Shown: in pieces, positions 1 to 64,000 of the stretch
How the letters are laid out: every line of letters starts with the position of its first letter
Position numbering within the stretch: position 1 is the first letter of the stretch
Source: Azolla caroliniana
Taxonomy: Eukaryota > Plantae > Polypodiophyta
NCBI GenBank assembly: GCA_043228905.1
Contig: JBHGNT010000003.1
Location: forward strand, 5,332,001 to 5,396,000
Direction of reading: 5' to 3'
Length of the DNA: 64,000 bases
Notes under the pieces: generated by a model
Seen by the model: only the letters and a program-made list of their open reading frames with translations
Databases searched by the model: none
What the model was told of the DNA's origin: nothing
Program-made: the position numbers and the translations under genes

Positions 1-621
1 AAACTGCTCCATTAGTGCTTGATCATCCCAGGGTATATCTGAAGCAAGTAGGCGGAAATCCGCCGCGTAGGCAGAGGCTGGACGATCGCCTTGACGCAAT
101 CGCCAGATATTGTTGATCGTCGTCCTGATGCTGTCGGTGTCTCCAAAGCAGGCTTTAAACTCACCAATAAAATCTTCAAAGTTATTAAGTAAGGGCGATT
201 GTTTTTCTAGAAGCGGAGCAAACCATGCCAAGGCTGAGCCGCTAAGTAGCGTGCCTATTAGGCTGACTCGAGATGCATCAGTGGGATATCGGGAAGGATG
301 CATCTGGATGACTAAGCGTACCTGATTAAGGAATCCCCGGAATTGCGAACGTGTTCCATCAAATTTCACAGGAAGTCCAATCTTGGGCTCTTTATGAAAT
401 CCTTGGGGACTGGATCCTTGTTGTTGCAACGCTGCTTCGAGTTGTTGTACCCGTAACGCTAACTCCCCATGTTGTTGTTGCGTTTGTTGTTTTTCTAGAG
501 CGATTTGTTGCAGATCCCCTATCAGCCGTTGGTTTTCTTGTTCCAGGGCAACAAACTTTTCTTTTAGGCACTGTAGCTCGGAGAAAACGGATTGGTATTC
601 TTGGGCACTAACAGTAGCCAT
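1..621 (-). pseudogene. gag: Chromovirus gag (Retrotrans_gag-like), frameshifted and cut by the window edge
   Basis: Manual translation: MATVSAQEYQSVF... then a frameshift to ...EPKIGLPVKFDGTRSQFRGFL...LRQG. Confidence 0.75.
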
Positions 622-691
622 AGTATAGGGAAAAGGGTAGGAGGATGAGGGAGAGTGACAAGTAGGCTAGAGGAGGAAAATTGGTTCAAAC

Positions 692-1055
692 TGTCAGGAA
701 TAGTACTAAAACAGAGATGGAATTAGTACTAAGAACAACAGTACTATTAGTACTAAGAGGACGGGACTACGTAAGATTCCCAAGAGAGGAAGCGAGAAGA
801 GGAGAGAGAGAGAGATAGCGAGAATGAGAGAGAGAGAGAGATGATGACAGCAACTAATATATTATGTGAAAAGATAAGTACAAGCGGCTAAGAGGCTTAA
901 GACTGGCGTTGAACCAATTTGGTTCAAAACAATGCCTTGTGCCTCCTTTTATAGTGTTTTTAGGAATAATCCTGAAGCTTTTAGAATGTTCCAGAGAGAT
1001 CTGGAATATACATCAATTTTCTATGATAAAGTATAAATGAAAATAATATCCTACA
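692..1055 (-). repeat. Candidate 5' LTR of the chromovirus, containing a (GA)n tract
   Basis: TG...CA termini with an imperfect terminal inverted repeat and a TATA box. The partner LTR is outside the window, so the boundaries are unconfirmed. Confidence 0.55.
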
Positions 1056-1352
1056 AAATACAATTCATAATCTAATGGTAAGAGCTCGACCCATGTAGCA
1101 TAAAGTCATGGGTTCGAGTCTTGCCATGACAGTTACAATGGATTGGATATGAATCTGAAAGATCATCCTTGAAAGAAAGGAGCCAACCATCATGTAAGGA
1201 GTGGTCCGATATGAATATGAGAGATTATTTTTCCTCAAGGGATGGGAGAGAGAAGAAGAGAATGGGAAGAGAAAAAAGAAAAAGAAAAAGTGGAACATAT
1301 ACGGAGTTCCTTCTTGATCATAGCCTCCCATGTTCCTTTGCATGTGTCCCCA

Positions 1353-1466
1353 TCTAGTTGCATGGCCTCTATTTCTAGTTGCTTGGCCTTTATTTTTAGT
1401 TGCATGGCCTCCTTTTTTAGTTGCTTCGCCTTTTTTAGTTGCTTGACCTTTACTTTTAGTTGCATG
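1353..1466. repeat. Imperfect ~21-bp tandem repeat (TAGTTGC core, about 5-6 units)
   Basis: ctagttgcatggcctctattt / ctagttgcttggcctttattt / ttagttgcatggcctcctttt / ... Confidence 0.7.
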
Positions 1467-1572
1467 CGACCATTCGTATAATTCGGCCACATGATCCACA
1501 ATCATCCATAAAATTCAGCTCGTGCATAATCCGTACGTGCGTCGCAACCAAACCGTAAACACGTCCGCACGC

Positions 1573-2356
1573 TGTCGTGAAGAAAACCGTCCATAAGCGG
1601 AATCGGCGCACCAAGGCGTGGGAACCGGTTCTTCACGCGCGCACGCTCCAAGTTGTACATAGAAGCGAATTAGGAGGATAATCGGCAGGAACGGGCCCTA
1701 ACACGAGTGGAGACAAAGACCGCGCGAACAGTCTTTCGGTCGCGCGCGCGAACTGTACGAGTCGGCGGCATAACTACGCGGATGCGCGAAGAACGGAGCG
1801 GATCCCTGTCCAAAAGGGACAGGGAATAAAGCTGACATGACGGCCTGCTCGTCGGCCTATATAAGGAGCAGGAAAGAGCTGTTGCAGGGATCTCGCGGGG
1901 AGAGGACGAAGTGCTGTCGGACCGTTTCTGGACGCTTCTCTCTCTGTTTCCTTCCTTCTTGAGCTCCATAGCTTTCCTGTGCAGGGTTCCGAGGAGGCAC
2001 GCGCTGTTTCGAGGGACGCCCGAGTGCTTCCGGCAGCACCTCCGACCTGCTACCCCTTTGTGCGTCGAAGCGAACAGGCATCGGCATCTGTTCGCCGGCC
2101 TGTTCGGTTGTAACCAACCTGTGCACCATCGAGGGTTGTAGTCGTGTTAGCCATTTTTGTTAATATACGTATTTAGTCATTCGCATCTGTCTGTGTCGGT
2201 GTCTGTTCGCGTTCTCCGTGTTGAAGGGCCGTGTCCCTGTGTATCCCCGGTCCTGCGCAGCCGGTTCTCTCTCTTTCTCCTCCCTCGCTTGCTCTTTGGT
2301 TCGAGACCCCCGCGGTCCCGCCTCGTTTCCACACGCACTTGCGAAATATCTCGACA
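1573..2356 (+). repeat. 5' LTR (784 bp)
   Basis: Direct repeat of 8078-8862; TATATAA at about 1858. Confidence 0.97.
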
Positions 2357-2360
2357 TCTT

Positions 2361-2378
2361 TGGTGAACCCGACGTGAA
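2361..2378 (+). promoter_or_regulatory. Primer-binding site complementary to tRNA-Trp
   Basis: TGGTGAACCCGACGTGAA is the reverse complement of the recalled plant tRNA-Trp 3' end (UUCACGUCGGGUUCACCA); it lies 4 nt after the LTR. Confidence 0.85.
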
Positions 2379-2400
2379 GGAGGCGGCAGAAGAGCAGAAG

Positions 2401-4527
2401 ATGAGGGGGTCGGACCTTGCAGAGGCCATGGCTTCGGCCGTGGATCGGATTGTAAACGCGCGCGAGGGCACCGGTGCCCTCGACAGAGCTATTGAGGCGG
2501 TCGTCGGCACGATCGGCCGGTTCGATGGGAAGGATGCCACGAAGTATTTGGCGTCCTACGGTGCAGAGATGCTGATGCGGGACATTCCGGAAGAAAGGCG
2601 TCTTGCCGGATTTCCCCGAGTGGCGATGCCGAGCATCCATGCGGAGGTGCTCGAGGTGCGGGCGGAGAGCCGTACCTGGGAGGAGTTCGAAGGTCGGCTC
2701 CTAGAGAAATACGGGTTGGACGACGCGCTCCGGCTTTCGAAGCGAAGGTTCATGGAATGGGTGGAGTCCCCGGGGAAGGGAAGAAACGCGTCGGCACTCC
2801 TCCGGGAGTTCGAGGAAAACTTTGCGCGCCTTTCGGCGCTCGACCGAACCATCCTGGACACGAGCCGGGTCTTGCTGTTTGTCAAGTCGGTCGACGAGCG
2901 GGATTGGGAGCAAGTGGGCCTCTTGCTGGAAACCGAAGACGGGCTCACTACCGACTGGGCGGTTGTCAAGAAAGTCTGTGGCCGTTTCGACAAACGGCGA
3001 GAATGGGCGGATAACGGGGCAACCGGGTCGGGCTCGGTCGCAGCAAGGAAGCTCGAACCAGCGCCACAGGGGCGAAAGGAAGACACCCGAGAGTGGTTGG
3101 AAACCGGTTCGGCTTCGACCGGCGTAGTCAGAGGCTCAACCGGAGGAGCGGCGCTGGAGGAATTGACGAGGGCGATAAAGGACCTCCAAATCGCGCAAGC
3201 CCGAAGGGAAGGTGGCGAACCGGCTCGTGACCGACGGCCGGTGGCAGGAAACAGGTGCATGTGGTGCAATGAAGTCGGCCACATTCGGAAGGACTGCGGC
3301 GACTTCGCGGAGGCGCTGAGGAACAGGGTGGTGTACCTGTGGGAAGGACGGGTGCATGCCAGCGACACCCGAAGGGCCCTGAGCCGAAACGACGGCCGAG
3401 GTGGTATGAAAGGGTTGATGGAAGAGGCGGCGGCCCGACACGCGGAAACCGTCCACTACTCGGCGTCGGCCGGCATTCGAGTCGGGGGCGGCGAGGCCCG
3501 AAGGGAAAGCAAAGCCGGATTCTGGCCGACGATGCTGGAAGGCCTTGCCGGTGCAAGGCTTAAAGGGGAGGAATCGGACCGTGCGGAGAAACGGGTATGG
3601 GAGATGACCGGATGGAGCGACCCGGTCGAGGAAAGGACGGGCTTCGTGGAAGCCGCTTGCCAGAACTACGAGGCTCTGGTAGAAGAGAAGCGGGTGGGGA
3701 AACCCGGGACGACCGGGCCCTCACAACGATACGAGACCCGGTCCGGGCCACGACGGGACGAAGCCGGCGGGGCCGGTACGCAAGATAAACCCCAGAAGGG
3801 CGGGTACCGTCTGGGGACGGAGATAGAAAGGACCACGGACTTACGAAAGGTCCTGGAGGAACGGATCCTCGACAGCAAGGTGGAGCTGTCGTTACGAGAG
3901 GTGCTGGGAATCGCCAAGAAGGAGTTCCACGACTCCATCGTGGACTTGGTGAAACGGAAGAGGCTGTCAACGGAGACAGAACCGGAAAGACCGATGGAAG
4001 TGCGGACGACGCACCTAGACGACATGGCGCTGGGAGACGAGTGGGCGGAAAGCCACTATTCGAGACCACACTGGGCCCGAGCGACCACGGAAACCCCGGT
4101 GAAGATCGGCGATGTCCAGGAACCGGTGATAGCTTTGGTGGACCACGGATCGGAGATCAATTTGATGTCCATGGACTTCTATAAGAAGGGCAAATGACCA
4201 ATCAACACCAAGCACGGGTGGAAAATAAGGGCAGCAACGCGCGCCACCGAGGAACTGCACGGGGCCTGTCCGAATGTGCGAGTCAAGATCGGCGACGTCG
4301 AGATTGACCAGCACTTCTTCGTGCAGGAGACATCTTCGCATCCGGTCATACTGGGAGAGCCGTACATCACGGCGGCGCGAATGGAGACCAAGGTGTTGGA
4401 CAATGGTTTGGCCTACGCGAGGGTCAAAAGCCAAGACGGGCGCCATTCGGTCCAGTTTCTGACGGTACGGCCGAACCACGAACGTAACCGCGACTCCCTC
4501 AGTTCCGAAAACCGAGAGGATTTTTAG
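2401..4527 (+). pseudogene. gag-pro: Gag-protease polyprotein with one in-frame TGA (4195-4197) inside the protease
   Basis: CCHC knuckle CMWCNEVGHIRKDC; protease ALVDHGSEINLM...VILGEPY; ORFs 2218-4197 and 4276-4527 share a frame; the TGA probably derives from TGG. Confidence 0.85.
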
Positions 4528-4583
4528 AGAGGACTGTCAAGGCGTGGGGCCGCGACAGTCCGGATGCTCCGGGAAAACCCCAC
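4518..4583 (+). promoter_or_regulatory. Putative -1 programmed ribosomal frameshift signal (G_GAT_TTT plus pseudoknot)
   Basis: Slippery heptamer 4518-4524; 6-nt spacer; stem GGACTGTC (4531-4538)/GACAGTCC (4554-4561); loop GTGGGG pairs with CCCCAC (4578-4583); the -1 frame is open into pol. Confidence 0.75.
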
Positions 4584-4649
4584 ATCTGTACGATAAAACC
4601 GTGTACAATAGTTAGGAAATTTTGCTTCTCCGACAGCGGAGCATGTACG

Positions 4650-7600
4650 ATGGTCGGCATCGCCGGCCGAGAGAAAACAAAGACGGAGGGGAGACTTCGG
4701 GCGTGCGGAGTTCTCGGCCCTGACGAAGAAATCAACGAAGCCGTGGAGGCAGTCTCCTTCGACGACACCTTGGGAATGCTGGGGAAGGTAGTCGAAGAAG
4801 ACCTTAACGAAGACCGGACGATACCGGTATGTTCCGAAGAAATGTACAAAGTCATCGCGGACTTCGGTCGAGGGCTCGAGTCGGAACGGACGGCCCGAGT
4901 TAGCACCAAGTACAAGACTGTGGACCGGAAGGTGAGGCCAGTTGCGGCGCCCTTACCGGAGGGCAGCGAATCCCGAATCAAAGGGGTTGCATCGGACCCC
5001 AGCTTACGAGATCCGGCCTGCATAGGACACACCTTCACCAACGAGACGCTCCGCGAGCTGAAGATTGGTGGGGGTGGGTTCCTACTGCCGGTGGAGGAAG
5101 ACCGGTTTCGGAGAATGCTCGGAAGGCACGGGAAAGCCTTCGCATTCTCACCGGAGGAAATCGGGTGCGTAGACCCGACGATCGTAGAGCCGATGGTGAT
5201 ATTCACGGTACCGCATGTACCGTGGAATCTCAAGCCAATTCCGGTTCCGAGAGCTCACATCCCGAAGTTGATGGAGCTGTTGAAGCAGAAAGTTGATATG
5301 GGCATTCTCGAGCCGTCGAGCGCCCCGTATTCAAACCGATGGTTTACCGTACCAAAGAAAAACGGATCGTTGCGCTTCATTCAGGACCTGCAGCCGGTCA
5401 ATAGAGTGACCATTCGGAACGCAGGGATCGGACCGACCATAGACGAGTTCGTGGAGGCCTTCGCCGGAAGGTCGATTTACTCGGTCGGTGATCTATACTC
5501 AGGGTACGACCAGTTCCAGCTAGCCGTGGAGAGCAGAGACATTACGACGATGCGAACTCCCCTCGGCCTAGTGCGGATGTGTACGCTGCCGCAAGGAGGG
5601 ACCAACTCGGTGGCCCACATGGTGAATGCAATGAACAAGGTGCTGAGGGACTGCATCCCGGACATCACCATGCCGTTTCTAGACGACATCCCGATCAAGG
5701 GATGCCCGGTAGAAGAGAAGGACGAGACGATCGGGCCGGACGGATGCCGGCGATTCGTGATGACGCACATCGACGACTGCGAGAAGGTGCTGCAAAGGCT
5801 AGAGGAAGCGAGGCTCACCTTCTCGGGGGAGAAGTCAGCCTTCGGGCAGTCGGAAATCATGGTGGTCGGGCATTTATGTGGACCATATGGCCGGAAACCG
5901 TCTCCGGCAAAGGTAGAAGCCATCTCCGCGATGAAGGCTGATTGCAGCTCGGTCACGGAAGTACGAAGATTCTTGGGAGCATGCGCCTTCTACCACATAT
6001 GGATCCCGCATTACGCGCACGTCGCGGAGCCGCTGTACGGATTATTGAAGAAAGGGCGAAGATTCGAATGGCTAGACAAGCACACGGAGTCGGTCCGGAA
6101 GCTGAAGGAGGCTCTTTCGGCAGCACCGGCGCTCCGAAAGGCCGTCTACAGGAAGGGCACCCCAGTGTACATAACGGTTGACACGAGTCCGACCGGAATC
6201 GGGTGGGTCGTCAACCAAGAAGACGAGGACGGCAATCGGTTTCCGATCCGATTCGGCGCGAAGGTCCTCAGTGAGCGGCAGCGAGGATACGCCCAGGTTA
6301 AACGCGAACTCTGGGGTATCGTTTTGGCGGTGAAGGCCGACAAGGACTATCTGATCGGGACAGAGGTAATCATAGAGACGGATTGCATGCCGATTCTCGG
6401 CATGGTTTCCGGATGCGCGACGCCGGACCTGGCAATGCTCAGGTGGATAGCGTACATCAAGTCCCTGGACCCAGAAATAAGACACATTTCCGGGAAAGAC
6501 AACGCCATGGCCGACATGCTTTCAAGGGCGAGATTCGATGACGAGGGCGGCATGGTTTCGGAGGACGAAGAGGTCGGCGTGGACTTCTTCGAGACTGCAT
6601 ATGTAACAACCGACGGAACAAGCACTCCGGCGCTTAACGACTTCGAAGCGAGCAAGTACGACGGGGAGTGGCTGCAGATCGGTGGGTTTTTGAAGACAAT
6701 GACGCCCGATGCGTCATGGACGAAGGACGAGGCCAACCGGATCCGGAAGAAAGCGCACCGGTTCTTTCTCCGGGATGGCTATCTATGGAAGCACCCGAAG
6801 AAGAGGGACGGCGCTCCGCTCCGGGTGGTGGCGATGAAGGAAGATCAGGAGGAGCTGCTAGCGGCCTACCACGACAGCCCTTGGGCTGGACACCGTGGAA
6901 CATGGGCTACGTTTGAGAAACTAAAGGGGAAGTATTGGTGGCTGGGGCAGTACCAGGACGTGCATCGGTTCGTGACAACTTGCGAGAGCTGTCAGATGCA
7001 CTCCATAGTCCGACATCGAGACGAGCTTCACCCTACGTACCCTCCGACCATCCACTTCAAATGGATGGTAGATCTGGTGACGATGCCAATGGGGGTAGGA
7101 CAGATGCGGTACCTGGTCCTAGCGCGGGAGGATCTGACGAACCAGGTGGAAGGCCGGGCCCTTCCGAACAAAACGACCGCAGCCGTATGTCGGTTCCTAA
7201 TCGAGGACGTGATATGCCGGTACGGGTGCGTCGGGAAGATCGTGGCTGACCGAGGGGAGTTGGACGCCGAAGAAGCCGCGGAGTTGTTCGACCGGCTGGG
7301 AGTCAAGCTCTCGCTCACCACTGCGTACAATCCGGAGGCGAATGGAAAGGTGGAGCGCGGACATGGACCGATCGTCAAGGCGTTGGTTCGGGCATGCGGA
7401 GGCCGAGTCGGTAACTGGCCGCGACTGCTACCTTATGCTTTGTGGGCAGACCGGACCACGCACAGTTCGGTAACCGGGTACATGCCGACGGAGCTCATGT
7501 TCGGCCAGAAGCCGATCATGCCGATGGAACGGACGATCTCCTCGTGGGCAACGGTCGACTGGAGGGACGAGATGAACCGGGAGGAGTTGTTGGCCGCGCG

Positions 7601-8006
7601 TATACGACAACTCGAGCGGAGACCGAAGGACGTGAAGCTGGCTACGGAGAAGCTCCGGGTGGCGAGGACAAAGAACAAAGCCAGGTTCGACCGAACGCAC
7701 CGGCTCCGACCGAAGAAAATCGAAGAAGGTGACTGGGTGCTCGTCTACGACAGCAGCCTCGACAACCAGCACCGAGCTACACGGAAGTTCGCACGAAGGT
7801 GGTTCGGGCCTTACGTGGTACGGAGCGCCAATGACAACGGGACATATCACCTGGCGGAACTCGACGGCACGAGAATGGCGGTACCGGTTGCAGGGAAGCG
7901 GATCAAAGCGTTCAAGAAGCGACACGACGACGAGCCAGACCTGGCTCTCCTAGTCAGCAGTGACGAACGATCCGAAAACGAGGAAGAACCGACGGGCGAG
8001 GAATGA
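4650..8006 (+). CDS. pol: Pol: reverse transcriptase, RNase H, integrase (probably reached by -1 frameshift from about 4524)
   Basis: RT motifs DLYSGYDQ, LPQG, FLDD; RNase H VDTS...ETDC; integrase H-H-C-C, ADRG, NGKVER, GPY; ORF intact. Confidence 0.95.
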   Translation: MVGIAGREKTKTEGRLRACGVLGPDEEINEAVEAVSFDDTLGMLGKVVEEDLNEDRTIPVCSEEMYKVIADFGRGLESERTARVSTKYKTVDRKVRPVAAPLPEGSESRIKGVASDPSLRDPACIGHTFTNETLRELKIGGGGFLLPVEEDRFRRMLGRHGKAFAFSPEEIGCVDPTIVEPMVIFTVPHVPWNLKPIPVPRAHIPKLMELLKQKVDMGILEPSSAPYSNRWFTVPKKNGSLRFIQDLQPVNRVTIRNAGIGPTIDEFVEAFAGRSIYSVGDLYSGYDQFQLAVESRDITTMRTPLGLVRMCTLPQGGTNSVAHMVNAMNKVLRDCIPDITMPFLDDIPIKGCPVEEKDETIGPDGCRRFVMTHIDDCEKVLQRLEEARLTFSGEKSAFGQSEIMVVGHLCGPYGRKPSPAKVEAISAMKADCSSVTEVRRFLGACAFYHIWIPHYAHVAEPLYGLLKKGRRFEWLDKHTESVRKLKEALSAAPALRKAVYRKGTPVYITVDTSPTGIGWVVNQEDEDGNRFPIRFGAKVLSERQRGYAQVKRELWGIVLAVKADKDYLIGTEVIIETDCMPILGMVSGCATPDLAMLRWIAYIKSLDPEIRHISGKDNAMADMLSRARFDDEGGMVSEDEEVGVDFFETAYVTTDGTSTPALNDFEASKYDGEWLQIGGFLKTMTPDASWTKDEANRIRKKAHRFFLRDGYLWKHPKKRDGAPLRVVAMKEDQEELLAAYHDSPWAGHRGTWATFEKLKGKYWWLGQYQDVHRFVTTCESCQMHSIVRHRDELHPTYPPTIHFKWMVDLVTMPMGVGQMRYLVLAREDLTNQVEGRALPNKTTAAVCRFLIEDVICRYGCVGKIVADRGELDAEEAAELFDRLGVKLSLTTAYNPEANGKVERGHGPIVKALVRACGGRVGNWPRLLPYALWADRTTHSSVTGYMPTELMFGQKPIMPMERTISSWATVDWRDEMNREELLAARIRQLERRPKDVKLATEKLRVARTKNKARFDRTHRLRPKKIEEGDWVLVYDSSLDNQHRATRKFARRWFGPYVVRSANDNGTYHLAELDGTRMAVPVAGKRIKAFKKRHDDEPDLALLVSSDERSENEEEPTGEE

Positions 8007-8077
8007 AGACGGGTCGGTTTTCTCCGTCCCAACTCTCTTGGCGCATACCGGAGGATGCGCGGTTAGGTGGGGGCCGA

Positions 8078-8862
8078 TGTCGTGAAGAAAACCGTCCATA
8101 AGCGGAATCGGCGCACCAAGGCGTGGGAACCAGTTCTTCACGCGCGCACGCTCCAAGTTGTACATAGAAGCGAATTAGGAGGATAATCGGCAGGAACGGG
8201 CCCTAACACGAGTGGAGACAAAGACCGCGCGAACAGTCTTTCGGGTCGCGCGCGCGAACTGTACGAGTCGGCGGCGTAACTACGCGGATGCGCGAAGAAC
8301 GGAGCGGATCCCTGTCCAAAAGGGACAGGGAATAAAGCTGACATGACGGCCTGCTCGTCGGCCTATATAAGGAGCAGGAAAGAGTTGTTGCAGGGATCTC
8401 GCGGGGAGAGGACGAAGTGCTGTCGGACCGTTTCTAGACGCTTCTCTCTCTGTTTCCTTCCTTCTTGAGCTCCATAGCTTTCCTGTGCAGGGTTCCGAGG
8501 AGGCACGCGCTGTTTCGAGGGACGCCCGAGTGCTTCCGGCAGCACCTCCGACCTGCTACCCCTTTGTGCGTCGAAGCGAACAGGCATCGGCATCTGTTCG
8601 CCGGCCTGTTCGGTTGTAACCAACCTGTGCACCATCGAGGGTTGTAGTCGTGTTAGCCATTTTTGTTAATATACGTATTTAGTCATTCGCATCTGTCTGT
8701 GTCGGTGTCTGTTCGCGTTCTCCGTGTTGAAGGGCCGTGTCCCTGTGTATCCCCGGTCCTGCGCAGCCGGTTCTCTCTCTTTCTCCTCCCTCGCTTGCTC
8801 TTTGGTTCGAGACCCCCGCGGTCCCGCCTCGTTTCCACACGCACTTGCGAAATATCTCGACA
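8078..8862 (+). repeat. 3' LTR (785 bp)
   Basis: Direct repeat of 1573-2356, followed by TSD ACGC. Confidence 0.97.
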
Positions 8863-9244
8863 ACGCGCAGTGTACGCATCCACACGCAGGCGCGTCCCGA
8901 CCGGGCCGTACGTCGTGACCCAAAATCATTTGAGCCATTTATCTACACAGTTTTGCCCAAATCACCTTGAACATTCTGTGCTTCACACATAGACATATAG
9001 TAATAGGTTCTGGCTCTTGCTATATAATATGGGATCCACTGTTGTCCTATCTATGTGGGATATCTCACAGTTTTGTTTTTCCCAATCCTCTCAAACTTCA
9101 CACTCCCATAACTTGATACTTGTTTATCCATTTCATGTGTAGTAAAATGCATTATGAAGCTCTTGAAGACGTCCATCTTTCGTACTAATCCATTTAAGCT
9201 AACCTAACATAATTATTTCATTACTTTTCTTATCATGTGTAAAA

Positions 9245-9920
9245 AATCACACGACACCGGCACAGACGAGTGTGAGCCGACTTAATATCGACAACTGATC
9301 GGGAGCCTCATCTATCGCACGATCACGCGACCCGACCTCAACTATCCGGTCGGCCTCCTTAGCCAATTCATGCAAACTTTGCAAAATATCCATTTCAATT
9401 GCGCGAAGCGAGTATTACGATACATGAGTGGCACAATGGATTACGACATCCTCTACGCATCCGCCACACCAATTCGACTCGAAGGGTACACGGATGCCGA
9501 TTGGGCTGGGCACAAAGTTGATCGACCATCGACCTCCGGATTTGTCTTCTCGCTCGGTAGTGGAGCAATATCTTGGAGTAGTAAGAAGCAGCCTACTGTC
9601 GCACTCTCGAGTACGGAGGCCGAATATAGGGGCGCAACCGTAGCTGCATGTGAAGCCGTATGGCTCAAGAGGATTTTGAAGGATCTAGGTGTTCCAATCA
9701 AGGATCCAACTCCCATTTATTGCGACAAATGAATAGTATATATTTGGCTCGAAACCTGATGTTCCATGCATGGACAAAGCATATCGAAGTGCTCTACCAC
9801 TGCATTCGAGAGCGTGTTCAAGCCGGAGATGTCGATCTTCTACACGTCAACACGAATCTTCAGACAGCCGACAAGCTTCAGCAATTCATGTCAGACCTCA
9901 GATTGACAATCCCTGACTAA
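9245..9920 (+). mobile_element. Ty1/copia RT-RNase H fragment, same family as the element at 51178
   Basis: GYTDADWAG...STSGFVFSLGSGAISWSSKKQPTVALSSTEAEY...YCD; closely similar to about 55330-56020; frameshifted. Confidence 0.9.
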
Positions 9921-10494
9921 TAGATCTAAACCGCTTCCCTGCTACAAGCCGGTGTTACCGACTAGGTTAACACGGCCTACCCTCAGTCCTTCAGGGTATG
10001 GTTCAAGAAGATTGTAGTATAGGGAATAGCGAGCGTAAAAGGTCTAGATCACTTACTATGCCTAATCTCTACGCCAGGGGGTATAAGCAAGGGAAGAAGA
10101 GTGGTACATGAGACAGCTACAACCGAGCTCCTTCGTACCGTGACGTCGCTCTTTACACAGACACCCTTAATTACCACCTCCACAGATACATAAGGTTAGC
10201 ATAGACACACAGTTTAGAAAGACAACACGACTATATTCCAAACTTACAAAAATAACTACGCCCCCCTGACAGTGTTCCCGTGCCCTTTGTATATACAGGG
10301 CATGGACAATTACTCTCAGTGCGTAGAGCGTTACATGCATGTATACTTCCTAACGCTTCCATTATTACGAGGCTACACTTATACCCTAGTCCCCCTTCGT
10401 TCTTTACATCGTTTCCCACTAGTCCCACTCCGGTGGACAACACTTGGCACGCTTGTGGGACAGTGCCATAGTACGTCGGACCCCTCCTCCTTGA

Positions 10495-12487
10495 TTACTC
10501 CTCGTCAAAAATATCGAGGATATTGGATTCTGGTCGGTCCTCGTTGTTCGTTGTGATGGTAGGTGCCATACCGTGGTTCGGCTCGAAGTTCTCCAACTCT
10601 GGCTGTGGTCATCATGTTGTGTCCTCTACGGCATGCGCCTCTCCCTCCTATTGGTCAGCCGTTGAATCCTCGGGTAGTGACTTCCCCATTGGTTCTACCC
10701 ATATTTCTTCGTCTACACCTACAAAAGTACGGTCAGGTTCGCTTTTTAACTCTAGCGGGTCTGGTGTGAAGGTGTCTCGTCGTGGTTCCTCCTGAGGTCC
10801 CTCTTCTACGGTAGCCATCGAGGTATGGGGAATTTCGTTTGGAGCGGGTGTTGTAGTAACCTCCGGGGCTACCTCTTGTTCATGCGGACTCTCGTGATGC
10901 TCTACGGAGTCTGGTGGTTGCGGTGTGAAGGTTTCCGGTCGTGGTTCCTCTTGAGGTCCTTCTTCCGCAGTAGTTGTCGGGGTGTGGGAAACGCCGCTTG
11001 GCATGGGTGCCGCCTCCATCTTTTTCGTTTCCTCTGCTCTTTGTTGTTTGTTGCTGATGTCGTGCAACTGGCATAACGTCTCCTCCTAGCTTTCACCAAA
11101 ATCTTCTAATAGCTACACTATTTCCTCGGTGTGGCCGTCGGCCAAGGCCTAGTAGTCCTGCATTAGGTCTTCTCCGACATTAGCGATGTTATCCTCGCTC
11201 AACTTGTAAAAATCTTTCCCGTCCTTCGTTGATTATCCCAATCCACCCTGTAAGTGTGTAGTTCCACCACCTGTTTCGCCCTTCCGACCCAACCTCTGTC
11301 CATGGCCGCTTGGAGTTGGGTCGTAAACCAATCACATTTTCTGTGGAGGAGGGTGCGAATATGTTCCATGTTGAAGTGAGTGCAAGCTTGCAAATCCTCA
11401 AGAGCCTTTTTTAGGTTTTCGATTTTGCGTTTGTTGAGTGTCACTGCTTCTTCATAATGCATTTTCATTTGTGACCATATCTGAGACTCCTTCTCATGGA
11501 GTCCCTCTAGTCGGCCCATCTCATTGTTGAGGCGTATTTCGACATCTCTGGTTGTTTGGCACTCATGCTCAAGTTGTTTGTTATACCACGCTTGCCTTTT
11601 CTGTGCCCCTTCTCTTAACGTCGTGATGGTTCCTTCTTTCTTGGTTCCCTCCTCATTGAGTGTGTTCAACTCGGCGTTTGTTCGGCCATGCATGGCAATT
11701 TCGGCATCAAGCTTGTCTTGCAATGCCTTAACCACCTTGCGTCCTTTCACTCGAATTTCTGCTTCCCTGTCCAAAGATTGGCGGAGTTCCGACCTAAGGT
11801 AGTCGATCTCTAATTCGGCTAGCTGAGTAGCTCATTTTGCCTTGGCTGTAATGCCGCTTGGGCCTCTACCTCCTCCCGTAGAGCCAGCAACTCAACTACC
11901 TGGGAGGCGGGGACGGGAGTTGTTTGCATCGCTGGTGCGCTGTTTTCGAGCTCCGTAATTCGGTGTTGCGCCTCATCCAACTACTTCTGGGCTACCTTTA
12001 TGGTCTTCCATAAATTTTTGTTCTTGGCAGCTATATCTTTGGCCCCAATGGTAACTATTGCCAACTCCCTATGTACCTCCACTAAGGCCATATTTAGCGG
12101 AGGGAGTTCTATGGCTACACGGCGACTACCGGCACTTCTCTTTCTCCCCCCCCCCCTTGCTAATGGGCCTTCATCTTCACTTTCCGTTGTTTGGTTCAAC
12201 ACGCGCTCGATCATTTGGCGTTCAGCGTGTTCCTCGACCATTCGTTGGGACACTTTAATCTGTTGTGTTGCTAGGAATTCCATTAACTCAAAGGTGGTGT
12301 TGAACTACAAAAGGGCACCGAACTCGTGGGTCGTGTCCAGAATATTTGGGTAGGACAAAACTTCGCTCTCCATGGTGAGCACGCCCTTACCACGTTGCGA
12401 CTGCCCGATTATTATTGGTCGAGGTTCGGAAATCAACTCCAATGTTGTGTAGGCCGCTGCCGTAGAGGGGTTTACGACTGTCTTCAT
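10495..12487 (-). pseudogene. Degenerate retroelement extra ORF (coiled-coil with Pro/Glu-rich tail)
   Basis: ORF pieces 12305-12487, 11981-12283, 11199-11774 and 10648-11067; ends ESNILDIFDEE*. Confidence 0.6.
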
Positions 12488-12658
12488 TCCTTACGGTTGT
12501 TCACCTACTTTGACCTACTTCCTATTACATTTCTTAGAATTACAAATTTGGCCCACGGACAACACCTGGCACGCTCGTGGGACAGTGCCTTGGCACGTCG
12601 AACCCACAATAATCGAGCAATACAATAATCGAAATCCATAAAATGACTATGTTACATT

Positions 12659-13054
12659 TTAATCCTCATTTAAAATCTCAAGGATGCCCTCAGTGTGGTT
12701 TGGATGGGTCGTCTCCTCGTTTGGAGTCGTCGCGGGGCCGGGTTGCGGTGCGCTTGGTCTTTCCTGTGCGGCTGAAATGTCTTGCTCATTTATGTCTGGC
12801 TCCTTTTTCGCATCGATCTGGGATGCCGGGGAGGTTGGGGTGTCACGCTCCAGCTCTTGTTGTCGTGCGTTGGCTGCTTCTGGTTGGTCTGGGGAGTTGT
12901 CATTCATGGCTCGTCCTGTGTCGAGCATCAACAACATTTGATCGTCGTTGAATTCCTCGAGGAGACTTCCGATGGCTATGGTATGCACATCGGCCAAGGC
13001 ATGAAAGTCCTCGGTGAGGTCTTTGCGGATCATATGGATAATGGTGTCATCCAT
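12659..13054 (-). pseudogene. C-terminal remnant of a second paralogous extra ORF
   Basis: IRKDLTEDFHALAD aligns with IRDELVDDFQVLAD of ORF 38920-39456; ends EGILEILNED*. Confidence 0.6.
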
Positions 13055-13489
13055 TTATTTAGCCAAACACAAGAAGAAAGGATATGGTTTTAATGTGACC
13101 TTAAAAGAAATTTTAAGACTGATTATGTCTAGACTCTAACCCCGCAATTCAGATAAAAAGATTTAAAATAAATAAACACAGGAATAAAATAGAATTGGCC
13201 TTCCTGAAGAAGCAGATATGGAAGAGGAAGAGAAACAACAGAGGAAGATTCATGTCAAGTCTTGAGGCATTAGTACCCTGAGCGGAGTGGACGAAATAGA
13301 GATCTCCATCGATGCAGTGAAACAGAGATAAAGTGGAGATGATAGAAGGAGGAAGAAAAAGAAGCCATGAAATGACAGTTTAGCCCCTTGTGCAGCACAA
13401 ACAGCCATAAAATCCATCGCCCCACCCCACCTTGAGTATTTCATGAGTATACCACCATATACCCCCGTGTAGTTTCTTCTATCTCCAGA

Positions 13490-14300
13490 GTGTTAAAAGT
13501 AGATTTATGCTGAAGTTTAAGATCTGTTGAAAAATCATCTTACACATAATATCCTTGATAGTCATCAAATTTCCATATAGCATCAGTTCCAAAAGTAATG
13601 GTGATCGACTTCATGGGTAGCCTACTAGTCTACCTGAACCTCCAATTTGTACCATTTCTATTCAGGTACTATTTAAGCCTCTTCTTTTATAATGGAACAA
13701 ATCATTCCAATTGAGAGGACTAAAACATAGCAACCACCAAGTAATCTCAAGTTTTAATATCATATCTCGTGTCTTGAAACCCATCTCTGTCATGAAAGTC
13801 TCCTCTCAAATCTTGCCAGTCATTGTGAGACCACATCAGACTCCATACCCAAAAACCAGAAAATGAAGCAGTGGTGTAAACCTTCTCCGAAGCAGCCATG
13901 AAGATCCTCTCATGTATATCTCTCCTTTCGCTATCATGTTGTGTCTGTATGTCTGTCTCCCTCTCCCTCTCCCTTTCCCATCTCCTTCTCCCTGTCTCTG
14001 TCTAGACACATTTCACGTGGTTGTGGTGAACCATGACGTTTGTATAACTAAAACCCAAAATTTATTTGACTGCAAAATGTATGAAATTTGTGTTACATTT
14101 ATGAAATTGATTTAAGTACATAGAAACCTTAACATTACCTAAATGATCACAAATATCTCTACCTCTCTCCATCATCACCCTCCAAAATTTATCTCCTTAG
14201 CCTTGAATTATTAACGAGACATCAAACAAATTCATTCATCATAGCAGCCTCATAACGTAATCAAAGATACATAGATAGATAGATAGATCATCGATGGATA
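13490..14300 (+). repeat. Segmental-duplication flank (downstream of Roco copy A)
   Basis: Homologous to about 23960-24370 and 59740-60480 (e.g. ctgaagtttaa.atctgttgaaa...cagaaaatgaagcagtggtg). Confidence 0.85.
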
Positions 14301-14862
14301 CATAGATAAAGGTATTAAAGGTATTACCAGTTTCAGAGTTTTGAATGGCATGATTTGTATGAATATGTGGTATGTGACTGGTATAGCATACCTTACATTT
14401 CTTTTGGAAATTGGTTATCTTATTCTAGAAACATAGAGAGCCATCATTACAATTATAGGTGTGGGTATTGTGGAACATATTAGTTCTCCCTGCTTGTTAT
14501 ATGAATATAAGTGCTTTTAGAGATTCCTAGTTTCCTAGTGGGTGAAGTGAGAGAATGTGGCCTGCTAGAAATATCTTAAGTAAATCACAGCTTCAATCTC
14601 ATGGTACTATCTTTGAACTATGAAGGGTTTATGTATCATATTTCCATCAAGGATATTCAACTATACTTTTGGGTATATCAGTGTATGCTGTTTTATTAGG
14701 TTAAATGTATTGGTTCTAGTAGGAATGTACATGCAAAGCAAAATTTATATACCATATTCTATTGTACACATTTGGTTTATTATGTGCCAACTGAAGTTTT
14801 GTTGGTGTATTGCTGGTTATTGGCCTCACCTTACGTCTAATGCTTTTTAATGATGTGAACAG

Positions 14863-15196
14863 ATACTACAAGTCCCCAACACGGAAGAGATTACGCTCCC
14901 TGCCAGATGTTGAACGGTATTTATATATATTCTTGAGTTCTACTAGCAATGCTTCTAGCATTTTATAAATCTCGGTGGTGAAATTATATTACATTCTCTC
15001 TAAGAGATTCCTTTGTCGAAGTTTTTTGTTCAGCTTTTTAGCGGAGCATCCAGAGTATGGCAAAGCAGGTATCACCAAAAATCAGTTCTCATTTGTTAGA
15101 CCAACACCCTTGCATATGGATCATATGGATCATGGTAAGAGGAGTGTGGACAGTACACATGAAATGAAAGGTTCAATCATCAATAAGAAAATCTAG
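14863..15196 (+). pseudogene. Two 3' exons (14863-14916, 15034-15196) of an MBD2-like methyl-CpG-binding-domain gene; 5' exons not found
   Basis: AG/GT-bounded exons splice in frame to YYKSPTRKRLRSLPDVER-FLAEHPEYGKAGITKNQFSFVRPTPL, matching the recalled plant MBD2-type pattern YYxxPSGKxLRSxxEV..L..HPEY...G..L.QFSF..P.PL. Confidence 0.7.
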
Positions 15197-16343
15197 CAAT
15201 AGCATCTAGTTCACATCAACTTGGAGATAACGAAGATTGCATGACTTTTGATGTAAACAGCCCAACATTGGTAGTTGAATAGAATATGTTGGACTCTTCA
15301 TATAATGATCACCATTGCTCTCAAAAGGTTCTTTTGACAAAAGAAATATTTGTCTTCTTTTCAAATATATTCCTTTGGGTTAATGAAAGTATACTTTTTG
15401 TAAAACTGTGTAAAGGGGTTTGGACATGTAGATTAATTGATTTCTCTCTTTCCTATCGCGCTAATTTGTATATGGCTCCAAGATCCTTGTATACTTTAAT
15501 CAACAAACAATTTCATGTACATATTAGAAGCACGTAATAGGGAGCTGTGAGCATTGAAAGATTCTTTAAGGGGGGGGTATTAGATTGTGAACAAGACGTT
15601 CGATCAAGTGGTTCATAAACAATTCAAATCTATTTATTGATTGTGTATCTCAACTTACAATTTGATGATTAAAATTTAGAATGATGGGAGATTCTCAATA
15701 AATAGTCTTTAAATCTATGATGATGGTTTATTGAAGGTGACTATTTTTTTATTAGATATGTTAATGATGAATCATTTCCTATTATGAATTACATATGTAT
15801 GCTCTAGAATATAGAGATGTTTTAAGAGTTTAGAAACAATTAGATAAGAAGCATAGGATTCACTATAGTAGTGCCTATTCTTTGTGTAAAATTATTGGAA
15901 CAATTGTACCATACATTGCCATTGTTACTTGGCATGCGTAATCATCATTACTTTGAGGTTTGAACAAGACTTTGCTAGCTTATGCAATGTCTTGTAGAGA
16001 AATTTTGCTATTAAAATTTTGTTGTATTTCAAAGTAGTGTGGATGATAATTCACATACACCTACACAAACACAAATTAACAATCACATTCGAATCTAGAT
16101 ATGCATAAGTATATGCAAACACACATGTGGATCTTATGTTTTAGGTAAATATGGAACTTATGTGTGAAGAATTACCATAAAGTATCCCAACCCTTGCACC
16201 AACTTTCAATATGTGTGTGCACGTATCAATGTAATTTTTTGTGCATGTGTAAATTTCTTTGATTGTGCCCTCATGCATTATAGCGATGGGCCTAGTTTGG
16301 TTTCGGTCCAGTGCTTTTTCTTGAATCAAAGAAATTACAAAGC

Positions 16344-16830
16344 CATATAAATTGAACCATTTAGAACCAAGCCATTTAAGCCAAAACGTTTTAATAGTAG
16401 GTGAAATTGAACCGGGATTTACATGCCTCATTTTTTGGATGTGCATAGTGGAAAAGAGTGGTAGAGAGTGAAAGTGAGCTTGAAGTGTGAATTTTAGAGT
16501 ATGATAGTATGAACAATCATAGTAAAAGAGCGAGAACTTTTAACATTTAGCTTCAAAGCAACAGACAACAAGAGAGAGCTAGAAGACGTATAATTTGAAC
16601 CATTTAGAACCAAGCCATTTAAGCCAAAACGTTTAAAAGGAAGGCAAAATTGAACATGGATTTACATGCCTCATTTTTTGGATGTGCAGAGTGTTAGTGA
16701 GTGAATGTGAGCTTGAAGCATGGATTTCTGAGTATGAGAGTGTGAACGATCATAGTAAAAGAGCGAGAACCTTTAACATTTAGGTTCAAAGCCAGACACA
16801 ACAAGAGAGAGCTAAAAGACAGAAAAGGAC
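16344..16830 (+). repeat. Imperfect ~240-bp tandem duplication
   Basis: ttgaaccatttagaaccaagccatttaagccaaaacgttt occurs at about 16352 and 16595 with colinear downstream sequence. Confidence 0.8.
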
Positions 16831-17012
16831 ATAAAGAGATCAATACTTTAACAATGGAACAAATGAAAACAAATAATAAGCGATGCTTCACCTATTTATC
16901 ATTTAGAAAATGTTATTTATCAAACCAATGAGAAAATGTTAATTTATCAAAATAAGGTTTTCAAACCAATGAGAAAACGATATCTATTAAAAAACATATA
17001 GAAGGATACACT

Positions 17013-20000
17013 TTAGCCTAGTGAAAAGGGCCTTTTTCCTTTATAGTGTGTCTCACATAACCATTCAACTTGAGTTCTACCATCAACTTCATAGCTAGAA
17101 GGTTTGAGAAGGAACTTCTTAGCTATGTTCGCATCTGTCAAACCTCCATTTTCCTCCAATATCGACACCAAACACTTTTGCCACTCTTTCGAAGCAGACT
17201 CTAATGTATTTAAATATCTATCTTTCTTTGATTTAATTGTATTTTGTATAAGGGGATATACATTGCCTTGTTGTTTGAGGTGGGGGAACCGATTAGGAAT
17301 CAAGCAGCCTGCAAGTGGAACCACAGAAGAAATACCAAGTCTAGCAGCTAGTATCAAAATACGAAGGAAACCATTGATATAAGGAAGAGCTTTATTTAGC
17401 GTCTTTAATTGAGCCTCTGAAAAGCAAGTGAGGGTGATACCAGGTTGGCCTTTCACTGGATGTGGCAATCTCTTATGTTCACAATATAAATGGATTGTCA
17501 CAGAGTCCTCGTCCAAAAGTTTAGCCATGAATGTCCTAAGTCTTTGAAGTGCCGAGTTACCAGATTTAAACATAAGGAAGGCAACACGAGGGAGTTGCTT
17601 CTTATCTTCATTATCTAGAGCCATCTCTAAAAGCTTGTTTACAGATTTCTCAACCTTGCTAATAACGTCTTTCCTCAAACATTGAAGTTCTTTATGAATT
17701 TCCTCTAGCTTATTAGTCATTTGATCCACCTTATCATTTAACTTCAGAACCTCTTGATGAATGGCATCCACCTTATCATTTAACTTTAGAACCTCATCAT
17801 GAGTGGCATCCACCTTACGACGTAAACTTAAATTTATTGACCTTACCATAAACTTACTAGATTGTACATCTATTGTGTCTTCTGATATCTTACCTTCTTG
17901 CACCAACTGGTTTTCAATGTTGGGTGTGATCTCACGACTTTGATGTTGCCTAGATATATCGCCTTTCTCATTCGCCAACAATGCATCCTCCATCTCCACC
18001 TCAAACCATTGTTTACATGAGTTGAAGACCTCCTCATAATACTCTGACCCTAAGAGATCTATAAATGCACTCGTGAGAGAATGATACATGTCTCTAGTAC
18101 ATTTCCAATCATAAAATTCTTCCTTGCCTTTCTCAAATTTTTCTCGAAGTTGTTCCTTCAAGTAAGTTATTTTCACACATTGGTCTTCTCTTTTTGGTGC
18201 ATCTGATGGATCACATAAACAATCGGGCCGGATGACACTCTCGATCAGCCTAACCCCTTGTATGCCAGTGGGTTGTGCACATATTGTGATCAAGGTGTTG
18301 ATAATATGCTTTTCCACAAAAGCTAAGGTACTTAACGTGTTTTCTTTCGTATTACTCTGTGCTCGAACCAACACATCTATCACATAGTTTGATTTTGCTT
18401 GACATAGCATGATGATTATCTCAGTTTTTGGGTATCGTATGGATATGAAATCCTTGCCCAAAGTGACCTGAGCTTTATCATCCTCAGATTGGAAGGCATT
18501 GTTAAATAACACTTGAATCCTCGGAAACAGTCCTGGTGTAAGAAACGTGCAGTCGTCGTTCTCGCACCCTAGTCTTCTTCCCATATACACTAAAGTATCC
18601 TTATCATCATCCATTGGAGTCCATTGGGGTTGTTCTCTAGCCTCATCCTTGGACAATATGGCTGGGATAAAGATCCACTCTCCTGTGGTATCGGGGACCT
18701 TGGGAACTTTGCAACATAAGTGCATGGCTTCCATCAACTCTACCAGCAATGAACTGTTCACTTTAGGTCTTATAATGGATTCAAACTTCTGCTCAAGGAA
18801 ATGACGAGGGATGTATCCATTGTCGAATACAATGGTACCCTTAGATGAGCCTTTCGAGTTTGGGAAACCAATGAAGTTGCCCATGATTTGATTGCAAAAC
18901 CAGTTTGGATTGAGAACTATGTGCTTGATTTTGTTTATGTATATGATGTTACCAGATTCATTCAAGGATAAGGCAATTATATTTAGCTTAGCTTTGTCAC
19001 CGGTGAGCTTGGAAAGCTGACGGTCAATATTGCAGATTTCAATAAATTTGGTCCATGTAATGATTTGTTCATTTGTATTCTTTGAATGATCCCAGAGATG
19101 TTTACTTACTCGCGAGCAGATGTCGTAGAGCTCGATACCTTGGAGCAACTCTTTGGCAATTCTGAAAATGCATTCTCCTACAGCTTTGACAGAATCTTTC
19201 TTTCTTGCATCCACTTCAAATGGAGGGTCCACGATGTCAATCACCCTTTTGAAATCTGATCGAAGAGATTCAATGGAAGGTGAGAGGGAGCTTGAGATGA
19301 GATCAATTTGATCTGATCGTGTGAATACCACCACCACTTTGATGGCAATGTTGGATTGAGGGCTTTTGGAGGCGAGGAACTTGAGCCAGTACCTGAAGCT
19401 TGCTTCGAAGTTGGCTGCGTTTTTCCTTTCTCCTCTGTCGCTACTTTCGCTATCCATGGGGCTCCAAACAAACATGAACATGGATGGGAACTGATAAGAG
19501 CTGGTTCCTATGTCTGGGAACATGCAGTCGTGGAATGCGTGGAACTGTTGTTGGCCTGCCATGTCCCACACAGACACTCGGATTCCATCCTTTTTTATGG
19601 TCTGCACCTCGATTCCATGTGTGCGACCTCTTCGGGTAAACAGGTCTTGCAGTTGATCTCTCCTGAGTGTATAGATGGAACGCATGGTGGATACAAGGGT
19701 AGTCTTTCCTGGAGCAATCAAAATAAGAAAATTATGCATTACAATGGTTTAGTGTGATTACGCCCCATCAATATTGCCTGCTGTTTTGATTTGTCAATAT
19801 TTGAGAGTGTTCTCTGTTTTTTTTTTTTTTACCTGCGAATGGATCTCCGCAGATGAACAATCGCATGGAAGTAGCAGGCACTCGCTTCAAGTCTGATCCC
19901 AACAAGAAATTGCGCTGGTTCCTCCACAGCTGCGCCTGAATGGCAGGATCCTGAAACCCTAATGTTCCAAAGAAAGGAAGGCCGGATCGAGCAAGCGCAT

Positions 20001-20677
20001 CCACCACTGCAGCAACAGCAGATCGGCTTAAATCATTTGCAGGAGGACCAACGTCAAGGCTGTATAATCGAGGAAGAGATGAATGGATGTTGCCAGCTGT
20101 CTCTGCCCCTTTCTTTGGGGGTTCTAGGCTATCCATGAAATCCATTAGCTCCTCCTCCTTTCTCCCGCCCCAACTGATTAGAGACAGCTCTTTGAGCTGC
20201 GGCCAGTGGCGCAGGAAACCTGTGCTCCTTCTCCAGTCAATGCGATAACCACAATTTATGTGCAGCCTGTGGAGAGAGGCTGCGAGGGGTGAATGCGAGG
20301 GATGAAGCTCCGCCAATTTCACCACAAACTCTTCTTCTGAAGATACTCTCACACGGTCAAGGTGGAGGGATGTGAGGGAGGTAAAGTCGCATAACACCTC
20401 AAAGCATTCATCACTCATTTCCATAAAGCGAAGGGAGAGATGTTTGAGACGTTTGTTTTTCTTGAGGGCACGCAGAAGACCATGAGCATCCCTGAATTCA
20501 TCTGCCTTGATGAGGAGGCTGCTGGGGCCCGCATGACGATCTGCAGCGAGAGAGAGAGCCTCCACCCAACACCTGTTCTCCTCTTCGCTGAGTTCCAAAT
20601 TATACAGTAGGAGATGGCCGGAGTGATTGGCGGCGGCCGTGAGGATGGCCAACCGCCGTTGTTGTTCTTGTTCTTGT

Positions 20678-20714
<37 letters not shown>

Positions 20715-21036
20715 ATGCATTATCATCATTATCATCATCATCATGTCTGAAATCGAACATCATGTCTCTGCTCCCCCATTCCCATTTTTCATCTTCACCA
20801 AATGACGTCTGAATTAGCCACCTTTCCTCTTGATCAAAATCGGTGGTATCCACTAGGAAGAGGTTCTCAACATTGGGAAGATTAATTAAGTCTACATCAT
20901 GAGTAGACGTTGAGGTTGAGATTGAAGATCTGAGGTTGAATAGAGCTGCTGCTCTCGATTTCTCCACCGCGTCTCTTATCTTATCGTATGTCCACTCCCT
21001 GTAGGTGAGTTTGTGAGGGGGTGGGAGACGCTCCAT
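17013..21036 (-). CDS. TORNADO1-like LRR-Roc-COR (Roco) protein; exons 21036-19833 and 19708-17013; 1299 aa
   Basis: A GT-AG intron (19709-19832) joins GDPFAG|KTT (P-loop). Other Roc motifs: G2 RTHGI, G3 WDMAGQ, G4 TRSD, G5 DAR. COR region LNPNWFC...TPGLFPRIQV; TRN1-type C-terminus HLYCEH...GQPG and WLC; N-terminal RI-like LRRs. Spliced length is 3900 nt with no stops. Confidence 0.88.
20660..20744. repeat. Coding microsatellites (TAG)n and (CAT)n giving poly-Thr/Asp/Gln in Roco exon 1
   Basis: gtagtagtagtag... and catcatcat; protein HDDDDNDDNASTTTTTTTTTTTTQEQEQQ. Confidence 0.9.
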
Positions 21037-22680
21037 GAATAAGAAGTGAAGAGAATGGACGCAAATTAATAAAACGAGGACGAATTTAGAGTCCTGTCAA
21101 GTTTAGCAACAAGGATAAACTCCTCTCTCTCTCTAATAGAAAAATGGGTGCCACTGAGCTTTCTTCTTCTCTATCTTAATCTTATTCCCTTTCCATGTAC
21201 ATAGTTGTTCACACAAATGGAAGATGTGTATGATCATCTCGCCTCGCCGCTCAAGTTATATTGGCTGACATTTCTCACCGGTCGATATCCTATCATATCT
21301 TGGTTGACTCTTCGATCAGATGTTAATGAAAGTCTCTCCATTCCTATATCCATCTACATTTGTGTGAGTAATTGGTGATGCCCTATCATATGTGGCAGGG
21401 ATATGTTTTGCTAGTTCAATTTTTTCCATCTACTCTTCCCTGGGAGGGATATGTTTTGTTTTATACAGTATCATGGAGTGGTGTGAATATCATATTTGGT
21501 GGTGTTTGATATCCACATTATATCACGAGATGTGTTCTCGTGATTTATTTGGTGTTTATGAGGTATCACACGATGACTTGCTCATATTATTGTGGTGTCG
21601 ATACCACATGTCTCCCTTTCCTTGGCTTTTTGGGCACCATTTAGTTGAGGTTTCTGGGCAACTTGGTTGATGGGAGAAAAGTTGATGCAAATTAACATCC
21701 ACTTTTCGGTCCGTCCAGAAAGCTGGATCTTTCAATGCATGAGGTGGAGGGAAGCATAGCTAAAGTTGATCTCTTCATTATTGTTTGATGAAATGGAGTT
21801 CAAACTATATATTTGAATGGTTCAAATGACAAAACATATTCCATATGAGTGAGAGAAAGACCAATTTCATGGATAGATGCACATGCCTTTTGCAATTCCT
21901 TTTAGCATCTTCCTCTTCTATCAAAAGTCTCCGCATATTTTTTGTCTTTTCAATTTATTGTTGTGTTTCCTTTCCCTTGCATGACCTTTTGGTTGGCCTC
22001 TAAGGAGTTTTGGATAAGATGTTGGTCATCTCGTGGGCCATTTGTAGAAAAGAAGATTGTGTACGGAAGTAGAAGATAGAATTGTAGAAAGGAAATCTGT
22101 AAAACTAGGCCCAATATTATCATTGTATAATTCCAATTACCGACTAACAAATATAAGTTAATGAGGAATGAATGTACAAGGTTCAGGCCATTTTTTCCTT
22201 TGTGGTGAATTTACCCTTAGGTCTTAAAATAACGTACCCTATATATCCAACCCAATAAGACAAAGGACAACCCAAGATTTTTGATAGTTATCCCTTTCTT
22301 CAACAGCTCCTCCATTTGCATTAGTATGCAAGAATGTTCCAAATGGGTAGCAAAGAGAGCCTTTCACTAGTGCATTTGCGAATGCATGCCCATTACATGG
22401 AATTGAGAGTTCTAGTGTTCTTGCATCACCAAAATGTTGACACCTACACTGAGTAGTTTAGTATTAAAACCCACATTTGGTAATGCTTTAGATTGCATCC
22501 ACATAAGCTTTGAAAAGTAGGAATTTTTGTATGGTCAAATAGAAAAATTAAGCTAAACTAAAAGCTTATTGTTATTTGGATTTGGGTGATCCAAGTTGCC
22601 ATCCAAGCTATTGCACATATGATTGTTCTAACTAAAAGCAAATACTGTTGTTGTTTGGATTTGGGTGATCCAAGCATGGT
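21037..22680 (+). repeat. Upstream flank of Roco copy A, duplicated upstream of copy B
   Basis: Colinear with 31701-31803 + 37057-38300 + 48963-49230 once the two LTR elements are removed. Confidence 0.85.
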
Positions 22681-23245
22681 GTTGGACGATAAGTATTCAA
22701 AGTTTCTCCATCCTATCAATGTACTTGTGGTATGTGATTAATGTGATGCAAATTTGGTATTTTTCATTGTGTGGTAGGGATATGTGTTGTTTCATGTGGT
22801 GATGTGAATATTATAGTTGATGGTGTTTGATATCATACAATGTGTTTTGGTGATTTATTTTTGTTCATTGCGTATCACAGAATGCGTTCAAATATCATTG
22901 GTGTTGATATTTAGTCCAATATCAACACCATGTAATATCAAAGTTTTTGTTGTGAAAACACAACCCGACACTTTTTGTTGTCTCCTTTACCGTCATCTTG
23001 GTTGATCTAAAAAAGTCAACGCAAATTAACATCCACTTTTGGGGGCCTTGCGAAAGTCAATCTTTTAATGCATTGAGGTGATCGTAAGTGTAGTTAAGAT
23101 TTGTCCATCTATCTTGATTACTATTACATCTCTTCATTTGATTGCAAGATGACAAAACAAATCCAATATGAGTGAGAGAAAAAGAATTCATTGATTGATA
23201 CACATGCCACTTGTAGTGCCTTTTGGCATCTTTGTCTTTTGCGAC

Positions 23246-23377
23246 ACTTGGGGTTTACTCATACTATAAAGTCAAAAGTTTTGGTAGGTTATTCGTCATT
23301 TCAACATAGTACTTGGGGTTTACTCATACTATAAAGTCAAAAGTTTTGGTAGGTTATTCGTCATTTCAACATAGTAC
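23246..23377 (+). repeat. Perfect 65-bp tandem duplication
   Basis: acttggggtttactcatactataaagtcaaaagttttggtaggttattcgtcatttcaacatagt twice. Confidence 0.9.
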
Positions 23378-26300
23378 CGTGTTTCCTTTCTTGGCAAGTT
23401 ATTCATCTTTTCAATGTAGTGTCGTGTTGCCTTTCCCATTCCTTGTCCTGATGTGATGAGCGCACATGAGGAATTGAGTTATACTAAATCTATAGAAAAG
23501 ATTGAATGTAAGACAAGGACAAGAGACAAGATCGACTTGAAGACAATGAAAATAATGAACTTAAAAACAACAAACATAGTTTAATCACCAAAGGGCTCAT
23601 GTTATGAGTGAGAGGTCAATTGTTCAAATTTATAATGGATGATGAAGGGAGAACATTGATCTATAATAAGGAACGAGGTGTAAGGTTTAGGAATGGTTCT
23701 TTAAAAATGGAAAGGTACGTAAATGGACCATATCTATCTTCCTCAGCTCTTCTGAGCAATAGCCGTTCATACAAGCCCATGTGGATGGATCCCATGCTTT
23801 TAATGTTTGTTAAACAGCTAGGTATCGTTTGCTATAGGTACATTGCATAATGTAGGGCATTTGAGCCTACATACCTAACGGAGTGATTCAAACGAAATTT
23901 CAGTTCTTGTTCCTCTACAACATGAACAACCTGCAAGTGACATCCCACTACATGTTAAAAAGAAAAATCGTACTGAAGTTTAAAATCTGTTGAAACATAA
24001 TCTTACACATAGCATCTTTGGTAGTCATCAAATTTCCATATACAATCAGTTCAAAAAGTAAATGGTGATTGACTTCATTTGTAGTAAACCACTAGTCTAC
24101 CTAAACCTCCAATTTGTGCCATTTCTATTCAGGTAATGCTTAAGGTTCTTCTTTGATAAAGGAACAAATCATTCCAATCGAGAGGACTAAAAAATAGCAA
24201 CCTAATCCCAAGTTGTAATATCATATGTCGTGTCTTGAAACATATCTATTTCATGAAAGTCATTGTGGACCACATCATATTCCCTACCCCAAAACCAGAA
24301 AATGAAGCAGTGGTGCAAACTTTCTCCAAAGTAGCCATGAAGATCCTCTCATGTATATCTTTCCTTTCGCTTGTCTTGATTCCTTTCTTGGCAGGTTAAT
24401 AATCATTTCAATCTAGTGGTGTGTTAAACTAAATCTATACAAAAGATTGAATGTAAGACGAAGGATGAGAGACAAGATAAACATCAAGACAATGAAAATA
24501 ATGAACTTAAAAGCAACAAGCATACTTAGTTCAATTATTGAAGAGCTTACGTTATGAGTGAGAGTTGACAATGAAGGGAGAACAGTGATCTATAATAAGG
24601 AATGGTGTGTAAGGTCGAGGTATGGTTCTTTAAAAATGGAAAGGAATTTTGCATCAATCAAGTATCAAGGTCATGTGCTACAAAAGAAACTTACTATTTT
24701 GATCAAGCCTCTCTTAAAACCTATTAAAGATGGAAGAGAGCTCTTTCTTGGGGAGATATTTGGATTAGGATTTGGATGATGTATGATCTTATGTGGGTTT
24801 GTAAAGTTATATTAGGATTTGATGGATCTTCAGCATGTTTTATGGTGCTTAGTTAAGGTACTTTAGTGCTTGATGGACTCCTATTTTAGCATAATCTAGG
24901 TGATACTCTTTTATGGATTGGCAAGACAGATTATGTTAGGAGAAATGTACAATTTAAGGGATTTTTTAAATGTAGCAATGCTTTTAGATGGATTTGAGAT
25001 GTACAATTTAGGCATGGTTTAGATGGGGTAAGAAATGGTAGAGCAAAGGTTTCAATAAACTATTATGTTTTAGTTTGCACAAAATAAATTAGGTTTTGGA
25101 TAAGGAATGCTTTAGGTTTGAAAACTAGTAAACTAGAGTTCGCAAAGCTATGGATTTTGAACGTAGATTTGGTTTGGATATGGTATGATTTCTGTATGGG
25201 TTTCAAGACACATGAGATTAGGTTTGGATAATGTATGACTTTAGGTGGGTGGGCAGATGAGGTTTGAGTTTTAATTTTGTGATGTTCTAGGTATTCTTTA
25301 GGTAGTTTGATTGTTTCAGTAATCTCTAGAGTGGTTCTAGCTATAATTTGAGTAACATTTCGTTTTTTATAATGAATTCTTTAGTTTGAGGTTTTGGTGG
25401 AACTTTTCTAGCCGTTTGGATGTGAATACTAAGAATTGAAGCGAAAATCGGACTAATGTTGTGGTGTATTGGTATAAATTCTTGAGCTCAGATTGTTCTT
25501 TCATGACGATGATTATGAATCTCGTTTGATTATCACTACCATTAGTATTAAAGGTAAAACTCCACAGAGTGCTACTGTGTTTTTCTTTATTTCCCCAAAT
25601 GCACCAATGTTCTCATTAGTTGCCCAAATGCTCCTGCTCCACCCTTGTGGGAGAAAAGGCAGATCAATTGACCAATTTAATCACTAAAATAACACATGTA
25701 GTTGCTCCGCACTCATGGGAAAAACAACCTTCTCTGTTTTTTCTAGCTTCAGCCGTTAAACACAACTTTTTTGGGAATACGAAGTTGGAATATGACCCTT
25801 AACATTGAAAACATAAGGTCCTTATTTTCTCTTTAGCGAATAATTTGTGTGACATTCTCTTTAAAATGCTAACAAGCCTTATTCATAAAACTCTCGATAA
25901 AATTGCATAGCCTATGCCAATGGCCATATTAATCTAACAACTTATATTATCACAGTTAGAAACTCTACAGAAGATTATTAATGATTGATGGATAAGCGTT
26001 TTATGTTGATCACAATGGTGCCAAGAATGCATTCTAAATGCCCACAAATCCAAATTACATTCTCTACCATGACTCTCTTAAAACCAGAATACCTTGTGGT
26101 TCATGCTATTGACAATACCGACCACCACACATTCTAATAAACACAATTCAAAAAAAGAGTTCTTCCAAGCGATTTAAAGCATAGTTTAGCATTTCTTTTC
26201 GTTTGATGCTTTCATTGAGCTATAAGGGTGGGTGTCAATGGTTGGTACAACACAATGAGTGATAGATTTCCCATTCTTTTACAACATTTCATCATAGTGA

Positions 26301-27663
26301 AAATCAACAATTGCAATAGTTACGAAGATATTCCATCAAAAAGCTACATTGAGACAAATTATGAACTAAATGTATGGATGACTAGTTTATAAAGATCTAT
26401 GGCCAGAAAAGGAAGGGCACACCTCCAACAAACACATTATTACTCGTCTCAGACAAACAAAGTTTACATAGGATGAAACATTCTTGAGAATATTACGATA
26501 ATGTTATTCAAAGTGATGCTCCCTCTGAGCTAATGAGGACAATGGATGCTTTCTTAGATGAGCTACAAAATCAATGTTGAAGATACATTCCGCCACATCC
26601 TTGACTGAATCTCGATTTCTTTGATCGCATTTCGTGGCGTGCCTCACATAATCGTTTGATTTGATTTTCTGTATCTGTGATTAATCGTACATATACTTGT
26701 AGACGGGATCAATTGTAGATGAATCATAAGAATGAGATAGAGAGAGAGAGAGAGAATGCATTGACTCAACTATCGTTTTCTGATCTTTCTGAACTGTGTA
26801 AAGCATATCATATACAACTCTAAATAGTGTGGGATCCAGTAAAACCGAGGAATGATAATTGAGAATTCAAACCTGAGCTTCTAAGTGATACTAATTCTAG
26901 GACCGAGACACCCCCACACTAATGGGTTGAAAGACATTGTTTAGGTGGGTTGGTTTTAGCATTTAGGTTCAAAGCAAGAAACAACAAGAGAGGTATAAAA
27001 GACAGAGAAAGACACAAAAAGACCAATACTTTAACAATAGAACAAATGAAAAGGAATAACATTAGAGGCTTCACCAATTTATCAGTTTTTAGTCAGCTGC
27101 AACTAAGTCACGTGTATAATGTGTCCCCTTGCGACACACAAAAGCTGTAGGTCTACGACAAAGGCATTCATGTCGTTATATGATGCCTATACTACATCGC
27201 TCACATTGTCAATATGTAACATACGTATTAGGTGTGTGCATCAAAGGTACTAGAGACATTTTTTGCGTCGATAACACCCTATTTTGTATTAGTGTTTTGT
27301 ATATCATTTAGATGCTCTAGGAGATTGTTGAAGCAACATTATCACATTAAATATTTAGTTTGTTAAGATAATTATTTGAGAGAGATTAGGAAGTGTTTTC
27401 TTAAGCCTAATACACAAATTTTTGTTATAGCTCAATAGTGCTTGAGAACCATTCTTGCATGTTCATCTCCTTAAAGAGATACGACTTTGAGCAAGTGAAA
27501 GACGTGCACTTGTGCAACATACCTAAAAGAGACACATTGATTTCTTTTAGTTACATAAGCCCATTTAGGTGTAGTTAAGGAACACAAAAGTTTTCAAGAA
27601 AAGTAAGCTTTTCAAACCAATGAGAAAATGATATCTATTTAAACACATATAGAAGGATATACT

Positions 27664-30600
27664 TTAGCCTAGTGAGAAGGGTTTTTTTCCTTTATAGTGT
27701 GTCTCACATAACCATGCAACTTGAGTTCTCCCGTCCACTTTATAGTTGGTACGTTTGAGAAGGAACTTCTTAGCTATGTTCTCGTCAGTCAATCCTCCAT
27801 TTTCCTCCAATATCGATGCCAAGCACTTTTGCCACTCTTTGGAAGCAGACTTTAATGTACTTAGATATGTATCTTTGTTTGTTTTAATAATATTTTGTAT
27901 CATGGGGTATCCATTCGCTAGTTGTTTGAATTGGGGGGAACAATCAGGGAGCTTGCAACTGGAACCACAGAGGAAATACCGAGTGTAGCAGCTATTATCA
28001 AAACACGAAGGAAACCATTGATATAAGGAAGAGCTGTATTTAGAGTCCTTAATCTAAACTCTAACAAGCAAGTGAGGGTGATGCCAGGTTGGCCTTTCAC
28101 TGGATGTGGCAATCTCTTATGTTCACAATATAAACAGATTGTCACAAAATCCCCTTCCAAAAGTTGAGCCATGAATCTCAAAAGCCTTTGAAGTGTCGAG
28201 TTACCATATTTAAACATAAGGAAGGAAACACGAGGGAGTTGCTTCTCAGCTTCACTATCTAGAGCCATATCCTATTAGAGACATAGTCGAATGTAAGCAT
28301 TAGATAAAGATAGAATATAGATAGATAGATAGATAGAAAGGAGAGAGAGAAAGAAGGGTGCTGATCCACTCGACCACCCCCGAGCAAAGGTGTTGAGACG
28401 GACTCGAGCCTCGATCGGCGTCCCATACCATCACCATGGCGTCGAGTCATACCTAGTGCTGGCACGCTCGCTACAAGAGTTGACCCACCACAAGACAAAG
28501 TCTCGACGTAGTCAACAAGATGATCAAATGAGGGTAGCTAGGCCTCTTATTTATAGCGATACCCAAGGTCCCCAACCATGTTCACACTTGGCCTAATGGG
28601 TTGTCTCAATCCCAAGGATTAAAAGTAATCCTCCCCTTCTTTACACTCTTTTTTAACCCTCATACTTATCCATGTGTATAGAATACTACGGTAAATTCTC
28701 ACCACGGGATATTATATGGTCATGCCCGCAACATATCCAAAAGCTTGCTTACAGATTTCTCAACCTTGCTAATAGCATCTCTCCTCATACATTGAAGTTC
28801 ATTATGTATTTCCTTTAGGTTATTGGTCATTTGATCCACCTTATCATGTAACTCTAGGACCCCTTCATGAGTGGCATCCACCACACGACGTAAACTTAAA
28901 ATTGACATTACCATAAACTTAATAACTTGTACCTCTATTGTATCTTCTGATGTCTGACCTTCTTGCAACAAATGGTTTTCAAGGTTCAACTTGGACGTGA
29001 TCACATTTTCATGATTTTGATATTGCCTAGATACATTGAATTCATCATTCTCCAACAATGCATTCTCCACCTCCACCTCAAACCATTGTTTACATGAGTT
29101 GAAGACCTCCTCATAATACTCCGACCTTAAGAGATCTATAAAAGCACTCGTGAGAGAATGATACATGTCTCTAGTACATTTCCAATCATAAAATTCTTCC
29201 TTGCCTTCCTCAAATTTTTCTCGTAGTTGTTCCTTCAAGTAAGTTATTTTCACACATTGATCTTCTCTTTTTGGTGCGTTTGATGGATCACATAAACAAT
29301 TAGGCCTGATGACACTCTCGATCAACTTAACCCCTTGTATGCCAGTGGGTTGTGCACATATTGTGATCAAGGTGTTGATGATATGCTTCTCCACAAATGC
29401 TAAGGTACTTAGTGTGTTTTCTTTGGTATTACTTTGAGCTCGAACCAACACATCTATCACATAGTTTGATTTTGCTTGGCATATTACGATGATTATCTCT
29501 TTCTTTGGTAAACGTATGGATATGAAATCCTTGCCCAAAGTGACTTGAGCTTCATCATACTCAGATTGGATGACATTGTTAAATAATACTTGAATCCTTG
29601 GAAATAATCCCGGCGTAAGAAATGTGCAGTCACTATTCTCACACTCTAGTCTTCTGCCCATATACACTAAAGTATCTTTATCATCATCCATTGGGGTCCA
29701 ATGGGGTTGTCCCCCAACCTCATCCTTGGACAATATGGCAGGGATAATGATCCACTTTGTCGTTGTATTGGGGACTTTGCAACATAAGTGCATGGCTTCC
29801 ATCAAGTCTACCAGTATTGAGCGGTTTACTTTAGATCTTGTAAAGGATACAAACTTTCGCTCAAGGAGATCCCGAGTGAAGTATCCATTTTCTAATGTGA
29901 CCTTTAGGTGATCCTTTTGAGTTTGGGAAACCAATGAGGTGGCCCATGATCTGATTGCAGAACCAGTTGGGATTGAGAACGATGTGCTTGATTCCGTTTA
30001 TGTAGATGATATTACCAGACTCATTCAAGGATAAGGCGATTATATTTAGTTTAGCTTTCTCATTAGTGGAATTGGAAAGTTGACTATCTGTATTGCAGAT
30101 TTCGCTGAATTTTGTCCATGTGATGATTTGTTCGTCTGTGTTCTTTGAATGATTCTAGAGATGTTTGCTTACCTGTGTGCATATGTCATAGAGCTCAATA
30201 CCTTTGAGCACCTCTTTGGCAATTCTGAAAATACGATCTCCTACAGCTTTGACACAATCCTTGTTTCTTGCATCACTTCAAATGGAGGGTCAACGATATC
30301 AATTAGCCATTCAAATTCTGATCTAAGAGAATCAATGGAAGGTGAGACATTGCTTGAGATAAGATCAATTTGATCTGATCGTGTGAATACCACGATCACT
30401 TTGAGGGCAATGTTGGATTGACGGCTTTTGCAGGCGAGGAACTTGAGCTAGTACCTGAAGCTTGCTTCGAATTCCTCTACTTCTTTCTCTGATCCTTTCT
30501 TGCTAGTTTGGCTCTGGATGGGGCTCCAAACGAACATGAACATGGATGGAACATGATAAGAGCTTGATCCTATGTCTGGGAACATGCAGTCATGGAATGC

Positions 30601-31700
30601 GTGGAACTGTTGTTGGCCTGCCATGTCCCACACAGACACTCGGATTCCATCCTTCTTGATGGCCTGCACCTCGATTCCTTGTGTACGATCTCCTGTAAAC
30701 AGGGCTTTCAGCTTATCTGTCTTGCGGCCATAGATGGAACGCATGGTGCATACAAGGGTAGTCTTTCCTGCAGCAATCAAAATAAGCAAATTATACATTG
30801 CAATGGTTTAGTGTGATTACACCTCATCAATCTAGCCTGCTGACTGATTTTCAATATTTGAGAGTGTTGTCTGTTTTGGTTACCTGCGAATGGATCTCCG
30901 CAGATGAACAATCGCATGGAGGTTGCATTCACTCGCTTCTGATCAGAACTCAACATATAATTGCGCTTGTTCCCTTTTAGTACCCTCTCCCACATAACGT
31001 GATGATGTAACTTTACACTAATTAAAACATTACAATTTTGCTCTCTCTCTCTCTCTCCTCTCTTCTCTCTTTCTTTTCTCTCTTTAATTTCTCTCATACT
31101 CCTCTGTCATATATTTGCTAGAACCATCTAGAGAGAGAGAGAGAGCTCTTTGAGGTTCGGCCAGTGGCGCAGGAAACCAATGATCCTTCTCCAGTCAATG
31201 GATTTTAGATTTAAATGCAGTCTGTGGAGAGAGGCTGCGAGGGGTGAATGTGAATGTGAGGGATGAAGAAGGTCCACTGAAGGGAGAGATGTTTGAGGCG
31301 TTTGTTTTTCTTGAGGGCACTCAGAAGAGCATGAGCATCCCTGAATTTATATGACTCGATGAAGAGGCTGCTGGGTGCCACATCACGATCTGCTGCAAGA
31401 GAGAGAGAGCCTTCACCCAAGCCCCCTCCTCCTCTCCAGTTAGATTATCTTGTAGATTCAAAAGGACCATACGACCATTAATATATCATCCCCTCTTCCA
31501 AGTTTGGTGGTATCGACGAGGAAGAGGTTCTCAACATTGGGAAGATTAATTAAGTCTACATCATGAGTAGACGTTGAGGTTGAGATTGAGATTGAAGAGA
31601 GGTTCAGTAGAGCTGCTCTCGATTTCTCGACAGCTTCTCTCACCTCATCGAATTCCCACTTCGTTGCGATGAACTGGTGAGGGGGTGGGAGGTGCTCCAT
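27664..31700 (-). pseudogene. Second TORNADO1-like Roco copy, pseudogenised
   Basis: Paralog of 17013-21036 with the same intron (30768-30883). Lesions: deletions/replacement in exon 1, TGG>TAG at 30448, frameshifts near 29935 and 27960, solo-LTR insertion at 28273-28733. Confidence 0.9.
28273..28733 (-). mobile_element. Solo LTR (461 bp) in Roco copy B exon 2
   Basis: TSD TATCC on both sides; homologous to 60865-61321; absent from copy A. Confidence 0.9.
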
Positions 31701-31803
31701 GAATAAGAAGAGAAGAGAATGGACGGAAATTAATAAAACTCCTTCTCTCTCTAATGGAAAATGTGTGGACTGAGGTTTCTTCTTCTCTATCTTAATCTAT
31801 TTC

Positions 31804-34800
31804 TGTTAGGGTCACACTCGGATTAAATAGTACATTAGATTAAATAGAAGACAATAATATGATAATATAGGAGTGGAGAAATAAATGACACGAGTATTTA
31901 TGTGGTTCGACTAAATTAGCCTACGTCCACGGAAAGGAGAGTGATTCCACTATAAGAAAAATGTAAGAGAGGGTTTACAACAATTAGAGAAATTATTCTC
32001 TAATTAAACACAATACCCAAGACAATAACCTCACAATTCTCTCTAAAGAATTTTCTCTCTAAAATGGTGTTCCCAACTCTCTAATTCTCTCAAATCTAAC
32101 AAGCCTACAACTCTTGGTGGTCTCTTATCAAATGACTAAGGCTGCCTATATTTATAGCCCTCACTACACTAACTTTTGCATGATAATGATGCATGCATGG
32201 ACCTCTATATATATAGCCCTCACTTTACTAACTTTTGCATGATAATGATGCATGCATGGACCTCTATATATAGCCCTTACTACACTAACTTTTGCATGAA
32301 CCTCTATATATAGCCCTTACTACACTAACTTTTGCATGGACCTTTATATATACTTCATGTAGTTGAGAGACATGGCTTTTCATAAACCACAAAAAATAAT
32401 TCAATTAATTTAACAAATCTCCACCTTGACTTGAATTTCATAGTAGTCTCACTCCACCTTCAAATAACTTAATTATGGGCAACACCAATCAAATTCAAGC
32501 AATGCTTGAACTTGATTCTTGGAAGAGGCTTCGTCAACATGTCTGCGGGATTTTCATGAGTTGAAATCTTTTTCGCTAAGATATCACCCTGCGAAATAAC
32601 ATCACGAACAAAGTCATACTTGATATCGATGTGCTTGGTTCTTTCATGGAACATCTGATCTTTAGTCAAATGAATGGCACTTTGACTATCACATAAAATG
32701 TCGACCTTGTCCGAACAAGAACTGAGCTCCCCAAGTAAGCCTCTTAACCAGATCCCTTCTTTAATCACCTCTGTCATTGCAATGTACTCTACCTTGTCGT
32801 TGATAATGCAACCACGGGCCGCAATGAAGCTTTCCAGCTAACTGCACTTCCACCCAGAGTGAATACATACCTTGTCAGTGATCTTCTATTATGAAGATCA
32901 CCAGCATAGTCAGAGTCAACATAGCCAACTAGAGAACTACTACTCTTGCCAAACTCTAGATAAGCGTCTGAAGTCCCACGCAAATATCTTTGAATCCATT
33001 TCACTGCATTCCAATGTGATTTTCTAGGACAAGCCATATATCTACTGACCACACTCATAGCATGTGAAATACTTGGACACATGCAAACCATAGTATACAT
33101 CATGCTACCAACTGCACTAGAGTAGGGAACTCTTGTCATGTATCTCTTTTCATTATCTGACTTTGGTGATAAAGAAGCTGATAACTTAAAATGCACCGCA
33201 AACGGAATCGATACTGGTTTAGCATTTTTCATACCAAACCTCTCCAAAACTTTCTCAATATAACTCTTCTGAGTTAAATATAGCTTTCCACCTTTACGAT
33301 CTCTTTCGATTTTCATGCCAAGGATCTTTTTTGCTGCACCAAGATTCCTCATTTCGAACACTATGTTCAACTGCTTCTTTAATTCTTCAATATCCGACAT
33401 ATTTTTAGTAGCAATCAACATATCATCAATATAAAGAAGTAAATAAATAAATAAACCATCATGAGTCTTCCTGAAATAGACACAACTGTCATAACTGCTT
33501 CTTGAGTATCCGTTGCCAACCATGAAGGAATCAAATCACTTGTACCACTGTCTCGAAGACTGTTTTAAACCGTATAACGATTTCTTCAACAGGCAAACAT
33601 GATCTTCTTTTCCTTCAACAACAAACCCTTCTGGTTGTTGCATGTAAATGTCTTCTTCAAGTTCACCATGCAAAAATGCAATTTTTACATCAAGCTGTTC
33701 TAACTCCAAATCATGCATAGCAACTAATGCAAGCAAGACACGAATAGAACTATGTTTCATAACAGGTGAGAAAATATCATTAAAATCAACACCTGGTACC
33801 TAAATGTAGCCTTTAGCTACTAACCGTGCCTTGTACCTTGCTTTCCCCACTCCAGGAATTCCTGCCTTTATTTTGAAGATCCATTTACAGCCAACAATCC
33901 TTTGTCTAATTGGTGGCTTCACAAGTACCCAAGTTTCGTTTTTATAAAGAGACTCAATTTCTTCTAGCATAGAAAACAACCACTTGGTGGAATCAACAGA
34001 AGAAACGGCTTCAGAGTAAGAAGTTGGCTTGCCAATCGAATTTGTTTCTTCTCCAACTGATAAAGCATATGCAACAATATCAGCATATCTCTGTGGTGGT
34101 CTGATTTCTCTTCTTGGTTTGTCTCTTGCAATACTTCGTTCTTCCTCAGGAGGTGCTTCTTCTATGACATCAGGCTCCTCTTCTACAGATTCAGGAGCAG
34201 GTGTTTCAGCCATCACTGGTGGACTTGGAACTTCAAGCTCCACCTGCTTTGATGTACTCCCTGTCTTATATATATTAGAAGAAACCACAGGCTCCTTTCT
34301 AGGATTTCGTAGAGCAGATTCATCAAAAGTAACATCTCTACTAATTGCGAATTTAGGTGACTTAGAATTAGGACACCACAACCTATATCCTTTCAACCCA
34401 GAAGCATAACCAAGAAAAATACATTTTCTAGCTTGATGTTCCAATTTTCCTTCACTAACATGCATATAAGCAGGACATCCAAATATTCTCAAATTTGAAT
34501 AATTAGCAGGTTTACCGGACTATACCTCTTCAGGAGTTTTGAATTCAATTGCCGTTGACGGTGAACAATTCACTAGGAAACATGTCGTGGAAACTGCTTC
34601 AGCCCAAAAGTCTTTGGACAACCCAGCATTGGAAAGCATACAACGAGCCCTCTCCAAAAGAGTTCTGTTCATACGCTCAGCTACGCCATTCTGTTGCGGT
34701 GTTTTAACTACTATGTGATGTTTGGAAATTCCTTTAGCCTCGCAAAACTTGTTAAAATCTCCTCCGCAAAATTCCAAACCATTATCAATTCGAAGTCTTC

Positions 34801-37056
34801 TAATCTGCTTTCCCGTCTGCTTCTCGATCATAATTTTCCACTTCTTGAAAGTATCAAACACATCACTTTTGTGTTTAAGAAAATAAACCCAAACTTTTCT
34901 TGAAAAAGCATCAATAAAAGTCAAAAGATATCGAGTTCCTCCTTTCAATGGAACTAGTGTTGGTCCCCACAAATCAGAGTGAATATAATCCAAAGAACCT
35001 CTAGTCTTATGGATTTCAGTGCCAAAGCTGAGTCTCTTTTGCTTTCCGAATACACAGTGCTCACAAAAATCCATCTTTCCTATACTTTGGCCACAAAGTA
35101 GTCCTCGTTTGCTCAACAAGGTTAAACCTTTCTCGCTCATATGCCCGAGCCTCATGTGCCATAACTTCGTAACATCAGAATCTAACATAGACGATGAAGA
35201 AATTGCTACAGAAGCTGTCACTGTCGAGCCATGTAATACGTACAAGCTTCCTACTTTTCTAGCCTTCGTCACAACCAACGCACCTTTGCTAACTTTTAAT
35301 ACTCCACCTTCAGCTGAGAAATTGCACCCGTTGGCATCGAGGGTGCCCAATGAGATGAGATTCTTCTTCAGATCAGGAACATGCCTCACATCAGTCAATG
35401 TTCTGACAATCCCATCAGCCATCCGGATCCGTACTGTTCGTATTCCAATAGTTTTGCAAGGAGCATTATTCCCCATCAAAACTACTCCTCCATCAATAGA
35501 CTCATATGATGAAAACCACTCCTGATTGGGACACATATGATAAGAACAACTAGTATCCATAATCCACTCATCGTTCAACGTGATTGACTTTTCCGTCACA
35601 AGGAGCACATCAACATCACCTCCTACTTCAGCAACAATAGCCTTACCTGCATCCTTATTTCTATCTTGTGGAGTATTCTTTTTTCTATGCAACTTATCAC
35701 AATTCTTGCGCTGCGAACATGCCCTGGTTCCTTATAGTGCCAACACACAACAGATCTACTTCTGGATTTAGATCTAGATTTAGGCCTATCTCTATTGTTC
35801 CCTTTTTGTTTAGATCTACCCCTTACATATAAACCCTGTGCCTGACTATCACTTGTTTGTCCAGTGATATCATGATCAATCTTTTCTTTAGTTTCCAAAG
35901 AAAATTTGACATCTTTTAGAGAAATAGTATTTTTCCCATACAACATAGTTTCTCTAAAATGTCTATATGATTGGGGTAATGAACACAACAACAACAATGC
36001 CTTATCTTCATCATCAATGATAACATCAAGATTTTGCAAATCCATGATAATAGATTCAAATTCATCAATATGAGAACTAAGAGATGTACCTTCACTCATC
36101 CGTAGTGAATACAAGCACTGTTTTTTATAAAGCTTGTTCGTCAGAGTCTTTTTCAGATACAGAGACTCCAATTTTTGTCATAGTGACTTCGCTGTCTCCT
36201 CAGAGATTACCTCCCGCAAAACTTCATTTGCCAAAGACAGTTGAATCGCTGAGCGGGCCTTCTCGTCCATCTCCTCCCACCTAGTGTCCGTCATACCGTC
36301 GGGCTTTACACCTAAAGCCTTCTGAACTCCGTTCTGCACAAGGATAGTGCGCATCCTTACTTGCCAAAGAGAGAAGTTGATTTTTCGATCGAACTTCTTG
36401 ACATCAAATTTTGTCATCGACATCTTGACTAACAAGAAAAATACCAAAACTAATGTACTAACAACCAAGGCTCTGATACCAATTTGTTAGGGTGACACTC
36501 GGATCAAATAGTACATTAGATTAAATAGAAGACAATAATATGATAATATTGGAGCGGAGAAATAAATGACACGAGTATTTATGTGGTTCGGCTAAATTAG
36601 CCTATGTCCACGGAAAGGAGAGTGATTCCACTATAAGAAAAATGTAAGAGAGAGTTTACAACAATTAGAGAAATTGTTCTCTAATTAAACTCAACACCCA
36701 AGAGAATAACCTCATAATTCTCTCTAAAGAATTTTCTCTCTAAAATGGTGTTCCCAACTCTCTAATTCTCTCAAATCTCACAAGCCTACAACTTTTGGTG
36801 GTCTCTTATCAAATGACTAAGGCTGCCTATATTTATAGCCCTCACTTCACTAACTTTTGCATGATAATGATGCATCCATGGACCTCTATATATATAGCCC
36901 TCACTTTACTAACTTTTGCATGATAATGATGCATGCATGGACCTTTATATATAGCCCTTACTACACTAACTTTTGCATGGACCTTTATATATACTTCATG
37001 TAGTTGAGGGACGTGGCTTTTCATAAACCACAAAAAATAATTCAAGTCATTTAACA
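31804..37056 (-). mobile_element. Full-length degenerate Ty1/copia (Tork/Tnt1-like)
   Basis: LTRs 31804-32415 and 36485-37056; TSD ATTTC; PBS TGGTATCAGAGCC (tRNA-iMet) at 36469-36481; PPT GTCAAGGTGGAGATT; order gag-PR-INT-RT-RH. Confidence 0.95.
32469..36423 (-). pseudogene. gag-pol: Copia gag-pol with several stops and frameshifts
   Basis: KFDRKINFSLWQ; [11 protein letters not shown]; LWHMRLGH; [13 protein letters not shown]; QLDVKIAFLHG; LYIDDMLI; YVDSDYAG; ADMLTKPL. Confidence 0.92.
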
Positions 37057-38736
37057 ATTTCCTTTCCTGGTAGTTGTTAATACAAGGGGAAGATTTGTGA
37101 TCGTCTCACCGCTCGAGTTATGTTGGTTGGCATTTCTCAGTGGTCGATATCCTATCATATGTTGGTTGACTATTCGGTCAGAGGTTAATTAAAGTCTCTG
37201 CATTCCTACATCCACATACATACATTTTATGTTGTGAGTAATGGTGATGCCCTATCATATGTGGTAGGGATATGTCTTGTTAGTTCAAGTTTCTCCATCC
37301 TATCCATCTACTATTCCCTGGTAGGGATATGTTTTGTTTTAAACAATATTATGGAGTGGTGTGAATATCATATTTGGTGGTGTTTGATATCCACATTATA
37401 TCATGGGATTTGTTCTAATGATTTATTTGGTGTTTATGAGGTATCACATGATGGCTTGCTCATATTATTGTGGTGTCAATATTCGACTCAATAATATCAT
37501 AGCCACATATCATGACCCTTTTTAGTGTGTATGTAATTCAATATTAAGAAAATAATACAAAACACACCCCCTCACTTTTTGTTGTCTTCCTTCCCTTTGC
37601 TTTTTGGGCACCATTTAGTTGATGGGAGAAAAGTTGTTGCAAATTAACATCCACTTTTCAGTCCTTCCAAGAAAGTAGGATCTTTTAACGCATGAGGTGG
37701 AAGGAAGCATAGTTAAAGTTGATCTCTTCATTAGAGTCTTTGATGAAAGAGAGTTGAAACTATATATTTTAATGGTTCAAATGACAAAACATATTCCATA
37801 TGAGTGAGAGAAAGACGAATTTCATGGATAGATGCACATGCCGTTTGCAATTCCTTTTAGGATCTTCATCTTCTGCCAAATGTCTCGGCATATTATTTGT
37901 CTTTTCAATTTATTGTTGTGTTTCCTATCCCTTGCATGATGTAATTAGAAGATAGAAATATAGAAAGGAAAGCTATAAAACTAGGCCCAATATTAACTAA
38001 CATATATCATTGTATAATTCCAATTACCAATTAACAAATATAAGTTAATGAGGAATGAATGCACGAGGTTAAGGCCCTTTTGGCCTTTGTCGTGAATTTA
38101 CCCATAGGTCTTAAAATAACGTACCCTTTATAATCAACCCCAAAAAGACGAAGGTCAACCCAAGAGTTGTGATAGTTATCCCTTTCTTCAACACCTCCTC
38201 TATTTGCAGTAGTATGCAAGAATGTTCCAAGTGGGTAGCAAAGAGATCCTTTCACTAGTGCATTTGCGAATGCATGCCCATTACATGGAATTCAGAGTTC
38301 TGTTAACTCTTCGGGCCGGACAATGGCCTAACACAGGGTGTCTACGGGAGACACTTCACCAAAGGGTGTTACGGCAACCGGATTAGACTTCAACGCTTAA
38401 TCCGACTTAATTAAGTTACTTATTAGGATCGTCTTTCATAACACACGCGTAAAATATAACAATTAAGACAGAATGGCAATTAACACAAAGAGATAACAAC
38501 GCTTAAGCTTTCATTAATTAACCGCCAACTATTACATTGTATCCGGGCCTTTAAATAGGTTTCCGGTCTGTATTACAAAACGGTGCCATCCGCACCTGTT
38601 CGGGATCGGTCCGGATCCGGAACGGCATACTGTTTCCGGTCCGTTCGTCCACACTCATAGCTTAATTACAACCACATTCCTACTACTTAATTAACTCTCC
38701 GTTTCCCACTCTGGACTCCTTTGTCGGCAGATAACA

Positions 38737-38761
38737 CATGGCACGCCCGTGGTACAGTACC
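38737..38761 (+). promoter_or_regulatory. Inverted tRNA-Arg PBS-like site and hairpin at the position of the PPT
   Basis: CA|ca-TGGCACGCCCGTGGTACAGTACC; conserved at 10443 and 12565. Confidence 0.6.
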
Positions 38762-38790
38762 TTGTACGTCGAATCCACAACCGACCCTTG

Positions 38791-41700
38791 CTATTCTTCG
38801 TCCAAAATATCCAGAATGCTTTGTTCGAGAGGCTCCAATGGTTCATCTGGAAGTGTTTGTTGTTGTTGTTGTTGTTGCTGCTCTGTTGATGTCTGCTGCG
38901 GCGGGTTCGTTGGTGGTTACTACGGCTGCTCCTCCGTTTGTTGCTCTGACACCGGCGTCTCTGTCGTTGCTCCCTGCGTCGTAGTGGTCTCCGGTTGACT
39001 GGTACCCGGCTGGCCCTCAGCCGGCGACAGTCCCTCATCACTAAGGTTAACCGTTGCCGCTTCCCGTGCTTTTTCTTCCCGCACCCGGGACCGCTCGTAG
39101 CTTTCAAACTGGATTTGAGCGTCCAGCCTATCATCGTCTAGCTGAGCTACGAGCTGCCTGACCTGCGCCAGCTGTTCATCTGCCAGGACTTGGAAGTCGT
39201 CGACCAGCTCGTCCCGTATGGCGGTGAAGTCCTCGGAAGTCAACGTATAACAGTCATCTCCTTCCTTCCGCCGGTTTGCCACATCCGCTCGTAGCAACTG
39301 GAGTTCCGCCGCATTTTGTGCCCACTTTGTCCACCATTTTACGGAGCTTTCATCAATCAAGTGTTTTGTCTGATTCAGCCATGCCCGGAGGATGGACTGA
39401 ATCCGGCTCGTTCCCAATTGTGATTTGGTTTCTGCCGCTTGCCGTTCCTCCTTCATTTGTTTGATGATTTTGACGTTGTCCTCCGCCTACGCCTTGTAAT
39501 GCGTCAATTGCCTTTGATATGTGCTTTGTAATTTCTGCAATACTGTTGACGCTCTCTCTTTGTCTTCCTGTTGCTGCCTCTAGAGCTCCATCCGGACCTT
39601 CAACGCCTTGTCCAAGCGTCTTGTATTTTCCGCCCGTTCGTCGGCGATCGCCGTCGCGGCCCGATCAACTGCTTGCTGGAGCTCGGCCATCCGTTCTTTA
39701 TGCTCCGTTTCCAGCCGTTTGTAGTCCCGGTGTAGGTGCTCAAAATCATCCGTCTTTTGCTTGAGCCGTGCGTTGATCTAACGACAGGCCCGGTCCTCAT
39801 GGTCCTTCTGCTGGCGGAGCTCTTCCTTTAGCCGTTCAATCTCTGTTTCCGCCGTTTTCCGCAGCTTGTCCTTTTCCTGCAACACTTTGTCTTTCTCCTC
39901 CTTTAGCCGGTCGTACGCTTGATGGCCTTTCCGGAGGCTCTCCTCTGCCCGGCGGAGGTTCTCAGCAGTCTTCTTTAATTCGGCTTCGGCCGCCGTCTTC
40001 AATTCTCGTTCACAGCTCCTTAGCGTTTCTTGTACGGCAAGTTCATCTCTCAATTCCGCAAGCTCCTGGGCTTGCGCCGCATCTCTCGCCGGGACGGTTT
40101 CCGTTGCCGGGGTCTTCTTGCTATGTACAGGTCGTTCCGTTTCTTTATTCTGTACACTTGCCGGAGTCACCGGTGATTGGATCTGTGTTGCCGTTAAGGC
40201 CATTTTGGCCATCTCTGTCGTGACCTGATCCAAGTCTTTTTCAAGGCACCGGATTCTGGACCGGGCCGTCTCTAGTTGTTCGGTTGTGACGAGCAACAGT
40301 TCGCTTTGCGCTCTTTCTTCCGCCTCAATATACCCCACTGCTCCGGCTATCTGTTCGCCTATCCACCGGAGCCACAGGCTACCGGTGCCTTGTTGTGCTT
40401 GCATGGAGGTTTGACAGATGGGCTCACTTGTAGAGGGGTGGTCCCGCCTGGTTGCACCGAGTTGCAGTTCCGTTTCCGCCCGTGGACCACCCTGCTGCCT
40501 TGGTTCCCCTTGCGTTTCTTCTTGGCTGACCGAGGGAGGCTGCATTGACCTTTCCTGCTCTGGCGGGATGGCACTTGCCGGTGTTGCCGGTGGTGCCGGG
40601 GCTTCTATTTCTGATGCCATATGCACCGGTTCCGGTTCCTTCCTTGGCGTGGGAGTCTCACTAAGGGGAGCCAGTGTTCCCTCCGTCTGAGGGTCCGAAC
40701 GTTTCCCGGCTGTCTCAACGATCCTTGCCGACGACCGTCGCTGGAGGTGCTCCGTGGGCTCCTCCTCTATTTCCTCCTCCTGAGCTCCGGCATTGAGTTT
40801 TGCCGCCAAGGGGTCCGCTTCTCTATTCACCGGTCGGCGGAGTGTGACCTTTATGGGCCGTGCCGGTGGTTCCTCCTGCGCCTCCGTTGGGCACTTCTGG
40901 CTGCCGCTTCTGGCTACCGCCTGTTCTGCATCCGCCACCTTTCCCTTAGTGGCCTTAGAGGCCAACAACTGTTGCCGTTTGGAAGCCGTCCTTGGGGTGC
41001 CGTCTGCCACTCTTCCTCACTTCTTGGGTTGGACGGTCTGGACGGGTGGCACAAGCAAGGTGAGCCACTGCGTTACGACGTGCCATATCCTCCGTCCGTC
41101 TCGGCCTTCTTTGCCATCTTTGCCTCTGACGATCTCGATCGCCGCACACAACCCGTCTGCGATCAATACCGGCCAATCCACCTTGATCCCTTCATAGGTG
41201 GCGATGATCATCCCTGCCCGGTTCTGCGGCATGACAGGGGGTCTAGGGTACACGTTGTTGGGAGACAGGTCCCTCCGGATGGGAAGGGAGAAGAACAGTG
41301 CCGATGAACAGACTCGGCCGAGGCCGAGATCGGATGATGCAGACCCGGTATGAACTTGATGGTGCAAGCCCGGTACGAACCGGATGAGGAGTACCCGGTA
41401 TGAACTGGATGGTGCAGGCCCGGTACGAACCGGATGAGGAGTACCCGGCTACGGAGAGCCGGATGATGCAGACCCGGTATGAACCGGATGAGGAGTACCC
41501 GACTACGGAGAGCCGGATGGTGTAGACCCGGTATGAACCGGAGGAAGAGACATATTCGTAAATATGTTTCTGAGAGCCCATCGTGGCTACATTTGTAAAT
41601 AGCCGAAAAGTCATATTAGTATAAATATGACTTAGGGCAAACTAAGTAGGTGGTTGTTGTTATTCTTCCTTGTTGGTGCAAGAAGAAGTGAGAGCGCGCA

Positions 41701-42556
41701 ACTGTACAGAGAGAGAGAGAGAGAGAGACGAGGTCTTTGCCTCTGTTGTAACCGCCGCTTGTGGCGAAGATCGTGAGCACGAGGTCGTTGCCTCCATGAA
41801 CTCACAGTTTTGTACATTCTTACATAGTGACAGTTTGCAGCCCGTGGGCTGCCGTGGTTTTTCCCCTAGTTTGGGGTTTTCCAGGTAAACCTCCTGTGTA
41901 TTTGTCTTCCTCTTTGTGTCGTGTTCTATTTCCCATTTTCTGTGTATGAAAATAATCTCGGTTGTGGCCGAGCGTTGCGCATAAGGAACGCTGGGTTCTC
42001 GTCACACGTGGCCGTATTCATGGAGCACACGAGCAATTTCGCGGAACAACATATCTCCGCCGCCCTGTGTCCGGTAGCCCTTGCTGGCTAGAGAGTACTC
42101 ACCAAAATACCTAATGAGTTGCTCCGGGGTTGGATTGTCGATCGTGAGTATGCCTCCCTCCGGAAGGCCTGTTAACGCTCGAATCGCCTCTACCGTTATG
42201 ACCTCTGTATCGATTTCTTTGATCACTTTGTCGGCTTCTTCGTGTGGCGGTACTTCCATCATCATCAAGAAGCCCTCGAGCCCGTGTTGCTTTAGCCATG
42301 TCTTGGCGGCTTCCGACAACGTTTGCGGGTCCATGTCTATGTCGAGGTCGGATGGCGGTGGCGAGGTTGGATGGTGATGAGAGTGAGGTTGAGAAAGAGA
42401 GAGTTCAGAAGGTGGGGGTTCTCTGTGCGCAGATTCTCGTCTGATGATCTTGCAGCGTCTTGGTGCTTCTGTGCTCCTGGGTTCGCGAAAGTAGAGGGTC
42501 TCTACGCGCAGTGGTTTTTGTCTGTGCATTCTGGCGCCTTTTTCGAGTGTGTGCAT
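38791..42556 (-). pseudogene. Extra ORF of about 1000 aa (plant-transposon/PMD-like N-terminus, low-complexity linker, coiled coil), broken by a solo LTR and stops
   Basis: Removing 41256-42004 rejoins ...VLHEYGHV-YPRPPVMPQ...; motifs ITVEAIRALTGLPEGG and GIKVDWPVLI; ends SILDILDEE*. Confidence 0.7.
41256..42004 (+). mobile_element. Solo LTR (749 bp) nested in the gypsy extra ORF, with internal tandem repeats
   Basis: TGTTGG...CGTCA termini; TSD CACGT; TATAAATA at about 41620; GTGGTTTTTCCC...GGGTTTTCCA motif; repeats at 41330-41545. Confidence 0.88.
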
Positions 42557-42714
42557 GTCATGTACTAAAATAGCATTATGTCCTGTGGTGGCGCTTTAAA
42601 TGCCCACTACGTACCTTTTCGCTCCTCGCTCTTTCATCCATTCATTCCTCGCTTTTGCATGATTGTTTTTTATTTATTTATTTATTTATAGTTATTATTA
42701 TTATTAGTGTGACG

Positions 42715-45700
42715 TCACTTGTCCGTCGGTCCTCTCGGACCCTTACCGGCCTCATTCTCCCCAGTTACCAGCTCGCCTTCTCTGCCGTCTTTGTGGTTGC
42801 CGTTTCCCTCACTGGTGTCGGTCCTTTGCTCAAATGGGTTCTTAGGCATCGGTCCTCTATATGCCTTCAACCGGAATCCGTTGACCCATTTGCCTAGTAC
42901 TTCGCCGGCAAGTGTCCCTAATTGGTAGGACCCATTATACTCCCGTGTTAGCCAATACGGTCCGGTCCATCTAAACCGTAGTTTACCCGACATCTTGCCC
43001 ATCCGGGTTTGGAATACTAACACCGGTTTGCCGATTGCGAACATTTTTTCGTTACCTTTCCTGTGCCGGTCGACAAATGCTTTCCGTCGCCGTTGCTCCA
43101 ATTCTAAATGTAGGATGCTGGCCAGTCGTTGTTCCTCGAGCTCACACAGCGCTGTCAACCTTATTGCCTCCGACTCCTTCTCGTTCAGCCGTTCCCATAG
43201 CTGGATCCGTAAGCTAGGTACTTGGAATTCTACCGGCATGACCGCCTCTAGTCCGAACGCTAACCGGAATGGTGTTGTTTGGATGCTCGTTTTGTATGCC
43301 GTCCGGTATGCCCAAAGCGCGCTATGTAGCTTTGTGTCCCAATCCGTCCGGTTTTCGTTGATGATCTTCCGGAGGATATTCTGGAGCGTCTTGTTTGTTG
43401 ATTCCGCTAAACCGTTCGCCTGTGGATAGTAAGGTGTGCTCCGTTTGTGGACAACGGCATAGAATGTCGTCAGGCTTTCCACTACTTGGCCTAGAAAGTG
43501 CCCCCCTTGGTCACTTATTAATTCAATTGGGCATCCGTAACGGCACCAGATGTACTCATATAGAAACTTCGCCGTTGACGCAGCGGTGTTATCCCGTAAA
43601 GCTTTGGCCTCCACCCATTTCGTGCAGTAATCCGTAGCAATGATAACGTACCGATTACCCGTTCTTATTGTCGGTGGCTTGAACGGTCCTACAAAGTCCA
43701 GCCCCCACTTTTGGAATGGCTCGAGTGGTAGTACCGGCTGGTGTGGCATACGAGCCTGCTTCGTTGGCTGCCGTACCGTACCGTACCGCATTCTCTGGCA
43801 TAGGTCACATTCTTTTGCGTATCGTACCGCATCTCTTAATGTCGTTGGCCACCATAGGCCACTTTGCCATATTTTTCTGGCTGTCGCATCTCCGGCATAG
43901 TGACCACCGGCAACTCCGCAGTGGGCTTCCCTCAGTATCAGTTCCTTTTCATCGCTGCGCACCGCCCGTCTCCATATGCCGTCTGCGCCCTTGTGGTACA
44001 GTGTGTCTTGCAGTAAACAGAAATGTCGGCTTTGCACCGCCAAGCGTTTCCGTTCGTCCCGGTTCATCTCTTCCGGAGGCAGTCCTGTGCTCAGAAACTA
44101 GTGCATATTTGTGAGCCATTTGTCTTCCTGTGCCACCGTCTCATCTGCTGCCGTCTCCATAGTGACTCGAAACAGCTCTACATCTGGAAACTCATCCGCT
44201 ACTCCGTTACCCGTCTCTCCGGACTCTAATCGGCTTAAGTAATCCGCCACGGCATGCTGTATACCGGGTCGGTGGAATATTTCAAACTCGAACTCCTGTA
44301 ACAGTAAGGTCCACCGGGCCAATTTGCTGGTGAGTGAGGCTTTGGACACCACGTAGAGGAGTGCCGAATGATCTACATGGAAGGAAAACTTCCTTCCCAA
44401 TAAATAATGCCGAAACTTTGTCACACTGTAGATCATCCCTAGGGCTTCCCGTTCCGTAGTAGAGTAGTTCCGTTCTGCTTGGGATAGCTTCCGGCTGGCA
44501 TAGTACACTGGCCGGTGCCACTTTGGTTCCGTAAGCTGCATTAGTACGCTTCCGATTACGATGTCGGAGGCGTCCACGAACACGTGAAACTCTTTACTCC
44601 AATCCGGAGGCTGTACTACCGGTGCATGCGACAATAGTACCTTGAGGGCCTTATACGCCCTATCCTTAGTGTCGGTCCACTGGAATGGTGTCCAATGTAC
44701 GGCGGCATACAATGGTGTAGCCAGGTCGGCCAAGTATCGAAGCATCCGGCTGTGCCACCGGATCTGGCCTAAGAACCGGCTTAATGCCTTTGCCGTTGCC
44801 GGCGCCGGTGCTTCTAATATGGCTTTCACTTTGTCCGGGTCGACTGCAATACCTTCCTGGCTCACAATATGTCCTAATAAAGTTCCACTGGACACGCCAA
44901 ATACACACTTTGCCGGATTCAAGCTTAGCCAGTACGCTCTACACTTTTCTAGACAAAGATGAAGGTGATGAAAATGGTCCTCCTCCCGGCTATAGACGAC
45001 GAAATCGTCAAGGAAAACCTGCATAAAAGCCGGTATATATTCACCAAAGATTTCCATGATGATTCGTTGAAATGTTGCCGGTGCCGTTTTGAGTCCGAAC
45101 ATCATCACCACGGCCACAAAGACCCCCTATTCGGTGACGAATGCCGTTTTCTCTTGGTCGTCGGGGTGCATCCGGATCTGATTATACCCGCTGAATCCGT
45201 CTAGGAAGCTATAGACTTCATGGCCGGTGACGGCATCCAACACTCCATCTGTGAACGGAAGTGGAAACGCATCCGTTATTGTAGCCGCATTGAGTTTCTG
45301 GTAGTCTACGCAAACTCGAATTTTTTTGTTCTTCTTCGGTACGACTACAATCGGGCTCAGCCATGTCGCTTTCTTTACCGGACGGATAAAGCCAACTCTT
45401 AGTAGTTTGTCGATTTCCTCCTTAACTTTGGCGGCATAATTGGGATTCATCCGGTACCGTCTTTGTGCCACTGGTTTTGCGTCCTTGCTCAAGTGCACTT
45501 GATGCTGGTATAACTGAGGGTCGAGTCCTCGCATGTCTTCGTATGACCAGGCGAACACATCACGAAATTCCGTGAGAAGTGTTATCATCGCCGTTTTGTC
45601 TTCGGACTTCATCTCCTTGGCGATGTGCACCGGTTTTGCTTCGTCCGTGGTGCCTAGGTTCACCTCTTCCAGTTGCGACGCTTTCACGCGTTGTGAAACG

Positions 45701-48473
45701 GCCATTTCCCGTTCCAACGCTTCCTGCGCTTGCCGTGACTCCCGGATTGCGTCTTTATCCGGTTCTGCTTCAGCCTCTTCCGGTTGCGGTAAGTATGGTG
45801 CTACTGCTTCGGCAATGCCAATTTCAAAGAGGGGTATGATCTTCGGGTTTTCCTGCAGGTATTGAGCTTCTTCTTCGTTCGCTAACCCTTCTAGCATGTT
45901 GACGCATTCCGCATACAACGGTGTACATTCCTTGCCAGTGCTCGTCCTTGGCTGTGTTGGTACCCGTACCTTGGCTTTTCCTCGCAGGAAGGTAATTATA
46001 TTTTTTCGCCAATTCTGTTTGATATGTGCCATTTTCAACCATGGCCGCCCTAGCAATAGCGGGTATGCGCCTTGTGCCTGTAATTGTAGCACTACGGCCG
46101 AGATGTGAAATGTATGACCGCCGACGGTGACTTCTAATTTCCGTATTAATCCTGTCGGCCGCACTGAGCTTGTATCGGCCATCCGCAACCAGAACGGACA
46201 CGGCTCCCACTCGTGGATTCCTAGGTCATCGCACGTCTGGAGGCTTATTACATTCACCCCAGAGCCTTCGTCTATAACTGTGCCGGGGAGTTCTTTCCCT
46301 TTTACAATGGCAGTGATTACCGGACTGCTGGTGTCCACAACCATTGGTCCCTCCTCCGGATTCGAGAAGAGTACCGGTGCCGGTGATGGTTCTCCTGCCG
46401 TCATGGCCGTCTTCAGTCCTTCCGTGAATCTTGGCACGAGTTGTAGAGTCTTCCTAGTGGTAACGTAATCTGGCATTCTTGCAACGCCTGCCATGTCTCG
46501 TTCTCGGAGTGATTACCGCCGGCAAGCCCTGCGGTGTTCTCCTTTTGCCGCTGTAAGTCTGTGACATTCTGCTCGTTTGCTTTCTTTACCCATTCCGTTG
46601 CTTGTTTCCGGATGGTCTCCTGTGTCTCCCATTCTTTGGCCATGCCCTTCGACCTTGTGGTCACCTGCTGCAGATCTGCCACCTCAGGGACTACCATATT
46701 TACCGCCGGTCGTTTTTCATAGCTCTTCACCAGGCATTGGTTACTATAATGGCCTTCCTGTCGGCAGTAGTAGCAGTAGGCCTTCCGGGTATTGCTAGAT
46801 TCGGCATTGTCTGTTGTACCTGGTGCAGGTCCTGCGGTACGGGCGGGGTTTTGTACCGGTTGGCTGCTTGGAGCTCCTTGTTCCGGATCCCGGGGGTAGC
46901 CGCCTTTTTTAAAATGTCGTTTTTTGTTATAGCTCTTCTTATTACGGTACTCTTGACGGGGTTGCCCGTTATATCTGCCGTATTCCTCCCGTTGCTGACG
47001 ATACCCGGGGGAGTGCTCCTGGTCGTAATGTTCGTATCGTCTATTGTAATCCTGGTACCGATCATGTCGGTCATAGTTATCCCGCCGATCACCGTACCGG
47101 ACTTCATTTTCCCGTCGATCGCCATACCAGACATCCTGTGCCGGTCGGTCACGGTCCATTCGCCGCCAGCGTTCGTCTTCTTCATCCCGGTTGCTGCGTG
47201 GCTCAATTTGTCGGACGGGCGGTGCTTGCCGATTCAACAGATTATACTCGCACCTATCCGTCGTATGGCTCTTGGATTGACAGATTACACATTGCGTCCT
47301 CATAGTGCATTCTAGAGCCGAGTGTCCGGAATTCAAGCAGGTTGTGCACTGTATTGCTTGCCGAAACCGGAGGTCTTCATCGGACGGTAACGCCCGTTGA
47401 AGTGCTCCCAGTGTGAGCCAGGAGCTTGTCTTTTCCATCTCTCTCACCCGGTCAATGACCTGGTCGATGATACTTGTGCGGAAGTCGATTACCGTGCAAA
47501 CCTCCTCCGGGAGCGCGTTTAGGAATATAGTCCGTAATTCCTCCTCCGGGGGTGCGCGGGCAAGCTGACTATGCATCCGTTGAAACCGGATGACAAATTG
47601 GGGAATGCTCTCCCCTGCCTCTTGCCGGATGGTATAAAATAAGCCTACCATTACGGTCTGGTCCACCTCCTTTTGAAAAAAATGCAAGAATTTAGCTTTT
47701 AAATCTGCAAAGGTGTTGATGGTAGACGGGTCCTACGTCCGGCGCCATCTTGCTGCCGGTCCCTCCAATGTGACGCCAAATTCCGCTATCTTAGAGCGTT
47801 CTTCTTCCTCCGGGGTCAATCGCTGGGACACATGGTTGGCTTCCCATGTCTGTTCAAAGGCGTGCACATGAGCTTCCGCGTCCGGATCATCTCTATACTT
47901 GGAGTACTGGAACGACATGTCATCGTCCGGTATTGGTGCGCGGGCTGGCAGTGTTGGTGCTCGTTCCGGAATCTTCTCCGGTGTCGGTGGTCTTTCCCGA
48001 TTTGTTTCCGGCGTCGGTGGTTTTTCCTCTTCCTTTGGTGACGGAGGCCTCTCCTCTTCGACTTCCGGGGGTTCCAGCGTTAGCACTTCCGGTTCCGGTG
48101 TCCGTAAGGTATCCGATCCTTCGTCCTCCGGTCCGCCCGGGGTTTCGTTGCTGCTACGGTAGTTCATGTGCACGTTGTATTCCCCTTCGGAATTCGATTC
48201 ATATGCTGAAAAGGCTTCTGCTTCGCCTTCTCCGTTTGCCAACGCGTGGAGAAGGGATTCGGTTTCCCGGAGGCTGCCTAGGCTGCTGCCGTCGTCCGGG
48301 TGCGATGTTTGCTGTAACCAGAGGGAGTCCTCCGCTACTCTCCGGATTTCGTTGGAAAACGAGCGATCCGCTCTAATTTCCTGCGCCGCTTGCTGGAAAG
48401 CCTCGCGTCTCCTTTGCCTTTCGGCAAGGCGTCGAGTTCGATCTGTAACTAGGTCGTGCGTTGATCTAGACAT
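42715..48473 (-). pseudogene. gag-pol: Gypsy gag-pol (Gag with zinc knuckles, PR, RT, RH, INT) with three stops and one frameshift
   Basis: CYYCRQEGHYSNQC; VIDEGSGVN; FLDGFSGYNQI; FLDD; VDASD; integrase GHY...CDLC, SDQG, NGLAE, WTGPY. Confidence 0.93.
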
Positions 48474-48509
48474 CCATCCGTGCCGTCGTTCGCTGCAAAA
48501 ACAGGAATC

Positions 48510-48519
48510 GTGGTCGCCA
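48510..48519 (-). promoter_or_regulatory. PBS complementary to a tRNA-Arg (probably UCG)
   Basis: TGGCGACCAC, 7 nt downstream of the 5' LTR; matches the recalled tRNA-Arg 3' end GUGGUCGCCA. Confidence 0.7.
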
Positions 48520-51472
48520 AAAACTGTGTTAACTCTTCGGGCCGGACAATGGCCTAACACAGGGTGTCTACGGGAGACACTTCACCAAAGGGTGTTACGG
48601 CAACCGGATTAGACTTCAATGCTTAATCCGACTTAATTAAGTTACTTATTAGGATCGTCTTTCATAACACACGCATAAGATATAACAATTAAGACAGAAC
48701 GGCAATTAACACAGAGAGATAACAACGCTTAAGCTTTCATTAATTAACCGCCAACTATTACATTGTATCCGGGCCTTTAAATAGGTTTCCGGTCTGTATT
48801 ACAAAACGGTGCCATCCGCACCTGTTCGCGATCGGTCCGGATCCGGAACGGCATACCGTTTCCGGTCCGTCCGTCCACACTCATAGCTTAATTACAACCA
48901 CATTCCTACTACTTAATTAACTCTCCGTTTCCCACTCTAGACTCCTTTGTCGGCCGGTAACAAGTTCTAGGGTTCTTGCATCACCAAAATGTTGACACCT
49001 ACATTGAGTAGTTTAGTATTTAAACGCACATTTGGTAGAACTTTAGTTGCATCCACAGAAGCTTTGAAAAGTGGGAGTTTTCATATGGTCAAATAGAAAA
49101 AATAAGCTAAACTAAAAGCTTACTGTTATTTGTATTTGGGTCATCCAAGTTGCCATCCAAGCTATTGCACATATGATTGTTCTAACTAAAAGCAAGTACT
49201 GCTGTTGTTTGGATTTGGTTGATCCAAATATGATTCTTCTGATTGTTCAAGAGTAAGTTTCTTCAAGGCAGATGCCCATATGATTCCCAATCTATTGCAC
49301 AACATATGACTGTTTCACAATAAGATTCTTCAAGAGAGATGCCCATATGATCCGATTGTAATGAATAAGACTTATGACAAAAGAGAAAGAGCATATGTGT
49401 GTGGACTAAATGAACAGAAGAAAAATGTGAAGGAGTGGATAAAAAGTTGAAAAGTGAGTCGAAATCTTTGAAGCATGTAATGGATATCATAACATGCCAT
49501 TTTTAGTGAAAGATAACAAGTTTACTAAGACGCTTTTTTATTTTTTATACATGTACTAAACACTTCTTTTAGTTGAGGGTTACCTTTGTTAAAAAGGAAT
49601 ACTTGAGTGTTTTCTATCCAATTGTTGGTCCCCCATTGGTTAAAAAGGTTTCTCATTTACACTATTTGAATGTCAAACGTCAAAATAATTTCAATATGAA
49701 TGAGACAAGAAGGATTTGAATAATTCGGCATTGTTGTGATTTATGGCTTTGGCATCTTGGTCTTCTCTCAGATTGATGTTTACTCTTATAGCATAAAGTC
49801 TAAAGTTTGGGGCATGTTAATTATCTTTTAAAGTGCAATGCCGCGTTTCCTTTTCCTTCCATGACTTGTGACTGGACTCTAAGAAAATTGGGAAGGTGTT
49901 GGCCACTTTTGCATCGTGTAATAAAGTAGAGGACGCAAATGTGAAACGAAAATGGGCTTGGTTTAAATTTGTAAATTTAGGCCCAATAATGAAATAGATA
50001 GTTCTGTAATTAGGCTCATTATAGATATGCAAATTAATTAAGGAGAATTAATGAAAGTATAGTTATTTTTCGTGGGACTTTGAAGCAAATTGTTTCTCGA
50101 AGTAAAGTATACAAATGTCATCCAGTTTTAGGTTGGTGTGCTTAATTGATTCAGAGCAGTTAACTAACAATAAACTCAAGTGAGTTTAAGGTACAAGACT
50201 CAAGTTCCAGACTTGGTTGAGTCTATGCACATAGTGAAATAATAAGATGCACTCAATCAAGCTTACATATACAAATGAAGTTTAATCACGTTCAAAATTG
50301 GACATTTGAACAACTTTTAGGTTGATCTAGTTTCCGTTCACAATTGAATCCACAAAACCATGATCAAGTTGATATGTTCAGTTTCTCAATATGCTCAAAT
50401 ACGTTTTGGGCTTTGCCAAGTTTCTTGGGTCAAACTATTCCTACACTTGATTTGGGTTTGAACAGCTGAAGGAGATCTCCACTTCTCAACATTAGTGACC
50501 TGGATCAAGTTATAGATGCATTTTAATAATTAACCACCCAATGTTTTTGTAGTTCATGAATTTCTTGTTGGAGTTCGAGCATGTAATGGTTTTCAATGTG
50601 CCTATAGAATACTACTTCTTAATTGGTTGTTCTTGTTTAGATTGCTCGTATCATTATCTAACCTTTTGTTGGTGAGATGAGTGGCATTGAGTGTCAACCA
50701 CTTTGGAAATATAATACTATAAACTAGCTACGAAGCAGATCAAATCTTACTCTAGGAAACGATTGCTTTCACCTGAATTAACTATGACTTAATCACAAAG
50801 AGACTTTATGATGTTTCTATATACACGATAGAAGAATGAAGAGATAATAAATCACTGTCATGATCCAACTTTCATCTTAATCAAGATTAGGTAGTGTAGA
50901 TTATTGTATTCCATCGTAGTTACTTATAAGTGGATTGAAAATATAATGGTCACTATCTTAATAGATGTAGGGTGTGATCTTATATATATATTTAACAACA
51001 AGAAGATTTGTTATTGCCTCGTTTTATGTTTTAAAGATGGTTCAAAATAGCCGTTCGTACAAGCCCATGTGAATGGATCCCATGCTTTTAAGGTATGTTA
51101 AACAGCTAGGTATGGTTTGCTATAGGTACATTGCATAATGTAGGGCATTTGAGCCTACATACCTAACGGAGTGATTCTGTTGAGAATCAAGCTCAAGTTG
51201 GTCTAGTGTGTGAACTCACCTTGAGAGTGAAGAAACACTCCAACGGTCAAGAGTCACCATTATGTCACCACTTTGTATTCTAGCATTTAGTATGAGTCAT
51301 AGAATCATATTCTATGACACATAACTTATGAGCTTTCACATTCCCCATGCTCCATGAGGCTTGTAGTTAATGAAGAGAGAGGGTGTCTACATAAAGCACC
51401 CTCCTCCCACCTTGTATAATGTTGAGTCTTTCTCCTTTGTCAATAGACTTTTACCTTGCGTATTCTCTATGT

Positions 51473-51526
<54 letters not shown>

Positions 51527-51743
51527 CACACACATAACTCACATCTCTTCCACTTCACAAGAATCCATCTCTTGATTCTTTACATGGTATCAGAGCGATT
51601 TGGTAGCTCGATCTAGCCCACTCGCCTCATCGTGATTGTGTGTTGTGCTCCACGCCGACGACCAAGAACTGGCTCATCGCTATCGTAGCTTCGCTACATA
51701 GCACGCATTCGAAGAGAGAAGAAGAAGAAGAAGAATCGACATA

Positions 51744-54700
51744 ATGAATACTCAAATGGGGAGCGCTCTCCCTACCGAGAAGTTGGATCGAAACAACTTC
51801 GCATCTTGGGAGTACAAGATGCACCAATACCTTGTCGGACAAGGCTATTGGAGCTACATCAAAGGAACGCATGAAGACTGACCCGCCGAAGCGGCTCCCG
51901 GATACGCGACATGGGAGCAAGCCGCAAGCCGCGTGATGTATTGTTTGGAGACATGTGTTCACGACCACATGCTCGGTTACATTCGAGAAGCCAAGATGTC
52001 GAAGGAAGCGTGGGAAAATCTACGAAAGATTTTTGCCGCCAACATGACCGTGAGGAAGCTTCAACTCCGCCAAGAGTTGAACAACATTCAACAAAGGGAC
52101 ATGTTCATCACAACATACACCTCAAAGATGAAGGAGCTTTGCGATTCGCTCGGCTCAATAACCGTAAATATCGATGATGATAAGATGGTTCAAATATGCC
52201 TCGGCGGCCTCGCACCACGATTCGGCGCGATGCGAACCGCCATTCTAGCACGGGAGAAATCTCCCTCCTTCTTCGAGCTCCAATCAATGTTATTGGTCGA
52301 AGAAAACCACGTGCATACAAGGAGCAATGAGTCGGAAGGCCACATGCTCTACACGCACTCTAATGAAGGAAGAGGACGCAGACGAGCGAGAGGCCGATTC
52401 GGCCAAGGACAAGGCGGACGAGGTCCGACCTACAACAACAACTCCCAATTTCGGCCACAAAACAGAGGCCAACGAGGAACCTTCGCAAGAAGGGGGAGCT
52501 TCCACTCCGGCCCGAGCCGTCAAAACGCAATCGAATGCGGATATTGCAGAAAGCTCGGCCACCACGAAGAAGAGTGCCGAAAGAAGATGCGTGAATCGGC
52601 TTCCACAAGCCGACAACTCACGAATTACGCGCACAATTCCGACTACGAAGAGTATAGCGGAATGTACGGGCACAACTCGGACTACGAAGATCGTAGTGGA
52701 ATGTATGCACACAACTTCGATCGTGGCGGAATGTTCATGATGAAATATAGAGCAAACTCTATGTCGGCCACTACCTCAACTAGTGCCTCCGATCCTGAAG
52801 ACGTATGGTTCGTCGATTCTGGTGCCTCGAACCATATGACATCGCATCAAGAATGGTTCCGAGAACTTCGAGAGCCGGAGTGACCTGGTTATGTCGAAAC
52901 TAGAGATGACACTACACACCCGATTCGGCACATTGGCAATGTTCCGTTCGGAAAAGAAGTTAAGCAAAATTACATTAAAAATGTCTTGCATGTACCGACC
53001 ATTACGAAGAATTTGGTCTCTATCGGCCAAATTGTAGAGCAAGGGATGCAAGTTTGATTTAATCAAGGCGGTTGCTTCATCGAAAAAGAGGGCCGACTCA
53101 TCGCACGCGGACGAAGAGAGGGCTAGATGTTCATTCTTGATTCACGCGAGATGAAATCCGCTATGTTCGTGAAAAACACGAAAGCCGACTCCGACATAGA
53201 GCTATGGCACAAGCGGATTGGCCATATAAATATCCAAAAGCTCAAAGCAATGAAATCGAAAGGAGTCGTCATCGGACTCCCGAAATTCAAAGAGAAGGAG
53301 ATTGAAGGTGTATGCGAAGCGTGCCAATTTGGCAAGCAACACCGACACCCATTCCCGAAAGAGCGGAACGTGAGCAAAGGTCTACTCGACGTAGTCCATT
53401 CCGACGTATGGGGACCGGCACAAACCGCGACATTCGGCGGATGCCGATATTACGTGCTCTTCATCGACGACTTCTCTAGGTACACTTGGATCTACCCGAT
53501 GCGGCAAAAGAGCGAAGTGTTCGGACACTTCCAAACATTCAAGAATGAAGCCGAGAAAGCCATGAGCTGACATGTACGATGCCTTCGATCGGATGGTGGC
53601 AAGGAGTACTTCTCGGACGAATTCACGACGTATCTACGAAAGGAAGGAATTCGGCGAGAATTCACTTGCCGACACACTCTGCAACAAAACGGAGTAGTCG
53701 AGCACAAACATTGGCACATCCTCGAAGTAGTGCGGGCCATGATGAACGAGAAGCATATGCCCAAGTCATATTGGGCCGAAGCTGCAAATACGGCCGTCTA
53801 CCTAATGAACCGGTGCACAACATTCGGCATGCACGAGGTCACTCCGCACGAAAAATACTTCGGAAAGAAGCCGGACTTATCGCACATCCGGATATTCAGC
53901 GCGATAGCGTACGTGTACATCCCCGACGAGAAGCATCAAAAGCTTGACCCAAAGTTGGAGAAATGTATTCTCGTGGGATACTCATTGGAGCAAAAGGGGT
54001 ACAAGTGCTACAACCCCTCAACTCGAAAATCTCGAGTAAATCGAGACGTCGTTTTTGACGAGTTCGCATCCTGGTACGCACCAGAGACAACTCCAACTCC
54101 GACTCCGCTCGACCCGGAATTCGCCGAACAAGAGATCGAGGATGAAGATTGCCCTACGCGCATGATCGAAGAAAGTCCGATCACGACCCGACTGAGCGGA
54201 CCACAAGAGCCGTTAAGCGATCAAAGCACATCACGGCGTAGCCCGAAGATGGACAAAGGCAAGGCGAAAATGGCAGAATATGAAGACGATCGCTTCGACG
54301 ACGATGACTCAACTCACTCACTCGACAGTGAGTTCGACGATTTCGAGGTACCAATCGGAGCTAAGAAAGCCCTCATCTCTGCAAATGAAAAGCTCCGCCG
54401 ATCCACTTGTGAAAAGAACCCCGTAAGCCGATTCGGCTACAACGATTATATGGCGTACCATTACGCCTTTATGATGAAGGTAGCGACAGTATGGGAGCCG
54501 GAAACCTTTTTGAAAGCCGCAAAGGACCTACGATGGATTGAAGCAATGAACAAGGAAATGCAGGCACTACGGAAGAACAAGATGTGGAATCTCGTTCCCA
54601 CCTCACCACACAAAAAGGCGATCGGATGCAGATGGATCTAAAAGGTGAAGTATAACACCGATGGCTCCGTAAACCGCTACAAAGCTCGACTCGTAGCGAA

Positions 54701-56063
54701 AGGATACGCTTAGACGCATGGTGTCGATTACAAAGAGACCTTTGCCCCGGTGACAAAGATGACGACGGTACAGACCGTAATTGCGATTGTCGCGGTGAAA
54801 GGGTGGCACCTCCATCAAATGGACGTCAAGAACACCTTTCTTCAAGGCGAATTAGAAGAGGAGGTGTACATGATCCAACCACCCGGCTTCAACTCGAGCA
54901 CCCATCCGAAAGCTGTTTGCCGAATCAAGAAGCCACTCTACGGCCTCAAGCAAGCACTGCGTGCTTAGCATTCGAAGATAACGCAATATCTTCATCAAAT
55001 CGGTTTCCGTATGTCAAAATCAGACAACTCCCTCTACATACGAAGCGATTCCGCAAGTCTGATCATCATCATTTTATATGTGGATGACCTAGTCATTGGA
55101 GGTGAGCATCTCGTCGAAATGACTAAGGTCAAATCCCTCCTTTCCGACAAGTTCGAGATGACGGACATGAAGGAGCTCCACTACTTCCTCGGCATCGAGG
55201 TAATTCGGACTCCGGCCGGAATCATGATCTCTCAACGACACTACATCCTCAAGTTGTTATACAAGTTTGGGATGGCTGAGTGCAAATCGGTGGCAACCCC
55301 GCTCGATCGTAATCTCAAACTAGATGCGAACTCCGACACCAAAGCGTGTGAGCCGACTCAGTATCGGCAACTCATCGGGAGCCTCATCTACCTCACGATC
55401 ACTCGACCCGATCTTAGTTATCCGGTCAGTCTCCTTAGCCAATTCATGCAAACACCACATGATACTCACTTGGATTGCGCTGAGCGAGTTCTACGATACG
55501 TGAGCGGCACAATGGATTACGACATCCTCTAAAAGACCGCAATGCCAATACGACTCGAGGGATACACAGATGCCGATTGGGCCGGCTACAAAGCTGATAG
55601 AAGATCAACCTCCGGATTTGTTTTCTCCCTCGGCAGCGGAGCAATATCCTGGAGTAGCAAGAAGTACCCTACCGTCGCTCTTTCGAGTACGGAGGCAAAA
55701 TACAGGGGTGCAGTCGTAGCTACGTGTGAAGCCGTATGGCTCAAGAGGATTTTGAATGATCTGGGCGTACCCATCAAGGATCTGATTTCCCTTTACTGCG
55801 ACAACATGAGCAGTATCTATCTAGCTCGGAACCCGATGTTCCACGCGCGGACAAAGCACATCGAAGTGCACTATCATTTCATCCGAGATCGCGTTCTGGC
55901 TGGCGATGTCGACCTACAACACATTAGCACCAATCTTCAAATGGCCGACATCTTCATTAAAGCCTTAGGAGCGGACAAGCTGTGGCAATTCATGACCGAT
56001 CTCGGATTGACGATCCTTGACCTGCCAAGCTTGAGGGGGAGTACTGAAGACACTACGCAATAA
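51744..56063 (+). pseudogene. gag-pol: Copia gag-pol with multiple premature stops
   Basis: EKLDRNNFASWEYKM; CGYCRKLGHHEEEC; WFVDSGASNHM; LWHKRIGH; QMDVKNTFL; LYVDDL; YTDADWAG; ADIFIKAL. Confidence 0.93.
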
Positions 56064-56567
56064 CACGTGAATTCCGCAACCACGCAACGAAGCAGCGAAG
56101 AGCCGATCTACCGCGCAAAGCCACGAAGAAAGACACAAGCCGAAGCAAAGACTTTGCACAACGCAAGTTGGAGCACGGATTCCGCAACTCCGCATAAAGC
56201 GAGCCGACGCGAGTTGACGCGGACTTCGGAACGCGAGTTGAAGCGGATTTCGGATACCGTCTGAAACCGACCTGACTTGAGCTTGAGGGGGCGTGTTGAG
56301 AATCAAGCTCAACTTGGTCTAGTGTGTGAACTCGCCTTAAGAGTGAAGAGACACTCCAATGGTCACCACTTTGTATTCTAGCATTTAGTATGAGTCATAG
56401 AATCATATTCTATGACACATAACTTATGAGCTTTCACATTCCCCATGCTCCATGAGGCTTGTAGTTAATGAAGAGAGAGGGTGTCTACATAAAGCACCCT
56501 CCTCCCACCTTGTATAATGTTGAGTCTTTCTCCTTTGTCAATAGACTTTTACCTTGCGTATTCTCTG

Positions 56568-56616
<49 letters not shown>

Positions 56617-56617
<1 letters not shown>

Positions 56618-59602
56618 GTCAACATGTTCAGGCCCATCTCCCCTCCATTGATCCCTCTCTACCGTTAGAAAGCCTTAGTACAAAACTCACACACATCCTT
56701 CACTCCGCAGCAGCTAGCAGTTTCCCATATACAAAACACTCAAATCAAGGTAGATCAGGATCAATGCCACAAAATAAATGGTATGACGAGGATTGTAGGG
56801 ACCTACATAGAAAACTTACAGTATCGCAACTCAATGGTAGTATTACCTCCACACAAGCTCGCAAAGAAATGCATAAGATGACACGTCGTAAGAGACGAGC
56901 GTGGGAGGCATCCCAATACTGGGAACTCTACCATATGCTCATGAGTAGCGATTGCACCACGGCATGGAAGAGACTACGGGAGCCAAGACCACAAACATCG
57001 AAGATCCCGAAACTTGGCACACATATACAGAGAGACTTTACCAAATCCCAAACCAACCACCTTTTCCAATGCCTTCCACACCCCGGCCTACCACAGGGAC
57101 ACTTTTCACGACCTCTAGGGTCATGAAGGTCATAAAGAAATTACAACATAGGAAGTCCATGGACCACACATGATTGCGAGCAGAACACATTATATATGCG
57201 AGAGAGTGCCTAGCTCCCTTGCTAACTCTAATCTTCAATCGTGCCCTTGCGGAGGGTTTTCCACCACAGTGGACTATGAATACAGTGACCCCCATACATA
57301 AAGGGGGGGACCCCATGGACCCAAATACATATAGGACCATTATGATAGGCCATACCCTTGCTAAGTTATATGGTGCAGTAATGGAAGCAGAGCTTAGCGA
57401 CTACATGGAGACCCTAAACCTTCGTGCACCTGAACAAGCTGGCTTTAGACGAGCCTTCTCCACTATTGATCACATCTTCACACTTAGATGCCTAATTGAC
57501 CAAACTAGGGCTCGCAAGAAGAGATTATATTGTTGTTTTGTGGACTTCCGCAAAGCCTTTGACACAGTCCCTAGAGATCGGTTGTCTGATAGACTTAAAA
57601 GCTTGAGGATACCAGATGATATGGTATGGGCCATCTACGCACTATATGAACAAGTGTCCGGGTGTGTCCGATGCCCAGGTGGCCTATCCAATCGTTTCAC
57701 TAGCACTATTGGTGTAAAACAAGGTTGCCCCCTATCACCGACGCTTTTTGGGATCTACATTGATGAGATCACAGATTTTATTGCTCGTGAGGGAGGCACC
57801 GGAGTGGTCCTTGGGGATACGCAGGTTCGTATCTTGCTCTATGCGGATGACATAGTTTTGCTCTCTAAATCCGAACACGACCTACAGAGGCACCTCAATG
57901 CCTTAGATGACTTTTGTGTACAACGAGGATTGGTAGTGAATCTAGGGAAAACGAAAGTCCTTATCTTCCACACATCGGCCCAAGTTAGAGCTAAGTGTCA
58001 CCTAACTATCTCTCATAGCCCAGTCGAGGTGGTTGGATCGTACGTATATCTCGGAGTCACTTTTAGTGCCCGCTCAGGTAAATTTTCGATGACACAGGCA
58101 GCGAAGGATAGACTCACGAGAGGACATGCATCCCTCTCACTCCTAGAGAGACAATGCCACCAAGCACACTTTCAAGAGCCACGGACTAAAGGGTGGCTCT
58201 TTGACTCATTAGTGACCCCCTCCCTCATGTATGCATCAGCGGTTTGGGCTCCAGGATTACCATCCTTCATGTGGACGCAATTAGAGAGACCATTGGTGAT
58301 GATGCTATCACGCCAACTCCGAAGCAAATCGACTGTACCACATGACATTATTAGGGCCGAGTTCACGTTACCCCCAATGCTAGTAGAGGCACTTTTTCAA
58401 CTTGTAGTCTTTATTGATAGGATACATAGCCAACCACATGATAGAATATCTCATCAAGCCTTTAAGGCCTCTCGATCATTGTATGAGTCCGGCTATACTA
58501 GCTCATGGTATAGCATGATGGTGACTTGGCTTCTTGCGAATGGTCTAGACATTAATAACCTACCTCCCCTTAGGTACAACCACACGAGTGATAACACCTT
58601 AATCTCTCATGAGAACCGCAATAAAGTAATACGCCAAGAAATATGGCAAATTTACACTCGGTGTAAATGGATCACCCCACTAGAGCCACTCCCATCTAAA
58701 ATGTCGTACTATAAGAAACACTTCATGCACTTCTCTGAGTTAGGTTTTATCACACGGCCAAAATATCTAGATGTATTCTTACCACATGCACTAAGGGTTG
58801 CCATTGGACAACTTAGAATATCGTCTCACCAACTTGAGATTGAAAATGGCCGTACTAGTGGAGTCCCTAGGGAGGAAAGGATATGTAGGTTATGTCACAT
58901 AGAGATAGAGGATGAGTACCACTTTACATGCAAGTGTCCAACCTATGCCGAGATAAGGGCAAAATACCAAGACATACTTGGTCCATCTCCCACCCTCCCC
59001 AAACTATTAGATACTCTAGATATAAAGAAATTAGGCAAATACATTCTAGAGCTAAAACAACACAGAGAGAATAAATTACAAAATGTTGACAATAATGTTG
59101 CTAATGATCACGAACATGTAACAAATGCAGTTTTTCAGGAACCTGAAGAGACAACGAATGCCGATACACTTGCACCACCCGGCCTTTCCATTGATGAGGC
59201 AGAAAACCAGAGAAGAACCAGACGTCCTCGGGTGCCGGGTTTCAAAACAACTCAACGTGATGTGGAAGCAATATTAAAAATAAGGGAACGTGAGCTACAC
59301 CACCTAGAAGCCATGGCTAGGGCACTCTCTACATTGGAACCCACATCAAGACCCTTTGACCCCCCACTTCTTTTCGAGAGGCTTGGGTGGAAATAAAATT
59401 AGGCTTAGTGTATAGTCACTTTCGAGTATACTACATATTGTACACTACTAGAACTCTTTTAGTTTAAGTTCTATTTTTTTTTACTTAATTTTATTTTTAG
59501 TTATGATGACTGGATAAATACTCTATTGTTGTAAACCAATTGTCTCATGGGCCAAATTTGGCCTTAGAAGACGTTAATACATCTTTCTTTCTTTCTTTCT
59601 TT
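56617..59602 (+). mobile_element. 5'-truncated LINE (RTEX/L2-like C-terminus) with a (CTTT)n tail
   Basis: RT motifs QAGFR, FVDFRKAFD, GVKQGCPLSP, LLYADD, YLGV; C-terminal HQLEIENGR...CRLC...EDEYHF..CP.Y; tail at 59583-59602; flanked by (CT)n of the copia LTR. Confidence 0.92.
57174..59396 (+). CDS. LINE ORF2 reverse transcriptase plus cysteine-rich domain (partial; upstream part has a stop and frameshift)
   Basis: 740-aa ORF with the full set of RT motifs; no endonuclease domain present. Confidence 0.85.
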   Translation: MRAEHIIYARECLAPLLTLIFNRALAEGFPPQWTMNTVTPIHKGGDPMDPNTYRTIMIGHTLAKLYGAVMEAELSDYMETLNLRAPEQAGFRRAFSTIDHIFTLRCLIDQTRARKKRLYCCFVDFRKAFDTVPRDRLSDRLKSLRIPDDMVWAIYALYEQVSGCVRCPGGLSNRFTSTIGVKQGCPLSPTLFGIYIDEITDFIAREGGTGVVLGDTQVRILLYADDIVLLSKSEHDLQRHLNALDDFCVQRGLVVNLGKTKVLIFHTSAQVRAKCHLTISHSPVEVVGSYVYLGVTFSARSGKFSMTQAAKDRLTRGHASLSLLERQCHQAHFQEPRTKGWLFDSLVTPSLMYASAVWAPGLPSFMWTQLERPLVMMLSRQLRSKSTVPHDIIRAEFTLPPMLVEALFQLVVFIDRIHSQPHDRISHQAFKASRSLYESGYTSSWYSMMVTWLLANGLDINNLPPLRYNHTSDNTLISHENRNKVIRQEIWQIYTRCKWITPLEPLPSKMSYYKKHFMHFSELGFITRPKYLDVFLPHALRVAIGQLRISSHQLEIENGRTSGVPREERICRLCHIEIEDEYHFTCKCPTYAEIRAKYQDILGPSPTLPKLLDTLDIKKLGKYILELKQHRENKLQNVDNNVANDHEHVTNAVFQEPEETTNADTLAPPGLSIDEAENQRRTRRPRVPGFKTTQRDVEAILKIRERELHHLEAMARALSTLEPTSRPFDPPLLFERLGWK

Positions 59603-59672
59603 CTCTCTCTTACACACACACATAACTCACATCTCTTCCGCTTCACAAGAATCCATCTCTTGATTCTTTATA

Positions 59673-62300
59673 GATTCAAACGAAATTTCAGTTCTTGTTC
59701 CTCTACAACATGAACAACCTGCAAGTGACATACCACTACATATTAAAAATAGTTTCATACTGAAGTTTAAAATCTGTTGAAACATCATCTTACACAACAT
59801 CTTTGGTAGTCATCAAATTTTCCATACACAATCAGTTCCAAAAAGTAAATGGTTATTGATTTCATGCGTAGTAAACCACTAGTCTACATGAACCTCCAAT
59901 TTGTACCATTTCTATTTAGGTACTGTTTAAGGTTGTTCTTAAATAAAGGAACAAATCATTCCAATTGAGAGGACTAAGACATAGCAACCACCAAGTAATC
60001 CCAAGTTGTAATATCATACTCCCTACCCCAAAACCAAAACCAGAAAATGAAGCAGTGGTGCAAACCTTCTCTGAAGTAGCCATGAAGATCCTCTCATGTA
60101 TATCTCTCCTTCCGCTCTCATGTTGTGTATGTATGTCTGTCTCCCATTCCATCTCCCTTTCCCATCTCCTTCTCCCAGTCTCTGTCGAGCCACATTTCAA
60201 GTGGTTGTGAACCATGGCATTTGTATAACTAAACCCCAAAATTTATTTGACTGCAAAATGTATGAAATTTGTGTTACATTTATGAAATTGATTTACGTAC
60301 AAAGAAACCTTAACATTACCTAAATGATCACAAATATCTCTACCTCTCTCCATCATCACCCTCCAAAGTTTATCTCCTTAGCCTTGAATTATTCAGGAGA
60401 CATCAAACAAATTCATTCATCATAGCAACCTCATAAACTGATCAAAGATACATACATCCTTAGATCATCGATCGATACATAGATAAATAAATGTAGAAAG
60501 ATAGATTATCAAGAAATACGTACATAGATAATCAATATATGTTCATGTAACACAACCCTACCTCCAAACTGAAGCAAAAAAAGTATTTGTCAAAGTGACC
60601 ACAAATGCTCATTGAATCAGAGGAGAGGAAGAGTCCAAACAGTTCGAGTATGTTATTACTGGGATATTCATAAAACTCTTGATAAGATTGCATAGCCTAT
60701 GGCAATGGCCATATTAATCTAATAACTTATATTATCACGATTAGGAACTCTACCGAAGATTATTAATGATTGATGGATAAGTGTTTGATGTTGATCACAA
60801 GGGTGCCATGAATGCATTCTAAATACCCACAATTCCAAATTACATCCTCTACGATGACTCTCTTTGTTACAGACATAGACTAATGTAAGCATGAGATAAG
60901 GATAGAAAATAGATAAATAGATAGAAAGGAGAGAGAGAAAGAAAGGTGCCGATCCACCCGACCACCCCCGAACGAAGGGATCGAGACGGACTCGAGCCTC
61001 GATCGACGTCCCATACCACCACCGTGGCGTCGAGTCGTAGTTGGTGCTGGCGCACTCGCTACAAGAGTTGATCCACCACAAGACAGAGTCTCGACGTAGT
61101 CAACCAGATGATCCAATGAGGGTAGCTAGGCCTCTTATTTATAGCGATACCCAAGGCTCCTAGGCAAGTTCACACTTGGCTTAATGGGTTGTCTCAATCC
61201 CAAGGATTAAAAGTAATCCTCCCCTTCTTTACACTCTCGTTTAATCCTCACACTTATCCACATGTATAGAATACTACGGTAAATTCTCACCGCGGGATAT
61301 TATATGGTCATGCCCGTAACACTCTTAAAACCAAAATGCCTAGTAGTTCATGGCACATGCTATTGACAATACCAACCACAATGCATTCTAATAAACACAA
61401 TTCAAAAAAAGAGTTCTTCCAAGCGGTCTAAAGCCTAGTTTGGTATTTCTTTTAGTTTGATGTTTTCATTGAGCTATAAGGGTGGGTGTCAATGGTTGGT
61501 ACAACACAATGACTCATAGATTTCCCATTCTTTACATCATTTCATCATAGTAAAATTTAACAATTACAATAGTTTACAAAGATATTCCATCAAAAAGCTA
61601 CATAAAGACAAATTATGAGCAAAATGTATGGAGACTAGTTTATAAAGATCTATGGCCAGAAAAGAAAAGGCACACCTCCAACAAACTCATTATTACTCCA
61701 TGCCTAAGACAAACAAAGTCTACATAGGATGAAACATTCATGAGAATAGGTGTAGATTCAAATTGATTGTCATTGCCCTAGAAACATAGGTGTAGATTCA
61801 AATTGATGCTCCCTTTGTCCCAATGCGGACAATGCATGCTTTCTTAGATGAGCTCCAAAATCAACGTTGATGATACATTCTGCTACATCCTTGACTGAAT
61901 CTCGATTTCTTATATCGCATTTCGTGGTGTGCCTCGCATAATTGTTTGATTTGCTTTTTTGTATCTGTGATTAATAGTACATATACTTATAGACGGGATC
62001 AATTGTAGATGAATCATAAGAATGAGATAGTAACTTGAGAGAGACACAGACAGAGAGAGAGAGAGAGAGAGAGGCAGAGAGAAAGAGAAAATGCAATGAC
62101 ACAACTATCCTTTTCTGATCTTTCTGAACTTTGTAAACCATAACATATGAAATTCTAAATAATGTGGGATCCAGAAAAACCAAGGAATGATAATTGAGAA
62201 TTGAGACAGAAGCGAGATTCAAACCTGTGCTTCCAATTGAGATGAATTCTACCACCAAGACACTTCCACTAATGGGTTGAAAGACATTGTTTAGCTGGGT
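59673..62300 (+). repeat. Third copy of the Roco downstream flank
   Basis: Homologous to about 23884-24370, 13490-14300 and 25880-26950; continues 51040-51177 across the copia insertion. Confidence 0.85.
60865..61321 (-). mobile_element. Solo LTR (457 bp), same family as 28273-28733
   Basis: TGTTAC...GTAACA termini; TSD CTCTT; empty site at about 26074. Confidence 0.92.
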
Positions 62301-64000
62301 TGTTTTTACCCTGGCAGATTAACCTGAATTCCGTCATGAATCAAAGTATCAAGAGATGGATAAAACTGCGGAGCAGAAGATGTCAATATTTTACATACAC
62401 TTATTATAGTGGGTTAGATGCAACAAAAATTCTATTACATGGAATGTATAATTCTAGGCATTTGCTTAGTAATTGAAAATTCTAGAGTAAGGATATAGAA
62501 TCATTCCATTCATCACTCAAGTGGGCAAGAAACAGAACCCAAAAGATGTATATTGCATCATTCACAACTTACGATTGATATATGCACTATTATGAACAAT
62601 AAGATGAGAAATGAATAGACGGAGAGAGAAACAGAGCACTAAATTTCTTCGACTGTTTTTTCTTTTTTAAACTTTTTGATTCAAAAGAAAATGGAGTCCA
62701 TATATATTATTTGATTCTACTCGACGCATGAAAGCTAAATGGGTAGCTATAGTTAGGAGCCACGTTTTCTACACTTAGCTAGGGATACCTCAGATCATGA
62801 TGGACGATTTCACGTGATAGGGATCGAATTCCATATGCATAGGCTCCATCCATATGTGTCTGAAATAGAAGTGACCTGCTGATCTATGCATGTGAGGTCC
62901 ACATGTAACAACATATTGTGACTCTCTGATCATCATCTCCTGTGGTAGTGCTCATTTCTATAATTCATCGTCTATAATCTAACAACTATTCAGCCACTCA
63001 AAGTATCATCCTATCTACGATAGGCATTCTCCATGTCGGCTTATCTATAGACTATGATCTAGCAATAGCTTTTCATCCTTCACTAAAAAATCTATGTTGA
63101 AATCAGTGGTATCATTCTTTGATCTCATAGTAATTGCCTGAGCAATGGTGCACATATTCAATCTATGGAAAGCTATGCCCATGCTCAAAGCTAGTATAGA
63201 ACTAGGTGGAAAATTTATCTGTGCCATTCAATTGCATTTGTACCTTGCAATATTTTCTTGTAACTTTGAGATTTTAGAGACAGGTTGAACAATTTGTACA
63301 ATGCCCATGACATCCCCATCCGACCATATCTTCGTTTGTCAAGCCTTAGTGTTTAAAAAGTAAAGAAAACTCAAAATTTCCTTTATTTCCTTGGATGACC
63401 AAGGGTGTTCGCCAATTTAAAGGAAACCCATCGGTATTCTAGAGATCAAGATTAAAACATAGACCAAATCAATTGGTGACCCAAAGTGCTGATTTTAAGT
63501 GTAGGCATTACAGTACTATTATTTTCACTTCTTTTAAATTGGACAAAACATCTTTTAAAACAATTTTGTAGGAGCAAATAAGAAGATATTGATGTAAGTT
63601 TTTGTAATGAATGCAACAACAAATAATTACTTGGGTTTGAATCCAGTCGTATTGATTTATACAACATTTTCTAAAAACCATCATCTTTACATATTGAAGA
63701 TTACTAATTTAACTGAGTTTAAATGTGAATTTATAAATAATATTCTGAGGGAACACCATAAGCCTATGATATGATTCATAATAATAGTTTTTTCTTCTTT
63801 ATTGACAATATGCAACAATCTCCATCCAACAAGACAGAACAACAAAGAGACGAGCAAGAGACACAAATCATTAGAACCTGATATAGAGGACAGGAAACCA
63901 TCGATCCAACCATTGGATGTGAGTTTCTTGATGGCATGAATAACCCCTCAGAATTTGCAGCCCAATCGAAGTTTGTATGGCTGTCGATTGGAGCATGTCG

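What the first reader, a model, noticed from the sequence alone, without database searches (positions are those of the whole stretch)
38737..38775. LTR retrotransposon with a tRNA-Arg 3'-end copy instead of a polypurine tract: candidate dual-tRNA priming
Seen: this complete element (direct LTRs, TSD AGTTC, gag-pol on minus, normal PBS TGGCGACCAC at 48510) has no purine tract before its 3' LTR. The sense strand reads GGTAC-TGTACCACGGGC-GTGCCA-TG|TGTTA. The opposite strand reads LTR-CA|ca-TGGCACGCCCGTGG, which has exact PBS geometry (TGG 2 nt inside the LTR). Established knowledge (recalled): TGGCACGCCCAGTGGGAC is the tRNA-Arg(UCU) PBS of Tat/Ogre elements, and plus-strand DNA is normally primed by an RNase H-resistant PPT ending about 2 nt before the LTR. 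Inference: a second host tRNA anneals to the minus-strand cDNA to prime the plus strand, or the CCA-ended hairpin acts as a tRNA-mimic primer. I know of no description of this, but cannot check the literature.
Basis: partly seen in the sequence, partly recalled or inferred. Interest (0 to 1): 0.85.

Follow-up and report, generated by a model that had tools for sequence, protein, structure and literature searches.

The report
Retrotransposon primes both strands with tRNA
A lineage of plant jumping genes lacks the purine tract that normally starts the second DNA strand and has a binding site for an arginine tRNA there instead; copies of that tRNA fused to the start of several inserted elements show it likely primes the second strand, a route I found in no paper searched.

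Summary
Confirmed and extended. The element (38301-48962, minus strand, 5-bp TSD) has no PPT. Two bases before its 3' LTR lies an antisense site for host tRNA-Arg(UCU): 11 exact bases, a one-base bulge, six more, a covarying hairpin, then T-arm complement. The 5' PBS fits tRNA-Arg(UCG) and is built alike. The genome holds 2,256-3,025 such sites across many LTR families (controls 0).

New evidence is replication fossils. In four independent insertions, authentic tRNA-Arg(UCU) with CCA is fused to the outside of the 5' LTR, while each element's own 3' site is the bulged, hairpin form. Lengths are 18 nt (the m1A58 stop) twice, about 47 and about 57 nt. One has A58 misread; one unit has a perfect TSD. 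In three, the first-strand primer is a different tRNA. So a tRNA was covalently attached at the plus-strand start.

Whether this is the main route is inferred: 1 of 92 sampled sites shows element-type sequence before a 5' LTR. No RNA or biochemical data. Nine literature searches found no description. The scan noted this motif before (seven other pieces of this genome, one fungal genome); the eight notes shown did not mention these fossils.

The parts
38296..38300 (+). Target-site duplication AGTTC, left copy
   Evidence: empty paralogous site near 22408
38301..38736 (-). 3' LTR, 436 nt
   Evidence: 11 differences from the 5' LTR
38737..38738 (-). 2-nt spacer (TG in sense) between the tRNA CCA position and U3; inferred first two bases of the plus strand, removed at integration
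   Evidence: LTR-LTR joints C20:5156347 and C489:21428 keep this spacer at the U3 start
38739..38755 (+). Second primer site (PBS2) as read on the minus-strand DNA: 11 exact bases to the tRNA-Arg(UCU) 3' end, a one-base bulge, 6 more bases (G>T at 38753 in this copy)
38756..38768 (+). Hairpin (GTAC-CTT-GTAC) inserted at the tRNA 58/59 position; covaries across families
38769..38790 (+). Complement of tRNA T-loop, T-stem and variable region (one G.T wobble, 4-nt interruption); CCC core conserved, T-loop part variable
38793..42595 (-). Extra sense ORF region after pol (coiled-coil-like, broken by stops, no Pfam hit); ends just before the tRNA-like segment
42715..46512 (-). pol: protease motif, RT, RNase H (D-E-D-D residues present), integrase; no aRH, no chromodomain; two in-frame stops
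46413..48524 (-). gag (Retrotrans_gag, zinc knuckle), one in-frame stop
48488..48504 (-). Hairpin plus CGAAC (T-loop complement) after PBS1: same build as PBS2
   Evidence: predicted fold; same layout in related families
48507..48519 (-). First primer site (PBS1): 13-nt match to host tRNA-Arg(UCG)
   Evidence: 30 of 30 fetched copies, 3 with a CpG change
48520..48526 (-). 7-nt spacer CAGTTTT between the 5' LTR and PBS1
48527..48962 (-). 5' LTR, 436 nt
48963..48967 (+). Target-site duplication AGTTC, right copy

Best explanation
This Ty3/gypsy lineage has replaced the polypurine tract with a second, opposite-strand tRNA site, and a host tRNA-Arg(UCU) likely primes its plus strand. Steps: (1) tRNA-Arg(UCG) primes the minus strand at PBS1 (match shown; read-through fossils at U5 ends shown). 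(2) After the first jump, RT copies the 3' site and RNase H removes the RNA, exposing PBS2 as single-stranded DNA (inferred from the standard cycle). (3) The DNA folds into a stem-loop that leaves 10-11 bases free for the tRNA's acceptor strand and CCA, with possible further pairing into the T-arm (hairpin covariation shown; the geometry is predicted). (4) RT extends the tRNA through the 2-nt spacer, the LTR and the 5' spacer to give plus-strand strong-stop DNA (covalent tRNA-U3 junctions shown as genomic fossils). (5) RNase H normally removes the tRNA at or near the CCA|TG joint and integrase trims 2 nt (inferred). If removal fails, the minus strand copies the tRNA up to m1A58 or beyond, leaving the fossils. 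PBS2 is copied from the element's RNA, never from the tRNA, so its bulge and hairpin persist.
For: Fossils, four independent insertions with authentic (unbulged, hairpin-free, CCA-bearing) tRNA-Arg(UCU) outside the 5' LTR and the element-type site at their own 3' LTR: C2:12014866 (about 57 nt), C2:12742724 (about 47 nt, A58 read as T), C20:881278 (18 nt), C16:17527333/17527821 (18 nt twice). In the first three PBS1 is for tRNA-Arg(UCG), so the copy cannot come from the first-strand primer. C16 reads LTR-spacer-tRNA18-AG-LTR-spacer-tRNA18-AG-LTR-PBS1-gag...LTR inside one perfect TSD (AATAG), so it formed before integration from LTR-length, tRNA-headed pieces ending at PBS1, which is what plus-strand strong-stop DNA is. 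18 nt is the m1A58 stop (PMC13191261, passages). Two more fusions fit by LTR-end homology (C3:8094145, C11:1420821). Conservation: 2,256 and 3,025 matches, controls 0; 90 of 92 sites picked without the T-stem continue in the bulged form and 88 keep the hairpin. Hairpin: 5 of 5 pairs with double changes, 88% paired, 77 distinct rows. In the first 16 bases the position most often fixed as a change is 10 (C>T, six clusters; one cluster of 3 fixes position 11); T10 pairs with G67 by wobble and matches a host isodecoder with A67 (gene L108, mature retrocopy L131). PBS1 shares the architecture. Duplex with tRNA-UCU -58.6 kcal/mol, against -36.5 for UCG and -24.9 +/- 5.1 background (RNA parameters as proxy).
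Against: Fossils record failed cycles and are few (7 of 50 matches, four insertions; 11 of the 50 not inspected), so they show that tRNA priming happens, not that it dominates. One of 92 sampled sites (L470, C1:9805988) has only about 33 nt of element-type sequence before a 5' LTR, as an RNA-remnant primer would leave; at that rate such cases could outnumber the tRNA fossils. RNase H looks catalytically intact, so how a tRNA:DNA hybrid survives until extension is unexplained. The T-loop complement varies freely (50-60 of 80 per column). Position 10 is also a CpG site. A 2-nt spacer alone is not diagnostic: four such fusions stayed unoriented. Covariation rows are related and most were pattern-selected. 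No biochemical or strand-specific RNA data.
Confidence: 0.8

Rival explanations
1. The element's own RNA is the usual plus-strand primer: RNase H cuts the tRNA-like segment at its CCA|UG joint as it would cut a tRNA primer, the hairpin protects the piece, and host tRNA primes only now and then or in repeat rounds.
For: L470: about 33 nt of element-type site before a 5' LTR. The joint at C489:21428 keeps only CCA, which fits either source. The sense RNA is predicted to fold (-18.1 kcal/mol). Hairpin wobble counts do not favour a strand (8 versus 9).
Against: At least four insertions carry authentic tRNA at this place. L470 is a chimera of LTRs from different families and could be a template-switch deletion. 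The window family's G53>A change breaks a T-stem pair in RNA but is a G.T wobble against tRNA. Identity to a host tRNA is kept across 80 LTR-end clusters.
Confidence: 0.12
2. PBS2 is the ordinary first-strand site of a full-length antisense RNA; the element replicates from either strand, and the fusions are normal read-through of a first-strand primer.
For: PBS1 and PBS2 share one architecture; a single tRNA fusion outside the 5' LTR looks the same under both models; a TATA-like word reads on both LTR strands (sequence).
Against: Neither strand has a PPT, so the second strand would still need the other tRNA site. The C16 concatemer holds tRNA-headed pieces of exactly LTR plus spacer length, natural only for plus-strand strong-stop DNA of the sense cycle. 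All ORFs with homology are on one strand.
Confidence: 0.05
3. The segment is a captured tRNA relic, or serves packaging, RNA circularisation or a Pol III box, with no role in priming.
For: It could have arisen as a fixed read-through product, since RT does capture tRNA here. tRNA-derived promoter boxes exist in Helenus LTRs (PMC10886601).
Against: The B-box position is split by the hairpin and varies. The site keeps primer geometry at the U3 start, no PPT is left to do the job, and authentic tRNA is found attached there. In the window family it pairs with PBS1 over only 4 nt.
Confidence: 0.03

Closest known systems
Ty3 and retroviral reverse transcription (PMC5371799, PMC13191261, PMC7197481; passages read)
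   Same: tRNA-primed minus strand, strong-stop DNAs, two jumps, 2-nt terminal extension, stop at m1A58 after 18 nt; repeated plus-strand priming as in Ty3's PPT recycling would explain the C16 concatemer.
   Different: Plus strand there starts from an RNase H-resistant PPT of the element's RNA; here there is no PPT and a host tRNA sits at the plus-strand start. Ty3's bipartite PBS is complementary to tRNA on the RNA; this site is tRNA-identical on the RNA.
Plant non-chromovirus Ty3/gypsy lineages: Athila, Tat/Ogre/Retand, Phygy, Selgy (PMC6317226; passages and supplement 5 read)
   Same: Domain order, no chromodomain, about 10.7 kb, extra ORF after pol, 5-bp TSD, tRNA-Arg PBS as in Ogre and TatIII.
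   Different: No aRH (so not Tat); PBS and TSD differ from Phygy (Trp, 4 bp) and Selgy (Ala, 4 bp); PBS differs from the main Athila types (Asp, Asn, Ala). The passages read list three primer kinds, all for the first strand.
Helenus and other TRIMp3 elements (PMC10886601; abstract, methods in part, results and discussion read)
   Same: LTR elements carrying tRNA-derived sequence.
   Different: There the tRNA piece lies inside the LTR as a likely Pol III promoter, PBS and PPT are both kept, and the author says it does not prime. Here it lies outside the LTR, in place of the PPT, in autonomous elements.

Membership tests
Ty3/gypsy LTR retrotransposon | Direct LTRs with TG...CA ends and a TSD | tested here: met
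Ty3/gypsy LTR retrotransposon | Gag-PR-RT-RH-INT order | tested here: met
   Pfam hits for gag, RT, RH, INT; protease motif read from the translation
Ty3/gypsy LTR retrotransposon | tRNA PBS after the 5' LTR | tested here: met
   13 nt to host tRNA-Arg(UCG)
Canonical PPT-primed LTR replication | Polypurine tract before the 3' LTR | tested here: not met
   30 of 30 copies
Chromovirus | Chromodomain after integrase | tested here: not met
   no Pfam chromo hit; RT about 33% identical to the more distant gypsy elements nearby
OTA/Tat (TatI-III, Ogre, Retand) | Additional archaeal-type RNase H (aRH) | tested here: not met
   no such Pfam hit; aRH-bearing proteins form a separate 100/100 clade
OTA/Athila | No aRH, 5-bp TSD, extra ORF after pol | tested here: met
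OTA/Athila | Falls in the Athila RT-RH-INT clade; PBS mostly Asp, Asn or Ala | tested here: inconclusive
   PBS is Arg; lineage is a 100/100 clade among fern, liverwort and unnamed relatives, apart from the Pyrus/conifer aRH-less clade, but no labelled REXdb references were on hand
Phygy / Selgy | 4-bp TSD; Trp or Ala PBS; coding region fills the internal part | tested here: not met
   5-bp TSD, Arg PBS, 4 kb after pol
Helenus / TRIMp3 | tRNA-derived boxes inside the LTR, PPT kept, non-autonomous | tested here: not met
   site outside the LTR, no PPT, gag-pol present
REXdb lineages added after 2019 | Domain-based classification (DANTE/REXdb) | not testable with these tools
   reference FASTA too large to read; a search on one recalled lineage name gave one unrelated listing

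The most novel reading that the evidence does not exclude
A whole lineage of seedless-plant Ty3/gypsy elements replicates with no PPT at all: two host tRNAs, bound at mirror-image sites of one architecture (short acceptor-strand duplex plus a T-arm-replacing hairpin), prime both DNA strands in every cycle, so RT accepts a tRNA on a DNA template and spares it from RNase H until extension.
Probability: 0.7. Interest if true: 0.9.

Novelty: new variant of a known kind. Interest (0 to 1): 0.86.

Why it matters
PPT priming of the plus strand is presented as general for LTR retrotransposons and retroviruses in the reviews read. A successful lineage (thousands of sites in one genome) that uses a tRNA instead would be an exception to a core step. 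It makes testable how RT and RNase H tell a primer to extend from one to destroy, since a tRNA on DNA should be an RNase H substrate. It predicts that 3' tRNA fragments could block both strands, and that PPT-based annotation misjudges these elements. The fossils also offer a way to map primer identity and tRNA modification stops from genome sequence alone.

Tried and rejected
First tRNA pattern was one base too long and found nothing (corrected). Viral contigs: no relative of the integrase; 102 pattern matches were taken as chance in unrelated viral contigs, not inspected, and dropped from all counts. No RNA holder listed; laying contigs of X1 and X2 says nothing on strand or expression. Strand asymmetry of G.T versus A.C pairs in the T-stem (32 versus 1) was rejected as evidence because the search pattern fixed one arm. 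The 2-nt spacer was rejected as a marker of orientation: C3:22147009, C10:12358709 and C16:10614961 may be first-strand junctions of a non-autonomous family, and C9:12739702 is unoriented. Two of 7 hits and three of 21 (L128, L140, L148) were chance or other and were dropped. L553 looked like a second element-type remnant but has at least 225 nt of internal homology, so it is a tandem relic. Seven metagenome sites followed by PBS1 were set aside as likely collapsed assemblies. L333 and L347 were dropped as chance hits lacking the conserved hairpin layout. A displaced PPT about 57 nt upstream (6 purines) does not fit the U3 junctions. Polarity of the sequence beyond the tRNA copies does not separate sense from antisense models. 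Literature: nine searches found no tRNA-primed plus strand; subscription journals, Repbase entries and two large supplements of PMC6317226 were not seen.

Full report
1. The element. A 10,662-nt Ty3/gypsy insertion spans 38301-48962 on the minus strand. Its 436-nt LTRs differ at 11 positions. The TSD AGTTC is confirmed by an empty paralogous site in the window. Gag, RT, RNase H and integrase have Pfam hits; there is no aRH or chromodomain hit, and the extra ORF region after pol has none. Several in-frame stops make this copy defective. The closest named relatives come from a fern, liverworts, a lycophyte and conifers. In an RT-RH tree of 62 rows the lineage is a 100/100 clade, separate from aRH-bearing Tat elements and from a Pyrus/conifer aRH-less clade. 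I could not give it a REXdb name.

2. The observation. No PPT precedes the 3' LTR. Read on the minus-strand DNA, the LTR end is followed by CA and 11 exact bases complementary to host tRNA-Arg(UCU)+CCA (genes L033, L037, L038, L039, L112). All 30 fetched family copies carry the site; 29 read GTGGGA, so 17 of 18 bases pair with a one-base bulge, and the window copy has a private change (the query included the site, so this sample is biased). A hairpin follows at the tRNA 58/59 position, then T-arm complement. I took up this longer reading after an earlier AI note (e1-10586713) and tested it. PBS1 matches tRNA-Arg(UCG) over 13 nt, 7 nt inside the 5' LTR, and is also followed by a hairpin and CGAAC.

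3. Spread and conservation. The full motif has 2,256 exact matches in the genome and the LTR-end plus 9-base core has 3,025; reversed-pattern controls give 0. Of 92 sites from the second list, picked without the T-stem or hairpin, 90 continue in the bulged form and 88 keep at least 3 of 4 hairpin pairs. In 264 kb around the window both clade members with paired LTRs have the site; about 15 other LTR pairs end in short purine-rich tracts and none has it (read by eye). One representative from each of 80 LTR-end clusters (175 sites) gave 77 distinct rows. The hairpin has double changes at 5 of 5 pairs and 88% pairing; the internal T-stem mimic has one double-change cell, and its outer pairs break in a third of rows. 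Rows are related and the first 16 bases were largely fixed by the patterns. C10>T is fixed or nearly so in six clusters; it pairs with G67 and matches a host isodecoder with A67, though it is also a CpG site.

4. Fossils of the primer. Several hits of the tRNA search were not genes but CCA-bearing tRNA copies fused to LTR ends. A search for the authentic 18-nt tRNA-Arg(UCU) end before an LTR end gave 50 matches; I inspected 39. Most of those I could orient lie at U5 ends of families whose PBS1 is also Arg(UCU), as expected for first-strand primers. Seven matches, from four insertions, lie at the U3 start outside a 5' LTR that is followed by PBS1, while the same element's 3' site has the bulged hairpin form: C2:12014866 (about 57 nt; one event, locally duplicated), C2:12742724 (about 47 nt, A58 read as T, non-autonomous), C20:881278 (18 nt, preceded by a second partial U3 that supplies an integrable end; TSD 4 of 5), and C16:17527333/821 (18 nt twice). 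In the first three PBS1 is for the UCG tRNA, so the copy is not from the first-strand primer. The C16 unit holds two extra LTR-plus-spacer blocks joined through tRNA copies inside one perfect TSD, so it formed during reverse transcription from tRNA-headed strong-stop molecules. Eighteen bases is where RT stops at m1A58 (PMC13191261, passages). That A58 misreading marks a modified template is my own knowledge; the same change appears in four other fusions with U5-type spacers. Two LTR-LTR joints in the window's family keep the 2-nt spacer at the U3 start, after an 18-nt copy of tRNA-Arg(UCG) or after TGG|CCA, placing the plus-strand start at or within 3 nt of the CCA joint.

5. Against. The fossils are failed cycles. 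One of 92 sampled sites (L470) has about 33 nt of element-type site before a 5' LTR, in a chimera of different LTR families; it may record priming by the element's own RNA or a template-switch deletion. RNase H residues are intact, so primer survival needs explaining; the bulge and hairpin are candidates, untested. Four fusions with 2-nt spacers stayed unoriented. Antisense replication cannot be tested without RNA data, but it would still need two tRNAs and fits the C16 unit poorly.

6. Mechanism. tRNA-Arg(UCG) primes the minus strand; the copied 3' site folds as DNA and binds tRNA-Arg(UCU), which primes the plus strand two bases outside U3; RNase H later removes both tRNAs. Shown: the sites, their conservation, hairpin covariation, and tRNA-U3 fusions. 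Inferred: order of events, fold, and that this is the regular route (confidence 0.8).

7. What is known. Passages of PMC5371799, PMC13191261 and PMC7197481 give the PPT as the plus-strand primer. PMC6317226 (passages, supplement 5) lists primer types for the first strand only. PMC10886601 (abstract, methods in part, results, discussion) describes tRNA-derived LTR sequence with the PPT kept. Nine searches found no tRNA-primed plus strand; the library lacks most subscription journals, and two large supplements were unreadable. Earlier unreviewed notes of this scan report the motif in seven other pieces of this genome and a similar layout in a fungal genome (8 of 13 shown); they are leads, not support. 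A word search for the fusions found no note holding all words.

8. Verdict. Real, conserved and far beyond chance: a new replication variant of a known kind of element, with sequence-level evidence that a host tRNA has primed the plus strand. Interest 0.86.

Noticed in passing
window 10439-10490 and 12561-12612 (+): Two more bulged tRNA-Arg(UCU) sites with hairpins at LTR ends of other, decayed families of the same lineage.
   Followed up: partly
G000:C3 about 5465381-5475632 (L097-L098): Related element (RT 74% identical) that uses tRNA-Arg(UCU) at both ends; in such families the 18-nt tRNA copy sometimes jumps onto the 3' site, making inversions (L435, L441, L450).
   Followed up: partly
L455, L453, L137, L433: Non-autonomous relatives whose PBS is a 10-nt tRNA match followed by a stretch complementary to the anticodon arm, a second kind of extended tRNA contact.
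   Followed up: no
L129, L131, L141, L144, L145: Near full-length (73-76 nt) CCA-bearing tRNA-Arg(UCU) retrocopies fused to LTR ends; ARAGORN calls at least one (L031) a tRNA gene, so tRNA gene counts here are inflated.
   Followed up: partly
L146 (G000:C597:1-1626): Inverted junction of two LTR ends joined through a tRNA-Arg(UCG) read-through copy.
   Followed up: no
L426-L429, L437-L440, L448, L449: 5' LTRs whose PBS1 has been overwritten by the full 18-nt tRNA copy, unlike Ty3 where the PBS is reported not to be inherited from the primer.
   Followed up: partly
G000:C4:19.55-19.59 Mb and C22:1.43 Mb (L040-L042, L101, L113): Clusters of decaying tRNA-Arg(UCU) gene copies of the A67 type.
   Followed up: no
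window 1570-8862, 31804-37057, 51178-56616: Three ordinary LTR elements with PBS and G-rich PPT, used as controls; not classified further.
   Followed up: partly
window 16949-21096 and 27600-31739: Duplicated gene-like segment (84-92% identical) with a 911-aa ORF at 17013-19748 (-); not identified.
   Followed up: no
G000:C1:9811883-9815500 (L522): Tandem 752-nt repeats of the gag start of a lineage member, 99.9% identical; real array or assembly artefact.
   Followed up: no
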